64,000 bases of DNA from an uncultured Verrucomicrobiales bacterium (lineage in GTDB: Bacteria > Verrucomicrobiota > Verrucomicrobiia > Verrucomicrobiales > Akkermansiaceae): contig CAYXEC010000003.1 in NCBI GenBank assembly GCA_964463855.1, positions 6,452-70,451 on the forward strand, written 5' to 3'. How positions within the stretch are numbered: the first letter of the stretch is position 1; every line of letters begins with the position of its first letter. The notes under the pieces were generated by a model, which did no database searches, was not told the origin of the DNA, and saw only the letters and a list, made by a program, of their open reading frames with translations. Shown here piece after piece: positions 1 to 64,000 of the stretch. Both the position numbers and the translations under genes were made by a program.

Positions 1-1
1 C

Positions 2-280
2 CGGCGTGCTTCCATCGCGAGGTCCTTCGTTGACTGGTCACTCGGGGCGCAGGCTGATCTTGTTCCCCGGCTAGAGAAAATTCCATGCCCCGTGCTCTGG
101 GTCACTGGCGAGCGAGATGAGAGGTTTACCGAACTTGGCCGTGAAGCCGTCACCAAGTTGCCACAGGGCGAGCTCAAGATTGTGGCGAATTGCGGGCACC
201 GTGTGCCTTGGGAAAAACCTGAAGAATTTTCCAAGGCCTGCATTGATTTTCTGGCAATGCACTTGAAAGATAAGCCTTAA
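2..280 (+). CDS. alpha/beta-fold hydrolase, 3' fragment (5' end outside window); probably MenH (SHCHC synthase) judging by position
   Basis: The frame is open from nt 2 to the TAA at 278-280. The translation ...[14 protein letters not shown]...[16 protein letters not shown]... matches the C-terminal catalytic-His region of alpha/beta hydrolases. It ends 17 nt upstream of menB. Confidence 0.7.
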
Positions 281-297
281 CACCTAAAACATTCGCC

Positions 298-1113
298 ATG
301 TGGAAATCAGCACACGACTTTGAAGATGTTCTCTACGAGAAAAGCGAGGATGGCCAGATTGCCAAGATCACCATCAACCGTCCCGAGGTCAGAAACGCAT
401 TCCGGCCCGAGACCACCCAGGAACTACTCAAGTCACTGGACCTCGCTCATGAGGACCCGGAGGTGGGTGTGATTATTCTCACAGGTGCCGGGGACAAGGC
501 TTTTTGCTCCGGAGGGGACCAGAAAGTGCGTGGTCACGCCGGCTACATCGGTGGCGACGGGGTGCCCAGACTCAACATTCTGGACGTGCAGCGCAAGATC
601 CGCAACCTACCCAAGCCGGTGGTGGCCATGGTGGCCGGTTATGCCATCGGTGGTGGTCACGTGTTACATGTGGTCTGCGACCTCAGTATTGCTGCTGATA
701 ACGCCATTTTTGGCCAGACCGGGCCCAAGGTCGGATCCTTCGACGGTGGCCTCGGCTCCAGCTATTTGTCTCGCATTGTCGGTCAGAAAAAGGCGCGTGA
801 AATCTGGTACCTGTGCCGCCAATACAATGCCGGGCAGGCTTTGGAAATGGGGCTGGTTAATACGGTGGTGCCACTCGCCGATCTGGAGAAGGAAACCGTG
901 CAATGGTGCCGTGAGATGCTTGAGCACTCACCCATTGCGCTGCGCTGCCTCAAGGCCGCACTCAATGCCGACTGTGACGGCCAGATGGGTCTGCTCGACC
1001 TGGCTGGAAATGCCACCATGCTCTACTACATGAGCGAGGAGGGCAAGGAGGGCAAAAACGCTTTTCTCGAAAAGCGCAAACCGGACTTCTCCAAGTTTCC
1101 CCGGGTGCCCTAG
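298..1113 (+). CDS. menB: 1,4-dihydroxy-2-naphthoyl-CoA synthase
   Basis: 271 aa crotonase-fold protein with [29 protein letters not shown] and [18 protein letters not shown], typical of MenB. Confidence 0.93.
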
Positions 1114-1409
1114 GGGCTGATGCCCGGGACATTCGCTATTCCCAAAAGCAGCAGCGCATCTGGTCCATCGGGCCGGATTTGCTGGATAAAGGGGGCCTTG
1201 AGAAAGGGGCTGAACTGCGCAGATGGATTGACTGGGAAGAGCCCACCCTGCAACTGCCCTTCGCCAGCGGGCAGTAATGGTGCCATCTCCGGCTGCCATG
1301 CGAACCAGCAGGGGGTAATCCCTGTAGCTCAGCAGGCGATGAAATAGGCGGACAACTAGGCTTAAAAAAGGTTGCAAATCGTTGCCAGTAGTGGCTTTGT
1401 GGCGCCGCG

Positions 1410-3290
1410 ATGTCAGAAAACCATGAACGCAAGACGCTCGAGGAGCGTCACCAGATGTCCGACCTGGAACGACTCAGGCACTCCTGTGCGCACGTGCTTG
1501 CCACCGCGGTGCTCAGAATCTGGCCGGATGCCCAGTTGGCCGGTGGCCCGCCTGTGGAGAGTGGTTTCTATTACGACATCGATCTCGATCACCACATTAC
1601 CCCGGACGACTTTGAAAAGATCGAGGCGGAGATGAAGAAGATCGTGAAGGAGAACCAGACCTTTGAAAAGATGGTCGTTTCCCGCGATGAGGCGATGGCC
1701 ATGGCAAAAAGCGGGCGTCTGGGCGGGCTTTCAGAACGCGGCTCGGTGAGCGAGTTCAAGGTTGATTTGCTCAATGATATCCCCGAGAGCGAGGAGATTT
1801 CCATCTACAAGAACGGGGAGTTCTGGGACCTGTGTGCCGGCCCTCATGTCGGCCGCACGGGCAACTGCAAGGCATTCAAGGTCATGAGCGTGGCCAGTGC
1901 CTTCTACAAGGGGGATAACACCCGTCCCCAGCTGCAGCGCATCTACGGCACCTGCTTTAAAAACAAGACGAGCCTGGAAGAGCATCTCGAAAAGCTCGAG
2001 GAGGCCAAAAAGCGTGATCACCGCAAACTCGGCAAGGAACTCGGGCTGTTCCATATCGACGAAGCGGTCGGGCAGGGACTGATCCTGTGGAAGCCAAAAG
2101 GTTCACTCATGCGCCGGGCTCTTCAGGATTTTATTACCGAGGAGCTCGACAAGCAGGGCTACTCCCAAGTGTTTACTCCACACATTGGCAAGCTCGACCT
2201 CTACCGCACCAGCGGACACTTTCCCTATTATCAGGAGAGCCAGTATCCGGCGATTGCCGAGCGCGATGCCTTGCAAAAACTCTCCGAAGAGGGAGCGACA
2301 TGCGCGACCCTGACCAACGGGCTCGAGACCGGCGCGATCGAAGGCTACATGCTCAAGCCGATGAACTGCCCGCATCACATCAAGATTTTCACCAGTGATC
2401 ACCACAGTTATCGTGACCTGCCCGTCAGGCTTGCGGAGTTCGGCACGGTGTATCGCTGGGAGCAGTCTGGGGAGCTCGGTGGCATGACCCGGGTGCGCGG
2501 TTTCACCCAGGATGATGCTCACCTCTTTTGCACGCCAGAGCAGGTGGCAGATGAGGTTCAAAACTGTCTGGCACTCGTCAAGAAGGTGCTTAATACCCTG
2601 GGCATGGATGACTACCGGGTCAGGCTCTCACTACGTGATCCCGATAGTGATAAGTATGTGGGTGACCCTGCGAACTGGGACAAGGCGGAAGATGCCTTGC
2701 GCGCAGCTGTGCAAGTACTGGGTGTGGATTACACCGAGGAGGAAGGGGAGGCCGCCTTCTATGGACCGAAGATTGACTTCGTGGTTAAGGATGTCATTGG
2801 GCGCGACTGGCAGCTGGGAACGGTGCAGGTCGACTACAACCTGCCCGAGCGCTTTGATCTATCCTATGTCGGGGCTGACAACAAGCCGCACCGCCCGGTG
2901 ATGATCCACCGCGCTCCCTTCGGTTCGTTGGAACGCTTTGGAGGTCTTCTCATTGAGCATTTCGAGGGTAAGTTCCCAACATGGTTGTCTCCAGAGCAAG
3001 TGCGCGTGTTGCCCATATCAGAGAAATTTAATGAAGCTGCAGATGCTGCGCTCAAGGCCCTTGCTGATGCTGGCGTGCGCGCAACTTGTGATCGAAACGC
3101 GGACAAGGTGGGAGCCAAAATTCGCCTTGCCAGACTGGATCGTGTACCGTATATGGTAATCATTGGAGCGCGGGAAGCCGAAAGCGGCACCGTCTCTGTC
3201 AGGCACCGTGATCAGGATGATCTGGGTGCAATGTCCATTGATGAATTTGTTTCTAAAATCCAAACGGAAATTGCCAGTCGGTCTTTGTAG
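1410..3290 (+). CDS. thrS: threonine--tRNA ligase
   Basis: 626 aa. Contains SCAHVLA, the PMNCPHH zinc site, the class II motif RVRGFTQDDAHLFC and a C-terminal anticodon-binding domain. Followed by infC, as in many bacteria. Confidence 0.96.
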   Translation: MSENHERKTLEERHQMSDLERLRHSCAHVLATAVLRIWPDAQLAGGPPVESGFYYDIDLDHHITPDDFEKIEAEMKKIVKENQTFEKMVVSRDEAMAMAKSGRLGGLSERGSVSEFKVDLLNDIPESEEISIYKNGEFWDLCAGPHVGRTGNCKAFKVMSVASAFYKGDNTRPQLQRIYGTCFKNKTSLEEHLEKLEEAKKRDHRKLGKELGLFHIDEAVGQGLILWKPKGSLMRRALQDFITEELDKQGYSQVFTPHIGKLDLYRTSGHFPYYQESQYPAIAERDALQKLSEEGATCATLTNGLETGAIEGYMLKPMNCPHHIKIFTSDHHSYRDLPVRLAEFGTVYRWEQSGELGGMTRVRGFTQDDAHLFCTPEQVADEVQNCLALVKKVLNTLGMDDYRVRLSLRDPDSDKYVGDPANWDKAEDALRAAVQVLGVDYTEEEGEAAFYGPKIDFVVKDVIGRDWQLGTVQVDYNLPERFDLSYVGADNKPHRPVMIHRAPFGSLERFGGLLIEHFEGKFPTWLSPEQVRVLPISEKFNEAADAALKALADAGVRATCDRNADKVGAKIRLARLDRVPYMVIIGAREAESGTVSVRHRDQDDLGAMSIDEFVSKIQTEIASRSL

Positions 3291-3413
3291 GCCATTCAAG
3301 TCGGCATCAGTTCGTTGATTGCTTATCCGCATGGATCGTTTCAATGGTATTATTCAATCATCCGCATGTCCATATGACATGAAACGTAACCCGCATGTGA
3401 GTGATACAGCTCA

Positions 3414-4106
3414 GTGTGGCCAGCCAACTTCCCCAACAAAATAGAGGAGAACACCATAGCTAGACCCAATAAAAAACCTATGCGCAGCCGCCGTGACATG
3501 ACTCGTGTCAATGAAAGAATTAGGGCACCCAAAGTGCGTGTTGTCTATGAAGACCAGCAACTTGGCGTGATGAGTTCACGTGAGGCAGTTGAAAAAGCCA
3601 AAGCGGTTGGAATGGATTTAGTAGAAGTGGCCCCCAATGCCAGCCCGCCCGTTTGTCGGGTGTGTGACTATGGCAAATACAAATATGAGCAAAGTAAGCT
3701 CAAAAAGAACAAGGCCAAAAGCGTCTCTCGTGTTAAGGAAATCAAGCTCAGGGTCGGAACTGACAAGCACGACTACAATATCAAGATGGCGCGTGCAGAG
3801 CAGTTCCTTGAGCATGGTAGCAAGGTTCGCGTAAGATTACAGTTCCGTGGGCGGGAAAATGCTCACAAGGAAATTGGTTTTGATGTGCTCAACAAATGTG
3901 CTGTAGATCTCAAGGACATGGCCCATGTTGATCAGGCTCCTCGTTTGGCGGGTCGTGCTGTTAGCATGATGCTTTCCCCGCTTGCCAAGGATAAGCAAAA
4001 GCGTCATTTCCTTCTAAGTCATGGCAATCTGGTTGATCCCGATGATGAGGGCGATGAGCATATCGAGTTTGAAGAAGATGATCACGCTCTGGAGGGGGAG
4101 GAGTGA
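3414..4106 (+). CDS. infC: translation initiation factor IF-3 (start codon uncertain; extra acidic C-terminal tail)
   Basis: RVNERIRAPKVRVV...MDLVEVAPNASPPVCRVCDYGKYKYE...KEIKLRVGTDKHDYNIK is the canonical IF-3 N- and C-domain sequence. The longest ORF starts at GTG 3414, but GAGGAG (3444-3449) followed by in-frame ATA 3456 looks like the real, non-canonical start. Confidence 0.9.
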   Translation: MWPANFPNKIEENTIARPNKKPMRSRRDMTRVNERIRAPKVRVVYEDQQLGVMSSREAVEKAKAVGMDLVEVAPNASPPVCRVCDYGKYKYEQSKLKKNKAKSVSRVKEIKLRVGTDKHDYNIKMARAEQFLEHGSKVRVRLQFRGRENAHKEIGFDVLNKCAVDLKDMAHVDQAPRLAGRAVSMMLSPLAKDKQKRHFLLSHGNLVDPDDEGDEHIEFEEDDHALEGEE

Positions 4107-4144
4107 ACTCATCAGGGCTTGCCGAGTGAGAGTTTTTTGAGCCT

Positions 4145-4807
4145 GTGTCGCGCCTACTCTTATTTGATATAGACTGCACCCTGATCGATACGGGGGGTGC
4201 TGGTATGGCTGCCCTCAAAGAAGCAGCACATGAATTGTTTGGTGCCGAGGGTCCTGAATTGGATCTTGCAGGAAGCACGGACTCAGGGATTGTGCGTGGA
4301 ATGCTCGAGCATTTCGGCAGTGACTTGAAGCTGGAGGATTTCTACCAGGTTTATCTCCAGAGACTATCTCCCAATCTTAAATCGTTTGCCGGCACCATAT
4401 TGCCTGGGGTCACGAGCCTGTTGGATGAGATGGCAAAGTCTGATGCTACTCTGGCATTACTCACGGGGAATATTGCACATGGGGCCAAGGCAAAAATTGA
4501 TCACTACGGGCTCGACGAGTATTTCTCGATACAGGTTGGCGCCTACGGAGACGATCACCATGACAGAAATCTCCTTGGGCCTGTGGCGCTGGAGCGCGCC
4601 AGCTCAATTCATGGATTTGCATTCGAGGCAAAGAACTCGGTAGTCATCGGTGACACCCCCAAGGACATTGCCTGTGGTCAGGCAATGGGAGCCGCGACCC
4701 TGGCGGTTGCCACAGGGCGGTTTTCGGTCGAGGAGCTCAATCGCTGCGGAGCTGATCTGGCCGTGGAAGATCTGTGTGATCCACGAGTCGGATCATTTTT
4801 GAAGTAG
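4145..4807 (+). CDS. HAD-superfamily hydrolase (phosphoglycolate-phosphatase-like)
   Basis: 220 aa. HAD motif I is LFDIDCTLIDTGG. Also has LLTGN and a GDTPKDI motif. Confidence 0.8.
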   Translation: MSRLLLFDIDCTLIDTGGAGMAALKEAAHELFGAEGPELDLAGSTDSGIVRGMLEHFGSDLKLEDFYQVYLQRLSPNLKSFAGTILPGVTSLLDEMAKSDATLALLTGNIAHGAKAKIDHYGLDEYFSIQVGAYGDDHHDRNLLGPVALERASSIHGFAFEAKNSVVIGDTPKDIACGQAMGAATLAVATGRFSVEELNRCGADLAVEDLCDPRVGSFLK

Positions 4808-4834
4808 GCAGCTGCTGCTCCCGGTGCAAATAGA

Positions 4835-4858
4835 AAGGCACGGCGGTTGCCGTGCCTT
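4835..4858. terminator. bidirectional stem-loop between convergent genes
   Basis: Perfect 10-bp stem AAGGCACGGC / GCCGTGCCTT with a 4-nt loop, lying between the HAD stop (4807) and the HMA-protein stop (4881). T-rich runs follow on both strands. Confidence 0.6.
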
Positions 4859-4880
4859 GATCTTTCAGGTTGCAAATGGA

Positions 4881-5213
4881 TTACTTCTCAACCGAAGCCC
4901 CGTAGCCGGCAGCTTTGACCGCTTTGACAAGATCCTCTTCTGAGACGCTGCTTTTGGCGGTGACCACGGCTGAGTCGGGCATACTCACGGATGCACTGGT
5001 AACTCCCTCAACCCCTTCAAGTGCAGACCGCACTTTATTTACACAGCCAACACCTCATGTCATGCCTGTGATTTTAAGGTTTAGAGTTTTCGTCTCCTCA
5101 TCCTCTGCTTTGATATCCACAGGTGTGATGCTTGTTGCCTGTGCTGCATTAACAGCGCCAAGCGGCAGTGCCGCGAGAGCACCGAGTGTTATAAGTGTAT
5201 GAATTGGTTTCAT
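4881..5213 (-). CDS. exported heavy-metal-associated (MerP/CopZ-like) protein with in-frame TGA at the first metal-binding Cys; probable selenoprotein
   Basis: Starts at ATG 5213-5211 with signal peptide MKPIHTLITLGALAALPLGAVNA, then ...TLNLKITGMT-[TGA 5057-5055]-GVGCVNKVRSALEGVEGVTSASVSMPDSAVVTAKSSVSEEDLVKAVKAAGYGASVEK, ending at TAA 4883-4881. The same frame continues as an intact HMA fold for 57 codons after the TGA. Confidence 0.7.
5019..5035 (-). promoter_or_regulatory. candidate bacterial SECIS hairpin
   Basis: On the mRNA this reads AAGUGC-GGUCU-GCACUU: a 6-bp stem whose apical loop begins GGU. The stem starts 19 nt 3' of the UGA. Confidence 0.5.
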
Positions 5214-5366
5214 TTTTATACTCTGGTTTGGATTGTAGGAATCTAATGATTCCCCCTGCATGCGTAATAGAACGCGTACAATATAGCACACCCGGCATCA
5301 TTTCCCATCCTTGATAACGGGAAAATTTTTGATCTGCTGCCGGATTTTTCCGGGCACAGGGGATAT

Positions 5367-6635
5367 TTAGCACTTTTGGGCAATCGCGCACCCGGCCAGG
5401 TGTCCTGTGGTCCAGGCATTCTGAAAATTGAAACCACCTGTAATGCCGTCGATGTTGAGGACTTCACCTGCGAAATAAAGGCCGGGGGTGATTTTGCTCT
5501 GCATGGTCTTCATGTTCACGTCATCGAGTTTAACGCCACCACATGTAACAAACTCATCTTTGTTCATGCTTTTTCCAATCACTTGAAACTTGCCAGAGAC
5601 AAGCTCCCTGGTGAGGTGCTCGCTTTCCTCCCGGCCAAGCTGTGACCAGGTGCATTCATCCGCGATGCCGGCTGCAGTGCACAAACGTCGCCACAGACGT
5701 TTGGGGAAGTGTTCGAATGGGGATCTGCTGCAGACCATACGCTTGCCATGCTTGCGGCGCGCTTCCTTAAGAACTTCGGGCACGTTTTCTTCGGGCAGCC
5801 AATCAATAGTGATACTGCAATGGTAAGCGAGTTCGTTGAGCTCGCGCGCCCCCCAGGCAGAGAGCCTGAGAATACCCGGCCCGCTCAGGCCATGGTGCGT
5901 GATGAGCAAGGGGCCGCTTGCCTTGAGCTTGATGTCATCAAGAGAGACCAGCGCGTTGGCGACACTTACCCCCTGAAGAGAAGCGATGCGCCCATCCTCG
6001 ATGTTAAAGGCAAATAAAGAGGGGACATTGGCAATGAGCTTATGGCCAAGTGCCATGGCCAGACGCGCACCAGAAGCGAGACGGGTTCCTCCCGTGGCCA
6101 GAAGAACACACCGGGTTTTAATGGTTTCTTTGGTATTGGTCCTGAGAGTGAATATCGTACTCTCAGCCGGATCATGAGGGTGATCAGAGGCTACAGAATC
6201 AACCGTGGTTGATGTCTGGATAACAATGCCGGATTTCTGCGCGGAGCCCTGAAGGCAGTCAACTATGGTCTGGGAATTGTCTGTGGTGGGAAACATACGG
6301 CCATCAGCCTCGGTCTTGAGTTCAACACCATGATCCCGGAACCAGTTCACCGTGTCCAAAGCTCCCCAGTGATGAAATGGGCCTATCAACGATTTGCTGC
6401 CACGCGGATAGTGCTCGGTGAGGGTTTTTGCCTCAAAGCATGCATGAGTGACGTTGCAGCGGCCTCCACCAGAAATTTTGACCTTGCCCAGGGTCTGTGC
6501 TGTTTTTTCAAGAATGAGTATGCGCGCTCCGGGAGCCGCCTCCGCACAGCTGATCGCAGCAAAGAAGCCAGCCGCACCGCCGCCTATGACTACCAGGTCC
6601 CAGGGATCAGGCTCAGACATCTTCCTCAAGCTCAA
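5367..6635 (-). CDS. HI0933/YhiN-family FAD-dependent flavoprotein
   Basis: DLVVIGGGAAGFFAA dinucleotide-binding motif, GKVKISGGGRCNVTH and a C-terminal YFAGEVLNIDGITGGFNFQ. The true start is probably the internal Met at 6620 (MSEPDPW). Confidence 0.85.
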   Translation of the reverse strand: MSLRKMSEPDPWDLVVIGGGAAGFFAAISCAEAAPGARILILEKTAQTLGKVKISGGGRCNVTHACFEAKTLTEHYPRGSKSLIGPFHHWGALDTVNWFRDHGVELKTEADGRMFPTTDNSQTIVDCLQGSAQKSGIVIQTSTTVDSVASDHPHDPAESTIFTLRTNTKETIKTRCVLLATGGTRLASGARLAMALGHKLIANVPSLFAFNIEDGRIASLQGVSVANALVSLDDIKLKASGPLLITHHGLSGPGILRLSAWGARELNELAYHCSITIDWLPEENVPEVLKEARRKHGKRMVCSRSPFEHFPKRLWRRLCTAAGIADECTWSQLGREESEHLTRELVSGKFQVIGKSMNKDEFVTCGGVKLDDVNMKTMQSKITPGLYFAGEVLNIDGITGGFNFQNAWTTGHLAGCAIAQKC

Positions 6636-7044
6636 ACTCAGCCCAATCCACGGACTCGTTCAGTGCTGCCACAGAGTCATGAATGAGCAGATCAAGGTCC
6701 GGCTCTTGTCCCTCACAATTGAAGGCAAGCAAGGGACCACCGTGCTCGACCTTAGGCGGGTCTTTGTCGATTGCTGAGAGGCGCACGTAAAACCAGTCGA
6801 GAATACCTTCGCCGGTCTTGGGTAACCACTGCACGATGAGTTCGATCGTGGCTACAGGATCCTCGTCACCGAGTTCACGCTGGGTGGCCATGTCCTGCTC
6901 ATCGCAGTCGATGCCCGCCAAGACCTCCAGGCGGGTGTCATCCTTGTGATCATCCAAGGATGATTCGATTTTCTGATACACGGCCTCCTTGGGGGAAATG
7001 ATCCTCATGTCGGGGAGCCTTGTTGAGGGGGGAGTCTTTGGCAA
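6613..7044 (-). CDS. hypothetical acidic protein
   Basis: 143-aa ORF with coding-like composition and no motif I recognise. An alternative start is MRIIS at 7008. Its 3' end overlaps the flavoprotein gene start. Confidence 0.5.
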   Translation of the reverse strand: MPKTPPSTRLPDMRIISPKEAVYQKIESSLDDHKDDTRLEVLAGIDCDEQDMATQRELGDEDPVATIELIVQWLPKTGEGILDWFYVRLSAIDKDPPKVEHGGPLLAFNCEGQEPDLDLLIHDSVAALNESVDWAEFELEEDV

Positions 7045-7106
7045 GGAGATTGCGCAGGTTCTTTTGCTGGTATTGCTTCTGGTATGGCAGCATTGAAAAT
7101 GCCAAA

Positions 7107-7406
7107 TCAGTCGAGTCGAAATTCCCCATCTTCATCGGAGCCCATCCAGCCCAGCTTGCCAAAGGCCGCCAGAATCATGTTGTTGATTTCATAGCCATCT
7201 TCCTCGGCGTGCTCCACGGTGGCAGAGCTTGTCATGCCCCTGATGGATTCAATGCTTATAACCGTCTGTTTCTCGGGGAAAGTAATCCAGTCCCCCCAGT
7301 CTTTTTTCTCATGCTGGGGATCAAGCTTTTTGCCGCGCAAGGCAATCATCACCTCGGCTATACTTGCCGGGGGTTCCATGTCGGGAAGATGGACGCGTGT
7401 TTCCAT
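7107..7406 (-). CDS. hypothetical acidic protein
   Basis: 99-aa ORF, same strand as its neighbours, no recognisable motif. Confidence 0.45.
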   Translation of the reverse strand: METRVHLPDMEPPASIAEVMIALRGKKLDPQHEKKDWGDWITFPEKQTVISIESIRGMTSSATVEHAEEDGYEINNMILAAFGKLGWMGSDEDGEFRLD

Positions 7407-7444
7407 GAGTCACTTGTAATAGGGTAGTGGGTGACTTGCCAGAT

Positions 7445-9337
7445 TTAGTGAGCTTCTGCAGCGCTTTTTATGGCTTCGAGCTCTTCCCAGCGGTCGTAAA
7501 GCTTGGGGACCTTTGCCTTGGCATCGTTCAGTTCTGCCTCGAGGACCTGCCAGTTCTCCCCGTGTTGCTCGTAAAAATCGGGGGCGTTAAAGATGGCTTC
7601 GAGGCGTGCGAGGTTTCGCTCGGCTGCGAGGATGTCCTCCTCAATGGTTTCGAGTTCCCTGGCCTCTGCCCATTTGAGTTTGCGGGCACGTTCTTTGCGC
7701 TCCGGATTTTTCTTCGCCGGCTTGGTTTTATAGACTTTACCGGTTGCCGCACGGGCGGACTTTTTTTCCAGGTAGTAATCGTAGTTGCCAACTTGGTAGT
7801 CCACAACACCGTCGCCCTCGAAAGCGAGAATGTCTGTGCACACGCGGTTGAGAAAATAGCGGTCATGGCTGACAACAATGACGCTACCTTTGAACGCGCA
7901 CAGGGCTTCTTCGAGTAACCTCAGGGTATTAAGATCGAGATCGTTGGTCGGCTCGTCCAATACAATCACATTGCCTCCATTCTTGAGGATCTTGGCAAGC
8001 ATCACGCGGCTGCGTTCTCCACCACTGAGTAACTCGATTTTGGTATTGATGCGCTCCTCGGTGAATAAAAAACGGCGCAGGTAGGCACGCAGGCCGATGG
8101 TTTCATCCCCGAGCTTCACGTTTTCCTGACCTTCTCCGACTTCTTCAAAAACGGATTTGTTGTCATCGAGCAGGAGTCGATTCTGGTCAATGAAGTTGAT
8201 GTCAGTTTTGATCCCGATATCCACCTTGCCCTCGAGCGGTTTAAGCTGGCCGAGCAGGATATGGAGGAGGGTGGATTTTCCCATGCCGTTGCGCCCGACA
8301 ATACCCAGCCGCTGGCCACCCTCAATTTTCAAACTGACATTGGAAAAAAGCCATGGCCCGTCATCGTAGGCCATGCCGACATCCTCGACCTCAATGATTT
8401 TGTTGCCCAGCTTTGGTGGCACAGGGATGATGAGATCGACGTCTGGTTCTTGCTCCGGAGCTTTCTGGTCAGCGACCTCAAAATAGCGATCCATACGGTC
8501 CTTTGCCTTGGTGGTTCGGGCCTTGGGGCCACGTCGCACCCATTCAAGTTCCCGGCTGAGGAAGCGCTGGCGTTTGTGCTCATTTCTGGCCTCTGCCATA
8601 TCACGCTCAGCGCGTGAGAGCAGGTAATCGGTGTAATTGCCCTGGTAACTATCACATTTGCCTCTGCGTATTTCCACAATACGTGTGGCGATGCGATCGA
8701 GGAAATAGCGGTCGTGAGTGACAAAGAGGCAAGTTCCCGCGTAGCGGGCGAGGAATTTTTCCAACCACTCGATGGACTCGGTATCGAGGTGGTTGGTGGG
8801 CTCGTCAAGAATCAGGAAATCAGGTTTTGCCAGCAAGGCCCGGCAGAGGGCAACACGCCGTTTTTCTCCACCGGAGAGAGACCCAACGATGCGCCCGGCA
8901 TCCGGTGCGTGTAAGTGGGAGAGAAGCGTGCTTGCCCGGTGTTCAAGATCCCAGCCCTCCAAGTGGGTGATTTCATCCAATACCTCGGCGCTGCGCTGGC
9001 TGTCTGCCGGGATGCTCTCGTATTCAGAGATCAGGTCCAGAGTGTATTGAGCACCTGCCAGCACATTGTCATGAACACTCGCCTCTTCATTCAATTCAAA
9101 ATTCTGCGGCAAGTAGCCAATGACAAGGCCCCGTTTGTAGGTCACCTCGCCGGTGTCTCCAGCGGCTTCACCGGCGAGTATTTTCAAGAACGTGGATTTG
9201 CCACAGCCGTTTCTGCCAACCAAACCAATGCGGTCACCTTGTTGAATGGCGAGAGTGGCTCCATCAAGTACCGTGTGCGAGCTATAGCTGACACAGAGCT
9301 CACTGGCGCTGGCGATGGAGTCTGACATGCGCGGCAA
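7445..9337 (-). CDS. ABC-F family ATPase (Uup/YheS-like), no transmembrane domain
   Basis: 630 aa. Two ABC cassettes (GRNGCGKST, LSGGEKRRV...LILDEPTNHLD; GRNGMGKST, LSGGERSRV...IVLDEPTNDLD) plus a C-terminal coiled-coil. Confidence 0.9.
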   Translation of the reverse strand: MPRMSDSIASASELCVSYSSHTVLDGATLAIQQGDRIGLVGRNGCGKSTFLKILAGEAAGDTGEVTYKRGLVIGYLPQNFELNEEASVHDNVLAGAQYTLDLISEYESIPADSQRSAEVLDEITHLEGWDLEHRASTLLSHLHAPDAGRIVGSLSGGEKRRVALCRALLAKPDFLILDEPTNHLDTESIEWLEKFLARYAGTCLFVTHDRYFLDRIATRIVEIRRGKCDSYQGNYTDYLLSRAERDMAEARNEHKRQRFLSRELEWVRRGPKARTTKAKDRMDRYFEVADQKAPEQEPDVDLIIPVPPKLGNKIIEVEDVGMAYDDGPWLFSNVSLKIEGGQRLGIVGRNGMGKSTLLHILLGQLKPLEGKVDIGIKTDINFIDQNRLLLDDNKSVFEEVGEGQENVKLGDETIGLRAYLRRFLFTEERINTKIELLSGGERSRVMLAKILKNGGNVIVLDEPTNDLDLNTLRLLEEALCAFKGSVIVVSHDRYFLNRVCTDILAFEGDGVVDYQVGNYDYYLEKKSARAATGKVYKTKPAKKNPERKERARKLKWAEARELETIEEDILAAERNLARLEAIFNAPDFYEQHGENWQVLEAELNDAKAKVPKLYDRWEELEAIKSAAEAH

Positions 9338-9435
9338 TATACTTGAGGATGGCCGCTTGTCATGCCTTTAGCCATACGAATACAATATGAATGGCTTGCA
9401 GGATCGGTATGGGCTTGTAGTCTGCGCCGCCTCAA

Positions 9436-12162
9436 GTGATGTCTGTATTCCATGGAATAAAGCCCGGTCAACGATGGATCAGTGAAACTGAGCCTGAACT
9501 GGGTGTCGGGATTATGCTCAAGGTTGAGTTTAAGCGGGTGGAAGTGATGTTTCCCGCAGCCAATGAGCGTAGGCAATATGCCCTGGACAGTGCGCCGCTG
9601 CGCAGGGTGGCTCTGAAAGAGGGGGAAACACTGGAGACACACGAGGGTGATGTGATGGTGGTGGATGAGGTGCTCGAGCGGGGCGGCTTGCTGGTCTATT
9701 TGTGCGCCGGCCGCGAGGTCGAAGAGGCGGAATTATCTGATACAATGAGTTTCAGCAGACCCGAGGACCGTTTGTTGGCCGGGCATGTGGATGATTTGTC
9801 CACTTATGATCTAAGGGTTGAGGCGCTGTGTCACCAGTCGCAGGTGATGAAGGCGCCAGCACGTGGTTTTGTCGGTGCCAGGGTGGACCTCATTACTCAC
9901 CAAATTTACATCGCCAACAGGGTGGCATCGCGAGTTGTGCCGCGGGTGTTGCTGGCAGATGAAGTGGGCCTGGGAAAGACCATTGAGGCATGTTTGATCA
10001 TGCATAGATTGCATCTCACCGGGCGAGCAAACAGGATACTCATTCTTGTTCCCGAACCACTCCTGCACCAGTGGTTTGTGGAGCTGCTAAGACGCTTCAA
10101 CATGCTTTTCAGTTTGTTTGACGAGTCAAGATGCCAGGCCATCGAACATGGTGGCGAGGGTGAGGATAATCCGTTTTTAGACAGCCAACTGGTCTTGTGT
10201 AGTGTTGATTTTTTGGCAGAGGATCCCAGGCGTGGCGATCAGGCGGTTGCCGCTGGCTGGGATTTGCTCATCGTTGACGAGGCACATCACCTTGAGTGGA
10301 ATGCCAGGGAGCCCAGTCCGGCTTACCGGATGGTGGAGTCACTGGCGCGTAAGACAGAGGGACTATTATTGCTCACAGCTACTCCGCGACAACTAGGTCC
10401 CGAGGGCCATTTTGCCCGCTTGCGTCTACTCGATGCGGAGCGCTATGTGGATATGGAGGCCTTTCAAGAGGAGGCGAATCACTACGAGCAGGTTGCCGAG
10501 GCCGTGGAAAGATTGCAGGAGGGGGACAGCCTTGTTCCTGAGGAGCGCTCCTTGTTCGCCTCACAGTCAGAGAGTGTAAATAGCCATTGTCTTGCCATGG
10601 AACAGGGTGATGAATCGGCTCGGGAGTCGTTGATACGCGAGTTGCTCGATACCTTCGGAACGGGTAGGGTGATGTTTCGCAATACCCGGCAGGCATTGAC
10701 CGGTTTTCCAGACAGAAGGGTTTTGCTCATCCCTCTGGAGAGCGAGGAAGACAAAATAGACTGGCTGGTGGAACTACTCAAAAAACTGGGCGAGGCCAAA
10801 GTTCTTTTGATCTGCCGGACGAGGAAGCTCGCAGAGGAGATTCCCGAGAAACTCAGACAAAAGATCAATATCAACTGTGGCTTTTTTCATGAGGGAATGA
10901 CCTTGTTGCAGCGTGATCGATCTGCGGCCTATTTCTCCGAACAGGATGGGGCTCGCATGTTGGTGTGTTCCGAAATAGGCAGTGAGGGAAGAAACTTTCA
11001 GTTCGCCCACCATCTCGTCCTGTATGACTTGCCCGATAATCCCGAGCTCTTGGAGCAGCGAATTGGGCGTCTGGACAGAATTGGACAGACTCAAACCATT
11101 CAAATCCATGTTCCCTATGCACGGAACACCCAAGGTGAACTATTGGCTCGCTGGTACCATGAAGGGCTCAATGCCTTTGAGCAGAGTCTTCACGGTGCTA
11201 CGGAAATCGTTCGTGAGCTGGGCGGAAAGTTGCCCTGTGGGAAAATGGACGAAGGCCAGTTGCAATCATTTATCGATCTTTCCGCGCAGTGTCGCGTGCG
11301 AGTTTCTGAGAAGCTCAAGCGCGGTTATGACCGTTTGCTCGAGATCAATTCAAACAGACCTGAACAGGTTTCCAGACTCATTGAAGAAATGATCGCCATG
11401 GATGGCGACAGACAATCCGAGGCTTTCCTGGTCAGATTGTGGGATCACTTTGGGCTGCACGTCGATGAGCTCAGCGACCGATCCTACCTGCTGCTTCCCG
11501 GGCACCTGATCACGGATGCTTTCCCGGCTCTTCCTGACGATGGGCTCAATGTGACTTTTGACCGTGCGCGGGCACTCTCGCGGGAGGACACCACGTTCAT
11601 GAGCTGGGATCATCCGGTGGCCCGGACTGCTCTGGACTTACTACTTACATCAGAAGCGGGCAATGCATCCTTTGGGGTCTGGGAGGGAGCTTCGCATAAA
11701 GGGGTGCTGCTTGAGACTTATCACGTTTTGGAGTGTGTTGCCCCATCATCCCTGCATAGCGATCGTTTCTTGCCGCCCACGCCCATCCGATCCCTGCTGG
11801 ATCACGAGGGTATGGATCGGGGTGTTGAATTTCAATTCACCGTGGAGCAGCTGCGGTCTGGAAATCTGCACCAACTATTGGCACAAGACACATTTCGCCG
11901 TGTCATGTTGCCATCCATGCTGGAGGGATGTCATGCCCATGCGTCGGTGCAGATGAAACCACTTGTGCAAAAAGCAGTGACGGAGTGCAACCTGAAGCTT
12001 GGAGCTGAAATTGATCGATTGGTTTCCTTGGGTAAGATCAACGACCATGTCAGCGAGGAAGAGATCGCGGCACTGCGTAACCAGCGCGATATGCTCTGCG
12101 AGACCATAGGCAAATCCCGTTTACGGCTGGATTCCATGAGGTTGATTTTTTGCCAACCGTGA
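9436..12162 (+). CDS. rapA: RNA polymerase-associated SNF2-family ATPase RapA/HepA
   Basis: 908 aa. N-terminal FHGIKPGQRWISETEPELGVG... matches the RapA N-terminal fold. Helicase motifs are LADEVGLGKT, LIVDEAHHLE and TATPRQLG, with a C-terminal helicase lobe QRIGRLDRIGQ. ATG at 9439 is probably the real start. Confidence 0.85.
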   Translation: MMSVFHGIKPGQRWISETEPELGVGIMLKVEFKRVEVMFPAANERRQYALDSAPLRRVALKEGETLETHEGDVMVVDEVLERGGLLVYLCAGREVEEAELSDTMSFSRPEDRLLAGHVDDLSTYDLRVEALCHQSQVMKAPARGFVGARVDLITHQIYIANRVASRVVPRVLLADEVGLGKTIEACLIMHRLHLTGRANRILILVPEPLLHQWFVELLRRFNMLFSLFDESRCQAIEHGGEGEDNPFLDSQLVLCSVDFLAEDPRRGDQAVAAGWDLLIVDEAHHLEWNAREPSPAYRMVESLARKTEGLLLLTATPRQLGPEGHFARLRLLDAERYVDMEAFQEEANHYEQVAEAVERLQEGDSLVPEERSLFASQSESVNSHCLAMEQGDESARESLIRELLDTFGTGRVMFRNTRQALTGFPDRRVLLIPLESEEDKIDWLVELLKKLGEAKVLLICRTRKLAEEIPEKLRQKININCGFFHEGMTLLQRDRSAAYFSEQDGARMLVCSEIGSEGRNFQFAHHLVLYDLPDNPELLEQRIGRLDRIGQTQTIQIHVPYARNTQGELLARWYHEGLNAFEQSLHGATEIVRELGGKLPCGKMDEGQLQSFIDLSAQCRVRVSEKLKRGYDRLLEINSNRPEQVSRLIEEMIAMDGDRQSEAFLVRLWDHFGLHVDELSDRSYLLLPGHLITDAFPALPDDGLNVTFDRARALSREDTTFMSWDHPVARTALDLLLTSEAGNASFGVWEGASHKGVLLETYHVLECVAPSSLHSDRFLPPTPIRSLLDHEGMDRGVEFQFTVEQLRSGNLHQLLAQDTFRRVMLPSMLEGCHAHASVQMKPLVQKAVTECNLKLGAEIDRLVSLGKINDHVSEEEIAALRNQRDMLCETIGKSRLRLDSMRLIFCQP

Positions 12163-12241
12163 AGAAAGCTTGAGCAGTCATGGAATTTATCTATTTTGAG
12201 CAGCGTAAACCTTAATACACCAACCATACGATACACTCACC

Positions 12242-12952
12242 ATGGGAAGAGCCTTTGAAGCACGCCGGGCAGGAAAAGAAAAACGTTGGGGCGAGATGTC
12301 CCGTTTGTTTCCCAAGCTGGGAAAAGTCATTACCATGGCGGCCAAGGCTGGCGGGCCTGATCCGGAATCCAACACAGTACTCAAGACTGCCATCAACAAT
12401 GCCAAGGCGCAGAACATGCCCAAGGACAACATTGAAAAGGCCATCAAGCGTGCCTCTGGTAACGATGCAGCCAATTTCGATGAAGTCAGCTACGAGGGCA
12501 AGGGGCCTCACGGCTCACTGATCTGGGTGGAATGTGCCACGGATAACACCACGCGCACGGTGGCGAATGTAAAAACCATCTTTAATAAAAACGGTGGTCA
12601 GGTGGTCAATAGTGGCTCGCTGGATTTCATGTTCACCCGCAAGGCGGTGATTGAATTTGAGAAAACGGATGCGATTGATCTTGAGGAGGTGGAGCTCAAC
12701 CTGATTGATTTTGGTCTTGAGGAGATGGATGTGCAGGATGAGCGCGTTCTGGTCTATGGTGATTTCACCAGTTTTGGCGAGTTGACCAAGGCTTGTGAGG
12801 ACATGGGTATTGAGGGCATCAAGGCGACCTTGCAGCGTATTGCCAGCAGCCCGGTTGAGCTCACTGAGGAGCAAATCGAGGATGTGGAGACCCTGGTGGA
12901 CAAACTGGAGGATGATGATGATGTTCAGGCGGTGTTCACCAACCTGGCCTGA
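12242..12952 (+). CDS. YebC/PmpR-family transcriptional regulator
   Basis: 236 aa. [43 protein letters not shown] is the signature N-terminus of this family. Confidence 0.9.
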
Positions 12953-12968
12953 GCTTTCTCTGCCTTTA

Positions 12969-15900
12969 TTAGCTGGTTCGTTTCCTTTCCTGCCACGCGC
13001 AAAAGAGCACGGGCACGACAAACATGGTGAGTAGCTCAAACACCATGCCGCCGAAAATGGGGACCGCCATCGGCCCCATAATGTCCGCCCCCCTGCCTGT
13101 CGAGGTAAGCACAGGTAATAAAGCCAGCAGGGTAGTGGCCGTGGTCATCAGGCATGGCCGGCAGCGACGTTGACCTGCTGAGATGGTTGCCAGGCGGATT
13201 TCAGCAAGTGTTTGCGGGTTCTTCTGCGCAAAGCACTGGCGCAGGTAGGTCGAAATCACCACCCCGTCATCAGTTGCAATGCCAAACAGCGCGATAAAGC
13301 CCACCCAGATTGCGGTGGATAGGTTGACCGGACCAATATTGAACAGGGCACGCAGGTTGTGACCAAAGATGTCGACGTTCATAAAACCGGGTTGGCCATA
13401 GAGCCAGAGCAGAACAAAACCACCGGAAAAGGCGACAGCAATACCACTGAAAATGATGAAGGTGTTGACCACGGAACGGTTCTCAAGATACAGAATCAGG
13501 AAAATCGTCATGAGGGCCAGAGGCATGATGAGTAACATCGTTTGTTCAAATTCCAGTGCCGACTGGTAGTTGCCGGCAAACTCATAGTGGATGCCGCCGG
13601 GTCTGTTGAGTTTGCCTGCCTGTTCCTGGGCGGAGAGATAGGCTTGCACTTCCTCGACGACATCAACCTCGGCAAAGCCCTGGTTGGCTCCAAAGGTCAC
13701 ATAGCCCGTGAGGAAAGTGTCCTCACTCTTGATGACCTGCGGCCCGCGCACGTAGTGAATATCAACGACATCGCCCAAGGGGATCTGGGCTCCCTCCATG
13801 GTCCTGACGAGTATTTTCTCAATCGCCTCGATGGAGTCTCGATTCTCGCGGGCGTAGCGCACCAGAACATTGTAGCGCTCACGCCCCTCGACGGTGGTGG
13901 TGACGATCTCGCCGCCGACCGCGGTCTGGATGGTTTTTTGAATGTCGATGACATTGAGACCGTAGCGTTTGGCAGCCTCCCGGTCGGGGTGGATTTCGAG
14001 GTAGGGTTTGCCCACGATGCGGTCTGCGTTAATGCTGGCGATATCGAGGCCCGCAATACCGCTGGCACGCATGTGCTGCTCGAGTTGCAGGCCGAAGTCT
14101 TCCAGCTGATTCAAGTTAGGTGCCTTGATTTTAATGCCCATTGGAGCCCGCATGCCTGTGCGCAGCATGACCAGACGGGTCTCGATAGGCTGCAACTTGG
14201 GAGCGCCGGTTGTGCCCGTGAGCTGCGCAGCGATGCTGATCTCATGCCAGATGTCATCGTTGCTCCTGATGTGGGGGCGCCACTGGCGGAAGGGTTTGCC
14301 GTCTTTGTCAGGGATAAGCATGCCCTGCTTGTCATAGACATAGTCTCCACCATCATCGGTTTTAAACGTCATGATCCTGCCCTTCGCGTCGGAGCGAAAC
14401 TCGGGGGAATAATTGACAATGGTCTCGATCATCGAAATGGGAGCCGGGTCCAGTGCGGACTCGGCCCGGCCGATCTTGCCAACCACCTGGTAGACCTCGG
14501 GAATGGCCGCAATTCTGGCATCAAGAGTGCGCAATGCGTCCGTGGCCTCCTCAATGGAGGCGTGGGGGCTGATGGTGGGCATGACCAGAAACGAGCCCTC
14601 GTCAAGGGATGGCCGGAATTCCTTGCCCAGCCCAGGGAATTTGCGCTCGATATCCTGATAGAGGCGGGTGTTTTGGATAGTCTGGGGCAGCTTGGAGGTG
14701 ACCTCGCCAAAGCCGAGCCAGATACACAGGGCAGTAGCCAGCATCGCAAGGGGTAGACAGAGGAACAGCCCCTTGTGCTCGAGGCACCAGCCCAGGATAC
14801 GGGTATAGCCCAGCTCAAAGCACTTGAAGGTGATGAGCAGGCCGCCGATGATGATTGCAACAAAGAGAAAGTTGGATAGGTTTGCCGATTCCAGCCCGAG
14901 CGGCATCCAGTTTGTTGCCAGCAGCCAGCCCACGACAAGGGCGGTGGCAAGGTTGAGAATCAGGCTGCCTCTTTTTTGTGCCTCGGCAGATAAACGTGGG
15001 TGCAAGACGTGGAGCGTGGCCAGTGCCAGCAGGACAATGGCAAGTGTCGCTGAGAAACCCATTGCGATGCCGGCACTGATGGCTAACAGGGTAGTGATGA
15101 GATGTCTGCGTTTGAGGACAAAAGCTGTTCCGATGACGCGGGTGGATTTGTCGGACTTGAGCCACTTGGGCAGGGTTCCCATAAGGAAGTGGGCAATGGG
15201 CGGGATGATGGTCAGGGCAACCACGATGGAGGCAGCGAGGGCGAGTGACTTGGTGTAGGCCAGCGGGCGGTAGAGCCGGCCCGCCTCGCCGGAGAGAACA
15301 AGCACGGGAAGAAAGCTGACAATGGTGGTCATGACCGACGTGGTGACTGCTCCAGCCACCTCGGTCACCGCCTGGTAAATAACAGTGGATACACTGCTTC
15401 CGGGAGGCGCTTCTTCAATGCGTTTGACGATGTTCTCAGTGAGCACAATGCCCACATCCACAAGGGTGCCGATGGCGATGGCAATGCCGGAAAGAGCGAC
15501 GATGTTGGCATCCACGCCAAAGGCCTTCATGCCAATGAAGGTGATCAGCACTGCCAGGGGCAGCATCGAGGAAATCAGCACACTGCTGCGAAGCTGCAAT
15601 ACCATGATGACGACCACAATGATCGCAACCAGGATCTGCTGGTAGAGTGCTTCATTGAGGGTGTTGAGGGTCTCCGCGATCAGCCCTGAGCGGTCATAAA
15701 AAGGCACGATAGTCACCTTGGAGGTATTCATCCACTGGGGCCACTCGGTACGTTGATGGATTTTACTCCATGCGAGCCACGCATTCTGGTTGATCTCCGC
15801 ACTCGTTGCCGTGTCATCACTGAATGCCGGGGAAATGGCCTGTTGCCGCGCAAACTCCTCCACCTCACGGTGAGTGGTTTTCTCCCAGTCGAGGATGACT

Positions 15901-16898
15901 TTCTCGGGCAGTGAGGCGGAGAGCTCGTCAATCCTGGCCTTCGCATTTTTGATTGTTTGCAGGGGGTTGGCGCCGAAGCGTGCCACCACGATGCCACCCG
16001 CTGCATCGGCACCATTGACATCAATAACGCCACGCCTCATGTCGGGACCGATCTGCACGGTGGCCACCTCGGAGATCGTGACCGGGGTGTTTTCCCGCAC
16101 ATCGACTACTGCATTGCGCAAGTCATCCAGTGAGGTGATGTAGCCGGTGCCCCGGAGGATGTATTCCACCCCGTTGATGGCGAGGTTGCGCGCCCCTGTT
16201 TCACGGTTGCTTTTGCGCACGGCGTTAGCCACCTGCTCCAGGGTGACATTCCATGCCTTCAGCTTGAGTGGATCCACCTCGACCTGGTATTGTTTGACAA
16301 ATCCGCCGACCGAGGAAACCTCGGCGACCCCATCCACACCCAAAAGAGCGTAACGTACATACCAGTCCTGGATCGAACGCAGCTCCTCGGGATTCCATCC
16401 CGGAGCCGGATTGCCGTCGGGGTCCCTGCCCTCAAGGTAATACTGGTAGACCTGCCCCAGGCCGGTGGCATCGGGGCCAAGTGTCGGTGTGACCCCGGCA
16501 GGGAGAAGCCCTGAAGGGAGACTGTTGAGTTTTTCGAGAATGCGGCTGCGGCTCCAGTAATAATCCACGTCCTCCTTGAAAATGAGGTAAACGTAAGACA
16601 GGCCGAACATCGAATAGCTGCGCACTTCCTGGACACCGGGGATCCCGAGCAGCGACACGGTTAGCGGATAGCTCACCTGGTCCTCAACATCCTGGGGCGA
16701 GCGTCCCATGTACTCGGTGAAGACAATTTGCTGGTTGTCACCCAGATCGGGAATGGCATCCACAGCGACCGGATCGCGTGGCAGCTTGCCTGTGTTCCAG
16801 TCAAATGGAGCCACCCTCACCCCCCAGCCGATGGTGAAGGAGAGCAGGATGAGAACCACCAGCTTCTGGTTGAGGCAGAATTCAATGAGCTTTTTCAT
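12969..16898 (-). CDS. heavy-metal efflux RND permease, CusA/CzcA family (unusually long, 1309 aa)
   Basis: The N-terminus MKKLIEFCLNQKLVV..., the porter-domain sequence and the many transmembrane segments are typical of the HME-RND family. Extra hydrophobic and loop segments sit mid-protein. Confidence 0.9.
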   Translation of the reverse strand: MKKLIEFCLNQKLVVLILLSFTIGWGVRVAPFDWNTGKLPRDPVAVDAIPDLGDNQQIVFTEYMGRSPQDVEDQVSYPLTVSLLGIPGVQEVRSYSMFGLSYVYLIFKEDVDYYWSRSRILEKLNSLPSGLLPAGVTPTLGPDATGLGQVYQYYLEGRDPDGNPAPGWNPEELRSIQDWYVRYALLGVDGVAEVSSVGGFVKQYQVEVDPLKLKAWNVTLEQVANAVRKSNRETGARNLAINGVEYILRGTGYITSLDDLRNAVVDVRENTPVTISEVATVQIGPDMRRGVIDVNGADAAGGIVVARFGANPLQTIKNAKARIDELSASLPEKVILDWEKTTHREVEEFARQQAISPAFSDDTATSAEINQNAWLAWSKIHQRTEWPQWMNTSKVTIVPFYDRSGLIAETLNTLNEALYQQILVAIIVVVIMVLQLRSSVLISSMLPLAVLITFIGMKAFGVDANIVALSGIAIAIGTLVDVGIVLTENIVKRIEEAPPGSSVSTVIYQAVTEVAGAVTTSVMTTIVSFLPVLVLSGEAGRLYRPLAYTKSLALAASIVVALTIIPPIAHFLMGTLPKWLKSDKSTRVIGTAFVLKRRHLITTLLAISAGIAMGFSATLAIVLLALATLHVLHPRLSAEAQKRGSLILNLATALVVGWLLATNWMPLGLESANLSNFLFVAIIIGGLLITFKCFELGYTRILGWCLEHKGLFLCLPLAMLATALCIWLGFGEVTSKLPQTIQNTRLYQDIERKFPGLGKEFRPSLDEGSFLVMPTISPHASIEEATDALRTLDARIAAIPEVYQVVGKIGRAESALDPAPISMIETIVNYSPEFRSDAKGRIMTFKTDDGGDYVYDKQGMLIPDKDGKPFRQWRPHIRSNDDIWHEISIAAQLTGTTGAPKLQPIETRLVMLRTGMRAPMGIKIKAPNLNQLEDFGLQLEQHMRASGIAGLDIASINADRIVGKPYLEIHPDREAAKRYGLNVIDIQKTIQTAVGGEIVTTTVEGRERYNVLVRYARENRDSIEAIEKILVRTMEGAQIPLGDVVDIHYVRGPQVIKSEDTFLTGYVTFGANQGFAEVDVVEEVQAYLSAQEQAGKLNRPGGIHYEFAGNYQSALEFEQTMLLIMPLALMTIFLILYLENRSVVNTFIIFSGIAVAFSGGFVLLWLYGQPGFMNVDIFGHNLRALFNIGPVNLSTAIWVGFIALFGIATDDGVVISTYLRQCFAQKNPQTLAEIRLATISAGQRRCRPCLMTTATTLLALLPVLTSTGRGADIMGPMAVPIFGGMVFELLTMFVVPVLFCAWQERKRTS

Positions 16899-16932
16899 GG
16901 GTCAAAGGTCTCGAATGATGTGTGGGCGGGCT

Positions 16933-19197
16933 CTAGTGCTTGTGATCATGCTCGTGCTTATCCCCGGCGGGGGTGGGCGCATCTGCTTTCGACTCGAGGG
17001 AGAGCGTGTCCTTGACAAATCCGCAGGCGTACATGGCACTGCCATAGTAGGGGTTGCGAACTGCCGTGTCCGCAGAGATCCAGTCAGCACCCTTGTCCCC
17101 GTGAGCCATCGGGCAATGAATGACATAAACGTTACCCAGATGATTGAGACCATGCTTGCGGATCAAGGCAATCAGGGAGTCGCTGACGGCTTTGAAGGAT
17201 GTCCTCATCGCGGCAATATCAGCGACCTGGGGGAGTTGTTCTGCTTGAGCTGAGAGCTCTTTGCGGGTGTTATCCCCCGGCAGGCTGGCGATGGCCCGGA
17301 TGAGTTCCGGGGACAGCTTTTGCGCTTTTTCGTAATTATCCTCAGACAGGGCGATGGCGATGGCGAGATAGGCGTCCTTGCTTTGCATGAGAGGCTCAAT
17401 CCATTGGGAGTCCGCCGCAACGGAGGGCAGTGGCTGCCAGGGAAGGCCGAGGTAGCGCCCGGTTTGCTCGACCTGATGGCGCACCATGCCCAGGGTGGAG
17501 AGGTCCATGTGCATGCTCTGAGCCTGGGTGAGGGTGTTGTCGAGCCGCATGGAGAACTCCTTCCACAGTGCCACATCGGCAGCCTGGAGCTGATCGTGTT
17601 GGATGCTTGCCAGGGCTTCCTGCATGGTGATGAGGTGTTGCATGGCACCCCTGCCATGCTCGGCCGATATGGAATGCACAAATTTTCCGTAGGCCCTGAG
17701 CACAGGTGGCCACTGCCCGGTGAGCTGGTCGTCCGCCCTTTTGGCAGACTGTTCCTTGAGGCCGGCGTTGGGGTTCATCATGGAGGGGCGCGCCTTGATC
17801 TGCAGTTCGCTGTCGAGTTTATAGGCCCCCTTGGTCACGACCAATTCACCCTCGTCAAGACCCCGGTTGACGATGAAGTAATTGCCGGTTCTGGGTCCAA
17901 GGACAATTTCCCTGCCTTCAAAGACGGGTTCTTTTTTCCCTTTGTGCCTGACATAAACCACAGCACGTTTGCCTGTTCGCAAGACGGACGAGGCGGGGAT
18001 CAGCAAGGGCTGTGCAGCCGGGTCCAGGCTGTCGACAAAACCGTATTTTTCTGCCGGCACCAGGGAAATGCCACAGATGTCACAGCTTCCCGGTCCTTCC
18101 TTGATAATCTCCGGATGCACCGGGCTGATCCATTTGCCGGCCAGTTCCTCGCTGACCACCTGGCCGTGGAGGTCGATGTCAGCTTGCACGGAAGTGTTGG
18201 CAAACATACCGGGTTTAAGCAGATGATCCTTGTTGTCCACATTGACGCGCACCTTGACCACGCGATGGCGCGCATCCAGAAGGGGATCCACAAAGGCGAT
18301 GCGACCGGTAAAGTTTTTTCCGGGAATGGCCTCGACGGTGAAGCTCACTTTCTGGGCATAACGCAGCCAGGGTAAATCGGACTCGTAGGCCTCCATGTAG
18401 AGCCAGACGGAGTCAAGATTGGCAATGCCGAAGAGGGGATCGCCGACTTTGACATACTGGCCTTCCCTGGCAATGAGCCGGACAATGATCCCGCTCTGGG
18501 GTGCGTTGAGGGTGACGGTCTCATTGGGTGCCGCTCGTTTTTCAATGCTGGCGATTTGCTCATCGGTGAGTTGCAACAGTCTTAGCTTCTCGCGCGCGGC
18601 AGCCAGCAGGCTCTCGTTGATACTCCGGACAGCTGGCGAGGTTTTCTCCCTGCTCGCCGTGGCGGCCTGGATGAGTTCCTCCTGGGCGACATAGAGCTCC
18701 GGGCTGTAGATCTCAGCAATGGCGTCTCCCTTGCTGACAGCCGTGCCGGCGAAATTGGTGTAGAGCCTCTCCAACCTGCCGCCCATCCGGGCTGTGGTGG
18801 TCACAACGGTGCGCTCATCGTAATCAATTTTTCCAAACAGCTCGATATGGATCGAGGCCGGTGCGCGCATGACTGGCGTGACACGTATGTCCAGCAGGGC
18901 CGCGGCATCCTCGCTGATGCTGAGCTCACGCAAAGCCCCGCCCCCGGCACTTGCTTGAAGGGGGACGAGTTCCATATTGCAAATGGGACAGAGACCGGGA
19001 CCCGGTTGCCTGATTTGAGGGTGCATGGAACAGGTCCAGACGCTGGGCGCCTGGGTGGCAGTGCCTGTTTCCACAGATTTTTCATCGGGTGGCAGGGCAA
19101 ACCACCAGCCGGCAAAAAACAGGACGATCGGCAACAGGATGGCTGCCGGTTTTTTAAGCAGGGGTTTCAGAGGGGTTAGAATTTGGGTCGCTTTCAT
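16933..19197 (-). CDS. RND periplasmic adaptor (CusB-like) fused to two Cys-rich metal-binding modules and a DUF3347-like C-terminal domain
   Basis: 754 aa. Two modules (WTCSMHPQIRQPGPGLCPICNMELVP and ISPVHPEIIKEGPGSCDICGISLVP), a membrane-fusion barrel-sandwich core, a C-terminal CPMAHGDKGADWISADTAVRNPYYGSAMYACG and a His-rich tail DKHEHDHKH. Confidence 0.85.
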   Translation of the reverse strand: MKATQILTPLKPLLKKPAAILLPIVLFFAGWWFALPPDEKSVETGTATQAPSVWTCSMHPQIRQPGPGLCPICNMELVPLQASAGGGALRELSISEDAAALLDIRVTPVMRAPASIHIELFGKIDYDERTVVTTTARMGGRLERLYTNFAGTAVSKGDAIAEIYSPELYVAQEELIQAATASREKTSPAVRSINESLLAAAREKLRLLQLTDEQIASIEKRAAPNETVTLNAPQSGIIVRLIAREGQYVKVGDPLFGIANLDSVWLYMEAYESDLPWLRYAQKVSFTVEAIPGKNFTGRIAFVDPLLDARHRVVKVRVNVDNKDHLLKPGMFANTSVQADIDLHGQVVSEELAGKWISPVHPEIIKEGPGSCDICGISLVPAEKYGFVDSLDPAAQPLLIPASSVLRTGKRAVVYVRHKGKKEPVFEGREIVLGPRTGNYFIVNRGLDEGELVVTKGAYKLDSELQIKARPSMMNPNAGLKEQSAKRADDQLTGQWPPVLRAYGKFVHSISAEHGRGAMQHLITMQEALASIQHDQLQAADVALWKEFSMRLDNTLTQAQSMHMDLSTLGMVRHQVEQTGRYLGLPWQPLPSVAADSQWIEPLMQSKDAYLAIAIALSEDNYEKAQKLSPELIRAIASLPGDNTRKELSAQAEQLPQVADIAAMRTSFKAVSDSLIALIRKHGLNHLGNVYVIHCPMAHGDKGADWISADTAVRNPYYGSAMYACGFVKDTLSLESKADAPTPAGDKHEHDHKH

Positions 19198-19215
19198 GGT
19201 TTCTGGTAAAAAAGG

Positions 19216-20532
19216 TTAGTCAATGGCGGCTGCACTCTTCAGGGCGGCCGATGCCTTGCCGAGGGATGCCCGGTTGTTTTCCTGTTGCAGTTCCAAAGTC
19301 AGGAGCAAGCGCCAGGTATCGAGGACATCGACAAAGGAGAGCTCTCCGGCGCTGTAGGATTTGAGTGCCAATTCATGTGCCTTGCGTGCATCGGGAATGA
19401 GGCGTTGATCAAAGAGGGAAATCATCTCCCGTGAGGATCTGGCCCGGAACCAGGCATCCTCGACACGTTGGCGCAGCTCGCTGCGGGAGCTGGCGATGGT
19501 TGCCTGCATTTCGGCAATGCCCGCACTTGCCTCATCGACCCCGGCCCGACGTGAGGCACGCCAGAGGGGGATGTTAAAACCGAGGGTAAACATAGTCTGG
19601 TCGCTACCATCCGCGACCGGAGACAAGCCTGAATCCGACACCCAGGCACGTTGGATTCCGACCATGAGGTCTGGATAGTTTTCCAGCTCGGCTTTGCGTA
19701 GGCGGTGCCTGAAGGCGTCCAGCCGTGCCTGTCCGGAGAGCACGCTTGGATGAGATGATTCGGCCCGGCTGATGAGTGAGTCCAGGCTGTTCTCACTGGG
19801 AATAGAGGAAGCTCTGGGGGAAGGCAGGGCGGATCCCGCCGGGCGATTGAGCAGGGCATTGAGGCTGGCCTGGCTGCTCTGGCTCTGCTGTCTGGCCATG
19901 ATGAGCTCCTTGTCAACGTTGCTGATTTCATTGCCAATTCTGAGCAGGTCGGCCTGGTTGGCCTGGTTGGTCTCGACCCGTTTTTTGACAATGTCCTTGA
20001 TGGCATTGAGCACATCCTTGCTTTCGAGATTGATGCGCAGACTTTGCTGGGCGAGGTAGTGGCTCCACCAGGCCATGCGCACATGTTGAGCCAAGGCAAG
20101 CTTGAGGTTTTCGAGCTCGGCGGAGGCAGCGTCAGCCTCTTTCTGCGCAGCCTGGGCCCTGGCTTTGCGTTTTCCGGGGAAAGGAATGTGTTGTTCCACC
20201 CCGACGATGGTGTCCACTTCTCCGGCAGCCGTCTGGGCCAGATCACCCGCGCTGACGCGGGCCCTGGGATCGGGGAGTGTCTTTTCCTGTGCCACCCGTG
20301 CCTTGAGACGGGTGACTTTTTGCCGTGCCGCATGGAGAGAGGGATGGTGGACAAGCGACAAGGCGACGAGTTCCTCGACACCTGCCTGAGGCGTTATACT
20401 GTAGTCGGACGCCTGGGGGGTGTCCATGGCGGTGGCACCGAGGGGGTTCTGCAGGTGTCTGGCGGAACGATCTGCCTGGCAGGAGATGAGAATCACCGCC
20501 AGCGGGATGGACATGAGTAACCGGAGTTTCAT
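19216..20532 (-). CDS. TolC/CusC-family outer-membrane efflux protein
   Basis: 438 aa with a signal peptide and two repeated alpha-helical/beta-barrel halves. It lies directly upstream of the adaptor and RND genes. Confidence 0.85.
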   Translation of the reverse strand: MKLRLLMSIPLAVILISCQADRSARHLQNPLGATAMDTPQASDYSITPQAGVEELVALSLVHHPSLHAARQKVTRLKARVAQEKTLPDPRARVSAGDLAQTAAGEVDTIVGVEQHIPFPGKRKARAQAAQKEADAASAELENLKLALAQHVRMAWWSHYLAQQSLRINLESKDVLNAIKDIVKKRVETNQANQADLLRIGNEISNVDKELIMARQQSQSSQASLNALLNRPAGSALPSPRASSIPSENSLDSLISRAESSHPSVLSGQARLDAFRHRLRKAELENYPDLMVGIQRAWVSDSGLSPVADGSDQTMFTLGFNIPLWRASRRAGVDEASAGIAEMQATIASSRSELRQRVEDAWFRARSSREMISLFDQRLIPDARKAHELALKSYSAGELSFVDVLDTWRLLLTLELQQENNRASLGKASAALKSAAAID

Positions 20533-20773
20533 GGTGTTTTTTGTTAGATATGGAAAAAGGATGTGGATGGGTGGGATTGGTGATGGGGCTCAAGGTCGCG
20601 AGCATCTGGATCAAGCGTGACCCGTCCGTCCCTGAGAAGAGAACATCAGCTACGTAGAGGTGATTCGGGATGCAGACAAACAGTGGCCTAGACCTCGTAT
20701 ATCAATGAGCTTGAATACTCCCTGAACTGCGCAGACATTCGGTGAGAAACGGCAGGTGGAGTGCTTCCGTATA

Positions 20774-21151
20774 TCAAAGCCGGAAGGTGGAATAAAGAAT
20801 ACACAAGGAGTGCCCCGGGGGCGGGGGCACTGAGCTTGCAACAATCACATAGCAGGGGCTATGCTGATGCCCTTGGCTCTGCAGAGTGGGAGGGGGTCCT
20901 TGTGGGCATGCAAAATCGGTCGTCTGAAAATGGAAAGCCTTGAAATCAGGATATTCCTTGTTCAGGGAACACATGCAAGTGTGCCCATTGTCCCGGTTCT
21001 GATCACTCTCTTGGTTGGCGGGCGATGATGAGCAACAGGAGCGCTCAGGCTCCTTTGTAGGCGTGCAACATTGCCCCTGGCTACAGCAACACGCTGGGTT
21101 GACCAGCAAGAGAGCGAGTGCGAAGCCAAGTATGTTTTTTGTTGAGAGCAT
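20774..21151 (-). CDS. small Cys-rich secreted protein (hypothetical)
   Basis: From Met at 21151: MLSTKNILGFALALLLVNPA (signal-like), then CCCSQGQCCTPTKEPERSCCSSS...HTCMCS. It is upstream of and co-directional with the RND operon. The extent of the real coding region is uncertain. Confidence 0.4.
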   Translation of the reverse strand: MLSTKNILGFALALLLVNPACCCSQGQCCTPTKEPERSCCSSSPANQESDQNRDNGHTCMCSLNKEYPDFKAFHFQTTDFACPQGPPPTLQSQGHQHSPCYVIVASSVPPPPGHSLCILYSTFRL

Positions 21152-21236
21152 CGTATCCAAAGGTGGATTTTGCGTCATAACGCTATCAACAGGGCCATCC
21201 TCTAGCAAGTTGATTCTTCCGCCAGGCGTTTTTTAG

Positions 21237-21512
21237 TCAGGCCGATATGGTAAATCCCCTGACGTTTTCAAGCAGTGGAATTTCTGTGGATTGCACGTTT
21301 TTGACGTAGTGAGAGAGGGTGCTTTCATCGACGATTTCCCTGATGAAATCGTCGACTTCGCCCTCTTCACCCATGAGTTCAAGCTCCACCGTACCGTCTG
21401 CGAGATTCTTTACCGTGCCTACAATTTCAAAGCCCATGGCAAGTTGTTTCACCGTGTAGCGGAAGCCGACACCTTGCACCCTTCCCTCAAAAATGACTCG
21501 TCTGGCAATCAT
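21237..21512 (-). CDS. acyP: acylphosphatase
   Basis: 91 aa with the FEGRVQGVGFRY signature. Confidence 0.9.
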   Translation of the reverse strand: MIARRVIFEGRVQGVGFRYTVKQLAMGFEIVGTVKNLADGTVELELMGEEGEVDDFIREIVDESTLSHYVKNVQSTEIPLLENVRGFTISA

Positions 21513-21610
21513 GCCGGCAAGTGTAGATGGGCTTTGTGTCGATTACCAGAAGGAGTGGAGATTTTTTCCTCGGAGCAAGCCCTGATTCCGGGTTTGATGG
21601 CATTGCACTT

Positions 21611-22483
21611 ATGAAGGCTTTTGTTCTCGCAGCCCGACCCAAAACACTTCCAGCAGCCATTGTGCCCGTATGGATTGGTTGTGTGTTGGCGTATTATCTC
21701 ACCGGTGATTGGGATCCACGGTTGGCACTTTACACCTTTGTGAGTGCCCTGTGGATCCAGATAGCCACCAATTTTTTCAACGATGCCATTGATGCGCAGA
21801 AGGGTGCGGACACTGATGCGCGACTGGGGCCTGTCCGGGTGACAGCCTCCGGTCAACTCTCCACAAAAACCGTCTATGCCGTGGCGGTGTTCTGTTTGAT
21901 CCTGGCTGCCATGTTTGGCTGGGCGCTTGTTTTGGCAAGGGGATGGCCCATGCTCGCCATCGGTATTCCATCTCTCTATCTGGCTTATGGATACACGGGT
22001 GGCCCATTGCCTTTGGCCTACAAAGGGCTGGGCGAGTTGTTTGTGATCCTGTTTTTTGGTTTGGTTGCAGTTACTGGAACGGTTTTTGTGCAAACCGGGC
22101 AATGGTATGCGGAGGCACTGCTCACTGGCTTGGCTGTGGGGTCTTTGTCAGCAGTGCTGATCTCGGTTAATAATCTGCGCGATGTGAACGAGGACCGGGC
22201 CAATTCCAAAAATACCCTCGTGGTAAAGTGGGGTAGAAACGCGGTGCTTAATTTAATTTGTGTAGAGACAATCGTCGCTTACGCCTGTGCCATCTGGCTG
22301 TTCAATGTGGGTTTTACATGGCTTTTCTTTGTGCTTCCACTGGCATTAGGCCTGTGGATTGTATATCAGCTTTGTAAAAATCCTCCCGGATCCTTCTACA
22401 ATAAAATTCTCGCCATGGCAGCCATTCAGCTGGTCCTCTATGCTGTCGCATTTACGGTGAATGCCAGCTTCTCCGGAGCATGA
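21611..22483 (+). CDS. menA: 1,4-dihydroxy-2-naphthoate polyprenyltransferase
   Basis: UbiA-family membrane protein with ARPKTLPAAIVPV, NDAIDAQKGAD and NNLRDVNEDRANSKNTL. The start is set at Met 21611; the longest ORF begins at 21527. Confidence 0.88.
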   Translation: MKAFVLAARPKTLPAAIVPVWIGCVLAYYLTGDWDPRLALYTFVSALWIQIATNFFNDAIDAQKGADTDARLGPVRVTASGQLSTKTVYAVAVFCLILAAMFGWALVLARGWPMLAIGIPSLYLAYGYTGGPLPLAYKGLGELFVILFFGLVAVTGTVFVQTGQWYAEALLTGLAVGSLSAVLISVNNLRDVNEDRANSKNTLVVKWGRNAVLNLICVETIVAYACAIWLFNVGFTWLFFVLPLALGLWIVYQLCKNPPGSFYNKILAMAAIQLVLYAVAFTVNASFSGA

Positions 22484-23448
22484 AAAAACACCTCCATATT
22501 CATCCTTACACACTTGTGAGCAATACGGCTCTCAATGCCCGGTCAGCACGCTGCGAGCATCGAGGGGCCTTGATCCGGGTGGATCATCAGGGGGTGCATG
22601 GATACGGATGTATTCATCCCTGGCCCGAGCTCGGAGATGCCGGGCTTGAGCAGACTTTGTCCATGCTGGGAGAGGGCAAGTTGACTCCACTGAGCCAGCG
22701 CGCATTGTATTGTGCCAAGGTGGATGCCGAGGCGCGTCGCATGGGCGTCTCTCTCTATGACAATCTGGCAATACCGCAAAGTCATGCAACGTTGACGATG
22801 GAAGAGAGGAGTGTCAGCACGGCTGTCGATGCCGGATTTGACATGGTGAAGCTCAAGGTGGGGCGCAAGGTTTCCGAGGAGGTGGACTTCATTCGTACGC
22901 AGGCAAGCCAATTTCCGGATCTCCTGTGGAGGTTGGACTTTAATCACGCGCTTGATGATCAGGGGGTGGAAGCATTTCTGGAAAGTCTGGGTGAAGAGGT
23001 GAGAGATAAGATTGATTTCATCGAGGACGCTTATGAGCCCGGGCAAAGCCCATGGGTCGATGCGCTTGGGCCTTTTGGTGTCCCCATGGCAGTTGACCGT
23101 GAAGTGGAGGACGCCTGTGGTGGTTTTGGTGTGGCTGTGATCAAGCCAGCCATCAATGAGACTGCAGCTGTTTTGAAACGTGCGCTTGAGGATAACAGGC
23201 GGGTTGTCTTCACCAGCTACATGGATCATCCATTGGGTCAGTGTTTTGCCGCATGGGAAGCGGCCAAGGCATGCCGCGAGTTTCCCGGGGTCGTTGATAT
23301 ATGTGGGTTGATTACACATGGTTTGTTCGAACCAGATGCTTTTTCAGAGGCACTGGGGCCACCCGGGCCAGAATTCCATGCGCCCAATGGAACCGGACTT
23401 GGGTTTGATACTTTGTTGGAGAATTTGTCATGGGAACCACTGAGCTGA
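22480..23448 (+). CDS. menC: o-succinylbenzoate synthase (enolase superfamily)
   Basis: 322 aa with VKLKVGR, RLDFNHA and IDFIEDA metal-ligand motifs. Overlaps the menA stop by 4 nt. Confidence 0.8.
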   Translation: MKKHLHIHPYTLVSNTALNARSARCEHRGALIRVDHQGVHGYGCIHPWPELGDAGLEQTLSMLGEGKLTPLSQRALYCAKVDAEARRMGVSLYDNLAIPQSHATLTMEERSVSTAVDAGFDMVKLKVGRKVSEEVDFIRTQASQFPDLLWRLDFNHALDDQGVEAFLESLGEEVRDKIDFIEDAYEPGQSPWVDALGPFGVPMAVDREVEDACGGFGVAVIKPAINETAAVLKRALEDNRRVVFTSYMDHPLGQCFAAWEAAKACREFPGVVDICGLITHGLFEPDAFSEALGPPGPEFHAPNGTGLGFDTLLENLSWEPLS

Positions 23449-24590
23449 TGACCCGGGAGTTCTGGACATCGGATCGGTGTCACGTTCTGGCCAATCCGCG
23501 TGACCCGGTTGCGGCTCAACAGGCTTTGACCATCGGGGCGTGGAGCAAGCATGAGCCGAAGTTGTCAGGGCATGTTTTATTTGCCACCTCCGGGACCATG
23601 GGGGGCAGGAAATGGGCAGCCTTGTCCAGAGAGGCCATTCTCACATCAGCCAGGATGGTGAATGATCATTTGTCTGTAGACCAGAGTGACCACTGGCTAC
23701 TGGCACTACCACATTTTCACGTGGGAGGCATGGGTGTGCTGGCGCGCTCGTATGCGCTGGGTTGTTCTTTGAGCCGGCTATCCGGTCCCTGGAATGCCAT
23801 CCAGTTTCATGCTCTTGTTGAACAACAACATGTCACCCTGAGCTCGTTGGTGCCTACGCAGCTTTTTGATATTGTTGAGGCTGGTTTGAGAGCCCCTGAC
23901 TCGATACGGGCGCTCATAGTTGGTGGTGGGCGTCTCGATGATTGCCTATATGAACAAGCTCTGGCGTATGGCTGGCCTCTGGTAGAGACCTATGGCATGA
24001 CCGAATCGTGCTCGCAGATAGCCACGTCCGATGTTTGCGAGAGAAGTTTGAGATTGCTGCCAGGTTGGCAGACAAAGGTGACAGCCGGTGGACAACTCTG
24101 TATTAAGGGGGGGGCATTGTTGTCAGCTTATGTCACATGCCGTGAGAGTGTCTGCCGTATGCACGATCCCAAGGTGGATGGATGGTTTGAAACAGGAGAC
24201 CTTGTGAATATTGATGCGAACAGGCTGTTGGTAAAAGGCAGGTTGGGCCGTTGCGTCAAGGTGCTGGGCGAGTTGGTCAACCTTGATGATATTGAACATC
24301 AAATCCTTGAGCTGGGAGAGGCTTCCGCCGTGTCACTATACTCCCATGGGGTTTCGGTCATAGCGCTGGAAGATGCCCGCAAGGGCTGCAAGCTGATACT
24401 TTGTGTGCAACAAGATGGTGAGTATTCGGCGTTGCTTGAGAGCTATCATGGAATATGTCATCCCGCGGAGCGCATTGACGAGGTGCTTGTCACGGAAGAA
24501 ATTCCACGTGGCCCGCTTGGTAAAGTGCAGTATTCACGGCTTCAGGAGTGGGCTGCCGGGCAACTTGGCGATAAAGATGAGAAAAAATGA
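23430..24590 (+). CDS. menE: o-succinylbenzoate--CoA ligase (short adenylate-forming enzyme)
   Basis: 386 aa with FATSGTMGGRKW (AMP-binding motif I), ETYGMTE, and the GWFETGD and PRGPLGKV motifs. Overlaps the end of menC. Confidence 0.75.
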   Translation: MGTTELMTREFWTSDRCHVLANPRDPVAAQQALTIGAWSKHEPKLSGHVLFATSGTMGGRKWAALSREAILTSARMVNDHLSVDQSDHWLLALPHFHVGGMGVLARSYALGCSLSRLSGPWNAIQFHALVEQQHVTLSSLVPTQLFDIVEAGLRAPDSIRALIVGGGRLDDCLYEQALAYGWPLVETYGMTESCSQIATSDVCERSLRLLPGWQTKVTAGGQLCIKGGALLSAYVTCRESVCRMHDPKVDGWFETGDLVNIDANRLLVKGRLGRCVKVLGELVNLDDIEHQILELGEASAVSLYSHGVSVIALEDARKGCKLILCVQQDGEYSALLESYHGICHPAERIDEVLVTEEIPRGPLGKVQYSRLQEWAAGQLGDKDEKK

Positions 24591-24794
24591 TTGCCATCAC
24601 GAGCGGAAGTGGCGATAATTAAGATATCTTGAAATTTAATTTACAAGATCATTCATTCTTGAATGGGTTCGTAACCTTAACCCGCAGCGGAGTCTTTGGA
24701 TGCTCCCGGTGCAAAAGTATCATCTGCGGAACCTTGTATTCACGCATCCGTGATCACAGGTGGCAGCCGTTAAAGTGGGCGGCTGCTCTCTGTA

Positions 24795-26363
24795 ATGTAT
24801 TCACCCTCCACTTTTTTGACGTTAACCAATATCCTAATGATTCAACCCAACCACCCCGAGCAAACCCATCTATGTGAGGAAACAACCACACCAGCCAGCC
24901 ATAGAAAAATAAAAACTACAGGGGAGAAATCCCGCATCCAGGAATTCGGGCTTCAAGCTCCAACCAACATAGTCAAAAATTTTGTCCTGGATACCAATGT
25001 GCTCTTGCATGACCCGGGATGTCTGAATCAATTCGAGGATAATCACATTTGTATTCCCGTCGATGTCCTTGCTGAACTCGATAAGTTTAAATCTGAACAA
25101 AGTGAACGCGGAGCCAATGCCCGCCAGGTTCACCGCCGGCTGACCGAGCTGTTTTCGTCGGGCGACAGGGTGACATCCGGAGTTCCCACCGATGGCGGAG
25201 GGACTATACGTTTGGTGATTTATGATCCGGATTTCTGCGAGCAGAATTCCAAGGAACTTAGCCAGTTTCTGAGGGTCTTTCCCGACCGAGAGCGTGTTGA
25301 TCACCGAATCCTGGCTGCAACTGTATTATTGATGGAGCACAATGATGCTCCGGTTGTCCTGGTTACCAAGGATTTGAACATGCAGCTCAAAGCGCGTGCC
25401 GTTGGGATCGACTCGCAGGATTACCTCAACGACAAGGTCGACCCTGTCGAAATAAGTAGCTACGACATGCGCTGTGTTGATGTGGATCCTTCCGAATTAC
25501 AGCGTTTTGCCAGCTCGGGTGAACTGGCACTGGAGCATCCTCGTCGCAAAGAGATTGTGCTCAACCAGTATGTTTTACTCAAGGCCGGTGAAAAGCAGAC
25601 CATGCCCGCAAGACTCGATTCCAATGGCACTTTCGTGCGTCTCCAGATTCCGGAGGTGTTGCGCATTCCCGATGGACATCACCTCAAGCCACTCAATCTC
25701 GGGCAGAAGTGCCTGATTGACGCGCTGCTCAATCCGGATATTTCCCTGGTTACCTGTTATGGACAGGCTGGAACGGGCAAGACCCTGGTGGCCGTCGCTG
25801 CAGGGCTGCATGAGATGTTTAATCGACGTTATAATGGGCTGACTGTCAGCAGGCCTGTGATTTCCATGGGCGACCAGCTCGGGTTTCTTCCCGGGACTTT
25901 GGATGAGAAGATGAAGCCCTGGTTGCAGCCCTTTTACGATGCCCTGGACCTGCTCATGCAACCCGGTAGTAATCAGGGGCCCCGTCGCAAACAGCAAAAA
26001 AAGGAAAGCCTCAATGAGGCTGCCAGTAAGCCTTATGACCTGCTCATTGAACGTGGCATCATCGAAATTGAAGCGCTTTGTTATATACGAGGGCGCTCGA
26101 TTCCGAATCGCTTTTTTATCCTCGATGAGGCCCAACAACTCACACCGCAGGAAGCCAAGACAGTGGTGACCCGAATGTCCCGAGGTTCCAAGCTCGTGCT
26201 GGTTGGGGATCCTGCCCAGATTGACAACCCATATGTGGATAGCCGTAGTAACGGGCTTGTGTTCACGCGAAACAGACTCAAGGGTCAGCCCTTTACTGCT
26301 CACGTCACACTATCGCGTGGTGAGCGCAGCCCACTGGCCGAGGCGGGTGCGCAGCTAATGTAG
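24795..26363 (+). CDS. PIN-domain / PhoH-like ATPase (YlaK-type)
   Basis: N-terminal PIN domain (FVLDTNVLLHDP...PVDVLAELD) and C-terminal PhoH ATPase (CYGQAGTGKT, FFILDEAQQL, VGDPAQID). The start is uncertain (24795 or Met 24837). Confidence 0.88.
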   Translation: MYSPSTFLTLTNILMIQPNHPEQTHLCEETTTPASHRKIKTTGEKSRIQEFGLQAPTNIVKNFVLDTNVLLHDPGCLNQFEDNHICIPVDVLAELDKFKSEQSERGANARQVHRRLTELFSSGDRVTSGVPTDGGGTIRLVIYDPDFCEQNSKELSQFLRVFPDRERVDHRILAATVLLMEHNDAPVVLVTKDLNMQLKARAVGIDSQDYLNDKVDPVEISSYDMRCVDVDPSELQRFASSGELALEHPRRKEIVLNQYVLLKAGEKQTMPARLDSNGTFVRLQIPEVLRIPDGHHLKPLNLGQKCLIDALLNPDISLVTCYGQAGTGKTLVAVAAGLHEMFNRRYNGLTVSRPVISMGDQLGFLPGTLDEKMKPWLQPFYDALDLLMQPGSNQGPRRKQQKKESLNEAASKPYDLLIERGIIEIEALCYIRGRSIPNRFFILDEAQQLTPQEAKTVVTRMSRGSKLVLVGDPAQIDNPYVDSRSNGLVFTRNRLKGQPFTAHVTLSRGERSPLAEAGAQLM

Positions 26364-26559
26364 ATACCCGAGTGTTGAGATGGAATGTTGCATGTGGTAT
26401 CATGCAGCTGCAATCATGTGGCCAGGCTGGATCATGCGATCTGCGAACCGGTGTTTTCCCTGTCCTTTTCACCGTGCCGTCAGGATTCTCTCGCCTCCTG
26501 CCTGGGCCTGCGGTAAGAAATGAGAGCCACAAAAAAACCCCAGCTAACTGTTGAAAGCA

Positions 26560-26904
26560 ATGACAGCTCCTAAAAAAGTCAATGAGCAGCTCATTCGTGA
26601 GCGTGAAGAGGCATGGGTGGGTGATGCGGTTCTGGCACTCTTCATGCGCCGCCTGATCCTTGAAGAGCAGGGGAGGATGGATGGTGAGATGTTCATTCGC
26701 TGCACCTCAAACGATTTTCTTCGCCATATTGGAAACCCTACTTCTGTGGAAGCGTTGATAGGACGTATTTATGAGGAGCAAGGGCTTGATGCTGCCTTTG
26801 AATGGATGGAATACCAGCTCCTGCCTGTGTTTCGCGAGCAAGAGAAAAACCATCGTCACCGGGAGGCCCAAAAGCCCGTAAAAAGGCAGAAAAAGCGCCG
26901 CTAA
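26560..26904 (+). CDS. RNase III-domain protein lacking a dsRBD (Mini-III-like) with a basic tail
   Basis: EEAWVGDAVLALF resembles the RNase III signature (E..LGDAvL) and SVEALIGRIYEEQGLDAAFEWM resembles the second catalytic helix. C-terminal tail is HRHREAQKPVKRQKKRR. The longest ORF starts at TTG 26551. Confidence 0.65.
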   Translation: MTAPKKVNEQLIREREEAWVGDAVLALFMRRLILEEQGRMDGEMFIRCTSNDFLRHIGNPTSVEALIGRIYEEQGLDAAFEWMEYQLLPVFREQEKNHRHREAQKPVKRQKKRR

Positions 26905-27011
26905 ACAAACCCGCATGCCGTAGTGGAGGTTGCCACTTCTGTGCAAGGTTTTGGTGTGGATCAAGCGGTGACTTGCCCTCAGGCGTGTGGCTGCGACATC
27001 TCAGTGCGGTG

Positions 27012-28166
27012 TCATGGCGATGGCGTGTAGCTTGCCAGCGAGCGTATGAATTTTTCAAAGTATTCAACGCCGGCTTCCAAGTCCGAAATACGGATGAATT
27101 CATCCTTTGTGTGTGCCTGGTCGATGGATCCAGGGCCGACACATACAGCGGCAAGACCGCCCGCATTGAGGTGCCCGGCATCGGAGAACCAGGGTGCGCT
27201 CACTGCCTTGGATGCCGGATTGGCAGCTTGCATACGCTGGATCCATGGATTGTCAGCGGCGACTTCCATGGGCGGGTTCTCCTTCGGATTCATGATCTTG
27301 ATGGGCAGTTGTTGCTCATCGATGATTTGTTCCACCAGTGCCAGGGCACCCGGGCCATCATGGAGGGAGGGGGTGGTGCGAATATCGATCTGGGCAGATG
27401 CAAGATCCGGTACGATGTTGGGCTGTTTGCCTCCGCTGATCACACCGATGTTGAGGGTTGAGTGATTGAGGCTCGGGTGGGTGTAACTGGCCAGCTGGCT
27501 GGTGATATTCTCGTCAAACTTATCGAGGGCACGGGCGAGTTTGAGAATCGCGTTTTCCCCGGCTTCAGGCTGGGAGGCATGCGCAGCTCTTCCAGTGGCT
27601 TGTAATGTCGCCCAGAGAGAACCCTTGGTGACATGGACGATATCAAGGGAGGTGGGTTCGCCAGCGATGGCAAAGTCATACTCAGAGGCGTGATGTTTGG
27701 CAAAATGCTTGGAGCCATGCTGCGAAGCTTCCTCGCCCATGAAGCCGGCAAAATCGACAGCTACGGGCAGGTTGGCGAGGATGTCTGAGCAGTTTGCCAA
27801 AGCCTGAAGCATTGCGGCCATGGGGCCCTTGGTGTCGGATGCTCCACGTCCCAGAATGCGGCCGTCACCAGTGATCGTGCCGAAGGTATCGAGATCCATA
27901 CCGGCAACACTGACCGTGTCGAGATGCGGACAGAGAAGAATGCGAGGGCGGTTGTCTTTTTGCCCATGGGCACTGGGGCACCTGCCGATGACATTGGGCC
28001 TGCTTGGAAGTATTTGTTCCTGCACAACACTGAAGCAGGCATCCTCCAGAAAGCTCTGCACGAAGTTGGCCATGGCGGCTTCACCATCACCATCCAAACT
28101 GCAGTCGGGGTTGACACTTGGAATCCGGATCAGTTTTTGGAGCAGGCTGACAACGTTATTGGACAT
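27012..28166 (-). CDS. M20-family metallopeptidase / deacylase (ArgE/DapE-like)
   Basis: LLQKLIRIPSVNPD, CPHLDTV, GRGASDTKG and FMGEEASQHGS are M20 metal-ligand motifs. The start is set at Met 28166; the longest ORF runs to 28259. Confidence 0.85.
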   Translation of the reverse strand: MSNNVVSLLQKLIRIPSVNPDCSLDGDGEAAMANFVQSFLEDACFSVVQEQILPSRPNVIGRCPSAHGQKDNRPRILLCPHLDTVSVAGMDLDTFGTITGDGRILGRGASDTKGPMAAMLQALANCSDILANLPVAVDFAGFMGEEASQHGSKHFAKHHASEYDFAIAGEPTSLDIVHVTKGSLWATLQATGRAAHASQPEAGENAILKLARALDKFDENITSQLASYTHPSLNHSTLNIGVISGGKQPNIVPDLASAQIDIRTTPSLHDGPGALALVEQIIDEQQLPIKIMNPKENPPMEVAADNPWIQRMQAANPASKAVSAPWFSDAGHLNAGGLAAVCVGPGSIDQAHTKDEFIRISDLEAGVEYFEKFIRSLASYTPSP

Positions 28167-28250
28167 GAGCCGGTGATAACTGCAGCCGAGCCAAATTACC
28201 CGCAAAAAATGACGATGGGCAAGGGGAGTTTTTGCGTCTAGGCTGGGCAC

Positions 28251-28784
28251 GTGCACCACGATATCGAAAAAGTATTAATCGATGAGGAAGTGATCCAAAA
28301 GAGGTTGCAAGTCCTGGCAGATAAAGTGAGGTCTGATTTTGAGGGTAAACCGATGGTGGTTGTGGCGCTGCTCAAGGGGGCTATTCTCTTTATGGCGGAT
28401 TTATTGCGTAGAATTCCACTCCCCATGGAGATCGAGTGCGTCAATGTGGCCAGCTACCATGGTGGAACCAGCAGCTGTGGGGAGGTGACCTTCCTTGATC
28501 AGTCCTTGCCGGATGTCAGAGGCAAAGCCGTGCTCTTGCTTGATGATATTCTTGATACGGGAAGAACGCTGGATGCAGTGACCACAAAACTGGCTGAGCA
28601 TGGGGCCGCTGAGGTCAGGACCTGTGTGTTATTGTCCAAGGACGTTGAGCGGGATCTTGTCAAGGAGGCAGACTACACGGGCTTCATAGTGGGAGATGAA
28701 TTTGTTGTCGGCTACGGGCTGGACTATAGGGGGCGTTATCGTAACTTGCCCTACGTTGGAGTCCTCAAGGAGTCTGCCCTCTGA
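28251..28784 (+). CDS. hpt: hypoxanthine phosphoribosyltransferase
   Basis: 177 aa with the VLLLDDILDTGRTL PRPP-binding motif and FVVGYGLDY. GTG start. Confidence 0.92.
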   Translation: MHHDIEKVLIDEEVIQKRLQVLADKVRSDFEGKPMVVVALLKGAILFMADLLRRIPLPMEIECVNVASYHGGTSSCGEVTFLDQSLPDVRGKAVLLLDDILDTGRTLDAVTTKLAEHGAAEVRTCVLLSKDVERDLVKEADYTGFIVGDEFVVGYGLDYRGRYRNLPYVGVLKESAL

Positions 28785-28815
28785 TAGAACCAGACGGCTC
28801 GTTGTCACCATCCTC

Positions 28816-29919
28816 ATGAATATTCTGCTCGCTCCAGACAAGTTCAAGGGCACGCTGGGTGCCAGCCGGGTTTGTGAGTTGATCGGGGCAGGTATCAGAG
28901 AGGTGTTGCCCGATGTCAAAATCACAGCATGCCCTATTGCGGATGGTGGTGATGGGTTTGCCGAGGTGCTAGCCAGGCAACTCGGTGGCCAGTGGTTAGA
29001 GTGCCGGGCCCAGGATGCCATGGGTCGGGATCTGTTGGCGCGCTATGCTCTCTGTGGTGACACGGCGGTCATGGAAATGTCCCAGGCATCCGGTATTCGT
29101 CTACTCGAGCATGGCTCGCTCGACCCATGGAGAGCCAGCACATATGGCACAGGCCAAATGATGCGTCACGCGATTGAACACTCGGGGGTGGGGCGAATCA
29201 TTATGGGTATCGGGGGAAGTGCCACCAACGATGCCGGTTGCGGCATGGCTGCCGCACTTGGAGTCGTCTTTCTGGACAAGCATGGAGAATCGCTTGAACC
29301 GACCCCTGCGTCATTGTCACAATGTGCAAGGATCGACACTTCCAAGCGCATCGCCTTGCCCGAAATCCTTGTGGCCTGTGATGTTGATAACCCGCTGCTC
29401 GGTGAGAGGGGTGCCGTGCGTGTTTACGGTCCGCAAAAAGGGGCGAAGGAGACCGATCTCGATGGATTGGAGCAAATGCTTGCCCACGTGGTTGATTTGA
29501 CCGGGGACAAGGACCTGGCATCAATAGCAGGAGCCGGTGCTGCCGGAGGGCTGGGTTTTGGCTTGCTGAGTTTTTGTAAGGCGAGGCTTGTCCCGGGCTT
29601 TGAGCTTGTTGCGGATGAAATCGGGCTCATGGAAAAAATACAAGCCAGCGACTTGGTGGTCACCGGAGAAGGTAAGTATGACCTGCAAACACTTGCTGGC
29701 AAGGGGCCGGCAGGTGTCGCTGCCATGGCGCGTTGGGCGGACAAACCGGTAGTGCTCATGGCTGGTCTCATCGAGGATGGAACACCCGTGGATCTCTTTG
29801 ACGGGGTATATTCCGTGCACGAGGATCACCGCAGCCTGGAGGAGACCATACGCCATGGTGAGGAGTTGCTCATTGCTAAGGCTGCCGAAATGGCAGCTCA
29901 TATGGCGAGCAATGACTGA
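28816..29919 (+). CDS. glycerate kinase
   Basis: MNILLAPDKFKGTL...PIADGGDGF...GIGGSATNDAG is the family signature. The start is set at Met 28816; the longest ORF begins at 28696 and overlaps hpt. Confidence 0.88.
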   Translation: MNILLAPDKFKGTLGASRVCELIGAGIREVLPDVKITACPIADGGDGFAEVLARQLGGQWLECRAQDAMGRDLLARYALCGDTAVMEMSQASGIRLLEHGSLDPWRASTYGTGQMMRHAIEHSGVGRIIMGIGGSATNDAGCGMAAALGVVFLDKHGESLEPTPASLSQCARIDTSKRIALPEILVACDVDNPLLGERGAVRVYGPQKGAKETDLDGLEQMLAHVVDLTGDKDLASIAGAGAAGGLGFGLLSFCKARLVPGFELVADEIGLMEKIQASDLVVTGEGKYDLQTLAGKGPAGVAAMARWADKPVVLMAGLIEDGTPVDLFDGVYSVHEDHRSLEETIRHGEELLIAKAAEMAAHMASND

Positions 29920-29924
29920 TGAAA

Positions 29925-32129
29925 CTACTCGCGAGTCGTCATTTCGCGCAGCTCAAAACTTGAGTAGAAGGGGGCTGCTTTCTGGTGCAGGACCTTTTGT
30001 TGGAGTTCAGCGTTTTCCACAGAGAACTCATAAAAGTTGTAGGTTCCATTCAGATAATCAAAGCTGGTGGTGTCGTCCTCGTAGAGTTTGCAGGTGCGAT
30101 AGCTTGTTCCATAATGACGAAGCACAATTTCAGCTCCGGCGATGTCTTTGGTCCTATTCACCGATGACTTGAGCATGGGGATGAGTGCTCCCTCCTTGAC
30201 ATAGAGTGGGGGCAGGTCATTGGTTTGCTGCGCAGTGACCGTGATCTTGTTGCCGTTGCCAGCCAGTTTTCCGGTATGGAAATCATACCAGTTGCCCTTG
30301 GGTAGATTTACTACGCGCTCACTCTGGCTGTTGATGAAGGGGGCTACCAGAATGTCGGGGCCGAACATGAACAAGGTATTGTCCTCGGTGATTTCCTGCT
30401 GAAATCCATCGCCGTAGGGGTCGGTCTCGCTGTCGAGTTTGCGCTCTTCCTGTTTTTGGCCGGACTGGTCTTGTCCGGTCTCCAGAAGCATGGAGCGTAC
30501 AGGTGGAATACCCTCACGGTTGTAGCGGGCAAAAGCGGTGTAGAGATATGGCAGAAGTTGCATACGCAGCTGGATAGTGCGCCGGATGGCGTCGGTGGAG
30601 TCCTCGTAGGTCCATGGCTTGGTGCCACTGGCCCAGGCGTTGAGCATTGCCATGGGTGAAAAACAGGTGGTATGCATGCGATTAATCCACTCACGGCTGT
30701 TTTGAGCGCTTCGGATCTCAGGGCACCAGAGAATGCCGCAGAGACTGGCCGAGGAAATGCCTGTAACGTATTGGTCATGGCCGTAGGAATCTGAATAAAT
30801 GACAAAGGGATAGTTCGAGGCTGCCCCATTGCTTGCCCGGACCTTGGAGTAGGTGCGCCGGTTGTTTTTCTGATAGAGATCATGATAGATCATCTTTTGC
30901 ATCAACATGCCATATGTCTGGCGCATCACCTCGGCGGGTGTGCCCGATGGAAAGGTGGCGTGGTCGGGCCAGAGCCAGAAGTCGTAGCCATCACACTCAT
31001 CGATTTTGTAGCCAGAAATACCGATGTCAAAATGATCGGTCTTGTGCTGGTCGAGCAGGACCTTGCGTGCCTCGGGCAGGGTGTAGTCAGGAGCAATGCC
31101 CAGCCACACGGTGTGCGAGCACGAGAGGGGGTACATGTCTCTGTATATACGGGCGTGTTTTGAGATGTAGGGGTTCACCCAGAGATTAAGGCGGATACCG
31201 TCATCCAGCAGGCTTTTGGTAAATGCGGCAGGATCAGGAAAGCGTTTCCTCTGCCACTCAAACGTGCAGGGGTAGGACTTGGATTGCCATCCTGGCTCCA
31301 GGCCAATGACGTCGAGGGGTATGTTATGCGTCTTGAAGTCATCGATTTCTTGCTGGGTTTCTGCCGCGCTGAACGACGCCGGTGTGCGGTGCCAGAAACC
31401 CAAACCCCAGAGCGGAGGCATCGCACCTCCACCTGAGTAGAGGTTGTAGCGCGCCACGATGTCCTGCAAATCAGAGCCGGTGAAAGCGATGATCTCAATG
31501 CCCTCTCCCTGAACGTAGGCCTCCACGGCAGCACTGGGAGGTACTGCCAGCCACGGGCCGGCCTGTTTTTCGTCTGCAGGCGGGTTGCGGTCCACTTCGA
31601 CCGGCAGATGGGGTGAGTCCTTGCGGTTGCATACCTGGTTGTAAATCTTGAGGTAGGCAGCCGTGTTAAAAAACACTCCGTATCCCTTGCTGGAGATGAA
31701 AAAGGGCACCGGCGCGTGGGTTGAGCCTCCGTCCTTGCTGTAATGGTCAACCTTGAGCTCGAGAACCTTGCCCGTGCGCATGGTTTGATCGAACTGGAGG
31801 CCGTAGCCGTAGATTTTTTCATCCGGATCGGTCGGTATGTAGACCATGATTTTGCGATCCGGGTTTAGCCGGTAGCGGGCGTTCTTGAGAGCCTTGGTGA
31901 GAGGGGCATCAGGCAGCTGGTTCAATACCTCCCATTTGGGCGGAGCCCCTGCCAGATCACTGTAGCGGTGGAGTTGGGTTGAGCTGCCCAGAGTGGCGAC
32001 ATGCACGCCATTGGCCATTTTTTTCCATTGAGTAATGGGCTCAAGATCCGTGATGTCTCCGGCCGGGGCAGCCTGGAGGGAGGTTGCGGTCAATATGATG
32101 GCGGCCCAATGAAGATATGAATGTCTCAT
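29925..32129 (-). CDS. secreted glycoside hydrolase family 31 (alpha-glucosidase/xylosidase-like)
   Basis: 734 aa with a signal peptide (MRHSYLHWAAIILTATSLQA), a (beta/alpha)8 core carrying GIRLNLWVNPY and GISGYKIDECDG, and a later YSDSYGHDQY. Confidence 0.8.
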   Translation of the reverse strand: MRHSYLHWAAIILTATSLQAAPAGDITDLEPITQWKKMANGVHVATLGSSTQLHRYSDLAGAPPKWEVLNQLPDAPLTKALKNARYRLNPDRKIMVYIPTDPDEKIYGYGLQFDQTMRTGKVLELKVDHYSKDGGSTHAPVPFFISSKGYGVFFNTAAYLKIYNQVCNRKDSPHLPVEVDRNPPADEKQAGPWLAVPPSAAVEAYVQGEGIEIIAFTGSDLQDIVARYNLYSGGGAMPPLWGLGFWHRTPASFSAAETQQEIDDFKTHNIPLDVIGLEPGWQSKSYPCTFEWQRKRFPDPAAFTKSLLDDGIRLNLWVNPYISKHARIYRDMYPLSCSHTVWLGIAPDYTLPEARKVLLDQHKTDHFDIGISGYKIDECDGYDFWLWPDHATFPSGTPAEVMRQTYGMLMQKMIYHDLYQKNNRRTYSKVRASNGAASNYPFVIYSDSYGHDQYVTGISSASLCGILWCPEIRSAQNSREWINRMHTTCFSPMAMLNAWASGTKPWTYEDSTDAIRRTIQLRMQLLPYLYTAFARYNREGIPPVRSMLLETGQDQSGQKQEERKLDSETDPYGDGFQQEITEDNTLFMFGPDILVAPFINSQSERVVNLPKGNWYDFHTGKLAGNGNKITVTAQQTNDLPPLYVKEGALIPMLKSSVNRTKDIAGAEIVLRHYGTSYRTCKLYEDDTTSFDYLNGTYNFYEFSVENAELQQKVLHQKAAPFYSSFELREMTTRE

Positions 32130-32240
32130 GATGAAATTGCGTGCTGACTATACCTGACGACCCCATCATGTCTTCCAAAAAACTGGCAGCGGGCCTTTTT
32201 TGAGGTCGCCCACATTACTGTTCGCATACCTGCAAGACAC

Positions 32241-32272
32241 AAAAAGCCCGCCGGTGCATTAGCTGCGGCGGG
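32241..32272 (-). terminator. stem-loop plus U-tract downstream of tRNA-Phe
   Basis: On the minus strand: CCCGCCG...CGGCGGG, a 7-bp GC stem, followed by CUUUUUG. Confidence 0.55.
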
Positions 32273-32298
32273 ATGATTGTAGCGGGCAAGTTGAAGAG

Positions 32299-32374
32299 TG
32301 GTGGCTCCACCCGGGATCGAACCAGGGACACAAGGATTTTCAATCCTCTGCTCTACCAACTGAGCTATGGAGCC
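32299..32374 (-). tRNA. tRNA-Phe (anticodon GAA), CCA encoded
   Basis: The reverse complement is GGCTCCATAGCTCAGTTGGTAGAGCAGAGGATTGAAAATCCTTGTGTCCCTGGTTCGATCCCGGGTGGAGCCACCA. It folds by hand into a full cloverleaf with a 7-bp acceptor stem, D-arm GCTC/GAGC, anticodon loop TTGAAAA and a TTCGATC T-loop. Confidence 0.95.
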
Positions 32375-32517
32375 TTTGCCATGGTGGCAGTATGGGAGCT
32401 GCCAGTGCGGGAGGGGTTTAGTTCCCGGGGAGCGGGTTGACAATAGAAAAATAGAGGAAAAATGAAGTTCACAGGGTGGTGAAGTTTTTTTGACAGAGGG
32501 TGTTGCTGCTGTTCTGC

Positions 32518-32550
32518 ATAAAAAAAGACACCCCATGAGCGGGGTGTCTT
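32518..32550 (-). terminator. rho-independent terminator of rpsU
   Basis: On the minus strand: AAGACACCCC-GCUCAU-GGGGUGUCUU followed by UUUUUAU, about 50 nt after the rpsU stop. Confidence 0.8.
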
Positions 32551-32599
32551 TGGTGAAAGTTATGAGTCGGGCTGGCGCTGAGCGCTATGCTGCTCTGCT

Positions 32600-32821
32600 T
32601 CAGGCGTTCTCGCCTTCAGCAGGCTTGTCCTTCTGGAAACGCCAGCGGATTGCGTGACGCTTTGATGCGGTGCGCTCTTTGCGCTGCTTGCGCTGAGTCA
32701 CGGTCTCGAATGCACGACGACGACGCATCTCTTCAAGAATGCCTTCGGAGTCGAGCATGGACTTGAGGCGCTTGAGTGCGCGATCAACAGGCTCACCTTT
32801 TTGGATTTCGATACCTCTCAT
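32600..32821 (-). CDS. rpsU: 30S ribosomal protein S21
   Basis: 73 aa. ...GEPVDRALKRLKSMLDSEGILEEMRRRRAFE..TQRKQRK is the typical S21 sequence. Confidence 0.92.
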   Translation of the reverse strand: MRGIEIQKGEPVDRALKRLKSMLDSEGILEEMRRRRAFETVTQRKQRKERTASKRHAIRWRFQKDKPAEGENA

Positions 32822-33015
32822 ATAAGTTGTAGTGGGTCATGTTTTTGCTGATAAGGAACCTTTTTGGGAGTGCTGGTTCCTCCGGCCCTTGCATTTGCAT
32901 GCAGGAGTTGTGCCGGCGGCAGGGAGGCGGAAACTAGGGGCCGACGCGGCTACCGTCAAGCTGAAAGAGATGAAAAAATAACCCGTTTTGATTCAAGAGT
33001 GTGCTGGGGCGGCCA

Positions 33016-34374
33016 TTAACTTCCCCCTGGAAAGAGTTTTTTGATGCTCTGGTAGATGGGGCGGCCGGTGATTCTTCGGTTGAATAAATAAAGGGCCACC
33101 AGGGCAAAAAGGATATTTGTGCCCCAGGCAGCGAGAACCGGCGGCATGTGCCCGGCTTCGCCGAAGGTGAGAAAAAAGCTCGAGGAGAACAACATCCCTG
33201 CAGACAGAAACAAGGCGATGGAGACCCCCCCACTGATACCACGTCTGCTGAAAACAATACCCAGAGGGGCAGCGAGCAGGATGGTGACAAGGCAGATTGC
33301 AGGCTGGGCAATGCGATAATGCCACTGGGTGAGGTAAGGGAGCGGGTTGGCCCATTCCACGCCCTCGTGAGCTTTGAGCCAACTGTTGAGTTCGGGGATG
33401 CCGAGGTGGCTCTGGTCGAGTCCGGGTTTGACGATTTGCCAGGGGGTCTCGTGCCAGTCCCTGGTGATTTTATTCTCTGTTTTGATCTTCACGGGCACGG
33501 GTACGGCCTGCAGGTCGATGAGCTGTGGGTTTGAAAAAGTCCAGCTTTTGGTCTCACGGGACCACTCAGCCTGTTGAGCCTCCAGCTTCTTGGTGGGGTG
33601 TTTGCCTTTATTGAATGAGTGAACTGTTACATTGCGAAGAATGCCTGTTTTCTCGAATTGGTAGGGGAACGAGCCAACCAGCCAAACGCGTTTGGATTTG
33701 CTGTCCCTGTAGAGCACGGACCGGGCGCGATCAGCGTCACCATCCTTGGCGATATCAATGACGAGATCTTTATTGCCCTCCGCCCAGGGCCCCCAGTGAT
33801 AATTGAAAATAAGGCACACGGCGGAGCCAAAAAACCCGGTCACCAGAAGGGGCATGACAATTCTGAAGACACCACGTCCCGTCTGGATCATAGCCACGAT
33901 CTCTTGGTGGCGCGACATTTTCCCCAGGCAGTAGAGCAGGGATAGCAACAAGACATAGGGCAAGATGAAAACAAACATCGCGGGGATAAAAATCCCGTAA
34001 TAGCTGGCCATGACAGCCACTGTGCTACTAGCCTCATTGAAGTCTGACATATTGTTTTGCAAGTCGGTGAGGATCATCACCGTCAATAGTGCTCCCATGC
34101 ACAGGGCAAAAGAGGAGAGAAACTGCCGGGCCATATAACGGTCCAGACTTGTTGAGAGACAATACATCCAGGCAGCGGTGGCTGGCAGCATGCACAGGAT
34201 TCCAAGCAGATAAGGGCGTATACGGTGGCCAGTGATGTCCGTATCGGGGAATCCCAGAATGTGTTCCTCCACGGCTTGCGTCTCAATGGGGATCACATAA
34301 ACACAGGCGATTACACCTAACAAGGATATGGCAAAGGGCCAGAGATACTGTTTCAGGGTGGCGATGCCTGGCAT
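33016..34374 (-). CDS. LptF/LptG-family (YjgP/YjgQ) permease
   Basis: 452 aa. An N-terminal transmembrane cluster with LDRYMARQFL, a central periplasmic beta-jellyroll-like segment and three C-terminal transmembrane helices. Confidence 0.75.
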   Translation of the reverse strand: MPGIATLKQYLWPFAISLLGVIACVYVIPIETQAVEEHILGFPDTDITGHRIRPYLLGILCMLPATAAWMYCLSTSLDRYMARQFLSSFALCMGALLTVMILTDLQNNMSDFNEASSTVAVMASYYGIFIPAMFVFILPYVLLLSLLYCLGKMSRHQEIVAMIQTGRGVFRIVMPLLVTGFFGSAVCLIFNYHWGPWAEGNKDLVIDIAKDGDADRARSVLYRDSKSKRVWLVGSFPYQFEKTGILRNVTVHSFNKGKHPTKKLEAQQAEWSRETKSWTFSNPQLIDLQAVPVPVKIKTENKITRDWHETPWQIVKPGLDQSHLGIPELNSWLKAHEGVEWANPLPYLTQWHYRIAQPAICLVTILLAAPLGIVFSRRGISGGVSIALFLSAGMLFSSSFFLTFGEAGHMPPVLAAWGTNILFALVALYLFNRRITGRPIYQSIKKLFPGGS

Positions 34375-34511
34375 GTGCTAATGATGGCGAAGCCAGGCCC
34401 ATCAGGCAAGAAGTAACCTTGCGGCAATCAAGATAGCGGAAGAAAGACATGGGAGTGCCTTGCGGGTGGGGCCGTGCCGTGTTATCGATAAAAAGCACCC
34501 GGGGTGTCCGG

Positions 34512-35450
34512 ATGCCAAAAAAGCTCCAATATATGGGAATATCTGACCGGTCCTACCAGCAAATGCCACCTCACCCTGCCTACAGTGGAGGAGGACCATC
34601 GCGCCTTCAGGAAAGTCCGGTGGTGAAGTGGCTGCTCATTATCAATGTGGCTGTTTGGTTGCTGGAGATGCTGACCAATTCCTCGCCTCAAACGCAACGT
34701 TCCTTCCTATGGAGCTGGGGGCATTTCAGTGTCGCCACAGCGGTCGAGCAAACACAAATTTGGCGCTTCCTGAGCTTCCAGTTTCTGCATGCCAACGGGC
34801 ATCACCTGCTGGTCAACATGCTGGGATTGTTCTTCTTTGGCCATTTTGCCGAGCGTTGGTGGGGGAGTCGCAAATTCCTCTTCTTCTACCTCTCAACCGG
34901 CGTAGCGGGTGCTGTCCTCTATGTGGTGCTTTTTTACGCCGGCTGGTTTGGTTCCGCTCCCATACCCATTGGCGGTGGTGAAACCGTGCCGGCCTCTTAC
35001 ATACCCATGGTGGGTGCTTCCGCGGGTATTTTTGGCATCCTTGCATGTGTTACGGTTGTTGCGCCGAACTTGCGTGTGTTGTTGTTTTTCTTCATTCCGA
35101 TGAGTATGCGCACTTTTGCCATCCTGGCTCTGAGCATCAGTGTCGTGGTCATCCTGTTCAACTGGAACAATGCCGGTGGTGAAGCGGGGCATCTCGGCGG
35201 TGCCATCCTTGGCTTTATGCTGATGAAGAACCCACAATGGCTCTCTTTTATTTCCGATGGCAATATCCTCTCCAGGCGGCGTCCAGTCGTGGATGCCACG
35301 ATCGTTCGTGAGAGCAAGATGCGGCCACGGATCAGCATTAATCTGGATGATTCGGAAGTCGATCGCATCCTCGACAAGGTGAGCCGCGAGGGATTACAAA
35401 GCCTCACGGATCAGGAGCGCGAAGTGCTCAAGAGGGTCGCGGAGCAGTGA
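34512..35450 (+). CDS. rhomboid-family intramembrane serine protease
   Basis: Multi-pass membrane protein with WRFLSFQFLHANGHHLLVNM, the catalytic GASAGIFGI and a downstream HLGGAILG. The start is set at Met 34512; the longest ORF begins at 34449. Confidence 0.85.
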   Translation: MPKKLQYMGISDRSYQQMPPHPAYSGGGPSRLQESPVVKWLLIINVAVWLLEMLTNSSPQTQRSFLWSWGHFSVATAVEQTQIWRFLSFQFLHANGHHLLVNMLGLFFFGHFAERWWGSRKFLFFYLSTGVAGAVLYVVLFYAGWFGSAPIPIGGGETVPASYIPMVGASAGIFGILACVTVVAPNLRVLLFFFIPMSMRTFAILALSISVVVILFNWNNAGGEAGHLGGAILGFMLMKNPQWLSFISDGNILSRRRPVVDATIVRESKMRPRISINLDDSEVDRILDKVSREGLQSLTDQEREVLKRVAEQ

Positions 35451-35486
35451 AGCCCCTGTTGATATTTCATATAAAGCGAAGGAGAG

Positions 35487-36299
35487 ATGACTGATGCCGA
35501 AATGATCGAATGCCCGGAGAGGGATCGCCAGATGACGCGCTTGCGCGCCATCATGCACCGATTGCGGGCACCGGGGGGCTGCCCCTGGGATGCTGAGCAG
35601 ACCCATGAAAGCTTGTTGCCCAATCTCATCGAGGAGACTTATGAAACAGTGGATACCATCAAGCGTGGAGACTGGGACCACCTCAAGGAGGAACTGGGAG
35701 ATCTATTGCTTCAAGTTGTCTTCCACAGCGAGCTAGCGGAGGAAGCGGGCCGCTACAATTTTGATGATGTTGCCCGGGGTGTCTCCGACAAGCTCGTCCG
35801 CCGGCATCCTCACGTCTACGGTGAGAGTGACGTGGAGACCACGGACGGAGTGCTCAGCCAGTGGGATGCCATCAAGAGGCAGGAAAAAGGCAGTGAGCAA
35901 GAAGCCTACCTGCATGGAGTGGGCAAAGGGCTGCCAGCCATGTTGCGGGCCGCAAAACTACAAAAGAAGGCTGCCAAGGTAGGTTTTGACTGGCAGGACG
36001 ACAGGGGTGTCATGGACAAGATCCGTGAGGAGCTCGGTGAGGTGGAGGCGGAATTAGAGTCCGGCGATAGCAGTGGCTTGGGGGAGGAGATTGGGGACCT
36101 GTTGTTTTCAGTGATTAATCTTGCGCGCAGGCACGAATTGGATCCTGAAATTTTACTGGAGTCTACCAATGCAAAGTTTGAGCGACGTTTTGCTGCGATG
36201 GAGTATGCCCTGCAAAACAAGGGCAAGTGCCTCGACTCTGCGAGTCTTGAAGAGATGGAGGCAGAATGGCAGGCTGCCAAGAAGCAGCAGGCAAACTGA
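35487..36299 (+). CDS. mazG: nucleoside triphosphate pyrophosphohydrolase MazG
   Basis: 270 aa with tandem MazG domains (CPWDAEQTHESLLPNLIEETYE; ELGDLLLQVV; a second EE.GDLLF). Confidence 0.9.
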   Translation: MTDAEMIECPERDRQMTRLRAIMHRLRAPGGCPWDAEQTHESLLPNLIEETYETVDTIKRGDWDHLKEELGDLLLQVVFHSELAEEAGRYNFDDVARGVSDKLVRRHPHVYGESDVETTDGVLSQWDAIKRQEKGSEQEAYLHGVGKGLPAMLRAAKLQKKAAKVGFDWQDDRGVMDKIREELGEVEAELESGDSSGLGEEIGDLLFSVINLARRHELDPEILLESTNAKFERRFAAMEYALQNKGKCLDSASLEEMEAEWQAAKKQQAN

Positions 36300-36310
36300 G
36301 GCAGGACTCG

Positions 36311-36676
36311 CTATTCAGGCCTGAGTTTTCTCTCGAGCTGCTTGGGTGAGATCCCGAAGAATTTTTTGACGTCCGTGCAAAAGTGGCTGTAGTAGAGATA
36401 GCCAAGTCTCTCGCTGATGTCGTGCAGATCCATACCCTCGCTGATCATGCGTTTGGCGAGCAGGGCCCGATGATTGCAAAACAGGTCCTTGGGCTTGAGG
36501 CCTACGGCATTTTCCACGTGCCTTTGGAGTTGAATGACGGTGAAACCAAGTATTTCAGCGACTCTCTTGACGTTGAAGTTGTTTTGCTCCGCAAGCTGAA
36601 GAAGATTAACGCCGGAGGTGTCTACGATTCTGGCTCCCTGGCGATGAAATGGTGTTGGTATTGCTGGCCTGCTCAT
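36311..36676 (-). CDS. small AraC/XylS-type helix-turn-helix regulator (HTH domain only)
   Basis: 121 aa. VKRVAEILGFTVIQLQRHV..., then ISERLGYLYYSHFCTDVKKFFGISPKQ, the second AraC HTH. Divergent from the methyltransferase-kinase-regulator cassette. Confidence 0.75.
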   Translation of the reverse strand: MSRPAIPTPFHRQGARIVDTSGVNLLQLAEQNNFNVKRVAEILGFTVIQLQRHVENAVGLKPKDLFCNHRALLAKRMISEGMDLHDISERLGYLYYSHFCTDVKKFFGISPKQLERKLRPE

Positions 36677-36898
36677 GAATGGATAGATTCGCTTAAAAGG
36701 AAAATGTTGAAAAGTTGACGCAGGTTACCCCGATTTTAAGTTAACTGCACTACTTTTTTATAGTTTTTTCAATTTTTCTTTAATTGCTGCCGTTCCGGGT
36801 GTACAAAAAATACACGTAACTGCCCATGTTTATCATTTATTGATTGGTATGTAGGTTCGTAAAGGGGGGGATGAATTACTGTTTTTTTTCAGATCAGC
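36677..36898. promoter_or_regulatory. AT-rich divergent intergenic control region
   Basis: Visibly AT-rich compared with flanking sequence (for example TTTTTTATAGTTTTTTCAATTTTTCTTTAATTG). Contains the inverted repeat GTGTA-N7-TACAC at 36799-36815 and GTTAAC at about 36750. Confidence 0.5.
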
Positions 36899-38377
36899 GT
36901 GTCAACGATTAGCTCAGCCCCCGTAAACAGCGATATCCGGTTCGAGAACAGCCAGGGTCAGGCGCTTAGTGCTCGTCTATTGTTGATGCGCCGATACTCG
37001 ATTTCGTTCGAGATTCACAATCCCTACTGCAGTGTCCAGCTCTCCGAGGTGCTGAGGAGTTTTCGTATCCAAATCAACGGAAGGCTGGCCTTTGAGGGAG
37101 ATGCTGTGGTTTCGAGCATGGTGAACACGGGGCTGGTATTGGTCTGTGAGGCGACATTGAGCAACGGCTGGAAAGAAGTCGATTTTCTGGCAAGCTCCCG
37201 GTCTGGTGAACTTGTCTCCCAGTTCGATGCATTCGTTGAGGATTGGAAACGGGCGCATCATGTGACTGCAGATTTCAAGCTTAATGTGGCTGAGATGCAG
37301 AGCATGATGATCGGCCTCAAGCGCTGGCTTGAAGAGATTGATCTTGGTATCCAGTCGATGGGCTCGGCGGACAAGAGCGGCGTGGAGCGTCAGGTGATTG
37401 CCGAGATCGAGGGGCGCGTGATGGAGGAGCTTATTCCACGTATGGCGAGTTTTGAGTCATCGGCCCGGAACATCCGGACAGTGGACCAGCCTGCCCACAA
37501 GAGCTATGTAAGAAGCCAGATGCACCCTCTCATGCTATGTTCACCCTTTGCCCACAGGGCGTATACCAAGCCTCTTGGTTATGCTGGTGATTATGAGGTT
37601 GTGAACATGATGATGCGTGATCCCTACGAGGGAAATTCACTCTTCGCCAAGTTGCTCAACAGGTCTTTCCTCGGCTTTGAGCCGGTGCAGGCGCATCGAA
37701 ACCGTATTGATTATCTGCTCGACACGATCCGTAGCGAGGCCAACAGGGTGGTCTCCGGGGGTCGCAGGCTCAAAGTGCTCAATCTGGGCTGCGGGGCAGC
37801 TCACGAGATACAACGCTTTCTTGAACAGGAGGAATTGAGTGACCACTGTGATTTCACTCTGATGGATTTCAACAAAGAGACGATTGACCATGCTGGGAGG
37901 GTACTCTCGGAGATCAAATTGAAGAATGACAGGATTACTGGTATCGAATTGGAGCAGCGATCCGTGCACCAGCTCCTCAAGCTGGCAAAGCGGGGCAATG
38001 TCGGTAATGATTTGGACTCCTATGATCTGGTCTATTGCGCAGGTCTTTTCGATTACCTGTCCCAAAAAGTATGCAAAAAGCTCGTCGAGCTTTTCACCAA
38101 GCTGCTGCGCCCGCAGGGGCTTGTCATTGTCACCAACGTGGCATCTACGAACCCTTGCATCGGTTGGATGGAATATGTCGTTGAATGGAATCTTGTTTAT
38201 CGTAACGATTGGGAGATGCTCGACTTGATTCCTTTGGACGGGACTGTTATGAAAACAGACCTCAAGAGGGAGTCCACTGGAGTAAACCTGTTTTTGGAGA
38301 TCCGAAAGGTCTCCATGACCGCATCCATGAGTTCTGAAAGCTTGATCCAATCTTCGTTACATCGTTACAATGAGTAG
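36899..38377 (+). CDS. class I SAM-dependent methyltransferase with about 250-aa N-terminal domain (PhcB-like architecture)
   Basis: 492 aa. Methyltransferase motifs are VLNLGCGAAHE, DLVYCAGLFDYL and LLRPQGLVIVTN, preceded by KPLGYAGDYEVVN. The N-terminal half has no catalytic motif. GTG start; the start is uncertain. Confidence 0.8.
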   Translation: MSTISSAPVNSDIRFENSQGQALSARLLLMRRYSISFEIHNPYCSVQLSEVLRSFRIQINGRLAFEGDAVVSSMVNTGLVLVCEATLSNGWKEVDFLASSRSGELVSQFDAFVEDWKRAHHVTADFKLNVAEMQSMMIGLKRWLEEIDLGIQSMGSADKSGVERQVIAEIEGRVMEELIPRMASFESSARNIRTVDQPAHKSYVRSQMHPLMLCSPFAHRAYTKPLGYAGDYEVVNMMMRDPYEGNSLFAKLLNRSFLGFEPVQAHRNRIDYLLDTIRSEANRVVSGGRRLKVLNLGCGAAHEIQRFLEQEELSDHCDFTLMDFNKETIDHAGRVLSEIKLKNDRITGIELEQRSVHQLLKLAKRGNVGNDLDSYDLVYCAGLFDYLSQKVCKKLVELFTKLLRPQGLVIVTNVASTNPCIGWMEYVVEWNLVYRNDWEMLDLIPLDGTVMKTDLKRESTGVNLFLEIRKVSMTASMSSESLIQSSLHRYNE

Positions 38378-39776
38378 ACCTGATCAAACCGTAAAAGAGC
38401 TTTTCAAAATATCAGAAGAGCGGGCAATAAAAGTCAACTGTCTAAGGGCATCGGTTATCGGGGCTGTCTTCATGCTTGTCGGTGTGAGTCTCGATTTGGT
38501 GGTCTATCCAGACCCTGTTTATTTTTGGCCGCTATTTTGGAATCGAGTGATTACCGCAGCCCTGTTGCTCTCTTTTGGCTGGCTGTGCAAATTCTCCAAA
38601 CGTAGTTGGATCTCCAGACTGGTGGTACACACCGTCGCGATGCTGCCCATCGTTTCCATATCCATCATGATATTCGAGACGAATGGGGTTGAATCCACAT
38701 ATTGGGCGGGACTCAACCTGGTGCTCATGGGGGCGACCGTGCTTTTGCGCTGGGGAACGCTGGATAGTGCAATCAATGCATTGTTGTGTCTTGGCTCCTA
38801 TTTCTTCGCCATTTACCAGCATCATCGCGATGATTTTTTTCTCCTTCCGGGCGGCTTGGAAGATACCTTTGTGCCCGGTTACTTCATCTTTGTCACGGGT
38901 GCCATCGCGGCAACGGCCACTTACTTTTACAATGGTAGCCGTTTCCGTGAGTTTTGTCTGGCCATGGAAGTGGCGGCAACCAACAAGGAGCTGAGGAATT
39001 CCAACCTCCAGCTTGCTGATAACATTGCCGAGCTGGAGTCCGCCAACGTCAAGCTCAAGGAGCAGGGCAGCCTGCTTGTCCAGAGTGAGAAGCTCTCATC
39101 TCTGGGGCGCATGAGTGCCGGCATTGTGCATGAGGTCAACAACCCACTCAACTACAGTAAAATAGCAATCCATACCCTGAAGTCATTCCAATCCTCCATT
39201 GATCAGGAAGAGAGGGATGACTTCCTGGAGGTGATTGCAGATGCTGAGGAGGGGGTCGTGCGCGTCATCGGCATTATTTCCGATTTACGCTCCTTTACCC
39301 GTGGTGACACAGTGAACAAAGAGCCCATCAAGGTGGCTTCATTTACTGAAAGTGCCCGCAAATTGGCGAGTTCGATCCTCGCAGATGTTGAGCTCACGAT
39401 CGATGTCGATCCAGCCCACGAGATTGAGGGCAATGAGCGTCAGCTTTGTCAGCTTCTCATTAACTTCATGCAGAATGCAGTCAGGGCCATTGATGTCAAG
39501 GCAGCCAAATTGGGGTCTTTCGAGGGGCGCATCAGCTTGACATCGGAATGCAGTGACGAGGGGGTCAGTGTGGTGATGCGGGACAATGGCTGCGGAATAT
39601 CCAAAGAGGATATCGATCACATTTTCGAGCCGTTCTTCACTAAAAACGACGTTGGTGAGGGGATGGGCCTGGGTTTGAGCATTTGCCACCGTATCCTGGA
39701 TCAACATAACGCCACTATAGCGGTTGAATCGGAGGTTGATGAGTTCACCGAATTCAGGATATTGTTCGAGAAATAA
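38370..39776 (+). CDS. membrane sensor histidine kinase (about 6 TM helices, no soluble sensor domain)
   Basis: 468 aa. H-box SAGIVHEVNNPLNY, N-box LLINFMQNAVRAI, G1 RDNGCGI and G2 GEGMGLGLSI. Its ATG overlaps the upstream gene's stop (ATGAGTAG). Confidence 0.9.
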   Translation: MSRPDQTVKELFKISEERAIKVNCLRASVIGAVFMLVGVSLDLVVYPDPVYFWPLFWNRVITAALLLSFGWLCKFSKRSWISRLVVHTVAMLPIVSISIMIFETNGVESTYWAGLNLVLMGATVLLRWGTLDSAINALLCLGSYFFAIYQHHRDDFFLLPGGLEDTFVPGYFIFVTGAIAATATYFYNGSRFREFCLAMEVAATNKELRNSNLQLADNIAELESANVKLKEQGSLLVQSEKLSSLGRMSAGIVHEVNNPLNYSKIAIHTLKSFQSSIDQEERDDFLEVIADAEEGVVRVIGIISDLRSFTRGDTVNKEPIKVASFTESARKLASSILADVELTIDVDPAHEIEGNERQLCQLLINFMQNAVRAIDVKAAKLGSFEGRISLTSECSDEGVSVVMRDNGCGISKEDIDHIFEPFFTKNDVGEGMGLGLSICHRILDQHNATIAVESEVDEFTEFRILFEK

Positions 39777-39867
39777 GCCAAAACGATCATTGCTAACGGT
39801 AAATCCAACGCTAATGTGCTTGGTTTGCTTGAAAAATTAGAATATAAAAAACGCGCGCAGATATATT

Positions 39868-41052
39868 ATGGATAATTCAAATCAAGAACACGTCGTTCTC
39901 TTCGTTGATGATGAGGAGAAAACCCGCAAATACTTTAACCGTCTGTTCGGTGACAAATTCAGAATAATGGTAGCTGTTGACGGCATGCACGCGCTTGAGG
40001 TCTTCAAGCAAAACAGTGAAAAGATTGCCGTGGTGGTTACCGACCAGCGCATGCCCAACATGTCCGGCACGCAACTGCTTGAAAAAGTGCGTGAGATCAA
40101 GCCCACTTGCATAAGGATTCTTTCAACAGCATATGCTGACATTGATACGGCTATTGACGCTGTGAACAAGGGCGGGATGTATCAGTACATCACCAAGCCA
40201 TGGGAGGTGAACGATCTTGAAGCTGCCATTGACCGCGCGCTTGAGCTCTACAGTATTCAGCTCGAAAGGGATGCGCTGCTTCGTCAGAAGCTTTCCAGTG
40301 TTGAGATGCTCGCCTCCTCAGACCGGGTTCTCTCGATCGCGACGATGGCTGTGTTCCGCAATGAGGAATTGAACCATGTCGGTGAGGCGCTCAAGCCCCT
40401 TGTCGAGCTTGCGGAAATTGGTGCTGATAATGACATTAAGGAGCCCGGTATTGATCCCAGTTTGAACTGGAGGGAACTCTATCGCAGGCATCTGGTGTTC
40501 CTACGTGCCATACGTGAAGGTCTCACGGATGACAAGCTGCGTGGAGAGGATCTTAATTACGGAGAAAGTGTGCCAGTGATGGATGTCGTGGGCCCCGTTA
40601 CCGAGGAGCTGGGTTGTTTCCAGTGGATCGGTGACGAGAAGTCTGAGTCAGGTTGGCCTGGTTCCCTGGAGGCAATGCAGGGAGAAGTAAGGCCTTTCCT
40701 CAAGGCTCTCGTCAGTGTCATGCGCGATGCCGGTGTGATTCTTATTTCCCAGACTCAGGGTGGAGTTGAATTCAGCTTGTCCTCGCGCCTGCTCGCCAAA
40801 AGTCTCGAGTCTCTGCGCACGGCAACAGAGCATGCCCCGTCCGATGATTGCATCGCCCTGTGCGCGGGCTTCTTCCGGATGGCACATGCAGGGGCCCATT
40901 TTGAAGTGGAACCTGAGTCCAACCGGGAAATGGTTCGCCTTAAGGTGACATTTGACCTGACAAGACGCGTGGATGTCACCGAGAGTGGTTGGGATTCCCT
41001 CGTGGTTGCGCTGACTGGCGATGACATTTTCTGGGCCCGCTACGGAGCCTAG
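39868..41052 (+). CDS. response regulator with non-DNA-binding, degenerate kinase-like output domain
   Basis: 394 aa. Receiver domain has LFVDDEE, VVTDQRMPNMSG and YITKPW. The remaining 260 aa or so have no HTH, and their ends resemble the DHp and last strands of the neighbouring kinase. Confidence 0.85.
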   Translation: MDNSNQEHVVLFVDDEEKTRKYFNRLFGDKFRIMVAVDGMHALEVFKQNSEKIAVVVTDQRMPNMSGTQLLEKVREIKPTCIRILSTAYADIDTAIDAVNKGGMYQYITKPWEVNDLEAAIDRALELYSIQLERDALLRQKLSSVEMLASSDRVLSIATMAVFRNEELNHVGEALKPLVELAEIGADNDIKEPGIDPSLNWRELYRRHLVFLRAIREGLTDDKLRGEDLNYGESVPVMDVVGPVTEELGCFQWIGDEKSESGWPGSLEAMQGEVRPFLKALVSVMRDAGVILISQTQGGVEFSLSSRLLAKSLESLRTATEHAPSDDCIALCAGFFRMAHAGAHFEVEPESNREMVRLKVTFDLTRRVDVTESGWDSLVVALTGDDIFWARYGA

Positions 41053-41153
41053 AAGGCAGTCTGAACGCCAGTTGTGTTCCGCTGCCTAGTCCGGCTGTCC
41101 GGCTTGGGCCGCTCTCGTTTTTTTGGGCGGATGATGCGAGTCTACTAAGGCTT

Positions 41154-41387
41154 CTAAAAACCTCCGTGGCCGTATGCATGACTGCCCCTGCCTTGCTGGG
41201 GGCCTGCGCTGTCACCCTCTTTTCTCACTTCCGCGGCAGAGAGGATGTCCCGCTCCATTTGCTCCTGGAGCACCGGATCGGGGGCACATGAGGATGTTGA
41301 CAAAACAGAGCCCGCTAGCGCGGTGACTATGAGGATGATAGCTGAACGGCATTCGGAATGTGATGTAATCTTCATGACAAGCTTCAT
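41154..41387 (-). CDS. small putative lipoprotein (hypothetical)
   Basis: 77 aa with a signal-like hydrophobic stretch ending ...LSTSSC. The rest is hydrophilic, with a Gly/His-rich C-terminus. Confidence 0.4.
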   Translation of the reverse strand: MKLVMKITSHSECRSAIILIVTALAGSVLSTSSCAPDPVLQEQMERDILSAAEVRKEGDSAGPQQGRGSHAYGHGGF

Positions 41388-41483
41388 TCTGGTCTTTGAT
41401 CTGGAGTTTTACAAGGAGCTAATTGGCCAATGAAGGGCACCACAAAGTGACATAAAGCAGGTGCAGATAGGGCCGATTTACTA

Positions 41484-43208
41484 TTGCCTAAAGAGGGAAC
41501 CCGTATCATACCCCGTGGCATGGCAAATGCTGATATGAGTCGCATGAGAAGGTTGGGTGTGTTGATTCCCGTTTTTTCCCTTCGCCGAGATGACGACCTT
41601 GGTATCGGTGACACCCGATCCCTGCTGGATGCGGTGAAATGGGCAGCGGCGAACGGCGTTGGATTCCTGCAGTTATTACCCATCAATGAGACCGGTGCTG
41701 ATCACAGCCCCTATAATGCGATAAGTTCCGTTGCTTTGGACCCCTTGCTCCTGGATCTTGAGGCCATTCCCCAAATAGATGTGGCTGATATCAGGAAAGT
41801 GGCACAGAAGTTCGGCATCAGCGGCAAGACCGAGGATCTGGTCGATTACGACCTGGTCTTTCAAGCCAAGTGGGAGTTGCTTGCCAGCGGGTTTGAAGCT
41901 TTCTGGAATTCGGGGGAGATCAATACTGTATTTGATGCATTCCGCATTGAAGAGGCAGAGTGGCTCATTCCCTACTGCAAATTCCGCTGGCTCATGGAGA
42001 TGGCAGGGTCCGAGGGCTGGGAACTTTGGCCTGAGCAATATAACACGCCAGATGCTGCTGAGCTTTATCTGGCCTCACTTCCCGTAGAGGAAGTAGAGCG
42101 CCATTTAACCTTTTATGCATGGGTTCAATGGCACGCCTTTTCCCAGTGGCGGGCATTGCGAGACTATGCGCAAGAGCATGATGTCAAGTTGATGGGGGAT
42201 ATTCCGATCGGTATCTCATTCAATAGTGCTGATGTGTTTTTTGAGCCGGAGTGGTTCGACCTCTCATTGTCGGGAGGATCACCGCCTGAGACGGTTTTCA
42301 AGGATGATGCCTTTGCTTGCCAGTGGGGGCAGAACTGGGGCATTCCCATCTACCGCTGGGATGTGCAGGAGAAAAATGATTATTCATGGTGGCGCCGAAG
42401 AATTGAGAAACTGACGGATGTTTTTCACATTTTCAGGATCGATCACATTCTTGGATTTTACCGGATTTACAGCTTTCCATGGAGGCCAAGTCGCAATGCT
42501 GAATTTGTTGGCCTGAGTGAAAAACAGGCACAGAAAATCACCGGCGGGCCCCTTCCTTGTTTCTTTCCGCGACCAGATGATACGGACAAAAACCGGGGCG
42601 CCAATCTGGCGGATGGTGACAAATACCTCAGGGTGGTTCTGGAGGCGGCAGGTGACGGGGAAGTGGTCGGCGAGGATCTGGGATGCGTTCCCGATTATGT
42701 TCGACCCAATTTGGAGGATCTGGGTATTGCCGGTTTCAAGATTTGTCATTGGGAGGTCCGTGGGCACGGTGAAACAGTTCCCGGATCGGATTATCCCGAG
42801 TGTTCCTTTGCCACCTATGCCACCCATGATCACGAATCCATACCTGCCATGTGGAACACGCTTAAAGGCATGTTGGGCGGTATGGAGCATGAGGGAGCGA
42901 TCAGAGGCTTGGAGCTTTTGAGCGATTTCGCCGGTTTGCCCAAGGGACCCAGTGCTGATTATTATGCGGAGTATGGCCCGGTGGTCAAATGGGCCCTTTT
43001 TGACCGCTTGTTGAAATCCAATGCCGATTATGCCTCACTGATGATTACCGACATCATTGATAGCACGGCGCGCATTAACATACCCGGCACGGTCGGAGGT
43101 AAAAACTGGCGCTACCGCTTGCCGTGGAAGCTGGAGGATATGCCGGAGGCCCTGCGCGGTGATTGCTCAAGGCTCAGGGAGCTCATCCGGATCTCGGGCC
43201 GCGGCTAG
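41484..43208 (+). CDS. malQ: 4-alpha-glucanotransferase (amylomaltase, GH77)
   Basis: LGIGDTRSL..., LLPINETG, LMGDIPIGISFNSADVF, FRIDHILGF, EDLGCVP and YATHDH are GH77 motifs. The real start is probably an internal Met (about 41535). Confidence 0.9.
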   Translation: MPKEGTRIIPRGMANADMSRMRRLGVLIPVFSLRRDDDLGIGDTRSLLDAVKWAAANGVGFLQLLPINETGADHSPYNAISSVALDPLLLDLEAIPQIDVADIRKVAQKFGISGKTEDLVDYDLVFQAKWELLASGFEAFWNSGEINTVFDAFRIEEAEWLIPYCKFRWLMEMAGSEGWELWPEQYNTPDAAELYLASLPVEEVERHLTFYAWVQWHAFSQWRALRDYAQEHDVKLMGDIPIGISFNSADVFFEPEWFDLSLSGGSPPETVFKDDAFACQWGQNWGIPIYRWDVQEKNDYSWWRRRIEKLTDVFHIFRIDHILGFYRIYSFPWRPSRNAEFVGLSEKQAQKITGGPLPCFFPRPDDTDKNRGANLADGDKYLRVVLEAAGDGEVVGEDLGCVPDYVRPNLEDLGIAGFKICHWEVRGHGETVPGSDYPECSFATYATHDHESIPAMWNTLKGMLGGMEHEGAIRGLELLSDFAGLPKGPSADYYAEYGPVVKWALFDRLLKSNADYASLMITDIIDSTARINIPGTVGGKNWRYRLPWKLEDMPEALRGDCSRLRELIRISGRG

Positions 43209-43838
43209 CTCTGTAGCATGCTCTATAATGAGATGACTGAGGTGTTGTTTTGACGCTTTGGACGGGGCCTCGGTGTGATCGGCATAGACCATGAGGATCT
43301 CGTTTTCATGAGCGTCAAAGCCGATGTCGCTGCGGGAAACATCATTGGCAATTACGAGATCACATCCCTTGAGCCTGAGCTTTTTGCGGGCGTTCTCCTC
43401 GAGGTCCTCTGTTTCGGCGGCAAAGCCAATCAAGACCCCCTGATATCCAAAGTCTATCCGTGCGGAGCCCAGGATGTCAGGGGTTTTGACCAGTTCGAGT
43501 GTCAAACCAGCCTCATTTTTTTTAATCTTCTGTGTCTGGATATCAGCCGGGCGGTAATCTGCAACTGCTGCAGCAAAAATGGCAATATCAGCGCGTTTGA
43601 TCCAGTGTGCCACCGCCTCGTACATTTCCGCTGCACTTTCCACCGGGATAAAATCCACCCGATCAGGCACGTCGAGATCCGTGGGCCCGGAAACAAGGAT
43701 GACCCGGTGCCCGGCATCCGCCGCTGATTTGGCGATAGCATAGCCCATTTTCCCAGATGATCTGTTGCTCAGGAATCTGACGGGATCGATGGCCTCACGC
43801 GTTGGGCCGGCGGTGATGAGAATCGTCATCTGGAACAT
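43167..43838 (-). CDS. coaB: phosphopantothenate--cysteine ligase (stand-alone CoaB)
   Basis: 223 aa. ILITAGPTREAIDPVRFLSNRSSGKMG is the CoaB signature. The ATG directly follows the coaC stop in the same frame. Confidence 0.88.
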   Translation of the reverse strand: MFQMTILITAGPTREAIDPVRFLSNRSSGKMGYAIAKSAADAGHRVILVSGPTDLDVPDRVDFIPVESAAEMYEAVAHWIKRADIAIFAAAVADYRPADIQTQKIKKNEAGLTLELVKTPDILGSARIDFGYQGVLIGFAAETEDLEENARKKLRLKGCDLVIANDVSRSDIGFDAHENEILMVYADHTEAPSKASKQHLSHLIIEHATELAAARDPDELPEP

Positions 43839-44384
43839 TTATGATGAGCTGCGCAGCAAGCTTTCTGCGGCCTCAATAATCCCCGACTCCTCCATGAGTC
43901 TTCCAGGGCCGGAGTAGCCGCATGCGAGCATGCCATCCTCCTCCGGACCAATGAACTGGCAGCCATCTTGTTGGAGGCGGGCGACATTACGCTGGGTGGC
44001 GACATGCTGCCACATTTTGCCATTCATGGCAGGTGCTATGAGGACCGGGGCCTTGGTGGCCAGATAGACACTGGAGAGTGGATCGGGTGCCAGGCCATTG
44101 GCGAAATTGGCCAGGCTATTGGCTGATGCGGGGGCCACAAGGAGGAGATCAGCCCGGTCTGCAAGGTCGATATGTCCTGGTTTCCAGGCCTGTTTTTCAT
44201 CTTCCAGAGAGGCCAAAACCGGGTTTTGGGATATTACCTGCAAGGTCAGGGGGGTGATGAACTCGGTCGCTGCACGTGTCATCACACAATGAACATGATG
44301 CCCATTTTTAACCAGCTGTGATGCGATTGCCGCCGCCTTGTATGCGGCGATGGATCCGGTGATGCCCAGGATGATGGTTTTCAT
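43839..44384 (-). CDS. coaC: phosphopantothenoylcysteine decarboxylase (stand-alone CoaC flavoprotein)
   Basis: 181 aa with GITGSIAAYKA, PAMNGKMW and MLACGYSGPGR. Confidence 0.88.
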   Translation of the reverse strand: MKTIILGITGSIAAYKAAAIASQLVKNGHHVHCVMTRAATEFITPLTLQVISQNPVLASLEDEKQAWKPGHIDLADRADLLLVAPASANSLANFANGLAPDPLSSVYLATKAPVLIAPAMNGKMWQHVATQRNVARLQQDGCQFIGPEEDGMLACGYSGPGRLMEESGIIEAAESLLRSSS

Positions 44385-45007
44385 GTCTCAGATTGAGGAG
44401 GTGATTGCCCTTTGAATCGTGAAACCCTGAGGCGCTCGGCAACCATGAGCGACTTGAATTGATGGTAATCCTGCTCACGTGAGTCTGAGAGCAAGCGATA
44501 TTTGTATTTTGCCCAGCTGGCGATTTCCACCAGGGCGTTTTTCATCCGTAAGGCAATGACATCCTCGGAGTCCGAGCCGCGTCCGGTCAGGCGCTTGCGT
44601 AGCTCTTCCTCCGTCCTGGGCATGACAAAGAGATCCACAAGAGCCGCCTGGATACCGCTGTCCTGACACGCACGCACCTGGTCTGCGCCTTGCACATCGA
44701 TATCCATGACCACGTCAGTGCCTGATGCGAGATGACCGATGATTTCAGATTTGAGAGTGCCGTAGAAATTACCATGAACTTCAGCGTATTCCAGGAAGTC
44801 TCCGTCATGGACCCTCTGCTCGAAGTTTTCACGGCTCAGAAAATGATAATCATGGCCATCGCGCTCGCCATCGCGTGCCGGACGGGTCGTGCAGGAAGTC
44901 GAGTAAACAGCCTCACCCTCATCGGCCAGACGGCGGCAGAGGGTTGTTTTCCCAGAGCCTGATGGTCCCGATACCAAAAGGAGGATGCCTGTGCGCTCAG
45001 TGGTCAT
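44381..45007 (-). CDS. gmk: guanylate kinase
   Basis: P-loop SGPSGSGKTTL, then STSCTTRPARDGERDGHDYHF. Has a 4-nt ATGA overlap with coaC. Confidence 0.93.
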   Translation of the reverse strand: MTTERTGILLLVSGPSGSGKTTLCRRLADEGEAVYSTSCTTRPARDGERDGHDYHFLSRENFEQRVHDGDFLEYAEVHGNFYGTLKSEIIGHLASGTDVVMDIDVQGADQVRACQDSGIQAALVDLFVMPRTEEELRKRLTGRGSDSEDVIALRMKNALVEIASWAKYKYRLLSDSREQDYHQFKSLMVAERLRVSRFKGQSPPQSET

Positions 45008-45039
45008 GCTGCAATTGTGCTGGTTGAGGTATTGGTAAA

Positions 45040-46159
45040 TCAGTTGTCGCGGGTTCTGCCCTTGAGCATGGCTTCGATAAACGGATCCAGATCGCCGTCC
45101 ATGACGGCTGAGATATTGCCAGTTTCCTCTCCCGTACGCAAGTCCTTGACCATTTGATAGGGTTGGAAAACGTATGAGCGGATCTGGCTGCCCCAGCCTA
45201 TTTCTCCCTTGGCGGAATACTCCCGGTCAGCCTCGGCGCGTTGTTTGTCCTCCTCGATCTGATAAAGCTTGGCTCGCAACAATGACCAGGCGTTTTCACG
45301 ATTTCGCAGCTGGCTGCGCTCCTGGGTTGAGCGGATGATAATACCGGTGGGCTTGTGTTTGAGGATCACAGCAGTCTCGACCTTGTTGACATTCTGGCCG
45401 CCGGCACCACCGGAGCGAGCCGTGGTGATTTCCACATCAGATTCAGGAATCTCGATATTGATATCCTTGGATATTTCAGGAGTGACATCAATGGCTGAAA
45501 AAGAGGTGTGTCGCTTGCCGGCAGCATCGAAAGGGGAGATGCGTACAAGGCGGTGAACACCACGCTCGTTTTTGAGATATCCATAGGCATAGGCGCCGTC
45601 GATTTTGAGAGAGGCGGTGCGGCAGCCCGCGCCATCGCCGTCCTGGTAGTCCAGGTTGGTGACAGTGAAGCCCTTGGCTTCTGCCCAGCGGGTATACATG
45701 CGAAGCAGCATTTCCGCCCAGTCACAGGCTTCGGTGCCGCCCGCGCCGGCCTGGATAGTCAGGTAGGCATTGGCACCATCGGTGGGCTTGTCGAGAAGAG
45801 TGATGAGTTCGAATTTATCCAACTCCCTGATGATGGATTTAAACTCATCATTTGCTTCGCGGGCAAACTCAATGTCATCCGCCTCTTTTGCCAGTTCGAT
45901 GACTTCGCCAAGGTTCCCGGAGCGCTCCTCGAGTGCCAGGAAAGGCTTGAGCCGGCCTTTGAGCAGGTTCGCCTCAGCAACGATACTTTGGGCCTTGTCA
46001 GGATCACTCCAGAAATCCGTATCGGCCATTTTGGAGTCAAACTCAGCGAGATTGTTTTCAAGTGCCGGAACGTCAAAGATACCTCCTGAGTTCGGACAGC
46101 CGGCTTTTCAGGGCCCCGGTATCCAGCGCCAGGAGGTCAGCGATATTTTGTTCACTCAT
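45040..46159 (-). CDS. prfB: peptide chain release factor 2 (requires programmed +1 frameshift)
   Basis: ORF0 runs from ATG 46159 as [28 protein letters not shown] to TGA 46075-46073. The +1 frame then continues [22 protein letters not shown]... to the stop at 45040. The SPF and GGQ ([11 protein letters not shown]) motifs are present. Confidence 0.93.
46072..46087 (-). promoter_or_regulatory. RF2 +1 frameshift site
   Basis: AGGAGG UAU CUU UGA C: an internal Shine-Dalgarno-like sequence with the slippery CUU-U before UGA-C, essentially the E. coli prfB motif. Confidence 0.9.
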
Positions 46160-46285
46160 CTGTGGGCGATTCATAGCCGTTGATTTGCAAGATTCAAACC
46201 CCAAATGGCAAAAAGGAGGGGAGATTAAGGATGGAACAATTTATTGTTTTGCATGCACCCCTGTGAATCGAGCATCATTTGGTAG

Positions 46286-46819
46286 ATGGAAAAGTCAGAG
46301 GGAACCATTATTCGTCTCACCAAGCTTACAGAGACGAGCTTGATCGTGCACTGGTGCACCATGGATCATGGGCTCATCAAGACTGTTGCCAAGGGTGGGC
46401 GCCGTGCCAAGGGACCGCTCGCTGGAAAACTGGATTTGTTTTTTGCGGCTGATTTTAACTGGATCAGGAGCCGCAAGGGGGAGCTGCATACCTTGAGCGA
46501 GGTGGCGGTCATCGACTATCGGGAAAATCTGAGGAAAAAGTACAAGGATACGCTGGTGGCATCCTATTTTGTTGAGCTTCTAGCCCATGTGGCTGAGCCA
46601 GACCACCCCATTCCAGAGTTGTATGACCTGCTCCACAGGGGGCTGGGTTATCTGGCTGAGCATGGTGCCGATCACCGCGGAGTCGTGCATTATGAGCACG
46701 AACTCGCACGCTTGCTGGGAGTCGCCCATGATCGTTCGAGTGCCGCCATGGCCCTGGAGTCGGCTTTTGGCAGCTTGCCCAAATCACGCATTGCCTGCAT
46801 GGATATGCTTGGTAGTTAA
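46286..46819 (+). CDS. recO: DNA repair protein RecO (short form)
   Basis: 177 aa with an N-terminal OB-fold pattern (EGTIIRLTKLTETSLIVHWCT...GLIKTVAKGGRR) and a helical C-terminal part. Confidence 0.75.
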   Translation: MEKSEGTIIRLTKLTETSLIVHWCTMDHGLIKTVAKGGRRAKGPLAGKLDLFFAADFNWIRSRKGELHTLSEVAVIDYRENLRKKYKDTLVASYFVELLAHVAEPDHPIPELYDLLHRGLGYLAEHGADHRGVVHYEHELARLLGVAHDRSSAAMALESAFGSLPKSRIACMDMLGS

Positions 46820-46906
46820 AAGTTGGGTTAATTTAGGTCTGGTAATGGGCGTTTACATAGTGTTTACTTTGCTTAATTAGTTCAAGCACCCCTACTACTG
46901 TAACGA

Positions 46907-47800
46907 ATGGAATCCGGAACAGCGAATCTCTTGCACATGCTCCATGACCGCGTCAAGCAACTGTGCAAGGCCGGACGATGGGAAGAGGCCAGAAACACCG
47001 CAAGCGCTGCTGTGGAAAAGTCCCGTGCGCTCTATGAGGACGACCCTGAGTCTCTTGTCGAGCTCTCCCTTTCACTTGAGTTGCAAGGTGATTTTTATCG
47101 CCTCTATGGCAACCTCGAGGAAGCCAGAAAGTCCTACTTCGAGGCACTGGAGCTGCTGGAGAACAGCCCATCTCACACTGAGGCGTTGGCCCGTATCAGT
47201 GCAAGTGTCGCTGTGGTTTATGAGACAGACCGCAACACCGATGAGGCTATTACTTTCTATGAGCGAAGTATCGAGTTGTTCGAGCGTATGGATCCGCCCT
47301 CGGTCATTGACATAGCGAGCCTGTGCAACAACCTGGCCTACATCTACAAGAGCTGTGGGGAGTTCGAGACCGCTGAGAACTTATATCTCAAGGCGCTGGA
47401 AATATACAACGAGAACCTCGGTTCGGAGGATGAGGAAACCGCAGCGATATGTAACAACATCGGAGCGCTCTATTTGGCCGCAGGCTGTTATGATCAGGCC
47501 CGTGAGATGTTTGTCATGGCGCTGGATGCGCGTCGCAAAGTATTCGGTGAGAGACATCTCGAGACGGCACAGGCGTATGCCAATCTGGCCGTGGCCCTCA
47601 GTCACACTGGGGAGGAGAGTTGGGCCAAGGAAAATTACCAAAGCTCATTGAAAATCTACGAGGACATGGTCAGGGAAGCTCCGATGGATTTTGCAACGGT
47701 GTCGGCCAATTTTGCCGAGTTTCTTCGTTCCCAGGATGATGAAAAGGCAGCCCACTCCGTTGAGAAGCGGGCAAGTAAAATGCTCAAGAGAGTGCATTGA
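46907..47800 (+). CDS. tetratricopeptide-repeat protein (TPR_12/kinesin-light-chain-like repeats)
   Basis: 297 aa. Repeated units of about 42 aa of the form ...A.....LA.VY...G.Y.EA...Y..AL.I. Confidence 0.75.
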   Translation: MESGTANLLHMLHDRVKQLCKAGRWEEARNTASAAVEKSRALYEDDPESLVELSLSLELQGDFYRLYGNLEEARKSYFEALELLENSPSHTEALARISASVAVVYETDRNTDEAITFYERSIELFERMDPPSVIDIASLCNNLAYIYKSCGEFETAENLYLKALEIYNENLGSEDEETAAICNNIGALYLAAGCYDQAREMFVMALDARRKVFGERHLETAQAYANLAVALSHTGEESWAKENYQSSLKIYEDMVREAPMDFATVSANFAEFLRSQDDEKAAHSVEKRASKMLKRVH

Positions 47801-47830
47801 TTTCCCTGCGTGTTAAGCGCATGGGTGATT

Positions 47831-49174
47831 CTATCGGGCCATGAGTGCCTCGATTTCCTCGGCTTCGATGGGGATGTTGGCCATCAGGTTGACATTTTTC
47901 TCTGGCCCGATGACAACGTTGTTTTCCAAGCGCACACCTAATTTTTCCTCAGGTATGTAAATGCCGGGCTCAATGGTGAGCACCATGCCCACGGCATAAG
48001 GTTCATTGGCAGGGCAGACATCATGCACATCGAGTCCCAAATGATGTGATGTGCTGTGCATGAAATATTTTTTCACCAGCGCTTTGCTTGCATCCTGTTT
48101 TGCTGCCTCTTTTTGGTCGATGAGTCCAAGTGCAATGAGCTCCGCCTCCACGAAGCCAATGGCCTGTGCCTGGTAATCCTTGGGCGTGAGTCCGGGACGC
48201 AAAATAGCATTGCATTGCTTGAGCACGCGGAGGACGGCATCATAGACATCTCTTTGTCTTTGGGTGAATTTTCCATTGATGGGAACCGTGCGCGTCATGT
48301 CCGAGTTCCAGTTGCCATATTCTGCAGCCACATCCATCAGGAGTAGTTCGCCATCCTGACATCGCTGGTTGTTTTTGGTGTAGTGGAGAACACAGGTGTT
48401 TTTGCCGCTGGCAATGATGGGGGTGTAGGCAAAGCCCTTGGATTGATGTCTGGTAAATTCATGAATGAACTCAGCCTCGATTTCCCACTCGCCAACCCCG
48501 GGTTTGATGAAGCCTAGTGCGCGCCGGAAACCTGCCTCGGTAATATCACATGCCTTTTGCATCATGCGTATTTCCTCCTGATGCTTGATGATCCTGAGCT
48601 GGTGCATCAGAGGTGCCAAACGCTCGTATTTATGAAGCGGGTAGAGCTCCTGGCATTTTTTAAGCAAGCGCACGTCGCGGGTTTCCACCGAGACATCAGC
48701 CCGGGGGTGTTCGTTGGCATTGAGATAGATGCGGTCGGCCTGCTGGACAAGACGGCTCATGGTAGCGTCAAAATGGCTGCTCCATTGAACATTCGAAATA
48801 CCTGACAATTCCGTCGCCATCTGCTTGGAGAGTTTTTCGCCCTCCCATATGGCTACTTGCTCGTCGGTTTCCCTGATGAAGAGGATTTCACGGTCTTTTT
48901 CCTCATCTGCGTCCGGAAAAAGAAGCAGGACGCTCTCCTCCTGATCAATACCGGAGAGGTAATACAGATCGGAGTTTTGCTGCCATGGTAGAGTGCCGTC
49001 TGCGTTGCTTGGCATCAGGTCGTTGGAGTCGAAGACGGCAATGCTGTCATGCTTGAGCATCGCCGACAACCTGGATCGATTGTGGATGAAGAGCTCTGAG
49101 TCGGCAGGTTTGTATCTCATGCTATTGGTATCGGTGAGCACGTGGTTCTCAAGCTGGATGCTTGGGTTGCACAT
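47831..49174 (-). CDS. Xaa-Pro aminopeptidase (M24B)
   Basis: An N-terminal creatinase-like domain and a C-terminal pita-bread fold with DVAAEYGNWNSDMTRT, HSTSHHLGLDVHD and EPGIY...GVRLEN. The real start is probably Met 49120. Confidence 0.88.
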   Translation of the reverse strand: MCNPSIQLENHVLTDTNSMRYKPADSELFIHNRSRLSAMLKHDSIAVFDSNDLMPSNADGTLPWQQNSDLYYLSGIDQEESVLLLFPDADEEKDREILFIRETDEQVAIWEGEKLSKQMATELSGISNVQWSSHFDATMSRLVQQADRIYLNANEHPRADVSVETRDVRLLKKCQELYPLHKYERLAPLMHQLRIIKHQEEIRMMQKACDITEAGFRRALGFIKPGVGEWEIEAEFIHEFTRHQSKGFAYTPIIASGKNTCVLHYTKNNQRCQDGELLLMDVAAEYGNWNSDMTRTVPINGKFTQRQRDVYDAVLRVLKQCNAILRPGLTPKDYQAQAIGFVEAELIALGLIDQKEAAKQDASKALVKKYFMHSTSHHLGLDVHDVCPANEPYAVGMVLTIEPGIYIPEEKLGVRLENNVVIGPEKNVNLMANIPIEAEEIEALMAR

Positions 49175-49180
49175 CCGGAT

Positions 49181-50035
49181 TTAATCACAACCCCAGCCTA
49201 GTTTTTGACGCAGCGTGGAGTAGAAATTGCGTCCATCGAGCCGCAGAAGGGGAAGGGCGTGCCCTGCTTGCTCCACCTGAACACGATCACCCTGATGGAT
49301 GGCCATGACATCGCGACCATCCACCGTCAAAAACATCGGGCACTCAGCATCTGCAGCTGGTGCAAGCTCGACGACTGAATTATCGGATACGACCAGTGAA
49401 CGATTACTCAGCGAGTGCGGACAGATCGGCGTGATCACGAAAACCTCAGCCTTGGGTGCAATGAGTGGACCACCGGCAGAGAGCGAGTAGGCAGTTGATC
49501 CGGTGGTAGTGGCGACAATCAGGCCGTCCGCCCGGTAGTGGTTGAGTAACTCACCGTCGACCCAGGCATCCACTTCGACAAGGCGCCCGGTCTGGCCTCT
49601 GGCCAAAGTTACCTCATTGAGCGCTCTGAAACTTTTTTTCTCCCCATTGGCCGATGTGATGGTGGCACGCAATTGCATGCGCTTGATCAGGGTGTAATTT
49701 TTATCCGCGACTGCTTTGGCAAAGATATCGAGCTCGCGATCCGTGCATGTGGTAAGAAAGCCAAGTGTGCCCACATTGATCCCAGCCACGGGTATATCAG
49801 CGGGCCCCAGTTGGTTGGCAGCATTGAGCATGGTGCCATCACCGCCCAGTACCGCGACGAGATCACAGGTGCTGGCCAGAGCGGAGGCTTCCACACCATT
49901 TTCAGCATTGATGAGCCTTGCGGTCTCCGCCTCCAAAACCGGGGTGAGTTTTTCACGCTCCAGTGACTCACAGAGTTTTTCGATAATCTGGTTTACCCCG
50001 TTTTTATTCGGGTTTGCAAGGATGCCTACTTTCAC
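49181..50035 (-). CDS. nadK: NAD+ kinase
   Basis: 284 aa with the GGDGTML motif and TGSTAYSLSAGGP. Confidence 0.92.
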   Translation of the reverse strand: MKVGILANPNKNGVNQIIEKLCESLEREKLTPVLEAETARLINAENGVEASALASTCDLVAVLGGDGTMLNAANQLGPADIPVAGINVGTLGFLTTCTDRELDIFAKAVADKNYTLIKRMQLRATITSANGEKKSFRALNEVTLARGQTGRLVEVDAWVDGELLNHYRADGLIVATTTGSTAYSLSAGGPLIAPKAEVFVITPICPHSLSNRSLVVSDNSVVELAPAADAECPMFLTVDGRDVMAIHQGDRVQVEQAGHALPLLRLDGRNFYSTLRQKLGWGCD

Positions 50036-50144
50036 GGGCTGAGATTAGAATGTTTTTGAGCAAAGATACAGAGCAAATCCAGATCAACGGCTTCTGTGCA
50101 AGGAGTCCCTTGTAATCATTTGGTAACTGTGATATTCAAAATGC

Positions 50145-50717
50145 ATGAAGATTTTGAGGTTCAATTGTCAATCCCATCCCTTTGTTGTGCGTTACTTGGT
50201 GGTCCTTTTGAGTGTGGCTGCGGTTTTTTCCATGACATCATGCGACAAGGTCAGCGAGCTGGCAGGTAAATTGAAGGGTGTGGCGGAAGCCAGTCACACC
50301 ACGGTCGATGAGATGAATCAGGAACAAGCCAAGGCCGTGATCGCCGGCGAGTCAAAATTAGTGATGGTGGAATTTTACACCGATACATGAGGCCCGTGCA
50401 AAAAAATTGCTCCCGTGTTGGAGCGATTGGCGAAGTCAAACCCGAAAAAAGTCCGCATTGTCAAAGTGAATGCAAACCAAAACCGTGAGTGGGCTGCACA
50501 GCAGGGAATTCGTGCTGTGCCAACCATACAGTTTTACCGCAAGGGAGCAAAAGTGCATGAATTTTCAGGAAGCTACCCGGAGCATGTCATTCAGCAGCAG
50601 ATTGACCAGCATTCTCAATCCTGGGGAGCGCAAAAGGATGAAGACGGTAATCCCGTGCAGCCGGCTATCCAGCCCATGCCCAAGAAGTGGCTGCCTCCGG
50701 GGGTCACCGAGGAGTGA
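50145..50717 (+). CDS. exported (lipoprotein-type) thioredoxin with in-frame TGA in the active site (UGPC); probable selenoprotein
   Basis: Track ORFs 50145-50390 and 50415-50717 share one frame and are joined across TGA 50388-50390: ...SKLVMVEFYTDT-[TGA]-GPCKKIAPVLERLAKSNPKKVRIVKVNANQNREWAAQQGIRAVPTIQFYRKGAKVHEFSG. This is a complete Trx fold with the TGA at the first Cys of W/T-C-G-P-C. The N-terminus is LVVLLSVAAVFSMTSC (signal/lipobox-like). Confidence 0.75.
50405..50428 (+). promoter_or_regulatory. candidate bacterial SECIS hairpin
   Basis: AAUUGCUCC-CGUGUU-GGAGCGAUU: a 9-bp stem (one G-U pair) with a 6-nt loop containing GU. The stem begins 14 nt after the UGA. Confidence 0.6.
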
Positions 50718-50851
50718 CGCGGATCATGTCTTCGGGGGGGATCTCACTCCCCCTATTGCAGACGCTTGCTGCCACAAGCTTGGAGAACTACACGGTTGAC
50801 CCCGTGAGTCATAGTGTCTAGCTTCCGCGCCTCTAGAAGCCACGACACGCA

Positions 50852-53560
50852 ATGAGCGAGGAAGCAATAAATTACAAAGAAACCCTCAGCCTGCCTGAGA
50901 CCACCTTTCCCATGCGCGGGGATCTGGTCAAAAACGAGCCTGTGCGCCTTGAACGCTGGAATGATCAGAGTCTGTATCAACGCATTCAGAAGCGCCGCAA
51001 GGACCAAGCTGCTCCTCGTTTCATCCTCCATGATGGGCCGCCCTTTGCCAATGGGGACGTGCACATGGGCACTGCTCTCAACAAGGTTCTCAAGGACCTA
51101 GTCCTAAAATCCAAAACCATGGCGGGCTATGAGACCCCCTATATTCCGGGGTGGGATTGCCACGGGCTCCCCATCGAATACAAGGTGATGCAGGATGCCA
51201 GGGATGAGGAGCCCGCTGAGGTCCGCCGGCGTTGCTCGGAGTTTGCCCTTGGTTTCATTGACATCCAGAGAGAGAGCTTCCGCCGTTTGGGGGTTTTTGG
51301 TGACTGGGAGCACCCTTATCTGACCCTGGATCCGGTCTACGAGGCAGACATTATCAGGACTTTTGGCAAGCTTGTCGAAATGAATGCAGTCTACCAGAGC
51401 CGCAAGCCCGTGCTCTGGAGTTACGGCGCCGGCACGGCTCTCGCCGAGGCTGAGGTCGAGTACCTGGATAAGAAAAGCATGGCGGTCTATGTGCGTTTTC
51501 CGCTCAAGGGAGCTTCCGGCGATCTGGCTGATGCTGCCATGGTCATATGGACCACGACTCCCTGGACCTTGCCCGCCAACCTTGGTATTGCTGTTCATGA
51601 GCAGTTCAATTACGTTTGCGGCACCTTCACCCATGAGGATGGACGCAAGCTAAAGCTTATTGTCGTCAAGGACCTCATTGAGGACTTTGCTGCCAAAACC
51701 GGTTTTGTGTTGAGTGAAACCCACGCGGAATTCAAGGGGGCCGAGCTCGAGGGCATGGAGGCATCCCACCCCTTCCTTGCTCGGGAGGCAAAGATCATCC
51801 TGGCGAATTTTGTAACCACGGAGACAGGTACTGGAGCCGTGCACATTGCACCGGGACATGGTGCCGATGACTACGTGGCCGGGCAGCAAAATGACCTTGG
51901 TCTCCTCTCGCCGGTCGATGCCGACGGAAAATTCACTGCCGAATGTGGTTTGGATGAATTGGTTGGGCAGCACGTGTTCGAGACCAACAAGCGAATTACG
52001 GAAATTCTTGAGGGGGGAGGCAACCTGCTGGGCAGTGAGCTCTATGAGCACCAGTATCCACATTGTTGGAGATCAAAAACGCCCATCATCTTCCGCGCGG
52101 TGGAGCAATTCTTCATCTCGCTCAAGGATATCAGGGGCAAGGCGCTCGAGGAAATTGACAAAGTTGAGTGGCTGCCGAAATGGGGGCGTAATCGCATCTA
52201 TGGCACAGTCGAGTCCAGACCGGACTGGTGCATCTCTCGACAGCGCACCTGGGGGGTGCCCTTGCCTGTGTTTTTTGACAAGGACGGCAAGGCCATCATC
52301 AGCAAAGAGCTCATCGACAAAGTAGCCGATCTTGTCGAGCTGGAGGGGACCAATATTTGGTTCGAGCTTGATGATGCCGAGCTCGCATCAAGGCTTGGCT
52401 TGCCCGAAGATTCAAAGAAATGCCGGGACACACTTGATGTCTGGATTGACTCCGGCTCGAGCCATGTTGCGGTCATGGACAGACACCCCGAGCTTTCCGC
52501 ACCTGCAGATCTCTATTTGGAAGCCACAGACCAGCACCGTGGATGGTTCCAGAGCTCACTCATGCTCAGTGTGGCTGCGCGTGGGGCGGCACCCTACAAG
52601 GCGGTCATGACGCACGGATTTGTGGTGGATACCTCGGGTAAGAAAATATCCAAGTCAGGCAGCAAACCCATCAACGCGAAACATTACTATGATCAGTTCG
52701 GTGCCGACATTGTGCGCCTGTGGGCGGCATCGGTGGACTGGCAGACAGAGGTCCCATTCTCTGACAAACTCTTCAAGCAAGTGACGGATCCGTATCGACG
52801 TTTGCGCAACACCTTGCGCATCCTGCTCGGAAACATCCACGGCTTTGATGCCGCCACCCAGTCCGTTGCCAAGGAGGACATGACCTTGTTGGACCGATGG
52901 CTTCTGGAGCGTCTCAACGTAGTGATTGCAGCGTGTTGCAAGGCATACGAGGCGTATCAGTTCCGCAAAGTATTCAGTGAGATCAATCATTTTTGTGTCC
53001 ATGAGCTGAGTGCTCTCTACATCGATATCACCAAGGACCGGATGTATTGTGATCCCCTGGACTCGACACGACGTCTCGCAGCACAGACGGTCATGAGCCG
53101 CGTTTTTGATGCGGTTTGCCGCCTGGTGGCGCCCATTCTGGCTTTCACCGCTGATGAGGCATGGGAGCACGCTGGTCACGAGGGCAGCATTCATGAGCAG
53201 GATTTCCCATCCGTGGATCCTGAGTTCGAATCCTCTGAGGCTACCGGGCAAATCGAGGAGCTCCTTGAGCTGCGCGCTGTCATCCAGACAGCGATTGAAA
53301 AAGAAGTGCAGGCCAAAACCTTCAACAAGAACAACGAAGCCGACGTCACAGTGACCCTGCCGGAGGTTCACCCAAGCCGCGAGCTCTTGTCCGACAGGGA
53401 TTTTGTAACCGAGTTCTTCATTCTCGCTGATCTTCACTTGGAAACGGGAGGCGAAATTTCAGCTGCAGCCAAAGCTACGGAGCACGCCATGTGCCCACGT
53501 TGCCGTCGCTACGAGCCGCTCGTCACTGCGGTTTGCAAGCGATGCAGTAAGGTGGTCTAG
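50852..53560 (+). CDS. ileS: isoleucine--tRNA ligase
   Basis: 902 aa with a HIGH-type motif PFANGDVHMGTA, a CP1 editing domain, KMSKS-type KISKSGSK and a C-terminal Cys cluster CPRCRRY...CKRC. Confidence 0.96.
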   Translation: MSEEAINYKETLSLPETTFPMRGDLVKNEPVRLERWNDQSLYQRIQKRRKDQAAPRFILHDGPPFANGDVHMGTALNKVLKDLVLKSKTMAGYETPYIPGWDCHGLPIEYKVMQDARDEEPAEVRRRCSEFALGFIDIQRESFRRLGVFGDWEHPYLTLDPVYEADIIRTFGKLVEMNAVYQSRKPVLWSYGAGTALAEAEVEYLDKKSMAVYVRFPLKGASGDLADAAMVIWTTTPWTLPANLGIAVHEQFNYVCGTFTHEDGRKLKLIVVKDLIEDFAAKTGFVLSETHAEFKGAELEGMEASHPFLAREAKIILANFVTTETGTGAVHIAPGHGADDYVAGQQNDLGLLSPVDADGKFTAECGLDELVGQHVFETNKRITEILEGGGNLLGSELYEHQYPHCWRSKTPIIFRAVEQFFISLKDIRGKALEEIDKVEWLPKWGRNRIYGTVESRPDWCISRQRTWGVPLPVFFDKDGKAIISKELIDKVADLVELEGTNIWFELDDAELASRLGLPEDSKKCRDTLDVWIDSGSSHVAVMDRHPELSAPADLYLEATDQHRGWFQSSLMLSVAARGAAPYKAVMTHGFVVDTSGKKISKSGSKPINAKHYYDQFGADIVRLWAASVDWQTEVPFSDKLFKQVTDPYRRLRNTLRILLGNIHGFDAATQSVAKEDMTLLDRWLLERLNVVIAACCKAYEAYQFRKVFSEINHFCVHELSALYIDITKDRMYCDPLDSTRRLAAQTVMSRVFDAVCRLVAPILAFTADEAWEHAGHEGSIHEQDFPSVDPEFESSEATGQIEELLELRAVIQTAIEKEVQAKTFNKNNEADVTVTLPEVHPSRELLSDRDFVTEFFILADLHLETGGEISAAAKATEHAMCPRCRRYEPLVTAVCKRCSKVV

Positions 53561-53618
53561 ATGCCTGTAAATTCGAATCGGGATTGAAGTATTCCCGGTC
53601 ATGATTTAATCACATACG

Positions 53619-54269
53619 ATGCATGAGAAATTAACCAGGGCGACGATGGTGCGGCTTTTTCTATGCATCACTCTGCCGCTTTATGTCTTGGACCAGATTT
53701 CAAAGTGGTGGGTGGTGATGAGCTTCAAGGTGCCGTTTGTCATCCAGGATGGCCAAAAATATTGGGTTCAGGAAGACACCCGTCCCGTGATCGAAGGGTT
53801 CTTTAATTTGGTGCGACGCCATAACCAGGGGGTCGCCTTTGGCATTGGCAATGGCACGACTTGGGCACCGGTTGTATTTCTCTTCGTGCTGATCATCGCG
53901 CTTTGCCTGATTGGCTTTTTCTGGAGAAGGGGGGCTTTCATGGGGCCATCACGCTGGTCGGCCCCCTTGCTAATGGCCGGTATACTCGGCAACCTGACCG
54001 ACCGTCTCTTGCAGGGATTCTGGCTGGGTGCCTACAAGAATGCGGGTTTTTGGGAACGGCTGGGGCAAGGTTATGTGGTGGATTTTCTGGATTTCAAATT
54101 ACCGCTCTATGACAAGCTCGTGCCTTCGAGCGGTGGACACTGGCCGGCGTTCAATGTCGCCGACAGCTGTATTTCCATAGCCGCCGTACTGCTCTTCGTG
54201 ACAGCTGTCATTGAGATGAGGCATGAAATGGCAGAAAAGAAAGCCGCCAAGAATCATCCAGGCGGATAA
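53619..54269 (+). CDS. lspA: lipoprotein signal peptidase II
   Basis: Four transmembrane helices, NQGVAFG and VVDFLDF...WPAFNVADSCI motifs, and the conserved ileS-lspA order. Confidence 0.9.
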   Translation: MHEKLTRATMVRLFLCITLPLYVLDQISKWWVVMSFKVPFVIQDGQKYWVQEDTRPVIEGFFNLVRRHNQGVAFGIGNGTTWAPVVFLFVLIIALCLIGFFWRRGAFMGPSRWSAPLLMAGILGNLTDRLLQGFWLGAYKNAGFWERLGQGYVVDFLDFKLPLYDKLVPSSGGHWPAFNVADSCISIAAVLLFVTAVIEMRHEMAEKKAAKNHPGG

Positions 54270-54311
54270 ATCCGGTGATCCTTTCTTGATTCTCGAAACC
54301 GGTTTACTACG

Positions 54312-55148
54312 ATGCCCAATGTGAAGAGCGCGCCGGTATGCAGACAACTTTCGGGTTATGGGAAGTTGTGCCTCATGGCGCTCTTTATGATGTGGCCAGG
54401 CTTTGCCGTCCTGTCCCGGGCGCAAACGGGCAAGGAGCCTTCAAATCAGTTTCATGCGGCCTCGCCTCCGGAGAATTATTTATCGGACCAAGCCAATATA
54501 TTTCACGAGCACCCGGCTGCTTTGGAAGCGATTGTGGATAGCCTGACCAGATTGGACAATGACCATGCTTACCCGGTCTATCTTGTTCTCTATTACAACG
54601 TGCTCGATGCGAGTTTGCGGGAACGTGCTGATGAGCTTTACGAGAAGTGGATAGGCCAATCGGGGCGCGGAATGGTCATTGTTTACCAGCTGGATCCAGT
54701 TGTTTATGGCGATAATCCCGCGATGGCTTATCACAAAGGTGATGGTCTTGAGCTTCGATCAGAGGCTGGAGCCGTTCTCATCCCTGAGAGCGACATCGCT
54801 GCCATACTTGCCAGAATCCAGCCCGAGTTTCAGCGGAAAGCCAACATCCATAACGAGCTAAGCTCGTGGATCGTCGCTCTTGAGAGGGAAATCGACCACT
54901 ATCTGAATGTGAAACCTGCGAGCTGGAAAGATGCAGAGAATGTGATGCTAATTGCTGTTTTTGCGGGTTTTGTGATCACCATCCCACTGGTAGGTATTTT
55001 GATTCACCGCCTGTTGCTGGCCTCGAGCAACGAACTTGGGAAAACCTATTATTTCCCCGAGGTTCATGTGGCATACAGGCTCGGCGCTCCGTATGGTGGC
55101 GGCTGGACAAGCGAGAGGACCTTTACTCCATCTCAGTCACAGTCCTAG
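54312..55148 (+). CDS. membrane-anchored hypothetical protein, possibly TPM (YgcG-like) domain
   Basis: 278 aa. Signal/anchor, then a segment (LSDQANIF...YPVYLVLYYN...ADELYEKWIGQSGRGMVIVYQ) resembling TPM domains, one transmembrane helix and a short C-terminal tail. Confidence 0.45.
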   Translation: MPNVKSAPVCRQLSGYGKLCLMALFMMWPGFAVLSRAQTGKEPSNQFHAASPPENYLSDQANIFHEHPAALEAIVDSLTRLDNDHAYPVYLVLYYNVLDASLRERADELYEKWIGQSGRGMVIVYQLDPVVYGDNPAMAYHKGDGLELRSEAGAVLIPESDIAAILARIQPEFQRKANIHNELSSWIVALEREIDHYLNVKPASWKDAENVMLIAVFAGFVITIPLVGILIHRLLLASSNELGKTYYFPEVHVAYRLGAPYGGGWTSERTFTPSQSQS

Positions 55149-55659
55149 AGGATTTTCCCCGGTTGGGAAAAAAGAGAGCCACGCCATAGACAATGGGATA
55201 GGCGAGAATACTCAGGACCACACCCATGGCAAGGAAGCCGACCACGAAGTCCGCCGGGCTGCCCTCTACTCTGACACCGAGAAAAGAAATTTCAGTGGCC
55301 TTGTCAAAGGGCAGGGGAATGCGGACATGTTCACGGATCCAATGGCCAAAATTGATTTGCAGTGCGATGAGGGGAGGGTGAGTGAATGGATTGGTGACCC
55401 AGCAGGCGGCCATGGCAACAGGTATGTTGACTCTCGCCCTCATGCAGGCAAGGGCAGCAAGGAGCATTTGAAAGGGCAGGGGAAGCATCGCGCAAAAGAG
55501 GCCAATGGAGAGAGCCCCTGCAACCGTGTGTCTGCATGGATGCCATAAATCACGTTGGAACAGGGGCTTGGTCAGGGCCGTGAGCCATGGTCGCTTACGG
55601 ATGTGAGGATGTCGCAGGTAGCGGTATGCCCTCCTGACCATTTTGATGTATCTGCGCTT
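55123..55659 (-). CDS. DUF2062-family membrane protein
   Basis: RHPHIRKRPWLTALTKPLFQRDLW...HTVAGALSIGLFCAMLPLPFQMLLA...NPFTHPP pattern. The start is set at Met 55659; the longest ORF extends to 55818. Confidence 0.6.
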   Translation of the reverse strand, partial: KRRYIKMVRRAYRYLRHPHIRKRPWLTALTKPLFQRDLWHPCRHTVAGALSIGLFCAMLPLPFQMLLAALACMRARVNIPVAMAACWVTNPFTHPPLIALQINFGHWIREHVRIPLPFDKATEISFLGVRVEGSPADFVVGFLAMGVVLSILAYPIVYGVALFFPNRGKSSRTVTEME

Positions 55660-55875
55660 CATGATAAGGACATAATGCAAGGGAGAAAATGAGCATGCGA
55701 TCCCCTTGGAGAAGAATCTCGCTCTTGGATGGAGTGAATAACGATCACCCACCAACCTCTGCACAGTATGTATACAAGAGGGCCCATCATTGTCATATAA
55801 AAAACCCGCCGCTGTCACACAGGGCGGGCTTGTTTGAAAAAAGATGGTAGGGGCAATAACAATCCAATCGGGGGA

Positions 55876-56304
55876 TTACCACTTCTGGGTGCGGCTATGA
55901 TAGTATTTTTCAAATCCCAGGGTCGGCGGAAATTCTGAAAGGCCATCGTGCGGATTCATCTCAATGCGATGATCCTCACCGCAGCGCTCGTAGGGGGGCT
56001 TGAAAGTTCCCTTGTAGGTGGGACAGTGGAAAGTGAAGAGCTCATAGAAGCCGTATCCAATACGCTTAAATCCGCGGCGGTATCCGTCCATCAGACCGTA
56101 GGTCCATCCGGCTTTGGGGCCATACTGATCTGTTTTGCGGACGATTTGCTCAGGCACTTCCATCAGGCCATGAAAAATATTGCTGACTGCCCGGCCAAGC
56201 TTGCGAGTCGATGTGTAGGTGGATCCAGGAGGTGCCTGAATGTCTGCCATCACGCCAGCAGCAGTGACGAGGAGGGCTGTAAGGGTGCAAATGAAACGTT
56301 TCAT
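55876..56304 (-). CDS. small secreted protein resembling the exosortase-associated TIGR04073 family
   Basis: Signal peptide MKRFICTLTALLVTAAGVMA, then KLGRAVSNIFHGLMEVPEQI and a second GYRRGFKRIGYGFYELFTF repeat. The family assignment is from memory. Confidence 0.5.
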   Translation of the reverse strand: MKRFICTLTALLVTAAGVMADIQAPPGSTYTSTRKLGRAVSNIFHGLMEVPEQIVRKTDQYGPKAGWTYGLMDGYRRGFKRIGYGFYELFTFHCPTYKGTFKPPYERCGEDHRIEMNPHDGLSEFPPTLGFEKYYHSRTQKW

Positions 56305-56376
56305 GACCACATTAATATGCATGAAATTTTACAATCATGCAATGGCAAAATTGATTTTTTATAAAGCAAAAGTGTG

Positions 56377-58758
56377 TTATTCGGCGTCCTCCTTCGTGGC
56401 ATCAGCAGCCTTTTTCAAGGCTCTCTCGATTTCGCGGATGGCCCGTTCTGCAAAATCAATGATCTTGTCACTCTCTCCCTTGGTGTAGGGTTTGAGAAGC
56501 TCGATGGCCCAGCTGGCTTTTTGCGTGCCCAGCCCCCCGATAATGAACCCTTTTTCCCTTTCTGTCTCAGCAGTAGCTGCCAGATCACGCCACAATGCTT
56601 GCAATTCATCAGGGTCGTAATCCTTGTCGAGCCTGAGAAGAGTGTCGATGGTTTTGTAAGCTTCAATGCGCATGGATTGGTTTTTATCATCTTTGATGAA
56701 TGCCATCAATGTGGGGAGGGGTTCGTGGGTTTGCCACTGGGAGAATGCAGCCATGGCAGCGTTCTGAAGAGATGGATTTCCCGAGTTGAGGGCCTCGGTG
56801 ATTGCGTCTGTTGCCAAGTCTCCACCTGTGGGGCCTAGGAGGCGCAGCATGGCAAATTTGATATTGTCGTCCTCTGCCTTGGTATAAAAATCGTAGAGGT
56901 CTGTCTCGTACGTGGTTTTTTGGGAGGGTTCGGCATCAGCAAGGATCTTGGACAAGGTGGACTCCGCGGCACGCTGCACCTTTTGCGATGGTGCGCTTTT
57001 GACCATGTTGAGAAGATCCTTCACATGGGCGCCCACTTTTGCATCACCGGAACACGCTGCGATGGCATAAACAGCAGCGGCAGCGGAATCCTCCTCTGCG
57101 CTGGTCCTGGCGAATTCGACCAGAACGGGTAAATTATCCGGGTTGGGCCTGAATTTGACGACGTCCTGCAGAAGGCCGGCACGAATGCTCGAGGGACACC
57201 TGGCCTTGATGGTGTGGTTGAGGATGATGCCATCGATATTGTAGCCACCCTCGGCCCTGGCAAATCTGAGGGTTTTGAGGATCAGGGGTTTCTGCTTGTT
57301 CTCCTGCATGCTGGTGGCCTCGGTGAGAATCCGGCCGAGCTCCTCCTCGCTGAGCGCAATACCATTGAGCTCAAGATTGCTGATGTCATCTGTCTGCTCA
57401 TCATCCAGAGCCTTGGCCTCTTTCATCACCTCATTGTAGAGGTTGTCGAGTTTGCGCTTTTCCATGTAGGCATTGCCCAGAACAACAGTGAGGATGACGA
57501 CCGCGGCGAGCATGCTGATCAGTGCCCACTTGGCGCCATTGGAGATGGTTTTGCGGGCACTCTCCATGCCCAGTGCCGAGTCCCGTGGTGCGGTGTCTCC
57601 GCCTTTGGCTGCAGCTGCCGGCAGTGTGCGTGGCTGAGCCTTGATCTTGGCGGATGTCATGCCCTCCGTGTGAGGTGGGGTGGGTTTGAGTGTGGGGGCT
57701 GGGCTGGCTGTGGGCTCTGCAGGAGCATTGATTTTGACCGTCGGGGCCGGAGCTGCCACTTTCACCGTCGGGGCGGGGGCGGCCACTTTTACTGTAGGAG
57801 TTGGGGCGGCTATCTTCACCGTTGGGGTGGCTTGCACGGCCGGGGCCTGGCTTGTGCTTGCAACGGGAGTCGGATTGGTCACCAGTTTTGCGGTGGGAAC
57901 CGGGCCGGCGTTAAGCTTGGCAGTGGCAGGCTGGTTTTCCATCGCGACAAAGCGCTCCAGGGCCTCACGCGCATTCATCGGCCGCTGGTCCATTTTGCGC
58001 TCGATGTGCCACATGATCCAATCCGCCCCCCACTGGGGAATATCGGGGCGCAGCTCACCAATCGGCGTGACGTGGTGCTGCAGATGGCTGATCATGACCT
58101 CGGCGGCACTCTCGCCATCAAAGGGGTGTTTGCAGGTGAGAGCGAAGTAGAAGAGGCAGCCCAGCGCATACATGTCCGTGCGCTGGTCAAGTGGGGTACG
58201 CTCGAATTGTTCCGGCGCCATGAAGAAAATGGAACCGAAAACCGAATCGCCATGGTCAATGGTTTGCAAGGAGGGGGAGGCGGAGAATTTGGCCAGACCG
58301 AAGTCCACGATCTTGACCTGGAACTTGCCGGAGGGTAGCCAGCTGATCATCAGATTGCTGGGTTTGAGGTCGCGGTGGATGAGGTTCAAATTTTGCGCGG
58401 CAGCCAAAGCCTCCTCGGATTGCAGAATGATCTCACGCAAGTCCTCCCAGGTGAGTGGATTATTCTCGACCATTTCATCAAGGGTCTTGCCGTTGATGAG
58501 CTCCATGACCACATAGGGGCCGTCTTCATCCGTACCCACATCATAGATCGTCACGATGTGTGGATGCTCAATGGAGGAAAGGGCGCTGGCCTCCTTGAGC
58601 AGACTTTTGGTGGCCTCCTCCTGCTGCTCGTGACCCCCATGTGCCAGAACCCGCTTGATGGCAACCTCCCTGTTGAGCTGGGTGTCAAAGGCACGGTATA
58701 CGGATCCAACACCTCCCTGACCGATTTTTCCTCTGAACTCGTAACGCTCTTTGCTCAT
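56377..58758 (-). CDS. Ser/Thr protein kinase with Pro/Ala/Thr/Val repeat linker, one TM helix and C-terminal alpha-helical (HEAT/ARM-like) domain
   Basis: 793 aa. Hanks kinase motifs are GQGGVGSVY, VAIKRV, HRDLKPSN, DFGLAKF and FMAPEQ. The transmembrane helix is WALISMLAAVVILTVVLGNAY. Confidence 0.9.
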   Translation of the reverse strand: MSKERYEFRGKIGQGGVGSVYRAFDTQLNREVAIKRVLAHGGHEQQEEATKSLLKEASALSSIEHPHIVTIYDVGTDEDGPYVVMELINGKTLDEMVENNPLTWEDLREIILQSEEALAAAQNLNLIHRDLKPSNLMISWLPSGKFQVKIVDFGLAKFSASPSLQTIDHGDSVFGSIFFMAPEQFERTPLDQRTDMYALGCLFYFALTCKHPFDGESAAEVMISHLQHHVTPIGELRPDIPQWGADWIMWHIERKMDQRPMNAREALERFVAMENQPATAKLNAGPVPTAKLVTNPTPVASTSQAPAVQATPTVKIAAPTPTVKVAAPAPTVKVAAPAPTVKINAPAEPTASPAPTLKPTPPHTEGMTSAKIKAQPRTLPAAAAKGGDTAPRDSALGMESARKTISNGAKWALISMLAAVVILTVVLGNAYMEKRKLDNLYNEVMKEAKALDDEQTDDISNLELNGIALSEEELGRILTEATSMQENKQKPLILKTLRFARAEGGYNIDGIILNHTIKARCPSSIRAGLLQDVVKFRPNPDNLPVLVEFARTSAEEDSAAAAVYAIAACSGDAKVGAHVKDLLNMVKSAPSQKVQRAAESTLSKILADAEPSQKTTYETDLYDFYTKAEDDNIKFAMLRLLGPTGGDLATDAITEALNSGNPSLQNAAMAAFSQWQTHEPLPTLMAFIKDDKNQSMRIEAYKTIDTLLRLDKDYDPDELQALWRDLAATAETEREKGFIIGGLGTQKASWAIELLKPYTKGESDKIIDFAERAIREIERALKKAADATKEDAE
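57728..57838 (-). repeat. imperfect 27-nt tandem repeat (about 4 copies) inside the kinase gene
   Basis: Encodes PTVKIAAPT/PTVKVAAPA/PTVKVAAPA/PTVKINAPA. The DNA units resemble ACTTTCACCGTCGGGGCGGGGGCGGCC. Confidence 0.8.
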
Positions 58759-58926
58759 ACTTATTTAATCAATGACCAACACCCGAGATTTCTGCAAAAA
58801 GAGGCATGGTGCAATGACGAATTTCATAATTAGCATCAATAGGTGCCGGATACCGCGGTGATGCCATGTGTCATGAGGTGTAAGTTTCGGTTGCGCATCA
58901 AATGGGGCTGAGGGATAGTCCGCGCG

Positions 58927-60585
58927 ATGAGTGAGAAGAAAGACAAGGACTTTCCGGATCCGGATGAGCTGCAGAAAATGCTCAAGGACATGTTTGGCAA
59001 GATGGGTCTGGGTGCCACGGTCACAATGCCGGGCTTTTCCCAGAACAATGAAAGCGAGGAATCTCCCAAGAGCCCCGCTGAGCCTGCCGGGATGAGCCGC
59101 GCGGATGAGGTTTTTGACTTCAATTACAAGCCACGTGACATCAAAGCCCACTTGGATCGTTTTGTCATCAGGCAGGACGAGGCCAAGAAAGCCCTCTCCA
59201 TTGCCGTCTGTGATCACTACAACCACGCCAAATACATGCGCTCCTACGAGCTGGAGCATGACAAAACCCCTGAGGGCATTGAATACCAGAAACAGAACGT
59301 CATTGTCGTTGGCCCCACCGGAGTGGGAAAAACCTATCTGGTTAAACACATTGCCGAGTTGATCGGTGTTCCCTTTGTCAAAGCGGATGCGACCAAGTTT
59401 TCCGAGACCGGATACGTGGGCGGAGATGTGGACGATCTCGTCAGGGAGCTCGTTCAAAAGGCCGACGGAGACATGGACCTCGCCGAATACGGCATTATTT
59501 ACATCGATGAGATCGACAAGCTCGCCAGTAGCGGAGCCAACAGCATGGGCAGGGATGTGAGTGGACGTGGAGTGCAGACGACACTTCTCAAACTCATGGA
59601 GGAAACCCAGGTGGCAGCGCGAAACCCGCATGACATGAAGAGCCAGATGATGGCGATGATGGATTTGCAGAGCGGGCGGGACAGCGGCAGAGACACCATC
59701 AACACACGCCACATTCTCTTTATTGTCAGTGGCGCTTTTTCCGGTCTTGAAAAGGTGGTGAAAAAACGCCTGCGCTCAGGCCAGATCGGCTTTGGTGCGG
59801 ATGTTTCCGCGCATGCCCTGGAGGAGGATATCTGTGGGGCAGCCAATACCCAGGACTTCATTGATTACGGTTTTGAAGCCGAGTTCATTGGCCGATTGCC
59901 CGTCCGCGTGGTGTGTGAAAAGTTGGTGGCGAAGGATTTTGTCGACATCATGAAACACTCCGAGGGCAGCTTGTTGCGCCAGTATGAGCGCGAGTTTGCC
60001 GCCTATGGGATCCAGGCGAAGTTTGATGACTCTGCCATTGAGCGCATTGCCCAGCGTGCAGAGACCGAGAACACCGGTGCCCGGGCTTTGATGACAGTGT
60101 GTGAGAGCCTGTTGCGTGATTTTAAATTCGAGCTGCCGGGCACGGCTGTCAGTGAGCTGACCATTGATGCGGATCTCATCGACAAGCATGACGAGATACT
60201 GGCCAAGTACCGCGAACTCGGCAAACGGGTCAATGTCGCCAAAACCCGGGAGGAGGTAGAGCTCTACTGCCGTGAGTTTTTCGAGCAGCATGCCATCAAG
60301 TTGCTATTCACGGATGATGCGATCAAGGCATTGGGTAAGGAGGCAGCTGCCGAGGCCCGCAGTGCATTGCAGATTTGTCAGCAGCGCTTCAAGGACTACC
60401 AGTTTGGGCTCAATCTCATCCAGAAAAACACGGGTAGGAATGAGTTTGAATTGGGGGTTGAGGCAGTCGCTGATGCAGACACTTTCCTCAGCGAGTGTAT
60501 TGTGCAGTCCTATAAGGAGGCGGCGGATAAAACAGATGACAAGGCAGCAATTGGTGATGGCAAAACGGCGGCGGATGATATTTGA
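58927..60585 (+). CDS. ClpX-like AAA+ ATPase lacking the N-terminal zinc-binding domain, with C-terminal extension
   Basis: 552 aa. Walker A GPTGVGKT, pore loop TGYVGGDV, Walker B IIYIDEIDK, an IGF-containing loop (SGQIGFGAD) and sensor-2 NTGARAL. There is no Cys4 cluster at the N-terminus. Confidence 0.8.
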   Translation: MSEKKDKDFPDPDELQKMLKDMFGKMGLGATVTMPGFSQNNESEESPKSPAEPAGMSRADEVFDFNYKPRDIKAHLDRFVIRQDEAKKALSIAVCDHYNHAKYMRSYELEHDKTPEGIEYQKQNVIVVGPTGVGKTYLVKHIAELIGVPFVKADATKFSETGYVGGDVDDLVRELVQKADGDMDLAEYGIIYIDEIDKLASSGANSMGRDVSGRGVQTTLLKLMEETQVAARNPHDMKSQMMAMMDLQSGRDSGRDTINTRHILFIVSGAFSGLEKVVKKRLRSGQIGFGADVSAHALEEDICGAANTQDFIDYGFEAEFIGRLPVRVVCEKLVAKDFVDIMKHSEGSLLRQYEREFAAYGIQAKFDDSAIERIAQRAETENTGARALMTVCESLLRDFKFELPGTAVSELTIDADLIDKHDEILAKYRELGKRVNVAKTREEVELYCREFFEQHAIKLLFTDDAIKALGKEAAAEARSALQICQQRFKDYQFGLNLIQKNTGRNEFELGVEAVADADTFLSECIVQSYKEAADKTDDKAAIGDGKTAADDI

Positions 60586-60621
60586 TCTCTCTGAGCGGAA
60601 CTCAAATATATCCACGCAGCC

Positions 60622-61218
60622 ATGGCTACCCATCATCACTCAACCCAAGCTTACCCGCCGGGCAAAGTGGCAAGCTCGTGTCTGCTCTACGGAGGCATGG
60701 GCATGGTCCTTGCTGTGGCAATGCAATGGCTTGGCATATTCAAGCTGGGAGATATGTGGCTGCAGCAATTCCTCTCCCGGGTGCTGATTGATTCCCATCC
60801 CATTGCCGCGCCTGTTTCAGTGCTCTATGGCGTGGCTGCGTTCTTTGCCTTCGGCATTGCTTTCGCCGTGCTGGACTCGCCGGCAAACTGGCGCCGCATT
60901 GTTCTTGGCATGACCGGCCTTGTTTTGCTGCTGGCATTGGTCCCTGTCTGTGCCCTGTGGCAGCTTTATTTCTCCCCCTTTCCGGTGGTGATGGCGTTTT
61001 TCTGGGCGTGGTTCTGCTCGATGATGTATGTGAGTCAACACAGCATGCCCTGTGAAATTGCCACGATGGGGCAAGCCCCTCAATCCGGTCAGGCAGCATC
61101 CCCCCAAGCGGATGCGGGGAATTCCGCCGGGACCTCTTCAAGTGCCACTGCTGCCAGTGAAGATCAGGAAGACCCTGACGCCAAATACCAACCCAAGGAG
61201 CAAGAGGCGAATGGCTAG
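60622..61218 (+). CDS. hypothetical membrane protein (about 4 TM) with low-complexity acidic tail
   Basis: 198-aa ORF with four hydrophobic segments. Its stop overlaps the recR ATG (ATGGCTAG). Confidence 0.5.
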   Translation: MATHHHSTQAYPPGKVASSCLLYGGMGMVLAVAMQWLGIFKLGDMWLQQFLSRVLIDSHPIAAPVSVLYGVAAFFAFGIAFAVLDSPANWRRIVLGMTGLVLLLALVPVCALWQLYFSPFPVVMAFFWAWFCSMMYVSQHSMPCEIATMGQAPQSGQAASPQADAGNSAGTSSSATAASEDQEDPDAKYQPKEQEANG

Positions 61219-61822
61219 AGCAGATTACCCGCAACCCGTTGTTGAGCTCATTGCCGAGTTGAAAAAACTACCCGGAATCGGGCCGCGCAGTGCCGAGCGC
61301 GTTGCGGTCTGGTTATTGCAGCACCCCAAGTCCAACGCCACAGAGCTTGCTGAATCCGTCCTCCGAGCCAAGCAGTCCGTGGGCTCCTGTGAAACCTGTG
61401 GATTTTTTTCCAGTGATGCAGGCTGCCCGGTCTGTGCGGATGATCAACGTGACGCGCGTGAGCTTTGCGTGGTTGAGCAAGCCACCGACGTCCTTCCCTT
61501 GGAACGCTCCGGGGTCTTTAAGGGTTATTACCACTGCCTGGGTGGCAAGCTGTCGCCCTTGGACAATGTCACTCCCGAAAATCTGCGCATCACTCAGCTC
61601 ATCCGCCGCATTGAAGGAAATCCCGGTATGGAGGTGATTCTGGCACTGGGAGCGGATGTCGAGGGCGAGGCCACCGCCAATTACCTCGCCGAGGTGCTGC
61701 TAAAGCGTGATTGCCAGGTGACCCGCATTGCCCAGGGCCTTCCCGCGGGCGGCGGGCTCGATCACGCCGACGAGCTCACCTTGATGCGTGCTTTGCAGGG
61801 GCGCAGGAAAATGGGTGAGTAG
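61211..61822 (+). CDS. recR: recombination protein RecR
   Basis: LIAELKKLPGIGPRSAERVA (HhH), Cys4 finger CETCGFF...CPVC and a Toprim domain (LCVVEQATD...GEATANY). The start is set at Met 61211 within the longer track ORF. Confidence 0.92.
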   Translation: MARADYPQPVVELIAELKKLPGIGPRSAERVAVWLLQHPKSNATELAESVLRAKQSVGSCETCGFFSSDAGCPVCADDQRDARELCVVEQATDVLPLERSGVFKGYYHCLGGKLSPLDNVTPENLRITQLIRRIEGNPGMEVILALGADVEGEATANYLAEVLLKRDCQVTRIAQGLPAGGGLDHADELTLMRALQGRRKMGE

Positions 61823-61834
61823 ACCCGGCAGACC

Positions 61835-62791
61835 CTAATCCTTGGCGGCCTTGGGATCGAGCGCATCGCGCAGGCCGTCACCGAGGAAGTTCAGTGCCAG
61901 CAGGGTGAGTGAGAAGGTGACCGAGGGAATGATCAGCAGCCGGGGGTAGGTCTCCATGTAGTTGGCGCCCTCGCTCAGGAGAATGCCCCAGGAGCTGTTG
62001 GGGGACTCCACCCCGAGGCCGAGGAAGGAGAGAGTCGCCTCGGTGAGGACGAAGCCGGGCACGGTCAGGGTCGCGTAAACAATCACGGGCCCAAGCATGT
62101 TGGGCATGATGTGGCGAATGAGGATCTTGCGGTGGGGCAGGCCCAGCGACACGGCAGCCTCGACAAACTCCTGTTTTTTAAGCGAGAGCACCTGGGCGCG
62201 TGCCACACGTGCCATGGTCAGCCAGCCGAGTGCTCCGATGGCGATGAACAGGGGAACGAGATTGATGAATTTCTTGATGAAGACCTCATGCTCCGGCCAG
62301 CGCTCCACCAGGGTGTCGGTGAGTTCCTTGGCATGTTCGGAAATGAGCAGGGAAAAGAGGATCACCAGCACGAGGAAGGGCAGACCGTAGAGGATGTCGA
62401 CAATGCGCATCATGATACTGTCCGTCTTGCCGCCGGCGTAGCCGGACACGGCGCCATAGACCAGGCCGATGATGACCGAGACCGTGGTGGCAACGATGCC
62501 CACCAGCAGGGAAATCTGGCCGCCGTAGAGCAACCTCGCCAGCAGATCCCTGCCGGACTGATCCGTGCCGAGCAGGTGGTCCCCACCGGGAGGTAGGAAG
62601 GTGTTATCCAGATTCTGGGAATTGGGATCCGGGATGAACGGGAATACCGGGATAATAAAACAGAGAATGCCAATGACAAACAGGATGACCATACTGGCCA
62701 TGGCCATCTTGTTTTTGCGCAGGCGCAGCCAGGCATCGGACCACAGGGAGTGGCCTTTGTCGATGGGCTTGCTTGGGTTATGGTCAGGCAT
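61835..62791 (-). CDS. ABC transporter permease, OppC/DppC type
   Basis: 318 aa, six transmembrane helices, EAA-like loop (EFVEAAVSLGLPHRKILIRHIMPN). Confidence 0.88.
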   Translation of the reverse strand: MPDHNPSKPIDKGHSLWSDAWLRLRKNKMAMASMVILFVIGILCFIIPVFPFIPDPNSQNLDNTFLPPGGDHLLGTDQSGRDLLARLLYGGQISLLVGIVATTVSVIIGLVYGAVSGYAGGKTDSIMMRIVDILYGLPFLVLVILFSLLISEHAKELTDTLVERWPEHEVFIKKFINLVPLFIAIGALGWLTMARVARAQVLSLKKQEFVEAAVSLGLPHRKILIRHIMPNMLGPVIVYATLTVPGFVLTEATLSFLGLGVESPNSSWGILLSEGANYMETYPRLLIIPSVTFSLTLLALNFLGDGLRDALDPKAAKD

Positions 62792-62812
62792 GGGTGGAGA
62801 GGAAGGCTTTGG

Positions 62813-63724
62813 TCAGGCCCTGATGCGCGGGTTGAGCATGACGAGAACGATGTCGGCGGCGAGGTTGGCGAACACAATGAGCGAACCGAAGAGAATGACC
62901 ACCCCTTGAAGTAGGAAATAATCACGGTCCTTGGTCGCATTGACAAAGTGCTGCCCCATGCCCGGAACCTGAAAAATGGTCTCAATGATGAAGGAGCCGG
63001 TGATAAGCATGGCGAAGGCGGGACCCACGTAGGCGACAGCGGGAATGATGCCGCCACGGATCGCGTGCTTGGTGACCACCATGGCGGGGTGCACGCCCTT
63101 GGCATGTGCTGTGCGGATATAGTCCTGATTGAGGACCTCCAGCATGCCTCCACGGGTGATACGTGCCAGGTAGGCGGCAGTGCCCAGGCCCAGGGTAAAG
63201 GCCGGCAGCACCCAGTCCAGGGGATCACCCCAGCCGGCGACCTTGAGCAAGGGGATGCGGGTCGCTACTTGCCCGGCCAGCAGGGGAGCCACCACAAAGG
63301 AGGGAATGCTGATCCCGGCCATGGCAATGACCATCGTGCTGTAGTCGATCCAGGAGTTTTTCCTCAGGGCAGAGAGAATGCCGGCGGGAATGCCGATCAT
63401 GATGGCGATAATCATGCCCGCAATACCCAGAACCAGGGATGCCGGGAAGGAGTGACGGATGATCTTGGATACCGGCTGCTCCTTGACTGGCGAGTCACCC
63501 AGGTCACCCTTGGCGAGCAGGCCCAGGTAAACGACGAACTGCTCGGCATTGGATTTGTCGAGATGGAAGCGCTCCTTGTTTTTCTGAATGACGTGCTCGG
63601 CGTGCGCCTTCTCACCCGAGAACGGGTCGCCCGGCATCAACCTCACCAGCATGAAGGTTATGAGCAGCAGGCAGAAAACCACGACGATTCCCTGGAGTAG
63701 ACGGCTGAGGATAGTGCGAAGCAT
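62813..63724 (-). CDS. ABC transporter permease, OppB/DppB type
   Basis: 303 aa with N-terminal ILSRLLQGIVVVF... and the motif DYIRTAHAKGVHPAMVVTKHAIR. Confidence 0.88.
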   Translation of the reverse strand: MLRTILSRLLQGIVVVFCLLLITFMLVRLMPGDPFSGEKAHAEHVIQKNKERFHLDKSNAEQFVVYLGLLAKGDLGDSPVKEQPVSKIIRHSFPASLVLGIAGMIIAIMIGIPAGILSALRKNSWIDYSTMVIAMAGISIPSFVVAPLLAGQVATRIPLLKVAGWGDPLDWVLPAFTLGLGTAAYLARITRGGMLEVLNQDYIRTAHAKGVHPAMVVTKHAIRGGIIPAVAYVGPAFAMLITGSFIIETIFQVPGMGQHFVNATKDRDYFLLQGVVILFGSLIVFANLAADIVLVMLNPRIRA

Positions 63725-63739
63725 AGCGGTCTTAAATGA

Positions 63740-64000
63740 TCAGCTTGAGCTGAGTTCCAAATCCACGAATTTGTAGGGGTGGTTGTTGAGCAGCAGCGGA
63801 TGCCAGCCCTTCACCGAGTTGTGCAGCAGGTAGTTGGTGGTATACCAGTAGACTGGGATGATGGGCATCTCCGAGAGGAACAGGGCTTCAGCCTGCTCCA
63901 GAACACGCAGTCGTTGCCCGGGGTCCTTGGTTTGCTCAGCGCGGGCTAACAGCGCCTCGTAGTCCTTGTTGGACCAGCCGGTTCGGTTGTTGCCGTCCCC
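63740..64000 (-). CDS. ABC transporter substrate-binding protein (family 5, OppA/DppA-like), 3' fragment
   Basis: My own translation of the minus strand gives GDGNNRTGWSNKDYEALLARAEQTKDPGQRLRVLEQAEALFLSEMPIIPVYWYTTNYLLHNSVKGWHPLLLNNHPYKFVDLELSSS, with stop TGA at 63742-63740. The 5' end is outside the window, and the ORF is not in the supplied track. Confidence 0.8.
   Translation of the reverse strand, partial: GDGNNRTGWSNKDYEALLARAEQTKDPGQRLRVLEQAEALFLSEMPIIPVYWYTTNYLLHNSVKGWHPLLLNNHPYKFVDLELSSS

Follow-up and report, generated by a model that had tools for sequence, protein, structure and literature searches.

Gene structure of the locus

The window, which is the whole 64-kb stretch of DNA analyzed, contains on its minus strand a single frame of 110 codons that is interrupted by a TGA at codon 53 and encodes, from the N- to the C-terminus, a signal peptide, an acidic linker, and an HMA domain. 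The translation starts from the ATG at 5213-5211, runs through MKPIHTLITLGALAALPLGAVNAAQATSITPVDIKAEDEETKTLNLKITGMT to the TGA at 5057-5055, and continues in the same frame through GVGCVNKVRSALEGVEGVTSASVSMPDSAVVTAKSSVSEEDLVKAVKAAGYGASVEK to the TAA at 4883-4881. The features of this gene, and of a second gene of the window described below, are as follows.

4881..5213, minus strand: candidate selenoprotein open reading frame, 110 codons including the Sec codon, from ATG 5213-5211 to TAA 4883-4881
5145..5213, minus strand: predicted Sec-type signal peptide MKPIHTLITLGALAALPLGAVNA, with a single Lys, a hydrophobic stretch, and an end resembling AxA
4902..5078, minus strand: HMA domain, residues 46-104 (Pfam PF00403; beta-alpha-beta-beta-alpha-beta)
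5055..5057, minus strand: in-frame TGA, codon 53, candidate Sec codon at the Cys-1 column of GMTCxxC
5043..5045, minus strand: Cys57 (TGT), second ligand of the putative U-x3-C site, at the start of helix 1
5019..5035, minus strand: SECIS-like hairpin AAGUGCG-GUC-UGCACUU, the stem beginning 19 nt after the UGA and within the coding sequence
4835..4858, minus strand: intrinsic-terminator-like hairpin AAGGCACGGCAACCGCCGUGCCUU with a U-rich tail, 22 nt past the stop codon
50145-50717: thioredoxin lipoprotein gene, ...VMVEFYTDT-TGA(50388-50390)-GPCKKIAPVLERL

A preceding interpretation made from the letters of the DNA (the sequence-only reading) had described an open reading frame at 5055-5291 halted by the TGA; this frame is present in the list of open reading frames and indeed runs on to the TAA at 4883-4881. 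The start was placed at 5213, because the orthologs begin there (MKTIQK or MKQIQK) and similarity is lost upstream. The orthologs also have a comparable GC-rich hairpin sequence on the 3' side of the stop codon. The cleavable signal peptide proposed earlier can be read from the sequence, with likely processing after VNA or AQA, and an export signal is common to the whole family, all members of which carry either an SPase I-type signal or a lipobox (LVAC, ISGC, or MVGC). In GenBank, the gene is split into N-terminal ORFs annotated as 'hypothetical protein' and C-terminal ORFs of 53-56 residues annotated as 'cation transporter [Akkermansiaceae bacterium]'.

Conservation of the TGA and of the downstream frame

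The homolog set consisted of JGI loci (L001-L006), an ENA locus (L007), GTDB MAGs (L013-L015, assigned to Verrucomicrobiota / Verrucomicrobiales / Akkermansiaceae), and 25 metagenome loci, and contained 26 distinct 78-nt sequences from about 34 loci, with protein identity down to ~44%. The TGA was retained in every homolog covering the site, from Verrucomicrobiales/Akkermansiaceae MAGs to marine and soil metagenomes; it was found in 24/24 aligned sequences having three residues between the two ligand positions (x3) and in both relatives having two (x2). The U-x3-C spacing itself was retained in nearly all of the ~26 distinct TGA homologs. The identical gene, TGA included, is present in five independent assemblies derived from different sequencing runs. 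Nucleotide differences after the TGA are distributed over codon positions 1/2/3 as 5/5/29 in comparison with L001, 11/15/36 with L015, and 7/7/24 in another ortholog comparison, and the 57 codons past the TGA, as judged from the aligned sequences, evolve as coding sequence under purifying selection. Because the five assemblies are identical, the TGA is kept, and the downstream frame is selected, the TGA reflects neither a sequencing error nor gene decay, which answers the earlier concerns that the codon might be misread or that orthologs might be truncated or decayed at this point. Furthermore, the seven codons right after the TGA (G-V-G-C-V-N-K) show synonymous changes with a conserved protein sequence and contain no start codon; they must therefore be reached through the TGA.

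The column occupied by the TGA is a Cys in canonical HMA domains, and also in two exported homologs sharing the x3 spacing (P0052, GMSCEVNC; P0114, GMKCGASC). Together with a Pfam HMA match that spans the TGA, these aligned Cys homologs uphold the original assignment of the TGA to the first Cys of GMTCxxC.

In the linker of one relative (L093), two additional in-frame TGAs are found, for which we offer no explanation.

HMA domain and metal-binding loop

When U is written as C, the Pfam HMA profile (PF00403) aligns with residues 46-104 across the TGA at 45.2 bits (cut-off, 24.8; E = 1.2e-11). An AlphaFold model of the ortholog P0001 shows strands and helices in the order E43-51, H59-68, E73-79, E83-89, H94-103, and E107-110, with pLDDT values of 83-90 in the domain. 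Thus, as had been supposed, the 57 codons remaining after the TGA complete an HMA domain, since the profile spans the TGA and the ortholog model has the E-H-E-E-H-E topology. A Foldseek search with the P0001 model gave HMA7 (PDB ID: 3dxs), MerP (1osd; identity, 43%; TM, 0.88), and MerP (1afi) as the top matches, and the best 30 PDB matches (E <= 0.001) were all HMA domains or HMA-containing proteins.

The metal loop reads GMT-U-GVG-C, and departs from the canonical GMxCxxC in having the putative Sec at Cys-1 and one extra residue. The spacing, already recognized as one residue wider than CxxC, was reproduced in HMMER alignments to solved HMA domains, each of which needs a one-residue target gap between both Cys positions. 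In 77 other HMA loci, the GMxC...C spacing is x2 in 116/120 motifs. As far as the sequences indicate, the subfamily as a whole, Cys forms included, is characterized by the extra loop residue. Cys57 is located at the start of helix 1, as is the second-ligand Cys in the P0001 model, and its column holds Cys in 24/24 sequences, encoded by TGT in 12 and by TGC in the other 12.

SECIS-like hairpin downstream of the TGA

The hairpin AAGUGC-GGUCU-GCACUU, reported in the sequence-only reading to lie 19 nt past the TGA, was located at 5035-5019, and can be drawn either with 7 bp and a 3-nt loop or with 6 bp and the loop GGUCU. RNAalifold applied to 24 sequences predicts exactly this helix, and 98.2% of the cells in the hairpin alignment are paired, versus <=57.7% in slid controls. 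The closing pair is GC in 12, GU in 9, and AU in 3 sequences and is never broken, and the outer pair is AU in 19 and GC in 2; because 5/7 pairs never vary, true covariation is limited to two pairs. The codons AAA, GUG, CGG, and GCA (K, V, R, and A) inside the hairpin show a synonymous entropy of 0, versus 0.9-1.8 bits for Val codons elsewhere. The hairpin motif occurs once in the 64-kb window, and the Cys forms L096 and L097 do not have it.

Folded alone, a 71-nt stretch containing this region is no better than its shuffles (z = 0.06) and has a minimum-energy fold that pairs differently; the support for the hairpin is therefore comparative, not thermodynamic. No conserved lower stem was found below the 6-7-bp hairpin by RNAalifold in the 24 sequences. 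The region was also compared with curated covariance models, and no SECIS family of Rfam matched positions 4800-5300 (E up to 10) or the whole window. The Rfam matches found were one chance snoRNA match and tRNA-Phe.

The hairpin resembles bacterial SECIS elements, for example the one in E. coli fdhF, in being a short stem-loop within the coding sequence soon after the UGA, with G/GU opening the apical loop, but differs from them in its stem of just 6-7 bp, without a conserved lower stem and without a match to a curated covariance model. Its core, UGC-R-G-U-C-U-GCA, is similar to the apical hairpin of the E. coli fdhF SECIS (GGUUGCAGGUCUGCACC). In bacterial SECIS elements, the loop lies 16-37 nt from the UGA; here it lies ~25 nt away. 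The compatibility with a bacterial SECIS element suggested at the outset is supported by conservation beyond the need of the protein, by one covarying pair, and by the absence of the hairpin from the Cys forms.

Decoding of UGA in the window

A mechanical scan for ORF pairs split by TGA yielded 140 pairs, in which recoding-like cases were confined to the HMA gene and the thioredoxin gene (50145-50717). The latter, claimed earlier to show the same TGA-at-Cys pattern, does so: the Pfam Thioredoxin profile extends across the TGA (E = 3e-25), the motif T-U-G-P-C is accompanied by a hairpin downstream, and the ortholog in Oceaniferula spumae has Cys. An AhpC/Prx gene near thrS was considered as a third selenoprotein gene and rejected, with Cys being present (FTGVCTQEFC); its called lengths vary among orthologs.

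Elsewhere, the organism of the window uses UGA as a stop codon. Fourteen of the 36 long ORFs end in TGA, and prfB (TIGR00020, 456 bits) is present with the frameshift site AGGAGG-UAU-CUU-UGA-C. ARAGORN detected no tRNA-Sec in the window and 23 related loci, and no selA, selB, or selD was found in the 64-kb window (Pfam scans including 20 further ORFs) or in the homologous loci. The second U/C gene of the window gives indirect support for such machinery in the genome.

Gene neighborhood

The HMA gene is surrounded by genes for an aminoacetone-oxidase-family flavoprotein, a HAD hydrolase, infC, thrS, ABC-F, and RapA. No mer or cop genes lie beside it, and no mer gene was found among the ORFs of the window scanned. 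A CusA/CzcA-type RND pump, accompanied by a CusB/CzcB-like adaptor, is the sole nearby metal system, ~8 kb off and separated by housekeeping genes; because of this distance and the lack of adjacent mer/cop genes, a role as metal chaperone is proposed from the domain itself. In Verrucomicrobiales, the HMA gene is always downstream of the gene for the aminoacetone-oxidase-family FAD oxidoreductase. The neighborhoods of the distant members L119, L120, L122, L124, and L116 showed no recurrent metal or redox partner. L114 and L115 encode fusions in which the Sec-HMA domain is joined to a membrane protein bearing a 'planctomycete cytochrome c' domain (CxxCH).

Comparison with known HMA proteins

By identity, MerP provides the closest solved structures (PDB IDs: 1afi and 1osd; identity, 43-44%; TM, 0.83-0.88). 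Like MerP, the candidate has one HMA domain following a cleavable signal peptide, a predicted periplasmic location, and a GMT-[C/U] metal loop, after which a Cys opens helix 1. On the other hand, its score with the MerP model TIGR02052 is 35.6 bits against a cut-off of 92.55, it has the putative Sec in place of Cys-1 and three, not two, residues between the ligands, and its setting is one of chromosomal housekeeping genes instead of a mobile resistance operon, with no merT, merA, or merR nearby. CopZ and Atx1 have the same fold and the role proposed here, that of a small soluble carrier of soft metals, but CopZ is cytoplasmic and has no signal peptide, whereas the candidate has one. The best NCBIfam match is the CopZ model NF047957 (56.1 bits; cut-off, 85), and two other CopZ models likewise score below their cut-offs (NF033794, 39.7 versus 95; NF033795, 34.4 versus 91). 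CusF is a functional analogue of the proposed role in the periplasm, but is not an HMA protein, and the RND pump of the window is outside the operon of the candidate.

The sequence-only reading had left it as a question whether Sec-containing HMA proteins were already catalogued; they are, both as a P-type ATPase with GMTUSSC (PMC2398784) and as the families NF041115 and NF045683. The P-type ATPase (E1-E2 family) from GOS contains 'VTGMTUSSCVASVERAL' in its HMA domain (Dataset S1 of PMC2398784), and a Sec-containing P-type ATPase is listed with the motif UxxC (PMC9312934, PMC13188914). Its Sec is at the same column, that of the first Cys of GMTCxxC, but belongs to the cytoplasmic N-terminal domain of a large membrane ATPase with x2 spacing, whereas the candidate is free-standing, exported, and x3. 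NF041115 ('UxxU_metal_bind') and NF045683 (MerT/CopZ fusion-like) are likewise HMA-type metal-binding selenoproteins in NCBIfam. The former is the second-best NCBIfam match (50.5 bits; cut-off, 95), with residues 40-108 of the candidate aligned at positions 2-71 of the 74-position model; it has two Sec residues (UxxU), whereas the candidate has one UGA in U-x3-C. NF045683 scored 29.9 bits against a cut-off of 375, and is fused to MerT, a part that the candidate does not have. The GOS 'MerP' selenoprotein family was rejected as a match, its two reads (HHARTSAPAGTUCQSGVQ...) being unlike HMA (PMC2398784). Sec at Cys-1 of an HMA domain is thus already catalogued, and the exported U-x3-C form varies that theme; no record of this form was found in the literature on HMA selenoproteins and UxxxC motifs or in the catalogued families compared.

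Proposed mechanism and alternative explanations

The conserved UGA of this exported MerP/CopZ-type gene is very probably read as selenocysteine, replacing the first metal-binding Cys, and we have good confidence that the locus is best explained as a true selenoprotein gene belonging to a marine bacterium of the Verrucomicrobiales (Akkermansiaceae-like). By the standard bacterial mechanism, the ribosome would meet the UGA at codon 53, SelB-GTP-Sec-tRNA(Sec) would dock on the hairpin at 5035-5019, and selenocysteine would be inserted in competition with RF2. The precursor, to go by its signal peptide, would be exported via the Sec translocon and processed to a mature periplasmic product of ~85 residues, predicted to consist of a short acidic tail and one HMA domain with the loop G-M-T-U-G-V-G-C. 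As to function, we lean toward a site in which the selenolate of U53 and the thiolate of C57 bind a soft metal, Cu(I), Hg(II), Ag(I), or Cd(II), so that the protein would scavenge or chaperone such ions in the periplasm, on the model of MerP, CopZ, or CusF. Selenium would tighten the binding of soft metals and keep the site reactive in the oxidizing periplasm.

A rather unlikely but serious alternative accepts a real, Sec-containing exported HMA protein and assigns it a redox job, in which U53 and C57 would cycle between selenol/thiol and selenenylsulfide, as in the UxxC selenoproteins of thioredoxin fold, possibly for reducing periplasmic disulfides or peroxides or for handling selenium and sulfur species. 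Catalogued prokaryotic selenoproteins are mostly thiol-type oxidoreductases with UxxC/CxxU motifs (PMC2398784), both Cys residues form a disulfide in the MerP crystal structure 1osd ('Oxidized MerP'), and the other selenoprotein of the window is an exported thioredoxin. The genomic context also speaks for such a role, in that an adjacent metal-resistance partner gene is missing, the FAD oxidoreductase is always upstream in Verrucomicrobiales, and L114/L115 carry the fusion to a CxxCH cytochrome c-type membrane protein. Nevertheless, the fold and the motif context GMT-[U/C] belong to metal-binding HMA domains, the x3 spacing is atypical of redox CxxC motifs, and the neighboring flavoprotein has no export signal and is therefore in a different compartment from the HMA protein. 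We also know of no HMA domain with an oxidoreductase function, which we count against this role.

It is much less probable that the UGA is read through without Sec, either by a near-cognate tRNA aided by the hairpin, giving Trp or Cys, or with UGA meaning Trp or Gly (code 4 or 25). The Sec machinery was not found in the window or related loci, gene callers put W at the UGA in P0001, P0103, and P0133, and the two further in-frame TGAs of L093 are in a non-conserved linker. Yet a reassigned UGA is difficult to reconcile with its use as the terminal codon of 14 of the 36 long ORFs and with the retention of RF2 with a UGA-dependent frameshift site; the HMA gene of L094 itself terminates at TGA, and the Trp codons in the neighboring gene (g2) of L093 are TGG in 11/11. 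Moreover, a UGA that coincides exactly with the column of a metal-ligand Cys, and for which Cys homologs exist, is a signature of Sec, not of Trp or Gly, and the second gene of the window has its UGA at the catalytic Cys of thioredoxin. The remaining explanation, in which nothing is recoded and the TGA is a true stop in a pseudogene, a sequencing error, or the boundary of two genes (one for an exported peptide of 52 residues, the other for a peptide of 50 residues from GTG 5033), is scarcely credible: although public annotation splits the gene into N- and C-terminal ORFs and the invariant GTG at 5033 might conceivably serve as a start, each half alone is an incomplete HMA fold, the TGA is kept in ~26 distinct sequences with the gene identical in five independent assemblies, the G-V-G-C-V-N-K segment between TGA and GTG is conserved as protein and synonymously variable without its own start, and the invariance reaches AAA, CGG, GCA, and the covarying pair, for which a start codon cannot account.

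Implications for the family

On the preferred reading of a Sec-containing, metal-binding HMA protein, the gene is a variation on a theme known since 2007-2008, with no new principle. No account of Verrucomicrobia selenoproteins was found in the literature. To our knowledge, nearly all characterized selenoproteins use Sec for redox catalysis, and cases in which Sec resembles a metal ligand are few. We tentatively put forward that the protein may be the first to be recognized in a so far uncatalogued family of HMA selenoproteins that are exported (periplasmic or lipid-anchored), defined by GMT-U-x3-C and a compact SECIS of its own, widespread in marine Verrucomicrobiales and present also in other environmental bacteria, and consistently divided into two ORFs by public databases. 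Its Sec may be a metal ligand and not a redox catalyst, and the widened loop may tune an Se-metal-S site, so that the protein would be a high-affinity trap or chaperone in the periplasm for Cu(I), Hg(II), or Ag(I), possibly feeding a CusCBA-type pump, or might support new selenenylsulfide chemistry on the HMA scaffold. Being a small, soluble, exported domain with natural Sec/Cys and x2/x3 forms, it is convenient for testing the effects of selenium and of loop length on the affinity and selectivity for soft metals. A family model with a Sec column would mend dozens of fragment records, and the family would enlarge the known selenoproteome of marine Verrucomicrobiales.

The HMA gene and its in-frame TGA

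The candidate selenoprotein gene lies on the minus strand, with the following elements.

5213–5211, minus strand: start codon ATG (by translation)
Between ATG and TGA, minus strand: peptide MKPIHTLITLGALAALPLGAVNAAQATSITPVDIKAEDEETKTLNLKITGMT
5057–5055, minus strand: in-frame TGA, between MKPIHTLITLGALAALPLGAVNAAQATSITPVDIKAEDEETKTLNLKITGMT and GVGCVNKVRSALEGVEGVTSASVSMPDSAVVTAKSSVSEEDLVKAVKAAGYGASVEK
Between TGA and TAA, minus strand: peptide GVGCVNKVRSALEGVEGVTSASVSMPDSAVVTAKSSVSEEDLVKAVKAAGYGASVEK
4883–4881, minus strand: stop codon TAA (by translation)
4858–4835: putative terminator of the HMA gene itself

The sequence-only reading had described an HMA frame split by TGA after GMT; the frame indeed runs over 5213–4881, and a Pfam HMA match at residues 46–104 spans the TGA (45.2 bits with the TGA written as Cys; gathering score, 24.8). 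In HMMER alignments with solved HMA domains, the TGA aligns with the first Cys of GMTCxxC in ATP7B, CopA, the N-terminus of MerA, and MerP. Because every one of these alignments needs a one-residue target gap before the second Cys, the proposed U-x3-C spacing (GMT-U-GVG-C, where U is the candidate selenocysteine) is real.

Conservation of the TGA and the downstream frame

The identical gene including the TGA was found in five assemblies from different sequencing runs (L008–L012), whose agreement settles a read-level concern over this codon. The first homolog search returned N-terminal ORFs ending at GMT, canonical CopZ proteins of the CxxC type, and one full-length protein, P0001, with Trp at the Sec site. 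The DNA of P0001 has TGA at this site, the Trp arising from the gene caller's use of another genetic code; P0103 and P0133, obtained with P0001 as the query, are further entries with TGA translated as Trp. In JGI contigs of a related species (63% identity in the compared part, 74% over the full protein), the ORF ends at GMT and is followed by a separately called, in-frame 56-residue 'HMA' ORF, within the synteny thrS-infC-HAD-[HMA]-flavoprotein common to the window. Three further TGA-bearing orthologs occur among species-representative genomes (Verrucomicrobiota, Verrucomicrobiales, and Akkermansiaceae MAGs), and a metagenome scan gave 27 loci, with TGA in all 25 that cover the site. Altogether, 26 distinct 78-nt sequences surround the TGA site, 24 of which have U-x3-C (GVGC, GVSC, GVVC, GASC, DASC, GKSC, PVNC, and AGGC after U); the other two, both distant, have U-x2-C (GAC in L094 and VGC in L095).

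The 57 codons after the TGA were compared by codon position with the window as reference, and third positions hold most differences.

Differences from the window at codon positions 1/2/3 after the TGA
L001: 5/5/29
L007: 7/7/24
L015: 11/15/36
L119: 18/18/31

In the first seven of these codons (G-V-G-C-V-N-K), the amino acids are kept, the third bases vary, and there is no start codon; the stretch is therefore reachable only via read-through of the TGA. Two independent small genes are excluded by this stretch, and a pseudogene by the conservation, as protein, of codons reached only through the TGA. The downstream decay that might have undermined the initial proposal was not seen, and the TGA is neither a sequencing error nor a sign of decay.

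Hairpin following the TGA

A hairpin noted earlier downstream of the TGA was located as follows.

5035–5019: hairpin AAGUGC-GGUCU-GCACUU, 19 nt after the TGA

From the 24 x3 sequences, RNAalifold recovered a single helix (alignment columns 26–32 with 36–42), corresponding to 5035–5029 paired with 5025–5019 in the window. Paired cells amount to 98.2%, as against 15–58% with the partner slid by 1–3 columns. Five of the pairs never vary; the closing pair, which is never broken, occurs as GC in 12, GU in 9, and AU in 3 sequences, and the outer pair is AU in 19, GC in 2, and other in 3; the observed covariation score was reached by 2 of 500 shuffles. Codon choice within the hairpin is likewise restricted, with single codons for Lys (AAA, 21/21), Val (GTG, 24/24), Arg (CGG, 21/21), and Ala (GCA, 24/24), and only TCT or TCC for Ser, both keeping the pair; elsewhere in this stretch, Val, Gly, Thr, and Cys codons have a synonymous entropy of 0.7–1.8 bits. 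The motif occurs once in the window, and the two Cys forms described below have other codons at these positions and no such hairpin. Folded singly, the window sequence was no better than shuffles, and no Rfam model matched. Bacterial SECIS elements lie 16–37 nt from the UGA and have a G in the apical loop. The loop of the present hairpin opens with G or GU, about 25 nt from the UGA, and we take it to fit these rules and to resemble the apical hairpin of E. coli fdhF.

Meaning of UGA and the second candidate gene

Three further features of the window bear on the reading of UGA.

45040–46170, minus strand: prfB (release factor 2), TIGR00020 plus frameshift site
~46090–46073, just upstream of the long prfB ORF: autoregulatory programmed +1 frameshift site AGGAGG-TAT-CTT-TGA-C
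50145–50717, plus strand: thioredoxin, second selenoprotein candidate, TGA at 50388–50390

The long prfB ORF (45040–46029; TIGR00020, 456 bits versus a cut-off of 370) matches the model only from position 31 onward. The frameshift site would be meaningless unless RF2 reads UGA. Together with TGA as the stop of 14 of 36 long ORFs in the window and of the HMA gene in L094 itself, it excludes for the window any code that assigns UGA to Trp or Gly.

The second gene, for which a TGA at a Cys position had also been pointed out, encodes a thioredoxin with the motif T-U-G-P-C (EFYTDT-TGA-GPCKK), predicted to be exported, probably as a lipoprotein. A 9-bp hairpin, AUUGCUCCC-GUGUUG-GGAGCGAU, follows 17 nt after the UGA. 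A Cys ortholog (EFYSDTCGPC) is present in Oceaniferula spumae (Verrucomicrobiales; P0169), and another homolog, P0170, has Arg-Pro at the site (TDTRPPC). No tRNA-Sec, selA, selB, or selD was found in the window or any fetched locus. Two unrelated genes within 64 kb, each with UGA on a functional Cys and a trailing hairpin, suggest Sec decoding by the organism and would be hard to explain without it.

In locus L093 (185–679; Logan SRR25760724_694325, encoding P0133), the Sec-position TGA and the hairpin are accompanied by two more TGAs, also in frame, within the linker that joins the signal peptide to the HMA domain (AANAQ-TGA-KTKKAGQSGSK-TGA-KPAA). TAA ends all three complete called genes of this contig, and the Trp codons of the neighboring gene g2 are TGG (11/11). 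The extra TGAs may reflect multiple Sec residues, other read-through, or an assembly error.

Cys forms and loop spacing

An exhaustive search of representative proteins with P0001 as the query revealed two exported relatives with Cys at the TGA column and x3 spacing: P0052 (GMSCEVNC) and P0114 (GMKCGASC; a cluster of six members). Among 77 other HMA loci, 116 GMxCxxC motifs were counted versus four x3-fitting strings, most of them probably chance matches. Because the Cys forms share the x3 spacing, rare elsewhere in HMA domains, the widened loop is a trait of the subfamily rather than a consequence of Sec. Outside the family, a possible Cys-type x3 loop (GMTCSMNC) was seen near 5829 of L040, a Sedimenticola MAG.

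Protein structure, export, and gene neighborhood

The AlphaFold model of P0001 shows a β-α-β-β-α-β fold (domain pLDDT, 83–90) with a disordered signal peptide and linker; the loop that follows strand 1 holds the Sec position, and helix 1 begins with the Cys. Significant Foldseek matches in the PDB were all HMA domains, the best being HMA7 (3dxs) and MerP (1osd and 1afi; 43–44% identity, TM 0.83–0.88). In line with the export first proposed, all family members are predicted to be exported, either by a signal of the SPase I type or by a lipobox (LVAC in L120/L121, ISGC in L122, and MVGC in L094).

The neighborhood contains the following genes.

5367–6635, minus strand: aminoacetone-oxidase-family FAD enzyme (TIGR00275, 391 bits)
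12969–20532, minus strand: heavy-metal-type RND efflux system of three genes

In Verrucomicrobiales, the FAD enzyme, which has no export signal, is always encoded directly upstream of the HMA gene and in the same orientation (window, L001, L015, L110, L111, and L113), separated by ~150 nt, even where the downstream genes differ. The RND system, 8–15 kb away with RapA, YebC, and an ABC-F gene between, comprises a CusA/CzcA-family pump of unusual length (1309 aa; 699.6 bits versus a cut-off of 701.45), a 754-aa adaptor that resembles CusB/CzcB and has a LIC13259-like part at its C-terminus, and an outer-membrane factor; its synteny is kept in the related JGI contigs. Distant family members have unrelated gene contexts. 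The window also carries a menaquinone-type biosynthesis run (21527–24590, plus strand: UbiA-family prenyltransferase, o-succinylbenzoate synthase, and AMP-binding enzyme).

Proposed function and relation to known families

The conserved TGA, the frame, the hairpin, and the Cys forms bear out the original reading of an exported HMA protein with Sec in place of its first Cys; very probably, the hairpin would direct recoding of the UGA to Sec, and the resulting protein would be exported. In the periplasm, the mature protein may bind or chaperone soft metals at a selenolate–thiolate site, like MerP, CopZ, or CusF, a function that we favor with reserve. The main functional rival, a selenenylsulfide redox role, seems rather unlikely; it draws on what selenoproteins generally do, the absence of metal genes next to the HMA gene, and two metagenomic loci, L114 (218–2260; Ga0213865) and L115 (Ga0213863), in which a ~680-residue protein ends in the Sec-HMA domain and otherwise comprises a membrane part (DUF2231), a CxxCH domain of the PSCyt1 'planctomycete cytochrome c' type, leucine-rich repeats, and a linker rich in Pro, Ala, and Lys.

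As to whether Sec-containing HMA proteins are already catalogued, they are: a P-type ATPase from GOS carries VTGMTUSSCVASVERAL (PMC2398784, Dataset S1), and reviews list 'cation-transporting ATPase E1-E2, UxxC' and 'metal-binding protein NF041115, UxxU' (PMC9312934, PMC13188914). The GOS ATPase likewise has Sec at the first Cys, but with x2 spacing (USSC) instead of x3. The present protein scores below the cut-offs of NF041115, NF045683 (NCBIfam; a MerT/CopZ fusion selenoprotein), MerP, and CopZ. GOS reads of a 'MerP' selenoprotein, considered as the same family, look unrelated, and no paper was found on UxxxC or on an HMA-domain selenoprotein of the exported U-x3-C type. Thus, Sec at the first Cys of HMA is known, and the exported U-x3-C form with its own putative compact SECIS appears to be new.

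Public annotation splits the gene at the TGA, in GenBank relatives and JGI L001–L006, into N-terminal 54–68-residue ORFs ('hypothetical protein') and C-terminal 53–56-residue ORFs ('cation transporter' or an HMA Pfam match only). C-terminal GenBank fragments named 'cation transporter [Akkermansiaceae bacterium]' (MDG1358658.1 and MGB1873390.1) therefore indicate that annotation pipelines miss the family. The exported U-x3-C family brings no new principle; its value lies in annotation and in offering a model of Sec acting as a metal ligand.

Follow-up and report, generated by a model that had tools for sequence, protein, structure and literature searches.

A probable autoinducer module of the Phc type (phcB-phcS-phcQ) from a marine member of the Verrucomicrobiota

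Gene content and conservation of the cassette

The window, the whole 64,000-nucleotide stretch of DNA analysed, comes from a marine Verrucomicrobiota bacterium (Akkermansiaceae/Verrucomicrobiaceae). Four genes, all as given in a preliminary description made from the sequence alone, and a conserved spacer block lie at 36311-41052:

36311-36676, minus strand: stand-alone AraC-type double-HTH protein, 121 aa (Pfam HTH_18/AraC)
36747-36781, no strand assigned: conserved spacer block of ~35 bp (GCAC-n4-TTTTTT-n3-GTT-n8-TTTT-CTnTAAT)
36899-38377, plus strand: PhcB-type SAM-dependent methyltransferase, 492 aa, GTG start, similar to PhcB over its full length
38370-39776, plus strand: histidine kinase, 468 aa
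39868-41052, plus strand: response regulator, 394 aa

The motifs VLNLGCGAAHE, DLVYCAGLFDYL, LLRPQGLVIVTN and KPLGYAGDYEVVN quoted in that description were all present in the translated ORFs. Its gene order was correct, and its claim of translational coupling agrees with the overlap ATGAGTAG at 38370-38377, where the TAG of the methyltransferase gene and the ATG of the kinase gene overlap. Locus annotation confirmed MazG and MalQ as the flanks of the cassette, which is surrounded by housekeeping genes. As had also been stated, none of the window's 50 ORFs is a LysR (PhcA-type) gene.

The cassette was 100% identical in two assemblies from independent sequencing runs, and was collinear at 89% DNA identity in a third. 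A survey of synteny had been proposed, and the same gene set was found in at least nine Verrucomicrobial loci, with the cassette syntenic in these relatives. All four genes were under purifying selection (dN/dS about 0.03-0.14) and a motif scan found every catalytic motif intact. The shared gene set, the dN/dS values and the intact motifs mark this as a conserved, functional cassette.

The methyltransferase

The one domain that Pfam assigned was a class I methyltransferase (aa 291-425), with no match to aa 1-290. The AF2 model (pLDDT 85) resolved the protein into three parts:

36929-37159, plus strand: N-terminal six-stranded beta-barrel (aa 11-87)
37211-37756, plus strand: helical bundle (aa 105-286)
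37769-38308, plus strand: class I Rossmann methyltransferase domain (aa 291-470)

The protein aligned to the named PhcB of Ralstonia pseudosolanacearum with 38% identity over 459 aa (E 7e-107), and was 36-38% identical to PhcB of Cupriavidus and Paraburkholderia. The similarity also covered the family-specific N-terminal 290 aa, and 124 alignment columns, including KPLGYAGDY and VYCAGLFDYLS, were invariant between the two phyla. These alignments bear out the proposed likeness to PhcB and indicate that the methyltransferase is a PhcB orthologue along its whole length; at just 36-38% identity, its substrate could differ. PhcB R22, which is functional in Ralstonia, is not conserved in the window protein (dN/dS 0.14).

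A CheR-like protein methyltransferase that covalently adapts the adjacent kinase, rather than a small-molecule synthase, would be one way to read this gene. There was a weak Pfam match to CheR (E 0.037), a homologue from Paraburkholderia carries the annotation "MCP methyltransferase, CheR-type" and the nearest PDB sequence match was a protein lysine methyltransferase (E 4e-5). However, these matches were limited to the generic SAM-binding core and fell under curated cut-offs. Foldseek found that the lid and Rossmann portion resembles acyl/polyketide methyltransferases and CFA synthase, placing small-molecule and acyl methyltransferases as the fold neighbours. JGI names relatives of the protein "EF 3-hydroxypalmitic acid methyl ester biosynthesis protein", and the characterised member of the PhcB family yields 3-OH fatty-acid methyl esters (PMC8578825, PMC10653808). 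We consider the CheR-like reading extremely unlikely.

The kinase and its ancestral deletion

The kinase consists of two parts:

38370-39005, plus strand: sensor region (aa 1-212) with six MASE8-type transmembrane helices and the initial part of the coiled-coil signalling helix, up to the deletion junction
39006-39776, plus strand: DHp-CA core (aa 213-468), with H-box, N, G1, F and G2 boxes intact

Pfam identified HisKA and HATPase_c. The MASE8 match was weak (E 0.059), and the precomputed record of an identical protein lists MASE8 unmarked. The six hydrophobic helices at residues 29-183 matched in position the six of Ralstonia PhcS, and the two proteins were collinear over 444 aa (E 1e-60), as the preliminary description of a PhcS-like, six-helix membrane kinase would lead one to expect. 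The membrane regions compared by themselves gave E 9e-11 and the cores gave 36% identity (E 1e-49). In the alignment, the H-box histidine H254 (codon 39129-39131) shares its motif position with PhcS H230, the functional autophosphorylation site (PMC11960443). PhcS L161, functional in Ralstonia, is not conserved. Taken together, the comparisons indicate that the kinase is specifically PhcS-like, including its membrane sensor.

In all other Verrucomicrobial versions, a HisKA-HATPase-REC module that is missing from the window kinase lies between the sensor and the PhcS-like core. Long-form cassettes, such as those of Oceaniferula spumae, Luteolibacter luteus and Akkermansiaceae MAGs, have orthologues of all four window genes and often share the neighbourhood LptFG-rhomboid-MazG ... 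MalQ-CoaBC-Gmk. Their kinases are 868-942 aa long (MASE8-HisKA-HATPase-REC-HisKA-HATPase), compared to 468 aa in the window. The window core corresponds to the second core of these long kinases and is 65% identical to residues 606-879 of one of them (L084). Mapping against the long forms placed the deletion junction at NKELRNSN/LQLADN. About 420 aa are missing, in frame and between two coiled-coil linkers, and the deletion restores a PhcS-like architecture. From this mapping, the kinase of the window clade is the product of one ancestral in-frame deletion in a longer hybrid kinase.

The long-form cassettes also carry a FadL/Toluene_X channel gene after the regulator, often with an SDR or EthD gene. 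Comparison of the loci indicates that the window clade has lost these downstream genes, including the FadL-type gene, which normally belongs to the cassette. The downstream FadL/Toluene_X and SDR/EthD genes of relatives, together with the acyl-type fold of the methyltransferase, suggest a lipophilic ligand; as FadL is the feature that backs this ligand in relatives, its loss from the window lineage counts against that reading. The deletion form of the kinase, the usual FadL-type gene and the existing JGI/KEGG labels of PhcB and PhcQ had escaped the preliminary description.

These losses raise the question of whether the cassette is a decaying remnant, the kinase deletion and the missing FadL gene marking lost function. 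Five other Verrucomicrobial lineages do keep a kinase-receiver module, and at least one gene downstream, that the window clade has lost. However, the deletion recreates the architecture of PhcS, the same junction persists among lineages with kinase identities as low as 71%, and the short kinase has a dN/dS of 0.098 with its catalytic motifs all intact. Decay is thus a most improbable explanation.

The regulator

The third cassette gene was divided into two regions:

39868-40242, plus strand: receiver domain (aa 1-125), PhcQ clade, with D14, D15, D59, T87 and K110 intact
40243-41052, plus strand: output (aa 126-394), with a degenerate helical region resembling DHp and an alpha/beta domain resembling CA

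Pfam found REC only (E 8e-20) and no DNA-binding output domain, consistent with what had been described. The earlier "pseudo-kinase" label was also apt: a kinase motif scan found no phospho-His, N, G1 or G2 box in the output, and the C-terminus is a catalytically dead DHp/CA scaffold. In the AF2 model (pLDDT 83), the best Foldseek match was the REC-DHp-CA protein LvrB (8vc9; ~400 aligned columns, E 1.7e-10), with a low global TM-score of 0.30.

The preliminary description took this protein as the counterpart of PhcR, with no PhcQ-like partner in the window. Its third position in the operon, its kinase-like C-terminal scaffold and its length, essentially that of Cupriavidus PhcR (394 and 393 aa), are compatible with such a phcB-phcS-phcR cassette. 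In contrast, authentic PhcR has intact HisKA and HATPase_c domains detectable by Pfam, and the window protein has neither. In a neighbour-joining tree of receivers, its grouping with PhcQ had 98% bootstrap support, compared to 0% for a grouping with PhcR. The receiver bit scores followed the same order (PhcQ 94.7, PhcR 77.4, PhcX 31.6), and the C-terminal profile matched PhcQ (E 1e-4) better than it did the PhcR core (E 0.28). The linker helix aligned to PhcQ with an hhalign probability of 99.9%. Homology of the distal C-terminal domain to PhcQ was borderline by direct profile comparison (56% probability) and otherwise rests on bridging homologues, which span intact REC-HisKA-HATPase_c to REC-only proteins and one of which JGI names "probable response regulator PhcQ". 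The invariant R153 (codon 40324-40326) is the counterpart of the PhcQ-specific essential R154, whose change to Cys acts like a phcQ deletion (PMC6989110). The regulator dN/dS was 0.034.

By receiver phylogeny the regulator is PhcQ-like, which makes the cassette phcB-phcS-phcQ and makes a PhcR counterpart very unlikely. Of the phcBSR proposal, the PhcB and PhcS assignments therefore stand by homology, while the PhcR assignment does not, and the supposedly absent PhcQ-like partner is the 394-aa regulator itself.

The AraC-HTH gene and the divergent spacer

The AraC-HTH gene is divergent from the cassette. Its product matched Pfam HTH_18 at aa 40-116 (E 6.5e-15) and has no sensor or dimerisation domain; its sole PDB sequence match was to XynC, an AraC-type response regulator, in the DNA-binding domain (6swi). 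The gene was found in every sampled Verrucomicrobial cassette locus and in 0 of 82 Burkholderiales/Ralstonia loci. The protein was 83-97% identical between lineages whose methyltransferases were 67-91% identical, with a dN/dS of 0.02-0.05. Going by this co-occurrence and conservation, the protein is a candidate DNA-binding output that has probably taken the place of PhcA.

When six intergenic regions, including that of Oceaniferula, were aligned, columns 71-105 of the window spacer (36747-36781) were invariant. This block is a candidate shared promoter or operator; a generic sigma-70 scan found nothing there, so that its function is inferred only.

A model for the cassette

Collectively, these results suggest, with a probability of roughly 0.68, that the window carries a Phc-type autoinducer module. 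With SAM as methyl donor, the methyltransferase would convert a fatty-acid-type carboxylate, by analogy that of a 3-hydroxy fatty acid, into a lipophilic or volatile methyl ester. The ester would enter the membrane, where the kinase would sense it through its six-helix MASE8-type input; the kinase gene is translationally coupled to that of the synthase. The kinase is predicted to autophosphorylate at H254 and then to phosphorylate the PhcQ-type regulator at D59. Having no DNA-binding domain, the regulator may work through protein-protein contact of its dead DHp/CA scaffold, as PhcQ does with PhcA. Its likeliest partner would be the adjacent, very highly conserved, MarA-sized AraC-HTH protein, which could close an autoinduction loop, presumably one dependent on cell density, by binding the invariant block of the divergent promoter. 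In the window lineage, the sensor has been streamlined by the single deletion, and the FadL-type outer-membrane channel gene has been lost as well.

Alternatively, the circuit could be homologous to Phc and yet private and homeostatic, the methyltransferase altering an endogenous lipid or metabolite, for example by detoxifying or remodelling fatty acids, and the kinase watching membrane/lipid status or an environmental hydrophobic compound instead of a cell-to-cell signal. Placement among housekeeping genes, the biosynthetic or modifying enzymes that are structural neighbours of the methyltransferase, and the FadL-type channels and SDRs of relatives, which also suit uptake or catabolism of exogenous hydrophobic compounds, would fit such a role. 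Against it, the sole characterised members, those of Ralstonia and Cupriavidus taiwanensis (PMC10653808), are autoinducer systems, the adjacency of synthase and sensor is strict, translationally coupled and kept in two phyla, and synthase, sensor and regulator are under purifying selection despite the FadL loss. We regard a homeostatic role as unlikely, and favour the autoinducer module.

If so, Phc lipid-ester cell-to-cell signalling would extend beyond the Betaproteobacteria, to which it was assumed to be confined. The resemblance is already on record, in that JGI/KEGG pipelines assign the names PhcB and PhcQ to such proteins. A literature search found no experimental characterisation of such a module outside Ralstonia/Cupriavidus, as the preliminary description had supposed.

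Comparison with known systems

The methyltransferase, six-TM MASE8 kinase and receiver-only PhcQ of the Ralstonia PhcBSRQ/PhcA system are homologous to the window trio and follow the same order (B-S-...-Q). The PhcS H230-equivalent motif and the PhcQ R154 equivalent are both kept, and neither PhcQ nor the window regulator has a DNA-binding domain. Unlike Ralstonia, the window cassette has no PhcR gene, and has an AraC-HTH-only gene instead of a nearby PhcA-type LysR or PhcX. Its regulator has a fuller dead-kinase scaffold (394 aa, compared to 336 aa in PhcQ), its proteins are 31-38% identical to those of Ralstonia, and its host is a marine organism of another phylum. The main regulator in Ralstonia is not PhcR but PhcQ, which acts by binding PhcA (PMC8578825, PMC13320629). 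Full PhcR was missing from 20 of 81 Burkholderiales phc loci and PhcQ was present in all, showing that PhcR is dispensable. Loci of this kind, such as that of Paraburkholderia graminis pPHS1_P, are in effect B-S-Q, like the window. However, they have a Burkholderiales-type PhcQ and no AraC-HTH gene, and they keep a truncated remnant of the PhcR receiver (134 aa in P. graminis).

Leptospira LvrB shares with the model of the window regulator the succession of receiver, DHp helix and CA-like alpha/beta domain, but REC-DHp-CA proteins of the LvrB type retain the catalytic His and ATP-binding boxes, of which the regulator has none. In CqsA/CqsS and LqsA/LqsS, an autoinducer synthase gene also lies beside the gene of a kinase whose whole input is a polytopic membrane domain binding a lipophilic signal. 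The synthase there is a PLP-dependent acyltransferase, and both synthase and kinase input are unrelated to those of the window, making this a functional analogy and not membership. MarA and SoxS are stand-alone AraC DNA-binding proteins of ~120 aa with a double HTH only. The AraC-HTH protein has no specific sequence relationship to either, and it stands alone, whereas the matched domain of XynC is fused to its own receiver. With only a double HTH in ~120 aa, its control must be by abundance or by a protein partner.

A phc-like cassette in a Verrucomicrobial chromosome

The preliminary description compared a gene cassette in the window to the phcB-phcS-phcR operon of Ralstonia. All four open reading frames are present as described, and the peptide motifs quoted for them were found in the translation. 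The cassette consists of the following genes.

36311-36676, minus strand: AraC-type helix-turn-helix (AraC-HTH) protein, 121 aa
36899-38377, plus strand: methyltransferase, 492 aa
38370-39776, plus strand: histidine kinase, 468 aa
39868-41052, plus strand: response regulator, 394 aa

The kinase gene starts (ATG at 38370) before the methyltransferase gene has ended (TAG at 38375-38377), an overlap of 8 nt within ATGAGTAG, which bears out the translational coupling proposed for this pair. The phcS gene is located directly 3' of phcB on the same strand in the window, in all Verrucomicrobial loci and, among the matches listed, in 80 of 81 Burkholderiales loci. The cassette was 100% identical in two assemblies from independent sequencing runs and collinear, at 89% DNA identity, in a third. 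Since independent assemblies agree, the arrangement is not an assembly artefact. The nearest relatives of all cassette proteins were from Verrucomicrobiota (Akkermansiaceae/Verrucomicrobiaceae, Oceaniferula and Luteolibacter), and the cassette is syntenic in these relatives.

In a public assembly with an identical methyltransferase (L088), this protein is called from an internal ATG (L088 position 2119) as a protein of 463 aa, compared to 492 aa from the GTG at 36899 in the window. The GTG start, or one nearby, is better supported because the 463-aa call loses the residues N17-S18-Q19-G20, which are invariant across phyla. Between the regulator and MalQ there is also a 77-aa open reading frame (41154-41387, minus strand) with a signal-peptide and lipobox-like N-terminus (…LSTSSC…). 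It is called at the equivalent position in relatives, including downstream of FadL in Oceaniferula, and is probably outside the cassette.

The methyltransferase and kinase resemble PhcB and PhcS over their full length

Reference loci were sought first by tblastn against plasmids, which identified a Paraburkholderia graminis locus (L001) with a phcBSRQ layout. A scan of species-representative genomes with a cross-phylum alignment then matched at least 581 species and listed 80 Burkholderiales loci; these best 80 loci of the at least 581 matched species are those nearest the Paraburkholderia query and include no Ralstonia. The Ralstonia reference came from a further homology search, which yielded the protein that NCBI names PhcB in Ralstonia pseudosolanacearum and its locus on the chromosome. 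This locus encodes PhcB (467 aa), PhcS (442 aa, MASE8-HisKA-HATPase_c), PhcR (374 aa, REC-HisKA-HATPase_c) and PhcQ (336 aa, REC only), in agreement with the sizes and domains in the literature (PMC8578825).

The window methyltransferase aligned with Ralstonia PhcB over 459 aa at 38% identity (E 7e-107), with both halves covered, and 124 columns of the PhcB-type alignment were invariant across phyla. Its catalytic site is intact. Pfam detected only the class I methyltransferase domain (residues 291-425) in the 492-aa protein. No family was found for the N-terminal 290 aa in Pfam and NCBIfam scans of the whole protein and of pieces, and searching PDB sequences, by single sequence as well as by profile, returned only the generic SAM core. 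A PilZ-like identity was considered for the N-terminal beta-barrel and found no support. In Foldseek, the lid and Rossmann fold resembled acyl/polyketide methyltransferases and CFA synthase. The full-length match, including the family-specific N-terminal half, upholds the proposed likeness to PhcB.

The 468-aa kinase has HisKA and HATPase_c domains (Pfam) and is collinear with Ralstonia PhcS over 444 residues (31% identity, E 1e-60). The input region consists of six hydrophobic helices matching those of PhcS, whose six-TM (MASE8) input is free of any periplasmic domain. By part, the membrane region matched PhcS at E 9e-11 and the catalytic core at 36% identity (E 1e-49). H254 of the kinase aligned with PhcS H230 within a shared SAG(I/L)(V/L)HE(V/I)NNP motif, and substitution of H230 abolishes PhcS function (PMC11960443). 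The kinase retains intact H, N, G1, F and G2 boxes. The collinearity, the six helices, the intact boxes and the H230-type histidine agree with the proposed PhcS likeness. Judged from sequence, the methyltransferase and kinase are true PhcB and PhcS homologues. A MASE8 match on the kinase (38370-39005) was weak in our hmmscan (E 0.059, 14 bits), a discrepancy with the precomputed Pfam record of the 100% identical protein in L088, which lists MASE8 without a 'weak' mark.

The regulator as a counterpart of PhcQ

The regulator had been taken for a PhcR, with no PhcQ-like partner nearby. Pfam detected only a receiver in the 394-aa protein, with neither HisKA nor HATPase_c, both of which are Pfam-detectable in PhcR of Cupriavidus and of Ralstonia. 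No PhcR gene (REC with intact HisKA/HATPase_c) is present in the window cassette. The bit scores of the regulator receiver were 94.7 for PhcQ, 77.4 for PhcR and 31.6 for PhcX. In a bootstrapped neighbour-joining tree of 126 receiver columns, the Verrucomicrobial regulators grouped with PhcQ to the exclusion of PhcR in 98% of replicates and with PhcR in 0%. The receiver together with the long helix that follows it matched the PhcQ profile at 99.9% hhalign probability. PhcQ R154 is located outside the receiver, and the R154C variant behaves like a phcQ deletion (PMC6989110); this residue aligned with R153 in the window regulator, a position that does not vary in an alignment of 44 Verrucomicrobial sequences. 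The catalytic residues of the receiver (D14, D15, D59, T87 and K110) are intact. A PhcX/LqsR-like identity was ruled out, with matches of 31.6-41.6 bits over the receiver only.

The assignment to PhcR is contradicted by the missing kinase domains and by the tree. Because the tree, the scores, the profile and R153 place the regulator with PhcQ, it was also incorrect that the cassette has no PhcQ-like partner: the regulator itself is PhcQ-like. These comparisons indicate that it is the counterpart of PhcQ and not of PhcR. For the C-terminal region alone, E values were 1e-4 with PhcQ, 0.02 with PhcS and 0.28 with the PhcR core. The distal C-terminal domain gave a borderline direct hhalign match to PhcQ (56% probability), and an iterative search with residues 165-394 alone at no point picked up Burkholderiales PhcQ directly. 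The distal C-terminus would be homologous to PhcQ via bridging sequences, a transitive rather than a direct relationship.

Among the matches listed (n = 81), 59 Burkholderiales loci have the order B-S-R-Q and 20 are without a full PhcR, and PhcQ is present in 80. PhcR is reduced to a bare receiver in P. graminis (L001 10757-11161) and is truncated or missing in 19 other Burkholderiales loci. The B-S-Q layout thus has precedent, since PhcQ was kept in loci without a full PhcR. This points to B-S-Q rather than B-S-R as the conserved core of the pathway, which fits the genetics, in which PhcR is of minor importance and PhcQ is the key regulator (PMC8578825, PMC13320629).

The regulator output appears to be a dead kinase scaffold

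The AlphaFold model of the regulator (pLDDT 83) places a 40-residue helix after the receiver, then further helices and an alpha/beta domain. The top full-length PDB match in Foldseek was LvrB (REC-DHp-CA), over ~400 columns at E 1.7e-10 and a global TM-score of only 0.30; LvrB outranked every isolated receiver domain in the match list. An exhaustive profile search returned 1,194 representative clusters at E <= 1e-30, and the end-to-end matches grade from intact REC-HisKA-HATPase_c proteins through weak or partial kinase domains to REC-only proteins. The bridging proteins match Burkholderiales PhcQ over ~250 of 335 residues, and one of them is JGI-named "probable response regulator PhcQ". The iterated C-terminal profile of the regulator reached the CA domain of PhcS (E 5e-7).

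A motif check of the regulator found no H, N, G1, F or G2 kinase motifs. The alignment showed Glu/Asn in the place of the phospho-His, no N-box Asn and a deletion over the G1/ATP-lid segment. Since the phospho-His and the ATP-binding boxes are absent, the output is a pseudo-kinase, and that term, already used in the preliminary description, was right for the fold: a REC-DHp-CA-like scaffold appears to be kept and the catalytic motifs are gone. The structural side of this reading is a prediction from a single AF2 model and a Foldseek alignment of low TM-score. In the multiple alignment PhcQ was more eroded than the window regulator, and both share the final helix-turn-strand. This suggests that residues ~130-336 of Ralstonia PhcQ (10941-11951 in the Ralstonia locus L092) may be what is left of a DHp/CA kinase after erosion, which would put R154 in the former DHp helix. 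The PhcQ C-terminus is called uncharacterised in Phc papers (PMC6989110, PMC13320629), and a kinase-remnant origin was not found described in the Phc literature consulted.

The short kinase derives from a long form by an in-frame deletion

In five other Verrucomicrobial lineages (Oceaniferula spumae, Luteolibacter luteus and three known from metagenomes), the methyltransferase gene is followed by one for a kinase of 868-942 aa with the architecture MASE8-HisKA-HATPase_c-REC-HisKA-HATPase_c. Two of the metagenomic lineages have the chromosomal neighbourhood of the window.

Long-form cassettes of Verrucomicrobial relatives (coordinates of each locus)
Locus; long-form kinase; FadL/Toluene_X and neighbours, 3' of the regulator
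L082; 8452-11058; 12395-13567
L083; 8412-11135; 12764-15419
L084; 8467-11106; 12414-15233
L093; 5176-8004; 9240-10871
L094; 5275-7908; 9214-11447

The window kinase corresponds to residues 1-~212 plus ~632-879 of the long form. Each of the two DHp domains of the long form follows a coiled-coil linker, and the in-frame gap of about 1.3 kb lies between these linkers. The same junction, NK[EK]LR[NH][SI]N joined to [LR]QLA[DE]N, was found in three lineages with kinase identities as low as 71%, and since it persists in them, one ancestral deletion event is indicated. The long form might be read as a fusion of PhcS and PhcR. The second, retained core is PhcS-like (E 1e-51), the first, deleted core is generic (E 3e-10), and neither is specifically PhcR-like. 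The internal receiver fell outside the PhcQ/PhcR clade with 100% bootstrap in the neighbour-joining tree. These results rule out a PhcS-PhcR fusion, and since the retained core is PhcS-like, the deletion restores a PhcS-like architecture. By its domain order, the long kinase would amount to an intramolecular sensor-kinase-receiver-kinase relay, with an extra generic core and a receiver intercalated.

The reduced cassette is under purifying selection

In the long-form cassettes the receiver-only regulator is followed by the gene for an outer-membrane channel (FadL/Toluene_X), often in the company of a pair of SDRs, an EthD-like gene or an unknown gene of 331 aa. The FadL, SDR, EthD-like and 331-aa genes could serve in supply or transport of a hydrophobic signal or its 3-hydroxy precursor. 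Together, the FadL/SDR neighbours in relatives and the acyl-methyltransferase-like fold hint at a lipophilic ligand. The window clade is without FadL and the accompanying SDR, EthD-like and 331-aa genes; the interval from the regulator to MalQ showed no remnant of the FadL or 331-aa genes, and the rest of the window contained no FadL.

In comparison with the 89% identical relative (L086), the methyltransferase had a dN/dS of 0.14, the kinase 0.098, the regulator 0.034 and the AraC-HTH gene 0.050. Values were usable only where dS was finite, namely for these four genes against L086, for the regulator against the long-form lineage L084 and for the AraC-HTH gene against a further relative, L090; other distant pairs were unusable because dS was saturated. 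The low dN/dS indicates purifying selection, so the reduced cassette is maintained and not decaying.

An AraC-HTH gene accompanies the Verrucomicrobial cassettes

The 121-aa protein consists of an AraC-type double HTH (HTH_18, aa 40-116) with no other domain in Pfam, and its PDB match was an isolated AraC DNA-binding domain. An AraC-HTH-only gene accompanies every Verrucomicrobial cassette sampled. Among the matches listed, none was found within 7-8 kb of 82 of 82 Burkholderiales/Ralstonia loci. It is the most conserved cassette gene, with 94% identity where the methyltransferase has 76% and the kinase 71%. In the divergent spacer, a ~35-bp block (window ~36747-36781) is conserved across six lineages. 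A promoter/terminator scan gave no enrichment over shuffles, repeats in the spacer were limited to weak AT-rich inverted repeats, and no structured RNA was found in the cassette region. The 64-kb window contains no LysR (PhcA-like) gene, as had been stated; the gene for PhcA, the LysR-type master regulator that the Phc cascade controls, is unlinked to the phc cluster in Ralstonia too.

Other features of the window were as follows.

298-1113, plus strand: separate enoyl-CoA hydratase/MenB-like gene
12969-20532, minus strand: Cus-type heavy-metal RND efflux operon, including an outer-membrane factor, an unusually long 1309-aa AcrB-family pump and a 754-aa CusB-like adaptor with HMBD and DUF3347
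21527-24590, plus strand: menaquinone biosynthesis cluster (UbiA/MenA-like prenyltransferase, o-succinylbenzoate synthase, AMP-binding MenE-like enzyme)
24795-26363, plus strand: PIN-PhoH fusion protein
32302-32374, minus strand: one tRNA gene, the sole Rfam match in the window
43167-44384, minus strand: CoaB (DFP) and CoaC (flavoprotein) as two adjacent genes rather than a fused CoaBC, as in relatives
56377-58758, minus strand: 793-aa Ser/Thr protein kinase with HEAT repeats

Discussion

We give roughly one chance in three to the joint reading that marine and soil Verrucomicrobiota have their own Phc-type fatty-acid-methyl-ester quorum-sensing branch, in which a PhcQ-type pseudo-kinase controls an AraC-HTH activator replacing PhcA. 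By analogy with the characterised family (PMC8578825, PMC10653808), the methyltransferase would make a fatty-acid methyl ester signal, the six-helix kinase input would sense the ester in the membrane, and H254 would hand phosphate to D59. PhcQ binds and stabilises PhcA (PMC13320629), and the regulator may likewise work through protein-protein contact. Its partner here may be the AraC-HTH protein, a candidate suggested by co-occurrence, which would act on the conserved block in the spacer.

If the joint reading is true, a tiny AraC-HTH activator would be under PhcQ-type control by direct binding or stabilisation. The second, PhcS-like core of the long kinase would feed PhcQ, and the window clade would be a natural experiment in which one deletion turned a sensor-kinase-receiver-kinase relay into a direct PhcS-like sensor kinase. 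PhcQ, in Ralstonia too, would be an eroded REC-kinase hybrid serving as an adaptor. A dead kinase scaffold at the PhcQ C-terminus would provide a structural hypothesis for PhcA binding. The long and short kinases make a clean natural test of the influence of the intercalated kinase-receiver module on signal processing. The predictions are directly testable, since the cultured Oceaniferula spumae and Luteolibacter luteus carry the long form.

In Ralstonia, Phc signalling is the master switch for virulence. To our knowledge, no quorum-sensing chemistry is known for Verrucomicrobiota. According to a 2023 survey of Proteobacteria (PMC10653808), the distribution of the phc cluster is more restricted and lies within Betaproteobacteria. 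An orthologous and selectively maintained B-S-Q set across Verrucomicrobiota, including abundant marine Akkermansiaceae, suggests that signalling by volatile or lipophilic methyl esters may operate in ocean and soil communities. Our literature search found no paper linking PhcB to Verrucomicrobia. The bare similarity is already in databases, since automated KEGG-based annotation labels these proteins PhcB or PhcQ. What appears to be new is the B-S-Q orthology, the Verrucomicrobia-specific parts (hybrid long kinase, FadL and AraC-HTH), the lineage-specific collapse to a short kinase and the pseudo-kinase reading of the PhcQ-type output.

R22 of Ralstonia PhcB and L161 of PhcS, which are functional there (PMC6989110), are not conserved in the window proteins. 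The window methyltransferase shares the ~465-aa Ralstonia PhcB type, in which a family-specific N-terminal ~290 aa precedes a C-terminal class I SAM methyltransferase. LvrB- and PhcR-type REC-DHp-CA regulators have a catalytic phospho-His and N/G1/G2 boxes, whereas the window regulator lacks them. The 121-aa protein has the MarA/SoxS-like stand-alone AraC architecture of ~100-130 aa with a double HTH only.
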